From the NCBI GenBank assembly GCA_051362555.1, contig CM120644.1:8688954-8752953 (forward strand): DNA of 64,000 bases, given 5' to 3'. Shown here in pieces: positions 1-64,000 of this stretch; position 1 is the stretch's first letter, and every line of letters begins with the position of its first letter. Source of the DNA: Lingula anatina. Taxonomy: Eukaryota > Animalia > Brachiopoda. The position numbers were made by a program, and so were the translations under genes. Below the pieces are notes generated by a model. It searched no databases and had not been told where the DNA came from. It saw nothing but the letters and a program-made list of their open reading frames with translations.

Positions 1-2320
1 GATTACACAATTTTGTTCAATCGGTTGCGTATCTGCTTGTTTCCTTTTTCATTATTGTTTTTCTACCTGGGTATATGGTCAGCTATTGCACCCTGTGTTT
101 GAGAGCTTACTGCAAATTAGTCTCAATTATTGATATGCATATGCTGATTTGATGCCCAGATCGACTCGAAGCAAGCCCATTATTTCGGTCTTTGAAATAC
201 AGGATGTCGTAGTGGCTTTTATCAATTGAAACAAGGCTTCTAGAAAGATCGTGCCAATAAAAAGTGCGTCTTTTTTTTTTTTGTTAATGGCTTGATTGCT
301 TTGAGATGCAGGTAGCTTTGGATTCTTAAGTATCAAACCGTCTAATGCATTGAACATACTTCCTTTTTTATTATGTTTATATTTTATTGCCCTCTCTGTA
401 ATAAAGATTCTAGGGCTTCTTTAGACGAAAAACTGAATTGGCTCTCTAGAATCGGCTGTCTAGATCCGAGTTACGTTGTAAAATAAACATACAAGATTTA
501 TCAATCGAAATTTTAGCTTTCAGTTGATAGCGGGAATGTGTTAGGTGTGACAGGGTATTATAGTGTCCAGTGCGTTAGTTTTGCAAAAGCACCAAGCTCA
601 GCCGCAAACGTGGCAAATAAGAACCTCGAGAGGATTTAAAGTAATAATGAAAGCCGTGGATGATAGAAAATTGAATAAGAGATGACGAGACTGATCTAGG
701 AAAAGATGGACCCTATTTTACTATATTATTGCATCGAAAATATTAACCGAAGTAGCGACTTTTTTTTCTTTTTGCTCAACCACGGCAACTTTGAAGATAA
801 ATTATTTTTCCTGGTCACATACTGGTGTTCAGTTTTATTGCTCGTGTTAAAACAAATGCGTTTCCTTTTTATATCTTTCGCTAAAAGTTTCCAAAACTTT
901 GACACATCACGGATTGATAGAATTTAGGACCCTTTAGCTGTAGGTTACGATATAGCAATTCAATCTTTTTATTGGGATATGTTTAAAGAGAAAACCCTCA
1001 ATTAAATTTAACCCAGGTACCTAAACTTTCAAGATACAAGATAACGTTCAATTTACAGTATTTTATTACTGTTACTGTTACTACATGTGAACTACCCTTA
1101 AACAGAATTATTTTGGGAATTTCAATTTAGTTTCCACTCCTCTTTAATGCTTTCTTCGGTCACTAGAATCTGGTTTCTTAGCTTAGATTACACTTATCTG
1201 ACATTTATTCATTGCAGGTTCACATACGGAGCGCATACAGACCCCCCTCCCCCCCGAACTCGTGACAAAAATAGAGGTCTTAACTGCCAATTAAACACAA
1301 ACTCTTAGTAGCACAAGGGGCAAAAACAAAGAACACTCTTCAAGCTAGATTTCTCTAAAAGGAATGACTAAAAAAGCATTTGCCACTACAAATGGAATTA
1401 CAAACGTTACCGACCGATATCTAACTTAAAAACGCGCTAAAGACACGTCCAAGGACATGTCAGCTGAAATGTTTTGTTGCCGTTTAAATAATTCAGGATG
1501 ATTAGCTTCGATAAAAAAGAGCGTTATGAGCACACATTGCCCGTCCATTGGCGATTGAATAAATATTATAGTCGATAGCATACTTCGACCTTCCCCTGTA
1601 GGGGTGATAAATATTTCCGTAACCATAAAAGAAATCGTCGGAACACATCGAAAAAACGATAATTGGCATACTTTTGGTTCGATAGGTATTACGAGACAAA
1701 TAATGGTTTCAAGTTTATACCAACAAAATGACAAAAAAATTTTGTGTTGAATTATTTATCGGACAAAATGAAAACAATGAGTTCGATAATGAAGTGTGAT
1801 GCTACCTATTCCAATCCGGACTGTCCAAAACCTTGACCTTAACACCGATATACATAGAATAAGCAAAATAATGTAATAAATTGAATATTGAAAAATATCT
1901 GTTATGATATTCCTTTTTAATGATAGAAGAACATTCTCAAAATACCAATGCAATCTCCAGGTTCCATGATACGAACTAATATATATAAGAATCTACTCAT
2001 AGCACTGCATGTTTTTTATTACAATGTAGGTATTACATATTGCACTGTCCACGAGCTAGAAATACACGATAGCATTGAGAGCTAAGGTGTAGCAGTGCAT
2101 TATTTGTCATGTTCATACAAATGGAAATCGCACACGTTTCCGACCCTCAAACCCCTCATTTTGAACAGAATATGCTAATATCATCGCGCTTAAATATCAT
2201 TGCGCAGAAGGCGTTATCATTTTTCAACAAATGGGTCATATTCATTGCAATAATGTACTATTCTCAAAATGAACGAACAAAAAAATGACATAAGTAACAT
2301 AGTTAATTTGTATTTAGAAT

Positions 2321-2354
<34 letters not shown>

Positions 2355-5300
2355 TAAATAACAATAATAATAATATTGATGTATTATGAACATTTGCTAA
2401 GAAATATCTGAATGTTTCAGTAGGAAAAACGATCGGATGGCTTTATATTCAGACCTATCTGCATCAGTTTTTGAAAATAAAATTAATATTTCATTGAAAT
2501 GCCCAATCATTTTTTTATTGTATTCGCCAGCAGTGTTTGATTTAAAATACACAAAGTTTAATATTTCTCGTGCGTCTTATAGCGTCACAGGCGTGGCATG
2601 TCACACACGCTTGGTGTGGCAAGACAGCTGATGTGACACTCACGGCGTCAAGAGTAAATAATTATCATTCTAACCTGCAAGTCCTCCAGAATTCTTAATT
2701 AACGGGGTCTAGTTACTTAACCTAGGGTCGATGATAAACCCCTCAGGGTCACCCATGTTAGAGCGTAAGACGTGTCCCTTGACAATACCGTTAGGACGGT
2801 CAATACTGTCGCAGCGGACTGTCAACATAGGCTTTAATAAGATACGCCCCAGGTGTTATATATGCCAATAGCTAACAGACCGGCGATTTTAACGGTCGAT
2901 AGTTTGGAACAGCAGTGCACGAAGTGTCTTGTTTGAGTCAGGCGTGGTACATGTAAGTATCACGTCAAATGGCTTCTGAATTAATTTCTAAGATATTTAT
3001 AATGTAATCAAGAACGATTTGAAACAATATATTTTAACGACAATGTTTTTTAATGAACTTTGCTGTGCACGTATCACATGGATGTGAGGTGTTTTCTTCA
3101 TTGATTTCTAAATCACTTTGCTCAATACTTTCATAAAATATTATATAATGGTTTGAATCACGATTTGAAACACATTTCGTTGTTTTAACAACTTAATTAT
3201 AATTTGTTTAGAATCCCTTTAAGACGATTTAAACGGCGTATAGATAGGGACAAGACAACTACGTATATAAGAAATCTTCTTTGCGTCAGGCTCGGTTCAT
3301 GTAAGTATTAGATATATCTGAAATATTTTCTTAATTGATTTCTAGAATATTCTGTAGTGTTTTCAAAAACGATATGAAGGTCTCTTTGTTGTTTTCGCAA
3401 TTTTATTATTTATTTATTTGTTTATTTATTCTATCAAAAATCAAATACAAATCAGCAGAAAAAATTTAAGTTTATCAGTAAACTGAGGGTGATGCAATGA
3501 ATAAAATTCAATTTCTTTAAATATAAATTGCTCTCTCTCTCTCTCGCTCTCTCTGTATTTTTTATATCATCTGGTTCACGAGCAACGTGTTTCTTTGTAT
3601 GTGTGGTTTGTGTATTCATTTCCTGTTTTAGCTAGATTAAGATATTAAATAAATAATTGATATTAAAATATTACTGATACAGCAGTTGTATATAGACCTA
3701 TAGTATGTTGAGTACTGTGACAATTATTTCACTTTCATCTTATTTCGTTTTTATAAGGCAAACATGGCCGTCTTTTTTTCTATTTAGTTATCTATTAAAT
3801 TTAAACTGTTTATTATTATTATCACATAAAATTATCCATTGAAACATGTTATTGATAGATTCAAATAATGGATGGTTTCATAGTTAAAGACATGGTGTGC
3901 AAATTTCTTAATTGCATATATTTCATTTTATTTCTAATTATTCTTAAATATTATAGCTGGTTTATCATAGCTACCATGGCGATGATGATTAGGTCTGCAA
4001 AGAGAAATACAACTTAGACTTTTCTCCTATAAATCATTTTTAAACAATTGGTAAATAACGCTGCTGAGTGAATAAAAATAATGGAAATTTATGCTTATGA
4101 AACATGAAGAATAGCAAAGACAACTATCTTTTGATCGCGTGTTCTTGCTATTGAACCAACTTGTATCTTAGAAGGCTTAGTATTTCTACTGATAAAAACA
4201 CCAAGTCTACCCAATTGCCGTTTCTACTGTCATGCGCACGTAACATGCTTGAGTCATGAACTGCTAATGAGTAACAAAACTTGATTTATTTTAAATTTGG
4301 TACAAGAAAAATGATAATTTAGGCAAAGGGATTTTACATAGAAAATATTCATCAATTTCTTACATATTTTAAATTCATCAAACGATACGATATATACACC
4401 ACAATCACTAATGAACCTATAGAAAGAATTTTAACGTCCCATATGTTACCTCACACATTGCAATTGATGTTTTTCAGACATTTTTTCGAGATGTAAGATG
4501 TAAAAATAGTGCATATTGTACTTAAGCTGTTTGTTACATGCGCATCTCTAATGATCGTCAGAATTGATTTCACTCAGCCCAAAGCGGATAGCATTTTACA
4601 ATTTGAAAATGCTTGGCGGGAATATTGCATTTTATTTATTTCAAGCCTTAATAAATGCTAAACAGTACTTCAATACACCATCAATGTACTGTTCACATAT
4701 ACGTATTGTCAACTCTTAGCTTTAAACAAAATGAAATAAAAAAAAAAAGAATGACAATCAATGTGAAAAATTGTTTCAAAATTACACATTTTGTGGATAA
4801 AGGAGAGCATAGCCTGTTGTAGTATGAAAGCATTTGTGCTATGTTTTTATGGTTTTGATGTATACGCAACCTCCGTAAAAAACTAAAATCGGGGCAACAA
4901 TTTGTTGAGACACACGTTTTCGCAAACAAGTAAAATTTCGTAGTTGAACAATGGATAGATTTTACATAATAGAAATCCTTCAAATCCAATCTTTGATTTT
5001 TTTTCATTATGTAAAAAAGCAATAAAGGATACTCGTAATGTGAGAGACCGCTAAACTGCACTTGGTTTTATTGCCTAGGCCGTGATTCGGTCTACGACAG
5101 CGGCCTTAGACCTGTTGTTTGGCCAGAGGCATTCAAAGCGACCCTGAACAATAACCCTCGCCTTCAGATCAATATCTCTCTTAAGATTTGTATTGCAAAT
5201 TAACCCCCGATATCAGGATCAATTCGCCATCGATTATTATTCCTTTGGTGTACTGAAGCGCAGAATATTAGTTATCGAAATCCAATAGGAATAGCAATTG

Positions 5301-5808
5301 GTTTTTATGCATGTGATTGTATAGTTGAAAACCGCATATCCCTTTTAATTGGGACCACTGAAAGCCTCTTAGCTGTTATAAGATTTGCTTAATTTCTTTG
5401 AAGGTATTAATCAATACAGATTGCGCGATTTGTGTTATATTTACAAACAGTGGGTCGTCGTCGCCGAGTTTTCGGATATAATTGATGTTTGAAAATTGAT
5501 TATTCGTAACTGGGATCTATTACGTCTAGATTCGTCTATTTCAGCAGTTCTGGCACTAAACACAACGAAAGGAGAAACGGCGTGCCGCCAAAAATGACGA
5601 TCTCTTTATCAACTTCCGAGTAAATTTAGTTACTCGACATTGAAAGGATTTACATTCGTCACATATATTTTCAGAAAGCACTAAATTACACACGTACCAA
5701 GCACGGTAGGAAGTTTGTTACTGGAGCAAAGATCAAGTTAACCGGCTTAACGTCCTCGTGCAAGCCCGTGTTGTTCAGATCGGGATGCCCCGGAAAGAAG
5801 GAACTCAG

Positions 5809-5997
5809 ATGGTAAGCATTATTTTTATGGCATAACGTGTACTAGAAAACATGCATTGTATTGTCATGTCCAAAAAAAACAACAGCCGAAAAAAAAGAGT
5901 ATCAAGTAGACCACCAAATTACGTGAAAATTCGTTTCATCCCTATAGGCAAATTCCCACAAAAAATACCATTGATGCTATATTGATATGGTTGTATT

Positions 5998-6041
<44 letters not shown>

Positions 6042-9000
6042 GAGAAAGACTTTCTGATTGATAGACATAGCATTTTGGCAACCTATAAGTAGTCAAGCCA
6101 TCAGGAGGAAGAGAAAATTTAATTATGCAAGGTCAACATTACAAGATTGGCCACCCGTGCTTAGAACAGACAATAACTTGTCTCTCTCATTCAAACAGTG
6201 GTTTATGTCGGAGGTTCATCTCAACGTTAAGACCAAGGCACAATTGTACTCCTTATATTATAATACTACTTTATAAATTGTAATATCATATTTCAGTTAT
6301 ACGACCAGTTTTACGCTTACGTGAAGAGTTGCTTTTGAATTACAAACCCATAAAATGAGGCAGGCCGATTCTTATATCAACAGTCCACTTACAAGCAGAA
6401 ATACAAAGTTCAGAGCCCTGGTCATGTTGGATTATTCTTTCTCTGTGCTTCATTCCTATCACAGTTAGTCATGTGTAGAAGGGCATCATGCCACAGACGT
6501 TTGACTCATATTCCCAACTTGTTGTTTTTTTATTCTCCCTGCATCGGTTTATGAAATACCCACAGCTCAAGGATTTGAATTCCATACATGTAAGCAAACA
6601 TTCCCGTAAGCAAACATGTAAACGCGAATATTTTGCTCGAGTACAAATGGCAATCTTTGGACCATATCTACTAGTTTACCAAGCTGATGGATGCTTTTGC
6701 TCTGAAATATTTATGAACTTACTTACTTTAAAAACTTTTTTGGTTTTTATGCCCATGCGTCCATGAAACTAAAGGTATTTATTTATTGTTTTAAAACAAC
6801 CCTCAATCAATAATCCGTCTGGAACTGTTATGTAAAATATTATTTACAGGCCCGTAGCCAGCTATTTCAAAAGGGGGATTCTTTTTCTTAAATGAAATGA
6901 ATTTCGATCATGAAACTTTTAGGATACAGATAAAATTTTTCTCAGAGGGGACCTTTTCCGGAAAAAGAGGGGTTCTTTCGAACCCCCTGAACCCCCCTGG
7001 CTACGGGACTGATTTATATTATAATAATAATGTTTACCTTAATTTATCTAAAACAATGTTTTAAATGAATAATCCGTTTACTGACAATAATATGATACTT
7101 GAAATTTATGTGCTTTTTATAAGCAAGCGGAATAAAACAAAAAGGCTATCTTCCTTCCGTTATCCCGTTATTATCTGTATTCAGTTATGTCATATTATTG
7201 ATTATTATGGCTATTATTGACTGTAGTATGCCTAAAATCAAACTGGTCGAGAATAGAGCCGCAGTTAAAGTGCACATCATGGGTGTAAGGCCTTCATAAT
7301 GCAAATATATATAAAAAACATCTGAAAATGTTAACACTTATCCCTTAATTACCAAAGGCGTTAGGCCTAAATATTGAGAAAGTTTTTACAATTCTAAAAA
7401 AATTCAACACTTATCACTTAATCCACAAGGTCGATATGCCTCTATATTGCAAAAAAATGGTGGATGTGACCTATGGCAATAAAAATTTAAAGTTTGGAAC
7501 TCGATCCAGCTCTGAAGATTTCAATTTTCTCAACAATATACATTGGTCATGACGGGGAAGTTTTCTGAAATTTCCGGAAATGTATTTAATATATAAAAAT
7601 TAAATTGATATTGAACGCGTTTCATAGCTTGGTTCACTTTGAGCGCTTGAAGCACTAGCCCGAGTTAAACCAGTCCCGAAACAACGGTTTTTGAACTAAG
7701 TACAGTAAATTTTTAGCAGATAGCTACCCGTGAATATCACTGGTAGCAATGATAATTTTAAGTCTCCTAAAATATATACAAAGTGTATACGTATGACAAT
7801 TTATATTTGGTATTTCATTTCTGTAAATCTTTTCCAGATGCTTTGTGACGTTTTCTGTCAATTGGTCGTGTGACGTTTCTTATTTTTTTTAGACATCTAG
7901 TTGTTACAGGTCTTTGATTTCATTAACCACAAGAACAGCTATTTATCTGAAAAAAAAAATAAGGACACGCCACACGATTTGCATTTGCAATAGGCACGTG
8001 ATGTGCATGCATGTGATCTTGGTTTTTTTCCACAAACAATGAAAGAACACATCAATTTATTGAGCTCAATTGAACATGCACATAAATTATTAACACTGAA
8101 CATACAAAGTCGGTCAAATCCATAACTTTTTTTAAAAAAATTCGACCAATTAACCTTGACCCATCCGGAAAACCAACTGCCACGCTTTTCAAATTTCTCA
8201 AATTTACCATTTCTATATATAAACTACGCATCACCAGAAATGATATCCGTCTCTGCCTTAAAGGGATAATAATTCTTCGTTTTGGCCAAAAAATGAATTT
8301 TCCTGGAGTAAACAACAGTTTTCCCATCCTTACCAATGGTAAATGAATCCATTTTTTCATTCAAAGTTATTCCCTGGATTTTTTCTAAAAAGTTTGGTTT
8401 TTTGTTCAAATCTCTTAAGAGATTTTAACAGAGTATAGCCATCAGTGGAGGTCACGTGGTCGAAAGACAAGCTCAGATAACAGAATAATAGCTATAACTG
8501 CCGTTTTTGTGGTAAAACAGAATATATTATGTTTCAATGAGTTATTCACAATGTTTTTATTGTGAAATATATATCTCCTACGAAGAGTTATTATCCCTTT
8601 GAATAGACACCCACTTATTGGATCGTTTTATACATGTTCGAAACCGCACTTCGAGGATATAGACAAAGCTAGTTTGACGGCGCTAGCCTCGACCTTTGAT
8701 AGGTCATCGGTGCAACAAGTCTCTTCTTCTTTATAGGAAACGTCTTTGTACAAGATGGCATCGTTATGTTAGTATAAAATTATTTCTTAATAGTAAATTT
8801 TAATCTTAAAAGATTAGATAGGCTGCCGGTATCGAGATGTTCAGCTTCTGAGTATGGTTTTATACAGTATTGCAAACTATGATTTTGAACATTTTTTTAA
8901 ACCTGTCTTTGTCACATTTAAGGGGATTTATTAGGGGTTATTGTCAACATACTCAGTTTGGTGTATGATTTTGTAAAGCAATTATGACTGGATGCGCATA

Positions 9001-10079
9001 TTGACGACATCTACAATGTATATGCAGACAAATTTTCATAGTGTGAACTGCAAAATTGTACGGTGAGAGATAAAGAGAGAGAGAGGGGGAGAGCGAGTGT
9101 TTGAATGAACAAACGGCATGATTACACATGTAAGTCCTATCCTTGTCAAAGAGACCAATGTACTCGATCTGCCACCAGTATCGTTTAATTTTGTATTTTC
9201 AGCTTCTTAGGCTTCGGCTCCTCCATGTTTTTGGCTTCGTAGGTAAGTAGGACACTTGGTATTTCGAACGTAGTCTGCTTAGTTTCAGCTTTAATCTTTC
9301 ATGGAAATCATTGCGTCCAAACTCATTTCTCAAAGCGTTTCTGGAATTTTAATAGTCCTCACGACAATACTAAAGCTATCATTTCCATTTGTTCAAAGCC
9401 ACTTAAGTTTGAATGTTTTAAAGGGGACATAAGTAAATGATAAACCAGTTCTATCAACCGCAAAACGTTTCTGGTATTTCGATACGTAGTCCTCAAGACA
9501 AAACTTAACCTATCATTTCCATTTGCTCAGAGCCACCTAAGCTACAATGCTTTAAATGTGGCATACATGAATAATGAACCAGTTTTATCAGACAAAACTC
9601 CTTTTGTTTTTAAACAGATAATCCGGTCACCATTACGTATACTAGGTTAAATTGATACGCATGAAAGTATTTGGTTCCACTCTCCTATTGGTCAATCGTT
9701 AAAGTGTGAAGGTCAAGTAAAGGTCAAGTGATGACCCAGCTGTCCAGTCTCACACGAGATAGTACCCTGTATTCATGTAGACCTATTAAGTTTCACTTAT
9801 CTAGGCTTATTTTGATTATGGAGAGGTGGAATATTTATTGAATGAAATTTGGTATTATTTAGTTGGCGAGTACTTTTATGTACACAATAGGAAATATGCA
9901 CTGCTCCCCTTCAGGTTTGTTTCGATTGAATGATATTTCACGTTTGTTGTAACGAAATGTACTACGCTGACAACCTTTAATTGTAGTTTTGATCTAAATA
10001 GATCGTCGATGGCATTTGTATCATCATTTGATTATTTCGTTTTTTTACTTTTCAGCATTCATTTCCACAGTTGCTGCTG
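5809..10079 (+). CDS. Signal-peptide micro-exons of the polycystin-like gene (ATG; LLRLRLLHVFGFV; AFISTVAA)
   Basis: ATG|GTAAGC at 5809-5817, tttcag|9203-9242|GTAAGT and ttttcag|10056-10079|GTAAGT splice in phase to give MLLRLRLLHVFGFVAFISTVAA-DNIHSCDF, a typical signal peptide ahead of MAM1. Confidence 0.7.
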
Positions 10080-13000
10080 GTAAGTAATAGACTTATAAGA
10101 TAAAATGTGATAATCTCAGTTTCGGTATCAAATAATAATAATAATAATAATAATAGTAATAATAATATTAATTTTAAAATGTGACCATAGCAGCTCTGTG
10201 TTTACTTGGTGAATTGTAAGAATATTAATATAAATATAAAATAACTATGCTTCAATCCCCAAAGTACACCCTGAGCTTCAGAGATAACTTGACACATCGT
10301 GTCAAGTTATCTCTGACCAAAATAGTTTGACCTAGTTTATATAAGCCAATCGAATCCAAGTTTCAAAATTTTTCACCAAAGTTTGGTGAAAACGCTGATT
10401 GGTTGACCGTCAATCGGTAATCCTCGGCTGATTCCGCAAGCTCCATACTAACAACAAAGTTATTGTCGAGTGCGGAGACATCCGAGTAGTGGCGAGTGCA
10501 TAACCGTACACAAAGAAAGCATGGCGTCTTCTACGAGTGACTACGTAAAATAATGTGTTAAGTTATCTCTTGATTCTTTGCAAAATATGAGTATATCGGA
10601 ATTGAAACCAGAGCAGTTTGAAGCCCTGCATCATTATCTACTGAGGGATGATGTATTTTGCGTGCTGCCCACAGGTTACGGCAAGTCCCTGATATTGAGC
10701 CTTATCTCTGATTGGTCCGGATTTGAACAAAGCGCGCTTTGACTCGTTCGCGTTCATTGGCTAGATCGTTCAATGAGTCATTGAGTGCGGGCTTAAAATT
10801 TGATTGGCGGGCGGCGGGGGCAATCGAATGTGGTCAGAGGTAACTTGACACGATGAAGATAGGCTATTGTGAGGAGGTTAGTGTCAAGTTATCTCTGAAG
10901 CTCAGGGTGCCAAAGTATGTATATATACGTTAATTATTCACTGTGAACCATCTTACGGAATTCCAACCTTTAAAACAGATACTGCCGTCTCTGTTTACTG
11001 CTGCGCATATCTAATCTGAAAGGTGACCAAAGCAAACATCGACTTTTGTTCCGCAAAGTCAATAAATCAATCGGGGCCGTAAAAATTGTTTAAAAAAGAC
11101 GACCTGCGCGCCTATTGACCGAATTATTGAAGGAAGTATCAGTCTCGGAGCCAGTTGGTACGCTCTACAAGGACCACGGGTTGATTTTTCACTAGATATT
11201 CACAGATATGACTCTGGTCAAATTGATATTTATTCTCTGTACTGTGACACTGAGATAAAATCTCAAAGACGATTACATTGCTGGTAATTCTTTGCGTATA
11301 TGGATATCTTACCCGCTAGTTTGTATCTTCACCGCTAGTTTGTACTGTATACCGGTAGTAGGCCTGTATATCTTAAAAGAGATTTCCAGCTAGCTGCCGG
11401 CATAGAAAATACTTATAACTGAGGTTTTCTTTTCAAAAAAAAAAAAAAAAAAAAGTCAAATCAGTTCATTTTCAAGATTAAAAGGAACACCTGTTTTCCA
11501 CAACTAATGCAGGGGATTCTTCAGTTAAGTCCCCCTGAGTGCAATCAGGGAATTATATCCGATATAATTCCCTGGTGCAATCAAGGCAGTTAATTGCTCT
11601 TATCTAAATCACATGCTCTTCTGTGATAGACAGAAATAGCCCCTTATGAACAGCTTGCTACTTCAGAGTGAGGCTAACTGATAAGATATACATGTACAGG
11701 CCTACTACCGGTATACAGTGTACAACATTGGCCAAAAAGGTTGTCCAACCTTCAGTATCATGTGCTTTTATTTATAAATGATCACATCACAGGAGAAGAT
11801 TGTTATAAATAGTGATTTTCATTCCAGATACCATAACTAACATGATTAGTGATACAGAAAATACAATTAAACTAGCGGTGAAGATATCAAAATTTGATAC
11901 CATTTATTCACATTTATTACATGTCCCCCTGAAATCCGACGTTTCATTGTGATTTTCACAGAGGTAAAGAATGTCCATTAAATTGAAATGGCACCACCAA
12001 ATGTCACCAAATTTTCACACATTTAGCATTAGGGCATGCTCGTTAAAGGCCGCTTGTCTAATAGCGTTTGTGTTTACCGCGTACTGTAATTACATCCTGT
12101 AGGTGGCGCGGCCTGCCTTCAACAAGGGTAACAATTCTGTTTTATGGAATATTGTCCCATTCTTCCGAAAGGGCTTGGGGAAGTTGGTCCAGATTATCAG
12201 GAGTTACGTTTTCCGTTGCGTTGCACACTTCAATTCATGCCACAGGTGTTTAGTAAGGTTAATAACAGGGCTCAAAGATGGTTGTTCCATCCTATGAACA
12301 TTGGGTTTCTGCAACAAATCAGTCAGCAGAAGAGGGTTGTGAGCAAGTGCATTTCCACGATGACACCTGCAGTATCCCTGAAGTCACCTCTTGCAAATGG
12401 AATGAGATATTTGTTAAGAATGTTTCAGTGAATTGCCCCAGTATCTTTCTTTTCCGGAAAGAACAATGCACTAAAACCATGGGCTTGGAATTATCTCCAA
12501 ACGTGGACTGACCTGACACCTCAGGCGATATTATCCTGCACAAACCTACCAAAAGGCATTCTGCAACATGTCTACGGGCCCTTATTTGACCATTGAAGGC
12601 ATGCAAGAAATACCTTGATTCTTCACCAAAACCAACTTGTTCCTAGTGATGGTTGACCAAGTTCTGGTAGTTCTGGGGTCACTGAACCTAGCATTCTCAA
12701 CTGATACTTCATTCCATCTGCAAGAAGGCACCTCGGGGTGATCCAGGCTTCACCATGACAGCACACATGCACACAGTTCTCAAGTGGTGAGTGATTTGTT
12801 GCAGAAGCCCAATGAACTGAGGCTGGAGAAACCATCTTTGAATCCAGATAATAAACCTACTGAGCACCCGTGGAATGAATTGAAGTGTGCAAACCAGAGG
12901 AGAACCAAATTCCAAATAGTCCGGACCAATTCTGCCAAGCTTTTTAGGAAACATGGGGCAATATCCCACAAAATAGAATTGTTACCCTTATTAAAGGCGC

Positions 13001-16000
13001 CGTCTACAGGAGATAATTACAGTACGCGGTAAACACACACGCTTATAAACACGTGACATTTAACGAGCACACCCTAATGCTAAAAGTGTGTAAATTTGGT
13101 GACATTTGGTGGTGTCAATTCAATTAAATAGGCATTTCTTTAACATCGGATTTGAGGGAGTACATGTAATAAATGTGAATAAAAGGTATTAAATATGGAT
13201 ATCTTAACCGCTAGTTTGTATTTTCTGTACCACTAATCATGTTAGTTATGGTATCTGGAATGAAAATCACCATTCATAGAATTAACTCCTGTGATGTGAT
13301 CATTTATAAATAAAAGTACATCAAACCGGGGATGGGGCAACTTTTTTTGAACAATGTTGTATATCGCATAAACGCAAGCGATACGCAAGCCAACCCAAGT
13401 TCGTTCAAGGCGGCAACCAATATGAAAACGACTGATAATTTCATCGACGACACTGTGTATGGATGGTGCTCTGCTACGATGAAAGGAATATTTGGTTTAC
13501 TTACTCTGTCGGCATCTGACGATATACCTGGCGTGATTCATACAACTGCAGTGCGGAATCGTGGGATACGTACGGGCTGTGCACATTTTTTGGGAACCCC
13601 ATCAAACCACGTGACTTGTTTCAGCAGACAGACGAGAAAAGATATTTACAAATATAATAGTTATATTATATTTGACATGGTGAACAGTAGATTTATATTT
13701 TGTGGAAATATGCGGGGTTTTAGCAAGAAAACTATGTTTAAATTTGACATAATTCCTTATTTTCACATTTTATCAATCTGTTTGTTTGCTTGCTCTTTGG
13801 TTGGCTGGTTTGAATGTTCTTTCGCTCTGTCATTTATTTATTTAATCATTTATTTATTTTAGGGGCTAACTTAACAATGCTGCAGTTGATCAGTAAACTA
13901 ACGAAAATCTGAATGTCCATGTGACTGTTGTATGAACTGCTCGTACCGATTCAGTGAGAGAGAGACACGAATGTGATCCATGTCTTTCAGTTTTAAAACT
14001 AGAAAAGCACTCCGAGAGCGCAGACCTCCGCCAAGGCAGCGATTTTTGATTATTATTGATTATTGGTTGATTATTGATCCGAATCACCACCAAAAACTAA
14101 TCACTTCTAAGTTAACCCATTTCCCACCTACCCTGACAATTTCATCAAAATCGGTCCATAACTTTTTGATTTTTTTTTTTTTTTTTTTGATGACAAACAA
14201 TCAGACAACAACCTCCTTGGTGTTGGTAAAAAGGTTCAAAGGTAGAATTTATATAGGCCTATCTTTACACATACAGAGAACTTACAGAGACGACATTTGT
14301 ATTTCAGACAATATCCATTCCTGTGACTTCGACACTGATGACTGTGGCTACCTAAGTCCTGTTAGCAATGATTTCGACTGGTCGAGAAAGGTGGGGTCCA
14401 CACCTACCTCTGGCACGGGGCCCTCCTCTGACCACACGACAGGCAGTGGCTATTACATGTACATAGAGACCTCCACTAAAAACGTAATTTACATTTTAAG
14501 TTTTATTTAATATTGCTGAGTAACATTTGTAGTTAATTCACAAAATGGGAACATGAAGCTTTCACGACAGCTTCATATTACGCATTTATGTCCCTCTCAC
14601 CACGTCATTTCATTCCATACATGTACGTACCTATACATCGTCTGACAAATGACAGACGATTACAAATGACTAAGAAAGAGAGAATGAAATATCCGAATAA
14701 AAGATTGGAATGTACACTAAATTATTATACAGTAAAAAAAGGATAAAAAGCAATATCTTTTAAAATATAAATTGTTCTTTATTAAAATTTCAATTTCCCA
14801 CATACAGATAGGTTGATTAATTCCCAAGGTAGGGGCTGCTTTTTGGGAAGGTTTATCCACGCACCATATGTACATGGATGGCGCATACATACGCATGCGC
14901 TTCCCTATTCATTTTGCGACTGTATAGCCTCCAAAGATATATGTAAATTGACCTTTACTTCTTTAACTTCAGCAAGGTGACATAGCAGCACTGCTGACCC
15001 CAAGTATGAATTCGACCAGTGGTCAGGTGTGCGTCTCATTTTGGTACCTTGCGTATGGATCAACGCTTGGTGAATTACATATGAGCGTTGTGACGTCATC
15101 GGTTTATATGACGAGGGACTTCTCGTTTGATGATGGTACATCAGAAAATAGGTGGAAATATGTAGAAGCATCTGCAATGCTGGCTGAGACTTCTTTTCAG
15201 GTAATAAATGTATGAAACGAGTTATTTATAATAACGCACATAAACGTGCATTGTATCTCTACCTTACAGACTGCAATACACCCAGATATTTGTGAAGCGC
15301 AAGGAGTGTCAATTGCATTTTATCTTTCCTGGTTGTCCCTTTAATTATCTGCAAGTCATTAGAAATATGAATAACTCTAATACTAGAACTTACATTTTAA
15401 GGAAATAACGTGAGACCTCTCCTGGTTAACCATTAAGGTAATTTATTGTACTGGATGGACTGACCAGGTTGAGACCGCGACGTAGGTTATACTTGCTAAA
15501 TGTAAGTTCCAGTATTACAGTTATTAATATTCATCATTCTTATTCTACTGGATGACTAACTGCTTTCACTCATCTCTGCAAGTCAATTATGGTAATATGT
15601 TACGTAAGTTATTAGTTCATGAAACGAAACCACGAAAACGAAAAAGGGGATACTAGTCAGTGTGTAACTTCTACAGATGTATATAGCGGCATACGATTAA
15701 GTAATTTCTAAAGGACACGACAGGATGCGAGGCAATCTTGGTTCTTTCTGAGTGCAAGGTCTTAGTGCTGCAATATACTTTTTATACCATGGTGAAAAGT
15801 TTTTGTGTTTTAATCCTTGGGTGTTGATGTTTTTATTCACAGCGTCATGCACATGCAAGGTAATTATGAACCGGCGACCAAAGTAAAACGGCTTTTATCA
15901 TTTCGAATATATCCTTCTCAAGACAACGTGTGTTCCTCTCTCTTTCTTTTTATGTCAGTGACATCGTTTCTTGTTCGCAGGTCAAATTCGACGGCATACG

Positions 16001-19000
16001 GGGCAGCAGTAACTATGGCGACATAGGTATTGATGACGTCACCGTTAACGATACACTTTGTGCAGGTAATGTATTTATTTGGAGATTGTGCTTCCATAAA
16101 GTTTGTGTTTTATTTTATTTTACATATTTTGCCTTTTACCTTTTTTGCTAAGGGATCACTAGGACTTTGGCGGTATCAGGAATCCGCCTCCGGACATTTT
16201 CACCCGGACAATCCCCCCGGGAAAACTTCCCCCTGGACAACCTCTTGCTATCATGAATATCATACTGAGAATGAACTATGTGCTATCGAAAAAAATTACC
16301 TGCCTTTAAGCAAAATGTATTTCACTCATTCAAGTATCACTTTGATGAACTGACACTTTTAATTGCCCCCTCTGAATTACGTTGCATGCCTTTAATTAAG
16401 GTACATCCCTAGGTAGAGATGGCCTATACAAATAATCTCACTCATCCAGGTATAAGGTAATATATCCCTTGAGGAACTAACTGTCATTCTATTGTTTCAC
16501 CACTATACCCCCAACATAAAAAGAAAGGCTTTCCAAACTTGTTCTCTTTTTCTAGTTTCATTATTATTATCATTATTATAATTATTATCATTATTATTTA
16601 CTTAATCTGTTCTTCAGAAAATCACTAAAGTCAAATGAAATGCAGATAAAATGGCATTTGTTTCCTTTTAGAAAAATAGATAGAACAGAAGAATTTTTGG
16701 ATTAAAAATGACATGTACAGGGTTGCTACTTAATATGGAATATTTTTATCATTGTTATTTTTGAGTACTGATTAAATTTTTCTTGGCTTGAGTCATTAAA
16801 AAAGTATGCCACTGAGTAATAAAAACATCCAGTCTTCTGTTGTGAGATATTTTGGTCAATGATATCAAATCTGACATAAGATGCAATTCAAAAGAAAGGA
16901 ACACCCCCAGAAAACCATATCAACAGTTTAATGTCAGTATTAACTTAAATCTAAGATATTAAAGTAAATGATAGCCTCCGGACAGTGATATGTTACACAG
17001 TCAAAGAACTCACTACAGTAAATCATGAAAAGTCAGTAATTGCGGGTATGACCTTCAGCAGCCGCTTGCAGCGCCCTAATCCTACATGGCATACCCTGTA
17101 ACACGTTTTTTTAGAGTTTGGATGGGGATATCATTCCACGCAGTGATATTTGCCTGTCGCAGTTCATCACTATTTACCGGCCGATGACCATAGCTATTAA
17201 TTCTGTGAGTTACTTTTGCCCAAAGATTTTCAATTGGGTTCATATCTGGAGAGTTTGCAGGCCAGGGCAGTTGCTGAACCCATTGGTTTTGAAGAAAAAC
17301 AGTGATTCTGCGGCCTCGATGTGGGGTTGCGCAGTCGTCTTGGTACACAAAGTTGTTCCGGAAGATGGCTCTTACCAATCGAAGCATCGTTTGCTGTAGA
17401 ATGTCTCTGTAGGAATCCTGGCTGAGGTTGCCCCTTAGAAAAACCAACTGGTTCTGGGCACCGACATGAAATGCTCCTCAGACAGAGACGTTACAAGCCC
17501 CTGCTTGCACCCTAGGCAGTACACAATCATCGTTTTATGCCCGTCGTACACGTCGGTGGACACGGAATCCGACCATCAACCCTAAAAAATCCATATCTGG
17601 CCTCATCTCTGAAAACGACGTGATTCCAGTATTTTGGCTGCAAACGCACGTGGTCCTCAGCCCATTGCAGGCATCGCTGTATATGACCTGCTGTTAACAG
17701 TGGTTTCCCTACTGGCCTTCGTGCAAAATAACCGGCTTGCAGTAATCTCTTGTTCACGATTGACCTTGAAACGGGCGTTTGAATGACATTCTGCCTCTCT
17801 TTTCTGAGGACACTGGTTGTCTTTGTACGACCAGCACGGCGTCCTCTAAGGAGAAGGCGATCCTGTCTTCTCGGTGTGATACGCGGACACCCTGGTCGAG
17901 GTATTGGAGTAGGTGCCCCTGTTGCATCATTTCTTTGAAGGACTTTACAAACGGTTCTTGATAAATGTTGAATTACCTGGCAATGGCTGTCCGTTTCTGG
18001 ACATTTTCTTTGAGAGCAAGAGTCCCATAGTAAGCTGCGTTGCTTAGCTGTCGAACCATATCTTCAATAAGGTACATGTACCTGTCAAGTTTTAGAGCGA
18101 TCCCTTTGTTGCTTCTCTAAACACACTCCAAAGATTGACCAAACCCATGCGTTTTTATACAAGGGCAGAAATTGCCGAAAAGACCACCCCTCGCATTTCT
18201 GACCACAGAACATGCAACTGCATGCATCATTTGTTTCGAGAGTTGTGTGGTAATAAGGTAATACACATGGCTACACATGGAGTGACACCTCAACTTTGGA
18301 TTTAAAGTAGTTAGAGAGAAATTAAATATTTTGTAGAAAATTTACTCACCAAAAAATAATATTCCATATTAAGTGGTAACCCTGTATAATGGCAAATTTG
18401 CATCTTTTGCATAAAAAATAAGATTACATCTCAGAGTAACTAATCTTCCTGAATCTTACAATTGATAGCCAACCCTTTTGTTTTTATTTCATTTTCTGTC
18501 TTCTGATGTCCAGTAAAATATTCAAGAAATGTACAAATATGTCCAATGGATAATTCAAAAACAGTATATTTTCTTGTCTTGGGGGAAATTGTGCGGGAAA
18601 ATTGTCCTAGAACCAATTTTTGCGAACGTGAAACTTACATAATTCTATTTGATCAAGAAATAAAACGAAGTTTATCAAACAGAACTGGCTTTCACGAAAT
18701 GTTCGCAATTTGCGCAGTTAAACAAAATATCATTTTACAAAAAGATCATTTGATGAACATTTCGCCGTGCAATTTTTTGCGCAAGGTATAGCGCTATTTG
18801 CGCACGATATTTGGAACAGCTTCGACCCTGTCGCAAAGTCTTCCCTCTCTCTATATATAAACCCATTGATGACATTACTGTTTACAACCATTTGTTTTCC
18901 AGAATGCACTTACAAACTTATCGGGAAATCTAGAAGTTGATGTTTGATACATGTATAATTATCCCGTTGTCTTGCTCTCAGGTCATGTAGGTTCTGCCAG

Positions 19001-20869
19001 CAACCTAGTCGTAACTGCGCACACCAACACGTCAGCATCGCTTTCGTGGGACCCACCAACCATAGGTTTGGACAATCTTCAAAATTTCGTCATAGAGGCT
19101 TACGACTGTATTGATGCGGAGACACCCCAGTTGACGATGAGTGGAATTACCCAGACATACACCACAGTGAGCGGGCTTAACCCAGATAGCAATTACGTGT
19201 TTGCTGTATACGCCAATGGTACTAACAACCTAGCCAGACCGGCGAACGTTACACAAAGGATTATTAGCAACCAGAGTAGGTGGCGTTCTTGTTACCGTTA
19301 CTTAAGCAGAGGTGCTCGGTTTTGGAAATGAAAGGAATGGAAACTGGGTGAAATAGCGAAGAGAAAACATATTCAAATTCATCAAGTCTTGTTCTACATA
19401 AAGCTTATCAGATTCGCTGATGGCCTATCATGCATTGCTAACGTCAGTCACTAAACAATAAAATAGGTCATAAGGGCCAAAGCGCAAGTGCAAATGCGTT
19501 AGTATAAGAGCTAAAGAACTTGGTTACCGTTTTAAAGGAGTGAGTGACAAATAAACAGCATTTTTGAATAAATAAGATTAAAAAGGTTATTTTCCTTTTT
19601 TTTTCTTTCGATTCTTCCCATGCTCAGTTGCTGCAGTATGTAGGTCGGCATGCAGTTGTTTGTTATTGAAAACAGTCTACCTAACTGTCAGTTTTTAAGC
19701 AACCGAAACTTTACGCCAAAACCAATAACCGCAGTATTCAAAAGTATTTTGACGATGCGTTTTTCTTGCATTAACAGCGTTTTCAAATTCAATCCCTGCG
19801 TTTCAACAAATGCTGCGATGTCCATTCCAATGTCAGTGATGACCGTCACAGTTTTGACAAACGTAGACGTGAAATGTAAACCTTCATATTCATTTCAGCT
19901 GTGCTGTTTAGCTGTGACTTTGACAATTGTGGCATTTGCGATATGGAACAGGATGACACTGACGACTTTGACTGGAAAAGAAATCAAGGATCAACGCCGA
20001 GTTCCTACACAGGCCCGAGTTCTGATCACACTACAGGAATAGCAAGCGGGCAAGGAGCAGGCTACTATTTGTTTTTTGAGAGCACTAGCCCCGTCCTGGT
20101 AAAAAGTTTCTCTTTCCTGAAGATATGCAGCTATTTAATACTGTTGATAGGAATAAGTAGATATCTTAATGGTAACCCGACATTTTTGCCTGAAATGAAA
20201 CTGAATTAATATGTGTTCAAACTAGAATAAACGTGCCAATTACATAAACAAGTTTGCAGAATCATTTAGATGTGTTTTTCGGCAAATACCAGGATCTGTA
20301 GTCTGTAGTAAGACCGATAGTTTCATAGAAAATGAGCCTTTTAATTACCATGGGCGTCGAGTTTTTCTTTGAAATTTCGGTCATCCAACTTCGTTGTCAA
20401 CGACTGTTACATAACGCAGTCTGATTTCGTTTCAGGCCGACGATCGGGCTCGAGTGACAACCCCATCTGTCAACACCACCAACACCCAAGCGTGTCTTTC
20501 ATTTTGGCTTCACGCCAAAGGCAGATATTTGGGCGTTTTTAATGTAAGGATTGTGACGTCATCGGGGATTGAAGTAAGGACCATAGCGCAGAACCCCTCT
20601 TCGGTTGACAGCTGGGTGCAAACCATGGTTCCGATAGAAGAAGACAGTTTTCAGGTATCTAACAGGATTCAATATCTGCGCTACGTTAAGAGATTGATTT
20701 ATCGTTAAGGTCCTGCTAGAATACCATATCACATGATCGAAGCACAGGATTCAAACGTCTGTGCATGTATAAAGAGCGAACTGTTTGACATAAGTGTTGA
20801 AATTGTCAAAGCCTGCCGGTGTTTACATTCTGGATTTTTGGTTTAATTTGCTTTATGGTGTCATTAAAA

Positions 20870-20900
<31 letters not shown>

Positions 20901-20915
20901 ACGACTGTTACATAA

Positions 20916-20957
<42 letters not shown>

Positions 20958-21150
20958 GGTAAACCCATCGGACTTTGTTATGTGCGATGTTGGATTGTCG
21001 TGCTTTAATGTTTTTTTTTATTATTATTATTTACAATTTATCAGTTCATTACTTCCAATACATATACTTCCAATTCCCATTTGAATATTATAACAGCCCG
21101 CAGATGTCGTAGTGTATTGGCTGTTGCATGCCCTTATTCTTTCTTTTATA

Positions 21151-21184
<34 letters not shown>

Positions 21185-21476
21185 TCCAGTTTGAAGCAAT
21201 TGACACCGCCAATGATGAAAGTGATTTTGCCATCGACGATATTGTCATCATTGATGGTTGGTGCGAAGGTAAGTTCTGTATAACAAGTTTTTTTTTCTTA
21301 GTGGACTCACAGGCGTCACATGCAAATATTGAAGAGAATTTTATGTAATTATGCGTTTGTAAACATAAGCTGCGTGATGACAACAAACGCATTTAAACAA
21401 TAATGCTAACACACACATCAAGTGATAAAGAGAGAAAGAGACAGATGGAGAGATCATTCCACATATATATATAGGG

Positions 21477-21532
<56 letters not shown>

Positions 21533-24500
21533 TGACTGACTCAAGCATTATTTTTTTTAAATTTGTATCGCAGGCCATAGCAGCGGCATTCGCAATCCTG
21601 CGGTAACGTCTGCCAATGATAGCTCCGTGACCATCCAGTGGACGGCGCCATTACTGGGAAGTTCAGATGTCCAACAGTATACAATCTTAGCGTATCAGTG
21701 CATGAATAAGACGTCAGCAGATCACGTGGTGTCTTCTAACTTCACTTCCGTAACTTTAACTGGACTGGCCGCCTACTCTATGTGGACGTTCTCAATACTT
21801 CCTGTGACGGCAGTGGCAAGTTTTCCCGAGACTGTTAATATCACAGGCTGGACACGGCCGCTTGGTACGTTAAAAAGTTTTATACATTAGGGTTCGATAT
21901 TTCACTCTGAGACTCATTCCAATACTAAAGTACAGGTAAAAAATAATACAGACTAATTTTTTTTAACTTTGGGAATGAAGTTTAGCATTGGGCATCTTTT
22001 ACATGTAGCAAACATATTTTTATGAAGAAAGTGTTTGCGCGAAATGAAAAAAGAACAGTAAAACCGTATTATAGCGTTGTAATGTTTACAAAATACGGCG
22101 ACAAGGACAGTTTAATCAAGGCGTTATTTCACTGCAACCTCCAATTTATAGAAATAATAGTTGTGGAAGGTCTAGTATCCTATATGTCCCGTGGTGATGA
22201 CACCATTGGTTTGTAGATCAAACGCATAATAATAAAAGGGATAACAACTGTTCATTTTGGCGGGAAAATTGTCATAAAACGGAATTTTCCTGGGATAAAC
22301 GATTTTCCCATACTAACCAGTGGTTATTGAATCCGTTTTTTTCTTGGTATAATCTCTCAAAGCACAGATTCCAGAACAATTGTGATAACTCCCGTTTTGG
22401 TGGTAAAAATGGAATTGATCATATTTCTGTGATTTGTTAATACTTTGCTTATTGCCTAGTATGGATCTTATACGTAGAGTTGTTAGTCCCCATCACCTTA
22501 ACAGCATCATCAGTGTTAACACCCGCTTCTTAACAAACTTGGCGACCACGTTTGCCGCTACATGTAACACTATAACGCCAAAGCAACTTGTAGGTCATGT
22601 GATAGTCACGTGGTAGTCACGAGACTTCAACAAAAATGCTCATGGGTAAATCACCATATTATCTTCTAGACACTGCCCACGTGTGTAATTTTGACTGTGA
22701 CACGTGTGGGTACGTCCAGGCCACGGACGATGAAATGGATTGGGTACTCAACTCTGGGTCCACGCCCACCTCCAGCACCGGGCCTACAGGGGACCATACC
22801 ACTGGAAGCGGAAATTACTTTTATTTCGAGGTGAACACAGGCTCTGTAAGTAGCAGAATGAGCATAGCTCATTTTCTTTTAATTATGTTAGTAGCAAAAA
22901 AAATTGACGACTTACGCTTGGCCATCTTATGTGCAGAAGGGTGGCGAATAAAAACTGAAAAGGATCTTTTTTACGAAGATGTTTATTTTTATTGATATTA
23001 AAGCTAGTATTGTATATAAAAGAAGCTAGAAAAAGCTATTTCCCTGATTATACACTTATCGATTTATCAAACACCCTTATAATTTTGTAATTTTTATGGT
23101 TGTTGTTGTTTTTTTTTTTTAAAGACTGGTGATATCGCCCGCATCAAGACGCCGCTCATTAACGTCACTTCCGGGTGGGCGTGTATTTCGTTCTGGTACC
23201 ACGCCTACGGGAGCCACCTGGGAGAAATGAGAATCAGGAAAGTCAATGCTACCAAGAACACAACCATCAAAATTGCAGACATTAATTCTAATAACAATGC
23301 TTGGATCCAGTTTGAGGAAGTAGCGTCAATGGGCTCTGCACCGTTTTGGGTAAGTCTGTAGAAATTACAAGTTTACTTGACACAAAGTGCTTATAATTTA
23401 GATATAATTTAGAAATTAAACATTATCAGTTGCATTTTTTTAGATATATGTAGCAGGAGTTAGGATAGTGGTATATTTGTTTTTGGTAGATCGAGTTTGA
23501 AGCAGAAAGGGCGCAGTATACACGAGGTGACTTTGCTTTTGATGACGTCAGTGTATTGGACGGTTACTGTGAAGGTAAGGCACGACACACTAGACAACTT
23601 AGTATAGCAAATTCTGTGGGAGCTCACACCTGTAAATATCAAATATGCCATATTCGTTTATGCACACGTTTGTATTTTGTCATTTTGAGCATTTGCCTTT
23701 TTAATATTTCGTCTACTGTCTAGCATCTTGGAAATGATCCTCCATTGATTCCAGTCAACATCTTTCCAGTAAAAAACACCTTAATCACATACCAGTTCAT
23801 TTTGTGTTCCTCTAAAAATATACCGAACTAGTCCATCACACATTCTAGGTCACTGTGGGGAGATAGCAGACCCTGTATTCGTCACCAGCAGCAGTAATAC
23901 AGCCACCCTATCGTGGACCGCTGCAACTGTGGGATCAGAAAACGTACAGTACTATACAATAGATGCCTTCAAGACCTGTGCTTTTGACAGAAGTCGAGGC
24001 ATACCGGTCAGTCCTGCGACCTCTTCGAATGCCACGTCGTCCCCCGCCGTCATATCTGGACTGGAGTCGGGGACACACTACACCTTTGTCGTCACTCCTG
24101 TCTGTACCAACGCACAGACGTCTGTGAATGTGACAGGGTGGACTCAGAACGAAATAGGTATTTGTTTGACAACGAGCACGCACGTATGGTGATGTACTGA
24201 ACGTGTATGGGCGTGTGGTCATACATGTACATATTTATTGTAACTAGTTCGTGTGCCTGCCGGAGGTGTGTGTACAGTTTACTTGATTATTGTCCCATTG
24301 CATGAAGACTATCGTAGCAATTACTCCTGTGAGAGAAGCTACCGATTTTATTCCTTTCATTAGTCTATAACCCTTTAAAGGTGTCTTATTTTCGTTTTCA
24401 GTGTGGTGCTTGTTTGGGACATGTTTGGGTGTCCAGATATTTATGCGCCCTCAACGATAAGAAATATCAGAATTGCAATTTATATAAATTTTAATTGATT

Positions 24501-27500
24501 TATACATTTATTCATTACTCATCATTTTTTATATTGCAACAAAGTATAATTCTCTTTCAGGCTCCTGTAACCAGATTATAGAGGACACGACCACCACGGG
24601 CTTTATCACCTCTACAAACTTCCCATCCAATTACAACTCCAGTCAGGAGTGTACGTGGCTCTTCTTCGTGCCGGCAGACGGGACGCAGAACGTGGAACTG
24701 CGCTACGAGTCCTTCGCCGTTGAGGATGGGTACGATTTCGTCAAGGTAACATTTCCTTATTTTTTAGTTTATTCCTACCTCAGGGGTGAAAGACATACAA
24801 GAATACATAAATAAAATTGCACACAAATTTCCCATAGTAATATCACATAGTAAAATTGTTCTAATATAGGTAATAAAATCATTCTAGAATGTGTTCAAGT
24901 TAAAATATAAGACAGGGAAGTATTTAAAATGAATAAAAAAGGTAAATATGGCGTATAAAATAGTCAAACCAATAGAGCCAATTCATTCTTATTATCCAGT
25001 CATTTATTCATCTTTTTATGGCGCTTGTTAGCCTGTATACATGTACCGGTACATAATTCCCCCCCTATTGAAGTTGTATCAGTTGATTTGATATAATGAT
25101 ACATATATCATGTGGACATTGGGAATCAACAGTTCTTTTCCAAAGTGAAAATTCGGATTAAAACTCCAAACCGTGTACAGATAGAAAATAATTTTAAAAA
25201 ATAATAAACCACAAGTATGCTGCAATCTCCACAAAATTGCACCACATTTTCCAAGCATTGTTTTGCGTGGTTTCGGGAGAGAAAGTAATTTTGTCACCCT
25301 ATAGTTAGATAGATGTGCATATGGTCTTTGTTGCAACATTATACAATAACGATCTTCTCTCAGTACTTGACTTTTAAATCCTAAGCAAGCACATTTAGCT
25401 TACATTCCTTGGGATAATCTAATAACGCAGCCACATTTTCAAATAGGATACGATCGGAACAATTTGCCCATATCTGAAAGATCCTTTGCCTTCCAGATAT
25501 ATACTGATATCTGCGACTCTTCTCCCAACCACACGGATACCGGGGCTGTTGCCGCTAATAAACTACTCCGTGCCGTCTCTGTCTTTGTCGTCACATTTGA
25601 GTCAGACCATGACACCGAAGAAAGAGGATTCAACCTGACATTCGACAGTAGGTGCCGTTTATGTGTGAGAGCATGCTTGCATGCCTGAATGTGTGGGTGG
25701 CAGTTACGTGTTAATTAGTTATCTAATCTGTCCTCTTTCAACTTCCAATAGGCGTTGCAGGTGTTTTTCCTTTTCCTGCAATACCAGGATAAGTGGATTA
25801 TGTATTTATTTTTCTGAAAACAATTCAGTTTTTAATTCACACACTTCTCATTCCAGCCAACTACAACGCACTTTACAGAGAACTAACAGGGACTATTGAG
25901 CCGGAAGGATACCCGGTGGCGTATAACCCGAACATGGACGAGACATACACAATCCGTCCGTCACAGACCTTCCCTAATACGGAAATTCTTCTGAACTTCA
26001 CTGATTTTGACCTTCAAGACTCATCGAATTGTTCAAGTGATTATTTACAGGTATGTTGTAATTCTAATTTTTCAGTCACACTTTTAAAGATTAACTTGTC
26101 GGAGGGCTCAGTATAAAAAGGCGTCGATATTCTTAAAGGTACATACGAACCGAGCATCGGTGGAGCGTGGATTCCCAGTAACACATGTAAACCATTTCTA
26201 CTAGATTTTTATATGACTCAAATAAATTCGACATGCCAAGGGATAAACTGAATAGATCACTCGATCAGCCATATAAGACCTTTAGAATGCTCCTTTCTTT
26301 CAATTTTTGGTTGTAAATTTAACCTACTTTCGTGACCTACTTTCCTGCCCCATTGACATACAGCTTAGAATGCCAGCAGAAAAATCTGTTCAATCATCAT
26401 TTTGGGGTAAAATTAAACAATTCCTTTTGGTAATTTTCTTAGTTATACTACTTGAAACTATATGCTGGCATTTGGTTGTTTTTTTTTGTGACAAAAAATT
26501 GACTTTGTATGCATCTTTAAGGATTTAAACTGGTTTTCATCGGCATGAAAGTATTTATGATCAGAAATTATGGACAAGGCCTGCAAACATATGATTGATT
26601 GGGTGGTTAATTATAATGCAATATCTACAAGAATTTACCAAACGAGCACTGTTTTCCGAGTATCTATGAATGCTGTTAACATGCCACATAGTTCATTGCA
26701 GCTAATGGTGACAATGTTCAAAATAGACGTAAATACAATGAAGTTAACACATAAGTACCCGTTTTAGGTCGTTGTAAATTTTGCGGTTGTGACCACGTTC
26801 TGTGGCAATTCCCTCCCCAATGAGACGGCTCTTCTGGCGACGGAGGTTACTTTAGTGTTCCACTCCGACGGCATCACACAGGGTAGAGGGTTCAGCGTCA
26901 CCTTTACAGGTAAGTTTTCAATGGCGCGTTGCACTTTATTCGGGAGCTGTTGAACAAATAAAATAAAAGACGTTAGGTTAAAGATTGCAAGCGTTAGTTT
27001 GTTTTAGCAAGATACATGTATATCAGCACCAATCCATTTTATGGCATATTATTACTATTTTAATTTATTTTTATTGTTAGTATTATAGTACCGATATTTC
27101 GCCAGTACTATAAATGAAGAACATACATCTTTTGGGGGCCTAAAAGATTTATTCGTATATTCTTATTTTCCAGTTACAATGCATTCTCTTTTATCCTATA
27201 GATCATCATTCCAATGTCATGATGTATCACAAAGTCTTTCTCCTACATTACCTTATTTGGTAATGTAATAATTCCTCAGCTCTTACACAATGTCTATGAT
27301 TATCCCTTTTTCCATAACTTTCCATCATTACGTCATTACCAAAATATAATCATTCTCTTATTAGGCAATGGTATGTTACTTGACCTTAGGTCGCTATATC
27401 TATTAATACAGATTTCTCATTGTATCATCCTGAAGGAATGATAACTATACTCCCTTATTCTTTTTTTATTATTGAACAATACATGCACTCTTTAACTTTC

Positions 27501-30500
27501 TTACTTACACTGTTTAACCTCTTAACAAATGTATTCATTACGATCACAACTTTGTATCTGTACTTTTAATCATTTTCATTACGATATACACCCTCTCTTC
27601 AAATAAATTCGTCCTCGAATTCCCTTTTTTTTATTACGATATACATTCTCTCTATTTTATTGAATGCAGAAGCACAAGCATTGCATAACTAAAAAAACTA
27701 TTCAAAAAGTTTAAAATACTGTCATTAGACTTAATAATATGGTATAATATAGATATATATAGTTCTATAGTTGACATGAAACAATGAATATATTAGAAAG
27801 GATAAATAATAATGATCAAATTTTGCGATACGCGTGGATGCGTAATGTATTTTCCTTTATTGTCTTTAATGTGCGGCCCAAGAATACACATGCTGAACTT
27901 TATTAATAATTTTGTGTAACTTTAACATGTAATTCTCTTATTATGGCTCTGACACATTTTATCATATCTTCTTAAATACACTACGTTGGATTATAGGGTC
28001 ATGACTCCTTTTCGAATATACAGCCATCATCACCAACATTGTGACCAGCACATTGTCCGTGGTGAAAATCTGCATTTCGTTTGTTATTATCATCCATACT
28101 GTAGTGTTTTCCTTTATGGTTGTGAATAACCCCTATTTATAATACATTTACGTACATCCACAATTTGTTGATATTCAAAAACAATAATTCCTTTCAAATT
28201 TTATATTTGTTGTTCCATGTCATCTTGCTTTCTAAAATAGAAATTAGTTCCACTACATTAATTTGCATGCAATTTAGTCTACTGCTAATAATATATCGTT
28301 ATAAAGTGTATAAAGTCTAAGGTAACAACAATATATTTACATGTATATTATTTAATAGTAATTCTTAACATATTACGCAATATGTCAATAACATTTAAAT
28401 CATTAACCATTTGTCAAGGATATAATGTTTTATAATTCTAATAATTAAATTAAAGTTCATTCAATGAAAATAATGTTTATTCTGCATCATTTACAACAAA
28501 ATAAACGTATAGTCCGTGTTTGTGACTATTCTTGTGAATAAATGTCCACAGTTTCCTGTATATTCACTAATATTCAGTTGGAAATCTCCACTAATATTTC
28601 CATTATAAATCATTCATAAATGTCAATTAAATATGAAATTATGTCATATTCATTCACTGAATAATTCATTGTGACAATATTAATAATATAATATACGTAT
28701 ATGTATGTACATTAAAAGTCAATGTTCATTTGTTCCAACATTTTGTCTCTGGAACAGAGTTCATTACATTTCATGTAAAATCAGTTCATTTCATTTCAAT
28801 GTCATATGTCCGTCTGAATTTATCAATTATTGGTATATTCCATACACATAAACACATTTAACATAAATAATATTTCTAAATACAAACTGTTGTACACACA
28901 TCATGAATGCAATTGCTATGCTCCGTAATTTTACTATGCCGTTCTTTTAAAATTTGATGGTTTGAAAATATCAAGTTATACTTAAGATTCTAAGTTCGAT
29001 CCGGTGCACGTTGGTGGACAATATCGAATGTAGGATAACATTCCAGCATGTTTAATGGCTAAAAATTTGTAAAATTCGCGATCAATAATTTTGTTTAATT
29101 GTATTGCTTTTATAAACGAAATCGGAACACGTGCTGGTAGTTGTATTGTCTGACCAGTTACGTAGTTTGTTATCACCAAATCGTGCCAATCAATCAATAA
29201 ATTTGATCTAATTTTACCTTCAATTTGTAAAATATCAGAGATCTGCGTCATATGAAAATGCCAGGAATGAGGACTTCCATTCAGTTGAATAATAGGAATA
29301 GTAATGCATCGTTAGTCATTGGCAATTTCTAAAATAAGAAGTGCCTTGTGGAAGATGCATAATTTCTTAAAAATTTTATCTTGTATCCAAACTATAGCCA
29401 AAATTACACAAACACATGCAATTAGAAATGTTATGAAGTAATATGGATCATCACAAGTTGTTTGTACTTCATAATTAATTTTTGTAGTTGTACCCAATAT
29501 CCACGTTGGTACAGTTGGCATCGCTTCACCTGTATTAACATTTTTAAGGGTCATCACTGTTAGCGTTAAAATGCGAATCTTGATACATAAGTAGATCACA
29601 ACGAGCATAATCGCACTCGAAACTGCTAAGGAAATCCAAACTAAAGATTGTTTTGAATTTGATGGAAGCAAAATCTCATTTGCTGCAATAGCATCTGCCA
29701 TTGAAGAATACATTCTTTCATTGTGTTTTGCTGCTTGAGCTAGTTTTCTTAAATTCAAATGATCTTTCATATCCTGCGCTAAAAATTTCGAAAAATCTTG
29801 TTGGTACATGTGTAATCTGGAAGAATTAGTATCAAGGGGTTGAGAAAAGAAATCATTACTTCCTATTTGTGATATTTCTTTGTTGGAATAAAAATATTGC
29901 AGTAAACCAAGATTAACAGGGTGTAATTTTGTAATTGATGTATCATTCTTGCAATCATAAACACGCGGAGGCAAATAAAAACTATCTAAGGTTAAACTGC
30001 AAAAACATGAGTAATGTATCACACAATATTGACAGCCTGGTTGGGAAGTAGTACTTGTAGGGCACTCCACTGTTATATCAGTGATATTATATAACAACAA
30101 TTTTCCTATTGATAATTCGCGCACGTTGGGTTGAACGACATTATGCAGAAAACGGAAATTACAAGTTTCAGTAATAACGTTTGACAAGTCAAAAAATAAT
30201 GCTGTAACACAGGAGAAATGCGTCGCAGTCCTGAAAGGATACACGAAAGGACATAATTTGACATGATCTCCATGACATTTCTTCCAGGTAGGATTATTCA
30301 TGGGAAAATAATGTTGTTTATCGTGCGAAATAGCAAAATATTTTGGTAGATCCAGTATTTGTGAAGCGTGGTTTGTAGATTGATTTAAAGGAACGGGGAA
30401 TGTTTTTACTTCATAAACATCTAATGTATGGGGATAAGCAGAAATAGGAATTTGTAGGTTAATGAATAATGAATTTTTGTGTTTTCCATATGTAAACTGT

Positions 30501-33500
30501 CCTTCCTTGAAATAATATTTAGGATTTGAATAAATAACATGTAGCGGATTGATCGTTTTCTGTGCTTCCTTTTCAATTTGATTAATGATCTGTTTTAAAT
30601 GCTCTTGGGAAACCAACAATGGCGATAATTGCCCTTTTGTCAACTGTAAACATCCTAACAATACGTTGTTAAACGCAAACATTAATTGAGAATTTGCCAT
30701 ATTTTCATGCATAAATATTCTTGATAAATGGAATACAATACTCCTTGCCGTATCACTTTGCTGTAATTGTGAACGTAATTGTTTTGATAAATTATAATTA
30801 CGAACAACGGCCTTTTTCATGTTTTCCATTCTGTGGTCTACGTTGTGCATAAACGAGGATAATTCGTGTCCTTGTACTTCAAATCTTTTTTCGTTTGTTT
30901 TTATAAACAGCTTAACATATTTACGTAGTTCATCTACATCTGATTCACTTGATACTCCAAACAAATTTTTAAAGAAATTTCCCAATGGTAACAATGATCT
31001 TTGAGAACGGGACTGATCTTTCATTTCAATATCAGGTAACATATCATATATTGCATTTAAAGTGATGTTTAAATCGTGTACCGTCTGACTTTTCATTGAC
31101 ATCAAGGTTTTTAGGCCCTTGTGAATGTAATAATAACAATACATATACTCTTGATTAGGACAAGGTGACTTAATATTCTCTACTTCATGCAATCTAGGTA
31201 AATCTAACTTGAATGTATGTTTCCAATATCCAACTCCGGTAATCATTCTAGTAATTGGTTTAAATTCTACACCATAATTAATACGCTGTTCTGCTACACT
31301 CACTGTAACTGTCAACATACAAATGGTGATGAGAATCTTCATAACCAGTCCATTAAAGTTCAGGATTTTAGGGAATATGCAGAAATTGGTCAACCGTGGC
31401 TCATCTAGAGAAAGATAAGAAATATTTGATAGTAAGAGAAAGTAGGTGAAAGTTTGCGCATAGCCTTAGTTAATCATATCTAAATTATCCCTAAAATTTT
31501 CTTCTCAATTAACTTTAATGAGATTTAAATAAAATTTCGTCTATTAATCATACATTCTTTTCTATATTTACTAACTATTCTTTACTTTTCTTCTTTCTTT
31601 TTCGTTGACCTTGTAATGTTCTGTTTATGTGAAAATCTCGTTTTAACGCATCTGATATATTTTCTTCTGGTTCCCATGTAGGCGTTTTGTAATTTTTCCA
31701 TTTCACTTTGTAATGTCTTTTCTTGTTGATGTTTTTACAACATAATAACCTTTCAACTTCATACCATTCGTCTTCATTCACATCATTTGTTTGGGCTTGC
31801 TCTTTATCATTCGATGCGTTTTGTGATTCACTGTCCTTTGCTAACACTTCTTGGGTTATCTTATTTTCTTCGCTTTTGCTCTCACTAACTTTTCTATAGC
31901 GTGTATAATCTCTAGGGTCATAGTACTGTTTTAATCTATTTGCATGAACAGGAGATGATAATTCTTTATGAGTTGTGCAGTCTCTCAGAATATATGTATA
32001 ACCTGTCGATAACACTTTTGTTATGTAATAAGGACCTTTATATTTCACATGCAATTTTGAACTCAATCCTTTTGGTGTCAAAGGTGTGTATACCCACACT
32101 CTATCTCCTATTCTAAATGTTGGTACCTTCGTTTTTTTATCATAATTCTTTTTATAAACTTTCTGTGCTGTTTCTTTGTTTTTCGTGGCAATTTCCCTAG
32201 CTATCTCTAAATTTTCTTGTAGTTCTTTAATATATTGATGCATATTCTGTACAGGTTTATCTTCAGATAAGATATCTGTATCTAAAGGTGTACGCATTTC
32301 TTTTCCAAAAACTAAATAATATGGTGAATATTTAGTAGATTGTGTACACGGTGTCATTCTCAATGCCATCATTACTCCAGGTAATATATCAGGCCAATTC
32401 ATTTGGTCTTTCTCACAGTATGCTCTCAACGTTTGCGCAATAATAGAATTTGTTCTCTCACATACGGCATTTGTTTGAGGATGCCATGCACTCGTATGAT
32501 ACCGTTTTATGTGAAATAATTTGCATAAAGATTGAATTATCAAGGATAGGAAATTCTTTCCGCGATCTGAAATCAAATATTTCGGACAACCATAACGTGT
32601 AAATACATCACGGTAAAGTGCCATTGCAATTTCTTTTGCTTCCTGTGTTTTTAAAGGAATTGCTTCAGAAAAGTTTGAAAAAGCGCACGAAACTAACAAG
32701 ATATATTTGTAACCTTCTTCAGACTTTGTCAACGGACCAAGGATATCCATATGAAGTCTTTCAAACACATTTGTTATTGGCAATGGATTCAATGGTGCTG
32801 GTGCATCTTTCCGCAATTTCTTTACGTACTGTTCAGATTCTGCAATTATCTTTCGCATTTGTTTTAAGTCATTTGGTAATTCACTATGTTCTAAATAATT
32901 TATTATATCACTAAAGTCAGGACATTCTTGCTGTTGTTGTTTCAATCTATCTTTTTCATTTTCAATTTTTACGTCAATAGCAAATATCTGACTATTTCCA
33001 TTCTCATTTTGTCTATTTACATTTTCTGTTTCTGTTGCTACATATAACCTAGCTTGCACCAAACCACTGTTTTGACACTTCTGTCTGCTTATATCATCCA
33101 CGACATGTACACAATCTTTGTTTTGTAAACAATTGTCTTCATCATATTCGCGTCTTGAAAGAGCATCAGCTGGGTTTGTTTTTCCATCTCTGTGTTCAAT
33201 TTCAAAATCGAGGCCCTGTAATTTCAATGCCCATCTTATCAATCTACCTGTAGAATGTTTCAACGTTTGTAACCACGGAATGGCTTTGTTATCTGTGAAA
33301 ACTTTGAAATGATTATTAGCCAAATACGATTCAAACTGCTTTATTCCTTCTACTACTGCTAAACATTCTAATTCATGTATTGAGTAATTCTTCTCTGCGT
33401 TGTTTAAAGATCTGCCACCGTAGGCAATAACTCTTTCTCGGTTATTTTCATCCTTTTGACCTAAAATAAAACCTATCGCTTTAATAGATGCATCTGTGGT

Positions 33501-36500
33501 TAATATGAATTCTTTTGTCATATCCGGATATACTAAGATGGGTGGTGACACAAGTAAGTCTTTCAATTGTTGAAATGCTGACTGACATTCTTGATTCCAT
33601 TCAAATTGAACATTTGTTCTCAATAATTTGTTCAAAGGTTCAGTTATTTTACTGAAGTCTTTAATAAATCTCCTATAAAAATTACACAATCCTAGATAAC
33701 TTCTCACATCTTTTGTACTTTTTGGAACAGGAAAAGATTTCACTGCCTCTAACTTTTTATTGTCTGGTTTGATACCATCTTTTCTAATCACATGCCCTAA
33801 GTATTCAACTTCTTGCCTTGCAAATTTACATTTACTTGGTTTCAGTTTTAGGTTGGCCTCACGTAACTTTTTGAACACTAAATCCAAATGATTCAAATGA
33901 TCTTCAAACGTTTTGCTCATTACCAATATATCATCGATATATATCAGAACATTTTTCCAATTCATATCTTTGAACAGGTCATTCATAAGAGCTTGTAGAC
34001 TAACACCTGCATTCCTGAGTCCAAATGGTAATTTAAGAAATTGAAAATGTCCATGGTGTGTAATAAATGCAGTTTGTGTTTTGTTTTGGGATCTAACTTT
34101 AATTGCCAATATGCTCCTGCCATATCTAACGAACTGAAATATTCAGGTTTTGCACTTCCAATTGCATCAAAAACGTCCTCTAAACGAGGTAATGGCCAAT
34201 GCATAGGCACTGTAACTTTGTTCAGCTTTCTATAATCGATTGCAAATCTGTATTCGTTCGTTTTCTTTTTCACTAAAACTACAGGAGAACTATATGCACT
34301 CATACTTTCTTCTATAATCCCATGTTTCAACATTTCGTCAACTTGTCTTACAATCTCTTCTTTTAATTTTGGAGATGTTCGGTAAAACGTTTGTTTAATG
34401 GGAATATCATTTTCTGTCTGGATATAATGTTCATATCTGCTGGCCGTGCCTAACTCTGACATGTCTTTGGCAAAAACGTCACGATTTCGACCAATCAATA
34501 TTCTGAGTTGTTCTTTTTGATTTTCATTCAAATTAGAATTTATGATATCTATTCTCAGTTCTTCTGTATTTTTAAATGCTCTCTCTTTAGATATATTCTG
34601 ATCTTTGTTTTCATTTTGTGTCCCAATTTCTTCCAACACACTTACACTATGTGCCTCTACAGAGCACGCTTTAGCTAGGACTGTTTTACTTGGCAATATT
34701 ATATTTTCATCTGTTGGGTTCAAGATTTGATAACATGATCGATTTTTATCCACTGTTACCAAACATTTAGATCCTAAGATGTTTCTTTTACATGCTAACT
34801 GATCGACTGGCTCTAACAATGCTGTATGTACACACGAAGCATGCGAGATTTTCACGGGAATTAAACATTCTGATTTTGCTGGAATGGTCTCTATTCTAAT
34901 GGATCTAACAAATCCAATATTTGGAGGATTGTACAAAGGTAATTCTAAGTTGTACTCAGGTAGAGTAAAACCGTCAAAACCGACATCTATTTTGACATTG
35001 TGTTTTTTTTAGAAAATCCATGCCTATGATCAATTTTCGAGGTAATATACGTAAAATACAAAATTCGTGATTGATGACTACATCGCCGAAACAAAGGGGT
35101 AATTCTATCAAACCAAGAACCTTTTGAACAGAACCATTTATTCCTGAAACTTCTTTTATATTTGATGATTTGTAAAATTTTGAATCCTTTTTGTTAATTG
35201 AACTCAAAAATTGTTCTGACACACATGAAATCACAGCGCCAGTGTCTACCAATGCATCAACGTGCATTTTCGAAATTTTGATTGATAATAGATTGTGCAT
35301 TTGATGATTTTCAACATTTGAAAATTTGACGCATTCGTTTTCTTTTTTGTTCTTCTTATAATCTAGTCATTTATTGGCACGTGCGTAATAACAAATTTTA
35401 GAAATATGCCCAACACGGTTGCACACGAAGCATTTCAAATTTCTAGCATAGCAATTTCTTCGAAGATGCGTGTACTTACCGCAACTCAAGCACATTGGGA
35501 ATCCCTCTTCTTCTGAACGTTGACCTGATCGTGGGCCAGATTGTTTGTTTTCACGGTGCATGCTGTCTTGAAAATCGCCTCTCCTCCGGTTTCCGATGTA
35601 ACGGTTGCGCGCACGATAAAATGCACCCGTCTGCTGTCCTCTCGGTCGCATAAGAGTCTGCGTCTCTCTTTGGGACGTCCCCATGATGTGCACCTCTGCA
35701 CGGCGAGTGGCGTTGATTACCTGGCTCATCTGTGCGCCGAGAGCATCTATTTTGGCTGTCACCTCCATGAGGTCCACGTTCTGCTTTATGCTGGAGGGCT
35801 GTACCGCATTCTCAGCTAGCCTTGCCTGTGACATCAGTTGGTCTAGGTCACGTGGCTCCTGTTGTACAACAAAGGGACGGATCTGTGGCAATAGACCGTT
35901 CACAATTGCTGTCAACGTGATTTTTTCATCGAGTTGTGCCAGTTTGGCGTCATGTCTCATGGATGCGATGTAATTTTGAACGGGTTCCCCCGGCAGTTGC
36001 TGCCTCTTAAACAGTTTTGATGTTATAGACCAAGTTTCCGTGTTTCTTGGCCTATATCTGTTAAGAAATTCTTCTTTGAGGTTTCTCCATTCCTGTTTCA
36101 CTTCCTCGGCCAAAGTTTCGTACCAGTCTAATGCAGCATCAGTGAGTAATAGAGGAAAAATTGAAATAATTTGATCGTGATCAAGAGCTTTAAAGTTAAT
36201 ATAGTTCTTGAAATGATCTAACCATCTATCGGCGTCCTCTTGACCGTTTCCTTTAAATTTTTCAGGTGCTAGGCTCCAATCTGAACTCATGTTTTCCAGT
36301 GTTTTTATTTTCCTTCCCAAAGTTTTTCTAAATATTTCTGGGCTTTTAAGATATGTTGAGACGGGATCGCCGGGCAACTGGCTATTGTTGTTCTTTTTCG
36401 TCGTCGCTGCTGATATAAATTGGGGACTCGGGGCGGTTGATGAACTGTTTAATGGTGCTGCTATTGATTGTTGATGGGTCTTTTGTGGTGGGCAAATTGT

Positions 36501-39500
36501 CTCTGGGAGTTGAATTTTTGAGGTCGTCGTCGTCTGTTTCTTCGTCACTGATGAAGATAGGTGACTCGGGGCGATTGGAGATGGGTCGGTTTGGCCAGGT
36601 AACTCTGAAATTTGTGTCGTTATTGTCGTCGGTTTCGGTATCGCTATTGCTGTCGGATTCACTACTGAGGTCAATGATAATGAAAACTTTGCGCCTGTCT
36701 CTATTTTTGATTCGTATAGTTCGAGATTCGTTGGAACACATTGATCAACAATTGAAAATGCGCTGTTTCCTACTGTTTCTGATTGTGTATTTACGTTAAT
36801 TTGATGAGTAGTCTGTATTTCTTCGTCGTCAGACGAGTCGCTTGATAAAAGTAAGTTGCGACGTGAAAGTTTGCTTCTCACACACTTTTCTTTGGTTATA
36901 GATGGAGCAGGTGAAAAGTTTGGTGTCCTTGTATAAAATTTGATTGTTTGTTTTGGAAGTCTCTCTGATGTCTTACCTTCCAGACCCTCGATTTTCTTCT
37001 TTTCTACTGCTTGCCTAGTGTTAGCTGCTGGTGGACTCCAATCTGCTGGATTTTCTCCTTGCATCTAGAGCGTGTAGGTAGCTGGATCGATTTCTTCCAC
37101 CAGTTATAGTACCGATATTTCGCCAGTACTATAAATGAAGAACATACATCTTTTGGGGGCCTAAAAGATTTATTCGTATATTCTTATTTTCCAGTTACAA
37201 TGCATTCTCTTTTATCCTATAGATCATCATTCCAATGTCATGATGTATCACAAAGTCTTTCTCCTACATTACCTTATTTGGTAATGTAATAATTCCTCAG
37301 CTCTTACACAATGTCTATGATTATCCCTTTTTCCAAAACTTTCCATCATTACGTCATTACCAAAATATAATCATTCTCTTATTAGGCAATGGTATGTTAC
37401 TTGACCTTAGGTCGCCATATCTATTAATACAGATTTTTCATTGTATCATCCTGAAGGAATGATAACTATACTCCCTTATTCTTTTTTTATTATTGAACAA
37501 TACATGCACTCTTTAACTTTCTTACTTACACTGTTTAACCTCTTAACAAATGTATTCATTACGATCACAACTTTTTATCTGTACTTTTAATCATTTTCAT
37601 TACGATAGTATTATATTACATGTTGCATATACGGTAAATAAGATTATAGATCTTAACATTTTGAGCTAGTTTATTGATTAATTGATTAGTTTATTGATAT
37701 TTTGGTTCATCAATTAGTCTACTGATGAAGGATGAGTGAACACTGATACATTTGAAATATTAGAATATTGAACTGTACCGGAACATATATAAGCTTTAAG
37801 TCTATGGTCACATTTGAAACTGTCAAAACTTTTGCTATGAAAATAATCAATTTCATTTAAAGGCCAGGAAGATGTCGATGAAATAACGTTTGTTTGCGAT
37901 TTAATACAAACGTAGAGAATGTAAAATGATTTCATATATGAACACACCGAACTTGTTATTGTTTAATACATGGAATTTAAAGACATCATTTCGTTAAGTC
38001 CGGGAAGCAATCCAGACCACCACAGAGGCGCTGACAACTACAGCAGAGGAAACAACCACTGAAGATGTCACCACTGTTGAAGCTGTTACCACGGTTGAAG
38101 TTGTTACCACGACTGAGGCCATGACCACCACTATGGCTACTACCACTACTACTCAGAGTGAGAACTGCCCTCATTTATTTATTTATTTTTATATATTTTT
38201 TCCATATATTTATTTTTACTATAATTATTTTAATTTATTCTATTAGTAGTATTTTTCATGAGAAATACGAAGACAATAACCAATGAATTTTTTCCGCTGT
38301 GAGGCAACACGTTTTTTTGCTTCCATTGTTGAAAGTAATGTTCGACTTAAATGTGAAAATTGTTTCCGTTATTCTTCTTGCCCTCTTATAGGAACTTCTA
38401 TTATTTTCTCATTAAATCTATAATGGTGTCTTATCCAATCTATTGCATTTGCTCTTGTCCGTCACACATCGTTTTGACTGTTCCGTAGACGGTCACAGGC
38501 TTAAAATTACGCATCTACCATAAAGTACACCATGGGCCTACTAAGTATGAATTCTATCAACATTTCCGTAGGTCATATTTCAAATACTTTGCCTATTAAC
38601 TACCCCAATAGAAACCATACATTACCGAATGTGACGTTAAAATTGACTGTACATGCCTTATTATTCTAGGCCCAGAGGAAAGCCTGAACCTTTTGGCCGG
38701 TCTAGATCCACTAAATATGGCGCCAGATGCCTTTGCGGGTGCCATTTTGTCAGTAGCGGCAGGGTTTGCGGTAGGTGTTCACGTGCACCTGTACATGTGC
38801 CCATATGAACCATCTGGTAATAAAAGTGTGACTTTTTGCACCGTAAGTGTAAACAATCTTGCCCTTGTGTTATGGAGATACATGTATAAGGCATTGCCTT
38901 TGATTTTTGCTTTTTAATTTTGTTTGCAAAATAGTTGACAACATACCTTATCATTGTGTATATCTTCAATTTGCAACACAACTGATAAGACGGTCTCTTA
39001 TGTACGGTCTCATATTTCAGAGCGACCCAAATTCTAACGCAACAAAAAACGAAAGCGTCGTCAACGAACTTGCCAGGGTATGTACACAGTTATCCCATGA
39101 TCATTGTTCCTTCACACCATTTTTTACTCTAAAACCATTAATATAGAACTAACGTTACATGTTCAGGTACAATGATCAGACTCATTAATGCCCTGTTCGG
39201 TAATGCTATATTTAAGCACAAAAATATCTGATATTAATGAAAAAAGATGTTATGCTTATGTTTTGTGTTTTAGCAAATGACGGCCACCCTACTTCTGTTT
39301 TCTACTGGAAATGCTTCACTAAGTCCCAGTGTTGCTTCGGCCGTCACGGGAGGACTTGCAGTAATTCCTGTAGCGGATGAGAATGCTGCTGTAAGTGAAT
39401 TGTGATGGACAAATTGACAAATTGTTTCTGAATATGAAACATATCTATACACTTACAGTAAACGTACAATCACTGCGGCCATTTGGTAGTAGGGATTTAT

Positions 39501-39882
39501 TTCACCACATGCATTGCAAATGGTGCGCTATGTTAGTTTGTGGTCGTCAAGGCCGATGGTCAACTTCAGACCATATTGCCGACTGGCCGATTGGTGGCCT
39601 TAATCACGGTTAATTTGAATTGCGATGTCCACTGCTCGCATTTTTATATAATGCACATAACTTGGCGTTAGAATATTGATGTCACTGACCTAATGCTCAT
39701 TGTGAGAGCATTGTAAACATGCAGTGTCGATTACCAGAATATGGATGTAAGATACATATATTCGTTTTTACAGTCTGATATGCTCATAGCTGGGACAAAC
39801 TTTGTTGCGAAGCTTACGGGAACTGTCGGCGAAATGACAAGTTCTGCAGAAAGTAAGTAAGGTTTTATAACGTTACCACAAC

Positions 39883-39916
<34 letters not shown>

Positions 39917-42216
39917 CTGTATAAATGTCATTGTGACATTAAAATAACGTTCTTTTTTTGCTAGTCAAAAGCCGTGCTAAAAAGTAATGATACAAAACAA
40001 CGTGCCGCTTAAATGTATTAAGATAACATTACATGATTAATAATAGGTGTATTGAGAACATATCTTATTTATAGCGATTAATGTACTAAGAAGAAAATAG
40101 TCAAGATTGACATTAACCATTCAGCGCTGTCTTTGTGTGCTACATGATCTCATCATTATAGCTCTCTCTCTGTAAATTATAACCGGTCGTTATATATGTT
40201 TTGTAGCAAAAATGTCTCAGACCAGATTTTTGTTGCGTTTCAGATCTTCTGACAGCCACGGGAAACGTCCTAGGAAGTAAAGAATCTTCATCCTCTTCAA
40301 GTTCAACTTCGTCTAGAAAAAGAAGAAGCACAGACTTAGCGAGGGTATCTGCATTGTTGTTGTACCGTATCGGTGTTAAAACAGTTTGTCATATGCCATG
40401 TATTTGATACTGCAACGATTATGGCGGTTCTGTCCTTGCGTATTTTCAGTGGTTGTTTCAATGGGATAATTTCCCATAACGTTCAGCTTAAGCACAGTCT
40501 GCACAAGTTGAATTAGTACGACTTATGCAAACGTTTTTAAGTAGTTTGTTACTGCACAGCTATAAGCGTTAGTAGACAAATTAATATTCAAAGTATGACA
40601 TAAACCACAGCTGGATTGCTATTCCGTCTGCGATTAACTTTGTTAGGGAACATGTTAGAGATTACTTTCTGCTTATGAAAATTTTCATGAAGGAATTTTC
40701 CTTTAATTTGCTATGATCACGTAAAATATTTTATCACAGGAAAAGGCAGACGCAGACAAAACGGAGGGCCTGGTCGACGGATTAGGTGGCAAAATGGCGA
40801 ACGGGATGAACGCGTCGTCTGCTCCTGTCACCATATCTAACTCCCAGGTCTCCCTGGGGGTTCAGAAGTCCGACTCTAGCTCCCTGTCTGGTCAGAACAT
40901 CAGTAATTCCATGTCCAGTGTTGAGATGCCTAGCGTCAACAGTTCGGGAAACGTGGCGGTCAAAGTGAGTACAAGCGAAGTCTATATATATATGTAGATT
41001 TTGCTGTCATCGTCAACATTTCTAATAGATCATTGAGTTGTAACAGTTGTGGGCAGAGTATACTGATTACATTTTCGACTAATTATCTGTAACAAATATT
41101 TTATCCTTGTACATTTGATCGCCCTATATAGCAGATTTTGGTAATTTTATTAGTATGCTGAATATAATATTGGTACTGTATAGCTTGTCAAAAACGCTTC
41201 AAGCACACGGGTGCATGTCCTTGTCACGTGCCCCACATATATTGGCTTCACGTTTCATCTAACACGGAATATTTCCCCCTCTACCCCTTTCAAGATCGGA
41301 TCATTTAAGAAGTCACCAAAAAGTTACTCAGACAACGCCAATGACGTCAACTCAGCGAGCGTCAACCTTGACGTCAGAGACGACAACGGCGTGTCCGCAG
41401 CGCCATCTACTCCGGTCACTATCGCCATGTCCAGTGGTCGAACAGAGCCCCTCCAACAGAACAATGTTACCAATCCAAACGGCAGCACGACATACATTAA
41501 CTATAAGGTGTCGTCCCCGACGGCGTCAGTGTTCTTTGATATAACCAAAGGCAACCCAAGCACCAACTACACTGTGTTGGGGCAGTATGGCTCTAAACCG
41601 AACGCGACAAATTATATCTTCAGGACAGTGTCAGGCCCAGATGAGGGAGCTGTTATAAATATTATTATCCCTTCCTATACAAACGCTACTTCTTCGACGT
41701 CAAAACGGCGCAGGAGATCGACAAGCACCACCGTGGATTTATTTATAGCAGTAACTGAAGCCCAAGGTAGGTTTAGGTGTAACTAGCGCTTTCTAAGAGT
41801 ATATTTATAATGAACCACCATTTATTTATTTACTTAATATTATCTATTCACTTCTTAGTCAATAACCACAATGGCGAGTGCACCGCCACATGAGTGTAAA
41901 ACCCCGCCCAGTCAACTGATTGTTTATAACCATTTTATCGATCATCCGATTCGGTTCTAACACTGTGTCTGTAGATGATAAAGCAATAACATATTCATAT
42001 TAAAGTTATTCATTACATAATGTTTCAACCTTTGAATCGAAGGCTCTTTGAGTCCAACACTGAATTAAGTATAAAGTTAGTAAATTGACAGCATCTGACA
42101 TACAATATTGGCAGTGGCTTTCACTCCTTTAGAAAAACCATATTATTTTTAATCAAAATAATTAATCAAATAAATATGTGTATGTTCTACTTTACCTCAT
42201 GATGTTATTAGTATTA

Positions 42217-42257
<41 letters not shown>

Positions 42258-45200
42258 TTGTTTGTATCTAATAAATTGAATCAAGTAGGCCTACGAGGTT
42301 TTGTTAAACACCATACAAAATGAGAAAGATGTGGTATATCAGTTACTATTTACGCATATTTTCCTTGATATAACACAGAGATAGGTTATAATACATGTAC
42401 ATTTGTACAAACCAAGGGAATAAGTGCAGCATATAGCAAATATGTCAAACTGCACCCGAATATTTCAGAAAACGGTACCGTGAATGCGTCGTCGTCGTTC
42501 TCCTATCAGGCCATGGCCGTGGACCCCCGGATGTGGAATGCTGCCACCAATAGCTGGGAGTCTGATCCCGGACTTGAGGTAATACGTATGCGTCATACTA
42601 CATGTTCTTTACACTAGAAGTCTAAATATATGGATGCCATATATGGAGTTTCGAATATTGAATTATGATGACGATATGACGCCGTATTCAAAAATTACTT
42701 GATTGAATTTATTTGAGTTAGTTGGCTTTTGATTGAATGTATATTTTCTAGCGATGTTGAAAAATGAAACTAGACAAGTTATCGACGCTTATAAGCTTAC
42801 CGGTACTTTGTTTCATCCAGTTGAACTACGTAGTAGTTGCAAACAAGTAAAGCATGGAAAGTGAACCAAATTGACCTATCCTTCGTGTACATACATATAT
42901 CCCACCCATGCCAATAGTCGCAACTGGGACAATTATAACCAGTAGTTTACTACCTGTTCAAGTCTATGGGATAAAGACCGTAAGACAAAACGACATGCTT
43001 GTACATCTCTCTTTTAAAAAAGATAAAATAGTATGTTCAAAGTTTTCCCTACATTTATTACTCAAAACATTTTTTCTCCGTGTGCTATTATGTCTGCTTA
43101 TTCTTATATTATAGATCATTATACACATATCTGCCAATCGATTTTTGTATAGATATCATCTGATTCTACCCCGGAGAAGGTGGTGTTCAAGAGCAACTTT
43201 TTTGGTTCATTTGCTGCGGGATTGTTCGAACCACCGAACACTATCGACTTCGAGGCTGTGTTTGCCAACTTCGGAGAACGTCTCCTTGACAACGCATACG
43301 TTTTTGGTTTCCTGATTGCTCTGATTGTCATTTATATCCTGACCATTTTCTACTGCCGATGGAAAGATAAAAAAGATAAAGAGTTGGTACGTACAGACAT
43401 ACATTCACGCGAAGATTAAAATATTACACCTGTTATTGATTTATTTCTTTTCAAAACTAGGATAGTTAATATGCACAGTTTTAAAGTTGTTTACCCTTTT
43501 TAAAACTTTTGAACCCATCCTTCACAAAATATTTGAAATTTAAGCACTAGAATATATATTTTATAGACTGTACTATCATTCGATTGAAAGGACGTATTGA
43601 TCTGTTGTCAATTTCATTTTTTTTTTTTTTTTTGCATCTTAGGTAAGATCATTATTTTCTTGATGATGTAATCAAATTAATTTAAACATATGCCCATATA
43701 ATATCATTCAATGATGTGCTCTCTGTTGTTTCACAGTGGGCCTATGCTCCCCTAACAGATAATCGACCCAAAGACTCGTACTATTACCGCATCAGTGTGC
43801 AGACTGCTGTGCGTTCCATTTCACGGTGCTCCGCAAACATATTTTTCATTTTACACGGAGAAAACGGAAAGACAAGACCGCGTCATCTAGCGGACGGGGA
43901 AAGAAAGGTTCGTGGAGGCTAGATAATGTTTGATTTAAGACTGTTAATTTAATTGACCAATTAAATTTCATTGTTTTTGGCGGTACTTCATGAAAGTAGA
44001 ATTAAGCGTTACTGCATTGAATAAAAACGTTTTGACAATGTGACTCTCTCTTTCTTCTGCTAGTGTTTTGGCAACGGATCCACCAACAACTTTACCATGG
44101 CGGTCCCTAAATATCTGGGCCGACTGAAATATATGCAAGTTTGGATAGACGACACGGGCCCATCTCCCCATTGGTTACCGAATAAGGTCATCATGTACGA
44201 TATTCAGGAGCGTAAAAGGTAAATGCTATGCGTTCTAACTATATTATATTATATTATATTATATTATATTATCGTTCATAATTATACAAATCACAAGGCA
44301 AACTTAAACGTCTATATACTAGATTTCATTTGAAACCTTTGTAAGCAGAATAAACCAAACGTCTTTCTCAAACTAATGAAGACCATCAAAGGCACTTAAT
44401 TTTTGGAATTCTATACAGTAACAGAACTGTACTCAATTACATATTTTTTTACAATTTCGATGCCTGTATTTAATAGGCGCATTAAAATTGATAGCAATTC
44501 TTAAATGGAATTTTCCAAAGAAAATACTTTCAAAAGCAGTATAATTTTTGAGCAAAAATGTTCATTAGCTTGGTTGTTGGATATACATGAAAATAATATA
44601 ACTTTTGTCTATACAGGTTCTACTTTATGGGAAGCCGTTGGCTGTCGGCGACCAAGTCAGACAAAAGAACAAACAGATTACTGAAGAGTCAGACAGAGGA
44701 TGAGTTTAGGGACTTCAACGCTCTTTTCAGCGAAAACGCCTCCAAGAATTTCTTTGACGATCACCTCTGGGTATCCATATTCAGCCGCCCTACTACTAGC
44801 AGGTATGTAGTCAACCAAAGACGTTAGGATAACTAGAATGGCACTGACAAATCATTTCATTTTGATTGAGCATGGATAAGTCGTGTATTTCATTGAATGG
44901 AAAGAAACTTACTCTGTTATCATTTTGAACTTTGACTCTCTGCTGTAAGGCAGCACAGCAAAGCTTAGAAAGCAGTTGAACGGTGGCACAATTTCTAATA
45001 TTTTTGTTTAAGGTTCACTCGTGTGCAGCGTCTGTCGGTGAGCGTGGCCCTGTTGTTCCTGGGTATGATAACCAATGCCATGTTCTACAGGGGAGACGAC
45101 GAAGGATCGTCTTCAAGTGGCCTGCAAATCGGGCCTATCACCATCACATTCAGACAGGTGAGTGTTCGAATATGGAATTGCTCACACGAGGACCGACCCA

Positions 45201-48200
45201 CACGTACATGTAGTCTGGAAACTCACCAATTGACGTCAGGAAACAATCAGGTTGATAATTATTATATCCGTAGTCTGCAATGGGAGTGCTATGTCATTTG
45301 GCCGTTTATAGTGACGTCGTTTTTTAATCTTTTAATTGACCCTGATATAATAGGACCACTCGGCAAAAAGCTCAAGGTTACCTGTAATATCGTCTGGGGC
45401 TGAACTCAGTTTGGTTTAACTTTGTACAACATCAACTAAAGGCAATTTACGGGGTTTTTTTAATTATTATTTTTAGACGATAATTTTTGCCAAATCCAAT
45501 GTACATTAAACAAGGAATATAAAAGAAATGCCTTGCGGTATTTTACAGATATGGGTTGGACTTGTCGGCGCCTTGATTGTCCTGCCACCAGCTGTGATAA
45601 TGATCGAGATATTCCGTCGGTCTCGGGAAAGAAAACGCTCTAAGACCCCAGCCTGGACCATCGTAGCCGAGGCAAATATCAACTCCTCTGGTCCTCGTAT
45701 TGGACTTGAGGGGAGCAAGTGTGATCTCTCGGGCGATTTGAAGAAACACAGTTGTGAAAATGTCAACGAGGTCGATGGATTATCAGGGAAGGGCTCTGAT
45801 GAGGGAATTGGTAGTTTAGGTGGTTTGGGGTCACAAAAAGATTTACAGCCAGTGGCCACTGTGTCTGACATCCACATTCCATACACATATCCGGCCTTGC
45901 CGCCTCAATATCAGGATATCTATTACGACAAGACGGAAGGCAGTGATGACACGGACCTGTTAATGGCATTCGCACTCCAGCCTTCATCAAACGAAGATTT
46001 TATGAATACCCTGGATCATCTCGATGAATCGAAGAAAAAGAAGAAACCAAAAGGGCCACTGACTTTGCCCTGGGGATTCGTGATTATCGGGTACATTATT
46101 GTGTTTTTGTCTATTGCGGCGTCGGCTTTCTTTACACTCCTGTACAGCCTTCAGTGGGGGAAGGAGAAGTCGCTTGGCTGGTTGCTGTCCATGTTCTTCA
46201 CCATAGTGCAGTCTTTGATATTGGTACAGCCAGTAAAGGTAAGAAAAGTTTATTTTCCAATGTCTTTTATCTTTATTTATTTACAACATTTATTTATTTA
46301 TTTATTTGTTAATTTGATAACATATCCCAAAAAATAAAGTAAGCGAATAAGACAAAAATGTTTAAGGTTCTGTGTATAGATGACGCTTTGAATGTTTTGA
46401 AAATAATAGCCATTTGTGTAACTTTATTTTGTCATTTGTAAATAATTTAGAATTCATTCATTGTAAAAATACCTTTAATATGTCTAAAATACGATTTTTC
46501 ATATAAGGATGCCAAATTATTACATCAATCCTTCAGGTTGTACTGATGGCTGTGGTGTTCTCCTGCTTTATGAAGTTACCAGCTGTAGAGGATGAAGATG
46601 ACGTAAACATGGATGACGTCACAGTTTTGCGGTCAACGCCTCTCCCTGTTCCCGGTATGACGTCATTATATAATGGCGAATTATACAGGATTCCTATTCT
46701 CTGTTGTCATTTTATGTCCTTTTTACATTCTTCTACGACTCAACTACCTCTTATTCATGCTGTTAATGACATTAGTATACTTCTAAAGGTGAAGTTTATT
46801 CTTGGGTCGACCAATGTCTAGTTTTGCTAACAAATATACTAGTAAATCTCAATATGGAAATAATAATTTATTTTGATCATTGATTTTCAGTGACAATCAT
46901 TGTCCCACGTAATCTGGAGTCCCCAGATGACGCCCCAGACGACGTGGAAATAAGACAGAAGAAAATAAAGCTAGAAGAGAAGATGATGTCCAACTTCAAA
47001 AGCATCTTTGTTCACCTCGTCCATCTTTGTTTACTGCTGATCATCGCGTTCAGCAATAGGGACGACAACTTCTTCTTACAGAACGAAGCACTAGTAAAAG
47101 GATTGTCCTTGGAGGACACATCGGTAACCATCTATGCATATATGAATGCGTGTTAATAAAAACATAACATTTGTCGCAAAATCGCTTCTTGCAAGCTCCT
47201 ACCTCCCTTGAAGATTTTAAGTAAAGTCAACATTACAAAACGCAAAATAATGGATCGTTCTGAAAAACGAAGGGTTGTTGAGAAAGTGCATACACGGACG
47301 CCATACATAGTGGATAGTCACTGGTTTTATCAAATTAAGTTAGCTTTTAACTGGGGGCACACTTCATGTATGTACGTGCTCATCACTGTATTTGTGATAC
47401 CACGTCACAATACGACACAGCAGTTATCTTACACAAAGCAGGCTATTCAAACAAGTCTATAAAATTAGTCTTGCAGACTTTGAAAAACAAACGTAAATGC
47501 TCTAGTCAAGCATTTCATAACGTACCACATTATATTCTGTACTAATCATTGACTATGAAAGGCTCACCGTATTTTTTTTAATTTTTTCAGTTTGGTAAAC
47601 TCGATGACCTTTGGCCGTGGTTGACGGACACCATTGTCCCCGAGGTTTTCCCGACGACTGAGTACAACAGTGACGCCCTGTCCACGTACGACCTTCAGTT
47701 CATCAGCATTCTATGTGGACTACGTCTGGGACCTTTGCGCGTGCGCCAAGTTAGGGCAAATAAACGTAAGTTCTTGATTTATGACTCGTAGGCGCATATG
47801 TGAGTTAGAAAGCACTACGTAATGCATTTATAAGTTAGAAAACATTTATAAGTCAAAAGGCACTATTGCATTTATAACTTAGAAAGCAGTTGTAAGTTTG
47901 AAAGCACTACTGTAAGAATAAATCGTCGTGGTCTGAAGTAAAGAGGAACGTGCTAAGGAACATGTGATCAAAATTTGCTAACCTTTTTTAATTATCAGAA
48001 CAAGATTACTCAGGAAGACTTTGTAATTAAGGAGTAGAGAGGACGGTCTCAAATTCTATTGAGTTCAATTTCTCGTCAACAACAAGTTAGAATCAAACAA
48101 ATAACATGATCTCGTACATTTTGTATCATGACATTGTACAAGACGTTTTCTGTTTTACAGAAATTCTTCATCATGCATATATACTTAGCAATTGCAACTG

Positions 48201-50169
48201 CCATTTTGCGACAATCATAGTGTCTTCAGTCAAGAGCGAAAGCCAGAGCTATTCTTCTAGGTTTATGTCTCCGTTAAAATACATGTGCCTGAGTGATTAA
48301 CACAACTGAGGTATAATCTGACTGATATGTTTTTTATTCCACCAATAGGGACATGTAATGTGGTGCCCCCTATGGATAACCTTACCACCGCCTGCAGTGC
48401 ACCCTGGTATTCAGAACAGTCACCAACTAGTAACTTCACAGAAGGTATGTTACCACTACTTGTCATTTTGAAGTGAAACTGTGCCTTAGCTGCTAAGAAG
48501 AAAAAAATACAGAAAACTGTTTTGATTATGCTGCTTTGGGTTATTTTATGATTATACATGTGCGCTTAGTTCAATAAAAAGAAAGAAGTTGGCATGCTTT
48601 AACAAAATATCTTATTTCATTGACATGTGGATATGCATATAATTATTTTACAAATATACCAAAATTACAATCATCACTGCGTTTTTTTTTCTTTTGTGCC
48701 TTGTTATTCTTAAAATAAAGCTTAATGTAACTGACTGTTTTAGCCTGGGCAGAAGTGAACACCACCATTGGTGACGTAGTTCCGGTCGGGTTTGACTACA
48801 AGGTACAGAACACACCCAACGACTACTATCAGACGGGCATGTTTGGGAGTTACCAACCGAGTGGATACATGGTAGACGTCAACTCAGACTCAGAGGCAAT
48901 AACAGTGTTCAACCAACTGAAGCAGAACAATTGGCTAGATAAATACACGCGTGCTGTCTTCGTGGAGTTTACCATCAACAATGCGTTTGTTAATGTGTTC
49001 ACCATGGTGCGGTTGATAGTCGAGTTTCCCGTCACTGGGGGAATATTCTTCACACACAAGGAGACCAGTTTTAGACCATATCCGTACGTTGAGGCCTTTG
49101 ATTTCATTTTGCTGGTCATTCAAGTGATATGGGCAATATTCGTCATCTATTTCTTCATTGCAGCCATGATACGGGCGGTGAAAACGAAAGGAAAGTGTTT
49201 CAAAGACATGTGGTTCTTGCTGGAATTTTTCGACTGCCTTTTTGCGTTCGCCAGCATGGCATTTTTTATACTGCGGACATTCCGATTGATTCAGGTTGTG
49301 GAGGAAGTGAAAAATAATATAGGTACGGTTTTTGTAGCGCAGTTGTACATTATGTACATTTAATATTTTGGCCAAATGGATATTTAAACGTTATGGACTC
49401 GAAAAATTGGCTTATAATACCATGTATCACCTGGAAAACAACTGTGGCTTAATTAGACAACTTTTGTGTCATTTTACTTTAATAGGAATCGCCTGTTTAA
49501 AATATAATATTACAATGATAAATTTATACATTTTGTAAATTTCATCTTTATTTTTTTTTTTTTAGGAAAATTTGTTCCATTTGACCGCGTCACTTTCTGG
49601 GACGAGGCTTATACGGCCTGCATTGCAACGGATACTTTCCTTGTCTTGATGCAACTTTTCAAGCCCATGGCCTTTGTCGAACAGCTAGCTGTCCTGAAAT
49701 ATGCCCTGGTCAAGAGTTTTACGCGCGTCCTCCTCTATATGGTCATCTTCATTCTCCTCTTATATAGTTTTGCAGTATCGCTGAACTTTATGAGCGGGGA
49801 CTACATGTGGGTTTTCAGGGACGTCCCGCACGCTATCTATAACTTATTCGGCGTCATGATTGGACTTGTAAAGTACGATGACGTTAAGGAAGACGATTCT
49901 TTCATCATTGTGCTGGTGTTTTTGGCATTTACGTCGAGCATGAATTTCATTTTACTGAATTTGTTCATATCAATCATCAACGATACTGTCACCGAGGCGA
50001 AAGAAGATGACAATTCAGACATGTTTGACAGGGAATTGAACGAGCATCTCAACGAAAAACTGCGAGACATGTTTGGAAAGAAAGAGGAGCAAGAGAAAAA
50101 GGCCGTCACTTTTGAAAGTAAAAACATTGATTTTTTAATTAAGTGTTTGCCGTTTATGTTCTTCTTCTG

Positions 50170-50212
<43 letters not shown>

Positions 50213-53200
50213 CGAACGTATTATATCAGACAGGCATTACATAATTTTCTCATTCCTTGATCCTTTGACAGTTCTAGCGTATGTTAACTTTTATACAATG
50301 TCATATTACCCATATCCTAGGTACCTTAAGCATTAAGAGCAAGGTTCATCCAGCGCCCCCAGCTATTGTTATCTCAGACTATGAACAGAATGACGCTCCA
50401 AAATCAGAAGCCCCACCAGAGGCCACCGTGCAGCAAGATGGTACAAACTCTGGTGCCTTTAACTCATTACAGCCTGAGAAACCGGTTAAAGCGGGAAATA
50501 AAAAAGCCGTTGACGTCAAAAGCACTCTTGGGAAATCATTCCTTGTTGCAAAATACCACGGTAACAACGGAAAGCGAGGAAAATACGACAAGTCGGTCAC
50601 TGCCGCTTTGGACCTGGCTTATCTGGTAACAATGTTATTTCTTTTATTTCTTTAATATGCCTCAAAAAAAATGACAGCATTCCCTTAAGCTTGTTATTAT
50701 ATATACAAACTATTTGTCAAAAATTGTTTTTCTTCAGTTCATAGCATAATATGACGGTTTTTTAATTTTGCTATTTTATTTTAATTGAGTTAATTTTTTT
50801 CTTCGTAGATGGAGAAGAGCTTCAACTGTTGCGTCCAAACGCTGGAAGCCGAACTGCAAGACACAAGAAACGAGATAGAAATCCGAAAGCGGGAAAACAC
50901 GAAGTTGCGCGACCAGCTCGCCAAGGCACAAAACGTCATAGCCCAGACCAGACAAACGATTGCTGGCATTAAAACCAACATGAGGAAGATGATCCAGGGG
51001 GAGCTGCGAAGACTCAGCGTCGAGGGCGTTCAAAGTGACCAAATAAAAGGCGAACTGATCACTCGGGTTGAGAAGAAATATGAGGCGCTAACAAAATACC
51101 GAAACCGTCCAGAAGCATGGACACTTATCAGGTACAGTGTATGCAACATGCATGTATCAGTGGGTTTTGTTGGAGCCCAGGAAGGGTAAACCGATTTTTT
51201 TATATTTATAGCATCTGTTGCACGAAAGATAGTAACAAAAATGGGCTATTTGATCTCTGCTTCACACTTGCGTTGCAAGCACACTGTCACTTGAAATGAT
51301 ATAAAATAAATCGTGTAAACAGGTGCAGTAGCAAAAAGTTTTTTATGCTTAGATGTATCTTAATTTTTCTTTTAGTTTGCGGAATAGACAGAACGAATTC
51401 CTAGCGTTTGCTAAGGCAATACCTGGATTATTTGACGAAAATGACGTCACGGTAGAGGAAGAAGACCCCGCCATTATCATTGGAAGAGCAGGCTGTAGTG
51501 ACGTGAAAGGGGTCATAGGTCAGGTGATCGCCTTAAAAAGAGCAGAGGATTTTGACTACGAGGTAATACATGAAGTTTATTGTTGTATACTGCACATTCT
51601 GTCATTCGAGGCAACCGTTTGAGCTGTCTAGATTAATCCCGGTGACCTTATAATATCTTTTTTTTAAATATAAGTAGACGGCTCCATGTAGTAACCCGAT
51701 TTTTTGTGTTCCAGGAGAAGTTGTTTCTCGGAATACCGATATTAGGAAAAACAAAGTTGACTTCTTCCGGTGTGTCACTGCGAGCGTCCTATGACGAATC
51801 CGGGGAATTCTGGGAAACGACTCCGCACAAGATTTCTAAAGTCAAAATTGATGACAAGGTAAAAAGAATTATCCCAAATATATTTATTCATTTATTTGTT
51901 CAAATACTCTACTTTCAAAGATACTTTGACTTCAATTGATGTTCCATATTAGATTTTTACCACAATGTTCACAGGGCTATTTTGAAACTTAATATTATAA
52001 CAATCTCATTTATTCTCTAATTATGCACAGGTGAAGGTATTAAGAAAAAAGCATATTAGTCAATACACCCCTTTAAGATCAAGAAAATAGTAGGTTGCTG
52101 TCGGTGTAGCCACGTCTTTTTGTGGGAACACTCTGAAAAATGGACGCCAAATACCTTAATTTGGTTTTCTTTATCTCCAGCCGTTCCAGTGCATATATGG
52201 AGTCTTTAATGGCATCCCTAACCGTTTTGCTGCGGTACATTTATACGACAGGCAAAGCTTTAAGATTTCACCAGCAGGGGGAGTTGTTACCCCAACAGAT
52301 GAAAAGGACTTCATAATGACATTTGAGCAGAAGACGTTTTCTGAGACGAGCGATGTGTCACTTCAGGTATGAGTTGTCCAACTTTTGTTATATGTAATTA
52401 GAGACAGCTAGGGGAAGTGTATTTCCAAAGGATGTGGCTTAAAGCACACCTCACAAATACGATTTGTTACAATGTACATGTACATAGGCAGCAGGCCTAC
52501 CTTTCCAGGTATGGAAATACTTTCATGAAATCATGAAATCATTTCAGAACAACTTACCAATTACGCTTGTTCCTTTGAGCTGGAGTGAGAAAGGGCCGTC
52601 GGATTAAGGGGGGGGCAGGGAGGCCCTCTCCCCTTCTGATTCTTGAAATTAGAATTTTGACTGGTTGAATCATAGTTCTAAACCGTACCAAATGGCACCG
52701 TTTGCCCTCCAAAACACCAAAACTTTTTCGGAGTCCTTGAGCGGGCCCCAAAACCAACGCAAAGGGGAGAAGGGGAGTCAAGGGTCGGCTTCGCATTTGA
52801 AGCCTGCTATTCCTAAAAACTGGACCCCCTTTAAAAAGTCACGGATCCGCCCCTGATCGTGATCCAGGTTATGATTGAAAATTCTTACCACTTGCTAAAT
52901 TTGGACTAAAAAATAATAAATAAAAGAATATGTGAAACTTGGATGTAAAACCTAATAAGTGTTTGGATTGCAGTTGCGATTTGTGTCGACGTACATCGAA
53001 AGGCGGAGACTCGTTATTTGCGTTATCTATTTTGTTATTTTCTGCTTATTTTAAGTAATTATTGCAACAGATGCTTAAATAATTTGAATTTCAGTCATTT
53101 GACATTCATGTTAGATGTGTTTGTCTTATTGTTTTTATGATGTCGCATGCATATGCATGATTTAGTTCAGATTTAAACTGAGATATAATCCAAGGTGAAA

Positions 53201-56085
53201 GCAGTTACAGAAATGCATGTTTTATGTTAAATTTAATCACTGTAGACGTTTTATATGATTGTTATTACTTAATTTTGTGTGCGATCAATGCATGCTTAAA
53301 ATCAAGCCCTATTTATTTTAATTATGTTTTTCTGTGATTTCCATGTCTTTCTTCTCACTAGGCTGTGCCTCTCTCTGAACATCTAACCTATCCCAGTGAT
53401 AAAAAGGGACTGTACATATTATTTGAAAGAAAAACATTTTTAGAGACTGCAAACGTATCCATACAGGTAATATGACCATAGTTGGTTTTTAGCTGCAAAT
53501 GAATCCTCTCGCTTTTTTTTTCTTGGCAAAGCTATAACGTCCATCTTTTAAAAAAATCGTATACAATTGATGTTATTGTAGAACGTTCTGCTTTAGGATT
53601 TACTATATTTGTTTAGCTTGTGCTTGTCTATAGCATTTGTTCTTGTTACGTGTGGCTTTCTTACTGGCATATGCGGTGTTGACGAGACTCTACCTACGCT
53701 TATACACAGAGTGCTTACAATAATAATAATAATAATAGTGTTGAATTACCATGCACGTAATCCCCACTTTTCTGTGCTCAGTATCAATTTATTAATGCAG
53801 TTTTGAGTGTTACACATGTAAATTGATTCCATTTGATATAAAGTTAGTATTATATTTTATTTAACATATGATTACACGTTTGTTAGTTCTTAGAAGTTAC
53901 AAAGTAGATGTTTCAGTACAATGTAGTAATTATAGATGTTCCGGCCATGTGCCTTGTTGAGTAGTAAACCAGACTCCTACACTTAATTATGCCTTATGAG
54001 ACAAAACATTCACTTCCTTTTGGGGTCAAAATTCGCTAAAGGTGAATGGTCGAAACATTGAGTTCAACCTTGGACTATTTACCTCCGCCAAGGAATGATT
54101 ACTGTGTAGGAGCTTGGTGCAGTTAGTACAATTAGAACACTAGGTACTGTTTTTAAGTTTTTAGATATGATTAGATAATTATTGTCTTGTGACTCATGCT
54201 AATTTTATATTGGATTTGACATTTCAAGGTATAGGAGTCTCATTTTATGTACAACAGTACGAGTTCTGTGATCACTAAGTATTATGTGATTAGTGAATTG
54301 TACATACCAAGCGTATTACTAAGATTTGTTTTAATGGGCAAAATTTGACTAGCCGGACATGGGCATGTTCGCACAAGCAATATTTTTCAGAATCATACAT
54401 TCTTTTTAAATATTAAAGGTTAATATAGGTTTCCTATATTTTGATCAACGTCTAACAAAGTTGTTCAGTGAAACACCATACTGGCCACTGGTATCCTAAC
54501 TGAATGTTACGGGAAATGACACCCTGTGGGCATTTCATAATTCAAAAGAAATTCTGCAAAATCAATCTTGTCGTTTTTTACATGAAAATGTAAAACTCTT
54601 AAATCCATAAGTCCCAGACATTGACAATGCATGTATATAGTGCAATCACCAGATGTACATTCACGAGTAATCTCGTATATTTTGACGTTACATCACGAGA
54701 TTTCTTTTAATTTTCCGATAGGTTCTGCCCCTAAGTGACCGACAGAAAGCTAATACCAGCATGCTAAGTGACACGGTCAATTTCTCCGTCAGTTGTAAGG
54801 GCTTCAAGGTGGTCAACATCCAGCTGCCGATATTCACAGATGCCATTAAGGGTAAGGGTGCATATTTATTTATTTATTTATTTGTTTATTTTTATAAGAT
54901 AGAAGCTATTGTTGGCGATGTTCCTTCATTCCGTTAGATTTATTAATGTTATCTTATTGAAGGTTAATTTTTGTGCTTGTGATTATACCAAATTTTACCA
55001 TTTGTCTAACCTCTGCCACGTACAAAACACTTACTGGTATCTTTTCAAGGCTCGTATCTATTTGTATAATAAAGAAATTTGGTATTTCAGACGAAGAAGA
55101 GGTTCAAGTTTTCACAAAATATGGCCGTCTTGGTTGGCAGTACTCGGGAATGGCCTACCGGGTGAACAAAGAGAGAAAAGTGCTTAATTTCGTGCTACGC
55201 CTGCCAGACGTAGGGTAAGATTGCGCTTGGGTTACGTCAATTACCCGGTACTTACATATATTATTTTGTTTAAGTTACTCCATGTAGTTAATACTTATGT
55301 TGGCGTACTAAGCCAAGCTTTTGAACATCGGCATTGTGCACAGGCTTTATACCCCCTCTATAATAATCTAAAGTGAATTAGTGTTATGAAAATCATAGCA
55401 ACCAAACGATTAATGTGATATACGGTATTTCGTGGTGATATTTTCGGATGTTAAGACGTGGCATAATAAATTATATGGTTCCCCGTTAAGGTAAGGCACA
55501 AGCAGGTTGAAAATCTTTTGCTTTTTGTTTCAGTGAATACGCCTGGTTTCGTGTGCAACGCGTGAAAAATGACACAGAAGTAAGTGAATTTATACAGAGT
55601 ATACCTTTCTCTCAGTGTGCATGGATGGTATTAAGAAGTGACACACACACGTAGCTCAAAAATAATGATTGTATAAGTACACAGTGTCATTAGAATTATA
55701 ACAAAAATTTTATATTGGTTTAAAAATAACGAACTTATTATTTTTCTACTTTAAGGGAAAGGGGCTCTCACCAAATGATGGAGGTAAGCATAATTTGCTA
55801 GAGATAATTTGCTCCGAGCAATAATCTAAAATGCGACTCCGGTCCGAAAGTGCGTATGTGAACAGCAGAGGAGGATTTAGAGGGGGTGCCAGGGGATCCT
55901 GACCCCCCCCCCCTTCGATTTCTGAAAAATATCATGGCAATATTGCCCTGTTGAAATAAGAATTTTGACTAACTGAATTAAAGCTCAAAACCGTACCAAA
56001 GGGCACCGTTTGTTTGCCCTCCAAAACACCAAAAACTCTTCACCATGGGGTGACAAACGGCTTCGCATCCGAGTGCTGTCATTCA

Positions 56086-56118
<33 letters not shown>

Positions 56119-57005
56119 AGTGATAAATAATAGAAGATAAATAATCCTGGATCCGCTCCTGAACAGAGAATTGTACAAAACATGTTTCAATACAATCGGT
56201 GTACAGTACAATATAACTTCATCATTAAAAAGTAACATAGAATACATCCAACTACTTACTTGTACCTCAATCCTACTTTTTCAGATCCAATAAACGACAG
56301 CCTTCTTGTAAAATTGGCGCCCATGCTTGGAAAAGACTGGGAATCTTTAGCCAAACATATAGGTCTCTCCCCTCAGATATTTACCAATAATTCGGACGAT
56401 GACACCACCAACGCATGCGCAGTACTGCGGAAGTGGTCCCAGTCTGTGCCTATATCCGCTGACAAGGTAAGGCTGTGCGATTATTCCTTGTACTGAAGAA
56501 TCTTAATATTTATCACGCTGCTTTTATTATTTCTTTTTTTTTCATTAATTACCCGTTTACGTGGAACGTCAATGCGACTCTCTTTGTAACAGAGATAGGA
56601 CAATTATGTACAAGAACAGTAGCCTACTACATGTAGTAGGCCTATATCGGGAGCATGGAAAAAAGGAAAGAAAATGTCCCATTTTATAAATTAAATATAT
56701 TTAAATCATTCATTAGTTGTTAATGCTATTTTGCTTGACAGAATGTAATATGTCTTAACGCAATAGTGTTTGTGGCATCCCTGTGGCGTTGTCATGCAAG
56801 AAACATAGTCCAGAAGCACACGAACTTAATGTTGATCTAATTTTTGGTATGAGCAAAGCGTGTAGTTTTTTGATATTACAGATTATCATATTTATGCAAA
56901 ATGTACCGTTATTCATTTCCGTATATATTCCAGGCTTCAACCTTGCAGAAGGTGTTTGGACAAATTGGCCGGCAGGATTTGGCGGCACTTTTGAAACAGT
57001 CATGA
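5809..57005 (+). CDS. Polycystin-1-like (PKD1L-family) receptor, about 3,232 aa in 52 coding exons: SP-(MAM-FN3)x3-CUBx2-Thr stalk-GAIN/degenerate GPS-TM1-PLAT-polycystin TM/TOP/channel-coiled coil-ZU5-like x2-death domain
   Basis: Manually spliced GT-AG exons: 5809-5811, 9203-9242, 10056-10079, 14308-14483, 14973-15200, 15981-16065, 18982-19275, 19899-20098, 20436-20654, 21184-21268, 21574-21864, 22670-22845, 23125-23349, 23490-23574, 23849-24157, 24561-24745, 25497-25647, 25857-26050, 26768-26909, 37999-38157, 38670-38770, 39021-39077, 39274-39390, 39774-39852, 40244-40344, 40740-40964, 41295-41766, 42469-42578, 43153-43386, 43737-43907, 44064-44218, 44617-44802, 45013-45157, 45549-46238, 46537-46654, 46891-47123, 47591-47765, 48349-48444, 48744-49322, 49566-50117, 50321-50625, 50809-51131, 51376-51562, 51715-51858, 52181-52366, 53362-53466, 54722-54851, 55091-55214, 55534-55579, 55756-55783, 56285-56466, 56934-57005 (TGA). 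Intron phases agree at every junction, the total is divisible by 3, and I saw no internal stop. Confidence 0.8.
6000..6040 (+). repeat. (GATA)n microsatellite
   Basis: About 10 perfect gata units. Confidence 0.95.
6847..7011. mobile_element. MITE with 15-bp TIRs and 5-bp TSD
   Basis: caggcccgtagccag ... ctggctacgggactg (1 mismatch), flanked by attta/attta. Confidence 0.7.
9330..9595 (+). repeat. Diverged tandem duplication of an approximately 135-bp intronic unit
   Basis: aaa.cgtttctgg...gtcctca.gacaa...ctatcatttccatttg...gccac.taag...aaccagtt.tatca occurs twice in succession. Confidence 0.6.
10267..10909 (+). mobile_element. Non-autonomous DNA transposon carrying a RecQ-like helicase fragment (AcademH-like)
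   Basis: Perfect 29-bp TIR caccctgagcttcagagataacttgacac, 8-bp TSD ccaaagta, and an internal decayed ORF LKPEQFEALHHYLLRDDVFCVLPTGYGKSLI (RecQ motif 0/I). Confidence 0.8.
11546..11574. repeat. 29-bp palindromic insertion with 7-bp flanking direct repeats
   Basis: gtgcaat|cagggaattatatc-c-gatataattccctg|gtgcaat. Confidence 0.7.
11723..13359. mobile_element. Fold-back Tc1 derivative built from two inverted transposase 3' halves
   Basis: TA|caacattg...caatgttg|TA; long inverted arms; right arm on + reads LHHDSTHAHSSQVVSDLLQ...PSLNPDNKPTEHPWNELK (decayed QDNA..H / SPDLNPIE.LW) and the left arm carries the same region on -. Confidence 0.8.
13995..14229 (+). mobile_element. Helentron-associated (HINE/DINE-like) non-autonomous repeat
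   Basis: actagaaaagcactccgagagcgcagacctccgccaagg ... aatttcatcaaaatcggtccataactttt ... gacaaacaatcagac ... aacctccttggtgttggtaa, with sub-terminal inverted repeats; an isolated end motif ttacctccgccaagg also occurs at about 54079. Confidence 0.6.
14308..24157 (+). CDS. Three tandem MAM + fibronectin type III modules (12 exons)
   Basis: MAM motifs CDFD..CG, FDW.R..GSTP...TGP..DHTTG..YY.Y.E, C.SFWY.AYG..LG and DI.IDD occur three times. FN3 motifs occur three times (e.g. LSWDPP...VSGLNPDSNYVFAVYA; IQWTAP...LTGLAAYSMWTFSI; LSWTAA...ISGLESGTHYTFVVTP). Confidence 0.92.
15362..15532. mobile_element. Short palindromic MITE-like element
   Basis: aataactctaatactagaacttacattt is inverted to aaatgtaagttccagtattacagttatt, and the inner segments are also partly complementary. 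Confidence 0.5.
16718..18384 (-). mobile_element. Tc1-family DNA transposon with decayed DD34E-type transposase
   Basis: TA-flanked 27-bp TIRs cagggtt(g/a)c(t/c)acttaatatggaatatt; minus-strand fragments from ATG at about 18059: RRPVGKPLLT..H...CLQWA...WNHVVFRDE, YQDDCATPH, WPANSPDMNPIENLW; broken by stops and frameshifts. Confidence 0.93.
20875..21530. repeat. Cluster of (TA)n microsatellites
   Basis: Runs at about 20875-20900, 20919-20952, 21153-21182 and 21479-21530. Confidence 0.9.
24561..26909 (+). CDS. Two CUB domains (4 exons)
   Basis: GFITSTNFPSNYNSSQECTW...FAVEDGYDFVKI...VTFESDHDTEERGFNLTF and GTIEPEGYPVAY...LNFTDFDLQDSSNCSSDYLQV...FCGNSLP...LVFHSDGITQGRGFSVTF. Confidence 0.9.
27084..27586 (-). 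repeat. 3' LTR
   Basis: Direct repeat of 37105-37607 with 4 substitutions seen; preceded on the minus strand by PPT gaagagagggtg (27589-27600). Confidence 0.95.
28982..31404 (-). CDS. env: Env: F-type (baculovirus F/errantivirus-like) fusion glycoprotein; 693-aa ORF plus an in-frame 109-aa extension after a single TAA
   Basis: Signal-like MKILITICMLTVTVSVA, furin site RSQR followed by fusion peptide SLLPLGNFFKNLFGVSSESD, heptad region, GQLSPLLVS, Cys-rich region, two C-terminal hydrophobic helices; frame continues past the TAA at 29312-29314 into ORF 28982-29251. Confidence 0.88.
31575..35366 (-). pseudogene. pol: Pol (PR-RT-RNase H-integrase-chromodomain) with two frameshifts and an in-frame loss of the integrase HHCC finger
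   Basis: ALVDTGA, IIGMDFL; YRFAIDYRKLN, YIDDIL; TDAS, ELECLAVV, FTDNK; HMDILGP, SDRG..F, HPQTNAVCER, GPY; C-terminal YEVERLL...YKVKWKNY..PTWEPEENI. One extra A at about 35003-35010 and one missing A at about 34075. Confidence 0.93.
35367..37064 (-). CDS. gag: Gag, 565 aa
   Basis: S/T/P-rich N-terminus, capsid-like PEKFKG...EDADRWL..F...LTDAALDWY...LKEEF...QLPGEPV..Y, and two CCHC knuckles (CLSCGKYTHLRRNC, CFVCNRVGHISKIC). Confidence 0.93.
   Translation of the reverse strand: MQGENPADWSPPAANTRQAVEKKKIEGLEGKTSERLPKQTIKFYTRTPNFSPAPSITKEKCVRSKLSRRNLLLSSDSSDDEEIQTTHQINVNTQSETVGNSAFSIVDQCVPTNLELYESKIETGAKFSLSLTSVVNPTAIAIPKPTTITTQISELPGQTDPSPIAPSHLSSSVTKKQTTTTSKIQLPETICPPQKTHQQSIAAPLNSSSTAPSPQFISAATTKKNNNSQLPGDPVSTYLKSPEIFRKTLGRKIKTLENMSSDWSLAPEKFKGNGQEDADRWLDHFKNYINFKALDHDQIISIFPLLLTDAALDWYETLAEEVKQEWRNLKEEFLNRYRPRNTETWSITSKLFKRQQLPGEPVQNYIASMRHDAKLAQLDEKITLTAIVNGLLPQIRPFVVQQEPRDLDQLMSQARLAENAVQPSSIKQNVDLMEVTAKIDALGAQMSQVINATRRAEVHIMGTSQRETQTLMRPRGQQTGAFYRARNRYIGNRRRGDFQDSMHRENKQSGPRSGQRSEEEGFPMCLSCGKYTHLRRNCYARNLKCFVCNRVGHISKICYYARANK
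37084..37102 (-). promoter_or_regulatory. Primer-binding site resembling the complement of tRNA-Ala 3' end
   Basis: Minus strand TGGTGGAAGAAATCGATCC compared with the tRNA-Ala(AGC) complement TGGTGGAGAATGCGGGCATCGATCC (recalled from memory; gapped match). Confidence 0.55.
37105..37607 (-). repeat. 5' LTR
   Basis: Direct repeat of 27084-27586; followed on the minus strand, after 2 nt, by a TGG-starting PBS. Confidence 0.95.
37999..43386 (+). CDS. Thr-rich stalk, GAIN-like region with two furin motifs, degenerate GPS and first TM helix
   Basis: TTTEALTTT... exon; RKRRS (40315-40329) and KRRRRS (41703-41720); W...W and SFAAGLFEPPNTIDF (the PKD1L post-GPS PPN.IDF motif); hydrophobic VFGFLIALIVIYILTIFYC followed by RWKDKKD. 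Confidence 0.85.
43737..50117 (+). CDS. PLAT/LH2 domain and polycystin multi-pass membrane/channel region
   Basis: YYYRISVQT...ANIFFILHGENGKT, LGRLKYMQVWIDDTGPSPHW, FFDDHLWVSIFSRPTTSRFTRVQRLS, YSLQWGKEKSLGWL...QPVK, RLGPLRVRQVR, LKQNNWLDKYTRAVFVEFT, MNFILLNLFISII are all typical polycystin-1-like motifs. Confidence 0.95.
50173..50209 (+). repeat. (CT)n microsatellite in the intron after the last TM exon
   Basis: Perfect ct run. Confidence 0.9.
50321..55579 (+). CDS. Cytoplasmic tail: linker, coiled coil and tandem ZU5-like domains (DTHD1/PIDD/ankyrin-like)
   Basis: Heptad-rich LEAELQDTRNEIEIRKRENTKLRDQLAKAQNVI; then VIGQVIAL...LFLGIP...W...RFAAVHLYDRQSFKISPAGGVV...FIMTFEQKTF...VSLQ...LSDTV...VNIQLP...GW, resembling a ZU5-ZU5 pair by eye. 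Confidence 0.6.
52590..52855. mobile_element. MITE, same family as 55866-56161
   Basis: Ends ggatccgcccctg; shares internal aattttgact...aaaccgtaccaaa.ggcaccgtttg...ccctccaaaacaccaaaa with the second copy; left end degenerate. Confidence 0.6.
55866..56161. mobile_element. MITE with CAG...CTG ends and 5-bp TSD
   Basis: aacag|cagaggaggatttag ... ctggatccgctcctg|aacag; internal similarity to 52590-52855. Confidence 0.65.
56285..57005 (+). CDS. C-terminal death domain (last two coding exons)
   Basis: LLVKLAPMLGKDWESLAKHIGLS...ACAVLRKW...ASTLQKVFGQIGRQDLAALL* fits the death-fold pattern LG.DW..LA..LG, L..W, L..IGR.DL. Confidence 0.85.
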
Positions 57006-59191
57006 ACTTGGCATTCGAACTGGGCTCATTATAGCTCATGAAGCATTTCATCAACGAAGTCTTTGCATAAGAACATCTACTATAATGCACTCATTGTAAC
57101 ATGCCATATATATGTATGCCGTGCTTCTTAGTACCCAACAGTTCACTAACCACGAATTAGAACGTTAACCGTACCCTTAACTGTGGCAGTCAGGGCAGTT
57201 GTAATACTGAGGAGAGAGTTGAAAGTCGCAAAGAAGATGGAAAGATACCTTCCCTTCACAGGTTTGGTTTAGAAAAAAAAAGAGAACATTTCCTCACATG
57301 GGAATTCTAGACATTAAACTGATGTGACTGGACACAGAAAAGAGGGGGAATCGGGCTTATATATCCTCGTTTTTTACCGATACTGCAGACTTATTTGATC
57401 ACAGTGCAATATCATCTTTTTATTGTAAATATGCATGTAGGCTATAAAAAACCATATTATGTCTTGTATTAACAAAGGTAAAAATGATATAGAAAACTTT
57501 ATGAATAATGCTTCTGTAAAAGTAAATCACCGAAATGCTGCCTTACTTGCCCCTTACATTAATTTATTTGAAAGCTCATTGACGTGCTTAATCATCTGTA
57601 TACAGTACGAGATAGCGTGGTAGATATATAAACGTGTATTGATGACATCTTATCAATTAAGGTTACATTAATGTGTATCAGACAGAAGCTACTGACTATG
57701 ATAATAGATATTTGCATTTTAATAATTATGAATGTGTTCATCTACATTAATATTGGAAAAAAAACCCGTAATACCCCATACTAAGATACCACCAGTACGA
57801 CTAATGTAACGCTAGAATTTTAAAAAAACCTTCCTATGTGCCAAAAAATACGCACAAATTGCACACGTGGAAACTCTGTACATGGACATTCCCAGAACTT
57901 AGTTACTAAAACTGTAACTCACACTGGCACCAAAGAAAGTGTTAAATAAGAAAGGATCTGCATGTTCCTTGGTTAAACTCCAAATTTCGGGAAGTTCGGT
58001 CAACCACTGTGAAGTGATTGTTGATCTTTTTAACTTGCTGGGGGAGGGGGGGGAGGAGAAATATACTAACACCGGTGACTATAATCATTTCTCTTTGGTG
58101 CCAGACTGCACAATGGCCAACTCTGCTTGCACAACCTGACTGCATATTAATTTTACGTTCCAATTTTCATACTAACTTTCACGTAGAAAATTTCTGCATC
58201 AAATAACTGTGACAACCTCTCGCGGGCGATGTACAGTGTAGTTAGTTGTGTACATCTTATAGGTCGGTGTGACAGGAATGGTGCCTTGGTCTCATTAGAC
58301 CAGTGCAGGTTAGGGTATGCAGGACATGTCGTGGTCATGGGAAACAGATTAAGGTGCTTAGTGGACTACCATGTCTGTCACACCGGCATATTTACCAAAG
58401 ATGGATGCTTAAGATATATAATATATTATTATTCTTATATTCTTCAAGATGCGTATTTATTTAAAAAAATAAAGATTTAAATATGTTTTGAAATAAAACA
58501 GCGTTTGTTCAATTCTGTTTCAATATTTTTTTACTTACGTCCCAAACATACGGTGCGTAGGTACCGGTACATTCCCCCCCCCCCCTCCACTCCTACATCC
58601 TGAGGTGTGCTCCAAATTAGCATAAAATTTTAAGTCTTAGCAAAGACATCTAAGTATCTACTCGGCTATATAAGTTACTCATATATTTCGACCAATAGCC
58701 AAATGGATGCTTTTCCTCTTCCCGTCGATCTTTGTAGTGCGTCTTAAGAGCAAACTGGGATAACCACAGCAATAAGTTTTAATCTCAGTGCATGGTGACA
58801 TTCGCCCATCTACTACTGTAGACAAAGCATTGACCATGCAGTAAAAGACTATAAAATCTGGACTTCCAATGTTAAACAGTGAACAGGCTGTAGTGGAAAA
58901 GGGATAACATTTCGTTTGCAGAGTAAAAACAAATGATTGCGATTTCTGCCTCATGACCAGAACATTTTAATAGATATATCAATAAAGAATTAAGATCAGT
59001 GCTGCCGTTTCAAGATGCCGCCAGCGCCAATAACGGCCGGAGGTCATCAAGTACTCAAGAGATAGGTAGCTTACTTGTAGCACAATGCTGGCGCTGCTTA
59101 ATACTCATAGGTCAGAAACTCCCATCCAATTGTTAATCATTGACTGATAATAGTTTATGTCACTAAGATATATTGTAGTTATATGTAAGTA

Positions 59192-59229
<38 letters not shown>

Positions 59230-59529
59230 GTCCTACCCCCTCCCAACCCTGCCATATCAAAACAAACAAACAAAAAAATGAATAGTATAACGAACGAAAA
59301 TAGGTAAACCCAAATATTATCCATCCCTTACTGTGCGCTTCTTTAATTTGAGAAAAAAATGCTTGCTTCGCTTCGCTCGACATCCCTTATCCTTGTGCCC
59401 CGCCCCGCCCACTACTTAACAAAGTCCGTGGTTCACCACTAGCGTCTAGCTATAGCTTCACTGGCTTATTTCAGTTCATTCGTATGATAACCATTGCAGG
59501 GTTGAGTCGTTGTATAGTGCTTCATCACA

Positions 59530-60365
59530 ATGACTTCACTAAAGTTCTCCGCACTTATTCTGGTACAGGTAGCGTGGCTAGCCTTCGTAACGTGCGATGT
59601 AAATGTCTCACCGACATTTACCGAAATCACGGACCGTGTCAAGTCGTTGGAAGCTTACTATACCAGCCTGGCCCTCTGGGTGGAGGGACTGGAGGTTGAG
59701 ACCCGTCAAATAGGCAAAGCAAGCGGAAAATCGAGTTTGTGATTTTTTTCCTTGTATATTGGTGATACACATATCGGTATCTTTATATATACCTGGTATA
59801 ATATCTTTATAAAATTTTCAGATTCATTCTGATAAAAACGCAACAAAATGTGAACATATTTTGCTTATTACAGCAGACACATGAATCGCCAGTTAGCAGT
59901 CCTGTGTTTTTATATAATAGCACTGGATAATCTGCTGGCTTTTTTTCAGATGTGCCTGTGCCGGTTGTTGCATTTTCGACACAACTGACCAAATCTCTAC
60001 AAGTAAGTGTAAACGACAACATCGTGTTCTCTGGCGTTATCCTTAACACTGGAAATGCGTACGATCCAGCAACTGGACGCTTTACTTGCCCTGTTAACGG
60101 CACTTACTTCTTTACGGCAACCATTCTGACGTCATCCAACGGGGGAAGAGTAGAGCTCAAGTTGGTCAGCAGCAAGAAACCGGGAAATACTCTGATGCTT
60201 CTCCTTGCTACCAGCCATACCGACCACAACAGCGGGTCCAATTCTGTAATCTTTCAGTGTGAGAAAGGGGAGAAAGTTTACTTACAAGTCAACCACGTTG
60301 GTGCACCGAGTCCAACTTTGTGGAACTATTGGTCCACATTCTCTGGATATCTCATCGCCATATAA
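59530..60365 (+). CDS. Secreted C1q-domain-containing protein (signal peptide, coiled coil, gC1q), copy 1; exons 59530-59734 and 59950-60365
   Basis: MTSLKFSALILVQVAWLAF signal, ITDRVKSLEA...VEGLEVETR coil, VAFS...IVFSGVILNTGNAYDPATGRFTCPVNGTYFF...GSNSVI...GEKVYL...STFSGYLI; phase-1 intron; AATAAA at about 60528. Confidence 0.93.
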
Positions 60366-61085
60366 AACGAAAGAGAAAGCGAATGTGACATAATTTTGAA
60401 ATTTTGACATCACAGTAAACTTGTCATTTACTCCTTGATTGTTATTTAATTTACACGAATGGTCAGTTATCTTATTGTGACCGCAAGTTGATTATCATTA
60501 CACCCGTTAGCATGCGGGTACTCGTACAATAAAACAAATTGAAATTTTTTGAAACGAACTGTTTCAACTGCTTTTGGATTGTGTTCAAGGAACCGCCATT
60601 TGTTCTGAATATTCCTCAACATTGACTGGGTAAATTCGGTAACCCCGAGATCCCCGCAGAGGGCACCAAAAGGTCTCCCCGACGAGGCCTCAAGTCAACT
60701 CAGAGGAAAATGCAATGTATCTAAACCGCGTATACTGCATGTAATAATACTAAAAAGCATTACTTCATAAGTTGAAGGGGTGGACTTTTGTTTTACTTTT
60801 GGCGGCCATTTTGGATTCCCTTATATCAAAAGAAGGGGCTAAGACACTGCATCCATACCAAACATTCAAGGGCCAAATGAGACCAGGGTGTCTTTTAGGA
60901 TTGCTTTTTTCTCTAGATGTACTGATCTAACCACAAGATATCAGGATCGCTGTTATCTATTTCTTTACTCAACTGATTTCTCTATAATTCGCTGAGAGGG
61001 GTACGTTTAGGCGAGACCAAGCCGAATAGTTATACAGGCCTATATGTACGAGAAGGGGAGTCTTGATATTTTTACGCATGGAAAA

Positions 61086-61410
61086 TCGAAAGGAATACAG
61101 AAAATGATGTGGTTAGAGTGTCCGCCTCCGGAGCGGGAGGACGTGGGTTCAACCCCGTCCGGGGACATACCAGTCCTTTATAAACGGTACCTGCTGTCTC
61201 CCCGCTTGTCACTCAGCACTAAGGGGTTGAAGCAGGGTCCTGGTCTGGCAGTGGAAAAATAGTTGTTAGTTTGTTAGCTTTGAGCGCCTAATATGGCAGC
61301 CGGGCTGTACCCTCCCCAGGAAGGCGAGAACGAATATAGTGTGCAACAGGGCCAAAAAAATGACCAGGGATCTCTGACTTAAAATACATAATAATAATAA
61401 TAATAAATAG
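61086..61410 (+). mobile_element. tRNA-derived SINE
   Basis: tRNA-like head tggttagagtgtccgcctccggagcgggaggacgtgggttcaaccccg (partial A box, B box GGTTCAACCC) without an acceptor stem, followed by a body of about 250 bp and an (AAT)n tail. Confidence 0.7.
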
Positions 61411-61461
61411 ATTAAAAAAGTGTATAACTTCAACCTTCGGGTTGCGATGTTTCAATAAAAG

Positions 61462-61506
<45 letters not shown>

Positions 61507-61630
61507 GCCAGGCGGCTTTCTTCGTCTACTCGTTTTCGTCTTGGTTTTCGCCCACTCAACATAGATATTGCTTGGAGATTCTACTTCCCATGGTTTATTA
61601 CATGACGTTTAAACACAACTTCTGTATATA

Positions 61631-62222
61631 CAGGGTGACACACAAAAAAACGGTCTTCATCTAAACTTGAATAACCTTTGAAATAAATATTCAATTCCTT
61701 TTATTTTTCAGATTTATCAAGAAAAATTAATGTTCTAAGAGTCTACCAAATTCGACCTTCGAGATGCCATGGACTACTGAGGAAAAGACATTTATAGTTG
61801 CTTGAGCTGCGGACAACAGAGTCTCTGACTGCAGCAATGTTGTGTGGTGTCCTTGATGATTTCGGTCGTCCAGAGTGTGATTGTGAGTGTCTTTACAATA
61901 TTGAGGTTATGCACAGTCTCATGGGTTCTGAACTTGTTGACCCATCTGTAGATCATTGAGTGGACAGGAAATTCTCGACATCTGAACCGTTCTTTGAATT
62001 GCAATTGAGCTGCGTGGATAGACTATAACCGAAAATATGCCTCAACTATAAATGTCTTTTCCTCAGTAGTCCATGGCATCTCGAAGGTCGAATTTGGTAG
62101 ACTCTTAGAACATTAATTTGTCTTGATAAATCTGAAAAATAAAAGGAATTGATAATTTATTTTAAAAGTTATTCAAGGTGATATTAAGTGATGACCGTTT
62201 TTTTTTTTTCTGTGTCATCCTG
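61631..62222. mobile_element. Fold-back mariner-type derivative built from two inverted 5' ends
   Basis: TA|cagggtgacaca...tgtgtcatcctg|TA; near-identical inverted arms of about 170 bp, each including the transposase start; minus strand MPWTTEEKTFIVEAYFRL*SIHAAQLQFKERF...IYRWVNKFRTHETV (DUF4817-like HTH). Confidence 0.85.
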
Positions 62223-62764
62223 TACCTTACAATGCACCCAACTGTGCAGACTCCCCACATAATGTGCTGTCTGTCTCCCAGGGACTGTTTACCTCAAACA
62301 GCTGTTATCGATCACGATAAACCTACTCTTACCTCTGGCCAAAGACGGTTCCAGGGAGGGTACAGCAGGCACTCAGCTTCCGAGGTGACAAGTCTACTCC
62401 CTACCGACCCCTACCACCTCCCCCTCTCAAAAATAAATAAATAAATAAATAAATAAATTAATTAAAATAAAAAAATAAAAAGGTAATAATAATGATAATA
62501 ATAATAAATATAATGTATGATTACCGAAATTAGGCAATCCCACATATTTCCCTTCTCTAGCTGTGCGATACATATTTAATATGAAAAAAAACCTTGCTTC
62601 GCTTCGCCCGACATTTTCCATCCTTGCCCCCCCCCCCCCTCTGCCCGTCCACTTCTTACCAAAGTCCGTTACCCACCAGAGTCTATCTATAGCTACAGTT
62701 TGATTTAAGTTAATTCGAATGATAACCATTGTAGGGTTTAGACATTCTATAGTGCTTCATCACA

Positions 62765-63558
62765 ATGATTTCACTAAAGTTTTCAACCCTTTTTCTGATA
62801 CACTTGGTGTGGCTAGCATATGGAACGAGCGAACAAAATTTATCACCGAACATTACCGAAATCAGCAAGCGTGTCAAGGCGTTGGAAGCTTCACTCACCA
62901 GCATGAGTGTATGGGTGGAGAGACTGGAGCTTGAAGCCCGTCAAATGCGCAACGCAAGCGGAAAATCGGGTTAGTGAATTTTTATGTATAATTGGTGATA
63001 ATCCTATCGGTTTATAATAGCTTCATAAAGAAACCTGTGTTTTGTGTAATATAGAGGACATTTTTAACGCCAGACAGTGGTCCTTTTCATGATTTCCCCA
63101 AACCAAATTGTGTGACCCTGGCTCTGATACTGGCTTTTTTATCTTCAGATGTGCCGGTCGTTGCATTTTCGACGCGACTAACCAAGTCTCTTCCAGTTAG
63201 TGCAAAGGACAATTTAGCGTTTTCTGGCGTTATCCTTAACACGGGAAATGCATACGATCCAGCAACTGGACGCTTTACTTGTCCTGTCAACGGCACTTAC
63301 TTCTTCACGGCAACCATTTTGACGTCATATAAAGGGGGAAAGGTCGAGGTCAAGTTGGTCAGCAGCAAGAAACCGGAAGATTATCTGATGCTTCTTCTTG
63401 CCGTTAGTCTTACCGACCATAACAGCGGGTCCAATTCTGTAATATTTCAGTGTGAGAAAGGGGAGGAAGTTTACCTACAAGTTTTCTACGTTGATGCACC
63501 GAGTCCAACTTTGTGGAACTATTGGTCCACATTCTCTGGATATCTCATCGCCACATAA
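62765..63558 (+). CDS. Secreted C1q-domain-containing protein, copy 2; exons 62765-62969 and 63149-63558
   Basis: Close paralogue of copy 1 with the same phase-1 intron, intact frame and the same gC1q motifs. Confidence 0.93.
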
Positions 63559-64000
63559 AAATGAAAAGTGAAAGCAAATGTGACGTTGTTTTGACGTTTT
63601 GGCGTCACAATACACTTGTCATTTACCCCTTGATGTTTACAAGTATGTGATTAACAATTGTGGTCATTTAAATTATCTTACTGTGACTACAAGTTGATTA
63701 TAAATACATCCGTTACCATAATGAAATAATAAACAATAAAACAAGCTGCAATTATATGATACGTATTGTTACATCTTTGATCGAATAGTTCAAGTGTCCG
63801 CTATTTGTTCCGATTATTTATGTCGTTCCTTCTGAGCATTGTCTGGGGAAATTCGGTACACCCCTCTGTCGTGGCCCGGGGTCCTCGCAGAAGTCGCCTC
63901 AGAGAGAAATGCTTAAGCTGTGTTTGCCTCGTGTGATAAAAATAAAACGTAATCACTTCAGGGGTAGTCATAACTTAAAGGGGTGTACTTTCGTTTTACT

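What the first reader, a model, noticed from the sequence alone, without database searches (positions are those of the whole stretch)
49566..57005. Polycystin-1-like receptor fused to a coiled coil-ZU5-ZU5-death domain signalling tail
Seen: after the last TM exon the frame continues, with matching intron phases and no stop, through 12 more exons (about 610 aa) encoding a coiled coil, a ZU5-like pair and a clear death domain. Established: PKD1/PKD1L/REJ proteins normally end in a short tail with a coiled coil for PKD2 binding, while ZU5 plus death domain is the signalling or scaffold module of UNC5, PIDD, ankyrins and DTHD1. Inference: this may be an undescribed receptor class linking a polycystin sensor/channel subunit directly to death-fold signalling (apoptosis, NF-kB or innate immunity) or to a built-in ankyrin-like scaffold. 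There is little room for a UPA domain between ZU5-2 and the death domain, and I saw no PIDD-type HFS autocleavage motif.
Basis: partly seen in the sequence, partly recalled or inferred. Interest (0 to 1): 0.88.

Follow-up and report, generated by a model that had tools for sequence, protein, structure and literature searches.

The report
Polycystin receptor with death-domain adaptor tail
An animal gene for a polycystin-1-like sensory membrane protein is spliced onto an extra 610-residue inner tail that ends in a death domain, and related tails occur in a lamp shell, abalones and a scallop, so these proteins likely carry their own built-in anchoring or signalling adaptor.

Summary
Twelve GT-AG exons extend the frame 610 residues past the last transmembrane exon. 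RNA reads span both decisive junctions, 50117/50321 (22 reads, 3 of 8 runs laid) and 50625/50809 (5 reads). The death domain passes Pfam's cut-off. Pfam never calls ZU5, and folds of that part were low-confidence, but a profile of homologous tails hits the ankyrin ZU5-ZU5 pair (E about 1e-6). There is no room for UPA and no HF/S motif. The fusion is not unique: Lingula has a collinear orthologue (tail 34% identical), and three abalones and a scallop carry related tails. This scan noted it before on mollusc DNA. No paper describing it turned up in the searches named. Best reading: a PKD2-partner subunit with a built-in, uncleaved ZU5-ZU5-death scaffold; apoptotic or immune signalling is untested. 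Caveat: in the three expressing runs, coverage is about 130-fold lower upstream of 48.7 kb, so a short channel-plus-tail RNA may dominate, and the full-length receptor-tail transcript is not shown. New variant of a known kind.

The parts
14308..26909 (+). Ectodomain exons: three MAM + FN3 pairs, then two CUB domains (first coding exon and signal peptide not located)
   Evidence: Pfam MAM, fn3, CUB on single exons; open GT-AG chain from 15981 on; the link from exon 14308 to 15981 was not resolved
37999..43386 (+). Thr-rich stalk, GAIN-like region, GPS-position motif NFFGSF (no Cys, no HL-T/S) and TM1
   Evidence: collinear with Lingula
43737..44802 (+). PLAT domain exons
   Evidence: Pfam PLAT E 0.002 on one exon; E 4e-14 in the Lingula orthologue
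45013..48444 (+). TM2-TM6 and first half of the TOP (polycystin) domain
   Evidence: hydropathy; Pfam Polycystin_dom; almost no reads in X1-X3
48744..49322 (+). Second half of TOP plus S2-S3; first exon with read cover in X1-X3
   Evidence: Pfam Polycystin_dom E 3e-21, PKD_channel
49566..50117 (+). Last transmembrane exon (S4-S6)
   Evidence: Pfam PKD_channel E 2.6e-21; junction to 50321 in 22 reads
50321..50625 (+). Low-complexity linker and start of the helical segment shared with Lingula
   Evidence: junctions on both sides read in RNA
50809..51131 (+). Coiled coil, about 7 heptads; likely the ancestral PKD1-type C-terminal coiled coil
   Evidence: heptad count; weak match to the coiled coil of a tail-less Lineus protein, E 0.001
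51376..52250 (+). ZU5-1 (exons 51376-51562, 51715-51858 and the start of 52181-52366); ends in IPNRF where ankyrin has FPQYF
   Evidence: profile hit to ankyrin ZU5A/ZU5B junction; its N-terminal half is assigned by position only
52251..55579 (+). ZU5-2 (rest of exon 52181-52366, then 54722-54851, 55091-55214, 55534-55579)
   Evidence: 17 of 58 ungapped identities to ankyrin-2 across the junction, counted by hand; 147 aa to the death domain without the duplicate exon
53362..53466 (+). 105-nt phase 0-0 exon duplicating part of ZU5-2; absent in Lingula; likely a cassette exon
   Evidence: score 71 against a maximum of 41 in 2000 shuffles; included in 3 reads of X3, zero depth in X1 and X2
55756..55783 (+). 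9-codon linker exon
   Evidence: junction 55783/56285 in 4 reads
56285..57005 (+). Single death domain (exons 56285-56466, 56934-57005), orthologous to the first of the two in Lingula and abalone; stop at 57003-57005
   Evidence: Pfam Death; DD1 profile 71.5 bits against DD2 6.1, no DD2 in six frames of the window
57006..58510 (+). Likely 3' UTR; AATAAA at 58468 and 58492
   Evidence: sense-strand reads up to the end of the laid stretch at 58000; the poly(A) site itself was not seen

Best explanation
The gene encodes a polycystin-1-like membrane protein whose channel exons are spliced to a coiled coil, a likely ankyrin-type ZU5-ZU5 pair and a death domain; it likely assembles with PKD2 subunits, and the tail likely acts as a built-in, uncleaved scaffold that anchors or clusters the channel and recruits partners. 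Shown: the spliced link from S4-S6 to the tail, the death domain, the homologous fusions. Inferred from family knowledge: PKD2 binding through the channel part and coiled coil; a sensory (mechano- or chemo-) role. Inferred from sequence: no self-cleavage at the GPS position or after either ZU5, so the tail stays tethered and would work by local clustering rather than by release; the ZU5 pair is the constant core and the death domains are exchangeable add-ons for homotypic contacts. The partner is unknown, and it is probably not ankyrin's PI3P pocket or UPA-bound dynactin.
For: Junction reads. Collinear Lingula orthologue, 47% identical over 1719 columns from TM1 to the death domain. Related tails in three Haliotis species, Argopecten and, without a death domain in the record, Ylistrum. 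Profile hits: ankyrin-2 4D8O E 4.6e-11; ankyrin chains 6M3P and 6M3Q matched through ZU5 stretches only, E 1.5e-6 and 1.7e-6. Pro at the position after ZU5-1 in all tailed rows, no HF/S in the four tails scanned; PIDD cleaves at HF/S after each ZU5 (PMC3210808, passages). Death-domain content varies: two (Lingula, abalones), first only (window), second-like only (Argopecten), none (Ylistrum record). PC1 binds PC2 by a C-tail coiled coil (PMC9672506, passages); PKD1/PKD2 pairs serve mechanosensation in Platynereis and planarians (PMC6294549, PMC11448475, passages).
Against: No binding or functional test exists. Pfam ZU5 is not hit by any single sequence; the window's own ZU5 region scores no better than shuffles against a mollusc-only profile (1.1 bits, best shuffle 4.1; Lingula 9.9), so its link to ankyrin runs through Lingula and one exon. 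Folds of the ZU5 region were poor and the structural second look did not list ankyrin ZU5. The PDB holds no PIDD ZU5 pair among the hits, so 'ankyrin-like' may reflect what has been solved. Ankyrin's PI3P residues K1157/R1158/R1160 (PMC4274267, passages) align with E, T, D here, and UPA is missing, so known ankyrin functions do not carry over. Death-domain loss in Argopecten and Ylistrum may be gene-model error. The full-length transcript was not seen.
Confidence: 0.55

Rival explanations
1. The tail is a death-fold signalling module as in PIDD or UNC5: stimulus-driven clustering of the receptor nucleates death-domain assemblies with FADD/RAIDD/MyD88-type adaptors and triggers caspase or NF-kB output, with the ZU5 pair holding the death domain shut at rest.
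For: The Lingula death domains fold confidently and match FADD (Z 16.0, rmsd 1.2, 87 aligned) and PIDD (Z 13.2, rmsd 2.6, 94 aligned); the window's exon has PIDD as its top, non-significant, PDB hit (E 0.44). A ZU5-death interface is described for UNC5b (PMC3210808, passages).
Against: Ankyrin-G's death domain matches equally well (Z 13.3). No HF/S, no UPA, no LRR. The window has lost the FADD-like second death domain. No immune or apoptotic data.
Confidence: 0.25
2. The working product in the expressing tissue is a short isoform from an internal start near 48.4-48.7 kb: half of TOP, S2-S6 and the tail, without ectodomain. It would act as a regulatory or dominant-negative subunit, or mainly deliver a membrane-tethered adaptor; the long receptor may be rare or restricted to other cells.
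For: In X1-X3, 9.9 read bases per exonic base over 48673-52007 against 0.07 over 3721 exonic bases upstream, and 233 of those 273 upstream bases lie in a bin with a repeat. Six in-frame ATGs lie in exon 48744-49322. The Argopecten model starts at the matching position.
Against: Poly(A) libraries lose 5' ends; the three runs are one study; no pile of read starts was listed (table 6). X9 has a few reads on the 38-42 kb exons and X8 about one near 47.6-48.4 kb. Truncated models of other homologues start at many different places. Lingula and abalone records are full-length with tail.
Confidence: 0.15
3. Two neighbouring genes, a PKD1-like gene and a ZU5-death gene starting at the ATG at 50809, are joined only by occasional read-through or by gene-prediction error.
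For: An ATG opens exon 50809; 5 of 12 tail introns have no listed junction; tailed genes are not one clade (AU p 3e-4).
Against: 22 reads on 50117/50321 and 5 on 50625/50809, at a level like the other junctions; the frame has no earlier stop; the same fusion is annotated in a brachiopod and in four molluscs.
Confidence: 0.04

Closest known systems
PKD1-like polycystins (PKD1, PKD1L1-3, PKDREJ; planarian PKD1L-2; Platynereis PKD1-1)
   Same: Large ectodomain, GAIN/GPS-position region, TM1, PLAT, TOP, S1-S6 channel homology, C-terminal coiled coil.
   Different: 610-aa tail with ZU5 pair and death domain instead of the short tail described for the family (PMC5318412, passages); MAM/FN3/CUB ectodomain; NFFGSF in place of the HL-T/S motif.
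Lingula anatina XP_013384714.1 / UPI00078A29CA
   Same: Orthologue: sister in both trees (SH-aLRT 100); collinear coiled coil, ZU5 pair and first death domain.
   Different: Second death domain in the longer record; no duplicate exon; shorter ectodomain (one FN3, two CUB); annotated only as uncharacterized.
Haliotis XP_071110902.1, XP_046351489.2 and H. asinina P0168; Argopecten XP_069119237.1; Ylistrum XP_060074442.1
   Same: PKD1-like channel followed by a ZU5-like pair, with two, one or no death domains.
   Different: They form a mollusc clade with tail-less or short-tailed records; about 28% identity to the window in the channel half; the Ylistrum and Argopecten ZU5 regions match the seed profile only weakly (E 0.013, 0.099).
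Ankyrin ZU5-ZU5-UPA-death supramodule (4D8O, 6M3P, 3UD1)
   Same: Tandem ZU5 junction sequence, uncleaved ZU5, C-terminal death domain.
   Different: No UPA, no ankyrin repeats, PI3P-binding basic residues absent; fused in cis to a channel subunit rather than bound to it.
PIDD1 and UNC5 receptors
   Same: ZU5 plus death domain; UNC5 also carries it on a membrane receptor.
   Different: No LRR, HF/S or UPA; multi-pass channel-type core instead of a single-pass Ig/TSP receptor (UNC5 layout recalled).

Membership tests
PKD1-like polycystins | 11 transmembrane helices with S1-S6 polycystin channel homology and TOP domain | tested here: met
   Pfam PKD_channel E 2.6e-21 and Polycystin_dom E 3e-21; 10 helices above the hydropathy cut-off, the S4 position not called
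PKD1-like polycystins | PLAT domain after TM1 | tested here: met
   weak on one exon, full in the Lingula orthologue, collinear
PKD1-like polycystins | GPS motif with HL-T/S autocleavage site (common, not universal; consensus recalled) | tested here: not met
   NFFGSF in the window; NFFG[ST]F in 12 of 19 homologues checked, HLT in 3 deuterostome rows, neither in 4
PKD1-like polycystins | REJ module / PKD repeats (absent in PKD1L3 too, PMC1934368 passages) | tested here: inconclusive
   no Pfam hit on the 14 ectodomain exons scanned or on the Lingula orthologue; split exons weaken the test
PKD1-like polycystins | Short C-tail with coiled coil | tested here: not met
   coiled coil present but the tail runs 610 aa; this is the variant feature
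PKD1-like polycystins | Assembly with PKD2 into a channel | not testable with these tools
   no genome held; no binding test run
Ankyrin ZZUD module | Tandem ZU5A-ZU5B | tested here: met
   profile E 1.5e-6 through ZU5 stretches; 7 of Foldseek's top 10 rows are ankyrin ZU5 entries at E 0.018-0.079 on a pLDDT 46 model
Ankyrin ZZUD module | ZU5 fold confirmed by a confident model | tested here: inconclusive
   block pLDDT 32-65 and mean 46; second looks list other beta-sandwiches at Z under 7
Ankyrin ZZUD module | UPA domain between ZU5B and the death domain | tested here: not met
   147 aa from ZU5-2 start to death domain without the duplicate exon; ankyrin-1 ZU5B alone is 147 aa and UPA 129 aa (10.1101/2022.11.21.517333, passages)
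Ankyrin ZZUD module | Ankyrin repeats | tested here: not met
   none in the orthologues' Pfam scans or the window exons scanned
Ankyrin ZZUD module | Spectrin binding by ZU5A | not tested
   the start of ZU5-1 could not be aligned reliably
PIDD1 / FIIND autoprocessing ZU5 | HF/S or SF/S after ZU5 | tested here: not met
   no such motif at a ZU5 end in the four tails scanned; IPNRF at the aligned place
Death domain superfamily | Six-helix death fold | tested here: met
   Pfam above cut-off for the window exon; Lingula proxy model pLDDT 73-94, Z 12-16
Death domain superfamily | Homotypic assembly with an adaptor | not tested
   no partner known; no complex job sent

The most novel reading that the evidence does not exclude
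Spiralians evolved a polycystin sensor-channel subunit that carries its own death-fold signalosome seed, coupling mechanical or chemical sensing and Ca2+ entry directly to caspase or NF-kB output, and this animal also makes an ectodomain-less channel-plus-tail isoform from an internal promoter to tune it.
Probability: 0.2. Interest if true: 0.85.

Novelty: new variant of a known kind. Interest (0 to 1): 0.62.

Why it matters
How PKD1-type proteins signal from their C-tails is an open question in the ADPKD and sensory-cilia fields. A natural fusion kept in brachiopods and molluscs points to a ZU5-death adaptor as a polycystin partner, which makes a direct test possible: do stand-alone ZU5-death proteins (ankyrins, PIDD1, DTHD1) bind polycystin complexes in animals that lack the fusion? 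It also gives a ZU5-ZU5-death module without UPA, and a TRP-family subunit with a death domain, neither found described in the papers searched.

Tried and rejected
No genome is held, so no paralogue or PKD2 search. No RNA holder was listed by index; same-species raw runs were laid instead, 8 of 9 runs, 6-30% of each read; X4, X5, X7 showed mainly repeat-derived reads. Word-index search with the last TM exon found nothing among 1012 candidates; with the Lingula tail only itself among 7125; with the abalone tail itself and H. asinina among 5694, so the range of the fusion is undersampled. ESM Atlas on one exon: no hit at 0.9. The single ZU5-junction exon against PDB: no ankyrin hit. Profile of the first alignment missed ZU5 because fragment rows were misaligned and columns dropped. 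The spliced window tail was not folded; Lingula and Ylistrum tails served as proxies. Structural second looks did not list ankyrin ZU5 for the beta region; the wide structural search never ran. Profile-profile comparison is circular (shared rows) and was ignored. The promoter scan is for bacterial promoters and was ignored. A single clade of tailed genes was tested and rejected; the careful tree did not finish, both trees are quick trees. A second death domain downstream was sought and not found. Liao et al. 2014 (PMC4258472) was not held.

Full report
Observation. I rebuilt the gene from the window. From the TM1 exon at 43153 to the stop at 57003-57005 there are 24 exons with AG/GT ends, matching phases and a single stop. 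The 12 exons after the last transmembrane exon add 610 residues. Upstream, an open GT-AG chain runs from 15981 and gives a model of 3108 residues (some exon ends there were chosen by a script and may be off). The ectodomain has three MAM and three FN3 domains, two CUB domains and a Thr-rich stalk. The first coding exon was not located. The nearest relative is from the brachiopod Lingula (56% identity over 489 columns of TOP to S6), so the source is likely a brachiopod or close kin (inference).

RNA. Eight of nine listed same-species runs were laid on 38001-58000, 6-30% of each read. Three runs of one study (X1-X3) cover the locus on the sense strand. Junction 50117/50321 has 5, 7 and 10 reads; 50625/50809 has 5 reads in X1, and 4 loose ends in X2 match the preceding exon. 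Also seen: 51562/51715 (4, 3, 2 and 1 read in X8), 51858/52181 (2 in X3), 52366/53362 (3 in X3), 55214/55534 (4, 1, 3) and 55783/56285 (4). That is 7 of 12 tail introns; the other 5, and intron 49323-49565, were not listed at this depth. Against a simple full-length picture: cover in X1-X3 is 9.9 read bases per exonic base over 48673-52007 and 0.07 over 3721 exonic bases upstream, most of that in a repeat-bearing bin. Either a short RNA starts inside the TOP domain or 5' ends were lost; no pile of read starts was listed. X9 has a few reads on the 38-42 kb exons. No read links the ectodomain to the tail.

Domains of the tail. Exon 50809-51131 has a heptad pattern (12 of 16 a/d positions hydrophobic) and weakly matches the C-terminal coiled coil of a tail-less Lineus protein (E 0.001), so it is likely the family's usual coiled coil with the rest appended. 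Exon 56285-56466 passes Pfam's Death cut-off. Pfam ZU5 was not hit by any window exon or homologue. A profile of five homologous tails and two window exons hits ankyrin-2 ZU5-ZU5-UPA-DD at E 4.6e-11 and ankyrin chains 6M3P and 6M3Q, through ZU5 stretches alone, at about 1.6e-6. The best stretch is the ZU5A/ZU5B junction, where the window's exon 52181-52366 has 17 of 58 ungapped identities to ankyrin-2 by my count. Weaker results: that exon alone finds no ankyrin in PDB; the window's ZU5 region scores 1.1 bits against a mollusc-only profile, below the best of 500 shuffles (4.1), while Lingula scores 9.9. Models of the Lingula and Ylistrum tails, used as proxies, were confident only for the death domains. 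Foldseek put 4D8O third for the Lingula model (E 1.4e-3) and ankyrin ZU5 entries in 7 of the top 10 rows for the Ylistrum model (E 0.018-0.079), but the second looks listed only other beta-sandwiches at Z under 7 for that region. I take the ZU5 pair as likely, on sequence evidence. From the start of ZU5-2 to the death domain there are 147 residues without the duplicate exon, the size of ankyrin-1 ZU5B alone (10.1101/2022.11.21.517333, passages), so there is no UPA. No HF/S lies at a ZU5 end; the aligned place reads IPNRF, with Pro as in ankyrin. Exon 53362-53466 duplicates part of ZU5-2 (score 71, best of 2000 shuffles 41), is missing in Lingula, and has no depth in X1 and X2, so it may be a cassette exon.

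Relatives. A full HMMER search with the last TM exon gave 544 proteins, of which the best 150 were returned. The top hit, Lingula XP_013384714.1, is collinear, 47% identical over 1719 columns, tail 34% over 536 (E 8e-96); a longer record has two death domains. Haliotis cracherodii, H. rufescens and H. asinina carry PLAT, TOP, channel and two death domains. Of 161 stored proteins with a channel match, 127 had tails of 30 residues or more; a death-domain profile hit 6, five of them seeds or their close cluster-mates, and one independent, Argopecten XP_069119237.1 (E 8e-8). Ylistrum XP_060074442.1 has a ZU5-like pair without a death domain; it and Argopecten match the ZU5 seed profile only weakly (E 0.013, 0.099). 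The window keeps the first death domain, Argopecten's is closer to the second. Quick trees place the window with its Lingula orthologue inside a group with five tail-less Lingula paralogues and Lineus, and the mollusc tailed genes in a mollusc clade; one clade of tailed genes is rejected (AU p 3e-4, 6 rows against 13; one search agrees). One ancestral fusion with losses fits the shared order and shared death-domain end motif best; repeated fusion, or truncated models among the tail-less records, is not excluded. The window and 12 of 19 homologues checked have NFFG[ST]F where 3 deuterostome rows have HLT, which predicts no GPS cleavage (consensus recalled).

Mechanism. The core is a PKD1-like subunit, which in other animals partners PKD2 through the channel region and a C-tail coiled coil (PMC9672506, passages) and serves mechanosensation in Platynereis and planarians (PMC6294549, PMC11448475, passages). 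I judge the tail most likely a tethered scaffold (0.55): it lacks self-cleavage motifs, and the ZU5 pair is constant while death domains vary. It is not a plain ankyrin copy: UPA is missing and the PI3P-binding residues K1157/R1158/R1160 (PMC4274267, passages) align with E, T, D. Death-fold signalling (0.25) remains open: the Lingula death domains match FADD (Z 16.0), ankyrin-G (13.3) and PIDD (13.2), which does not pick a function. A short-isoform reading (0.15) and a two-gene artefact (0.04) are the other rivals.

Literature and novelty. Ten searches were run in the open-licence library. Those that bear on novelty: polycystin + ZU5 + death domain (3 papers; passages of two read, neither describes the fusion; the third seen as a listing), PKD1 + ZU5 (2 papers; in the one read ZU5 showed only in a reference), PKD1-like + invertebrate + domain architecture + death domain (listing only), PKD1L + mollusc, polycystin + Lingula, DTHD1 + ZU5 (0 papers). 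An abalone TRP survey lists eight 11-TM PKD1-like proteins and does not mention ZU5 or a death domain for them in the passages returned (PMC12980990; figure and supplements not seen). A cephalopod survey, the Platynereis, planarian, zebrafish and sea-urchin papers have no 'death domain' or 'death' match in their main text (passages only). Subscription papers and supplements were not seen, and automatic Pfam labels already show Death on these RefSeq proteins. Verdict: a real, conserved, apparently undescribed variant of the PKD1-like family; interest 0.62.

Noticed in passing
window 27083-37607, - strand, inside the intron 26910-37998: Ty3/gypsy-type LTR element with 504-bp LTRs 99.2% identical, gag, RT/RNase H/integrase/chromodomain ORFs and a 717-aa env-like ORF with no Pfam hit; a young insertion in an intron of the polycystin gene. 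The pol region is spread over more than one reading frame.
   Followed up: partly
window 17082-18063, - strand: Tc1/mariner-type transposase in two ORFs (HTH_Tnp_Tc3_2, DDE_3), in an intron of the ectodomain region.
   Followed up: partly
window 11721-13361: Long inverted repeat, about 610 bp arms at 79% identity; probably a non-autonomous DNA transposon.
   Followed up: no
window 59500-60365 and 62700-63560, + strand: Two tandem C1q-domain genes downstream, 87% identical over 489 bp; Pfam C1q confirmed for the first.
   Followed up: partly
window 41295-41766 and 40221-40344: Basic clusters (KRRRR, RKRR) in the extracellular GAIN-like region that look like furin sites; abalone homologues have a similar RKRR. 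They could replace GPS cleavage as a way to shed the ectodomain.
   Followed up: no
window 44549-44594, 52641-52725, 55903-55934: Short intronic repeats that attract reads from elsewhere in the transcriptome in all runs; not expression of this gene.
   Followed up: yes
window 52031-52036: A possible 6-nt micro-exon between AG and GT in intron 51859-52180; the 2 reads across this intron do not include it.
   Followed up: partly
P0003, P0007, P0145 (relatives): The NFFG[ST]F-type subfamily swaps ectodomains freely: C-type lectin, five kringles, mucin + EGF, FN3 + CUB, MAM + FN3 + CUB.
   Followed up: no
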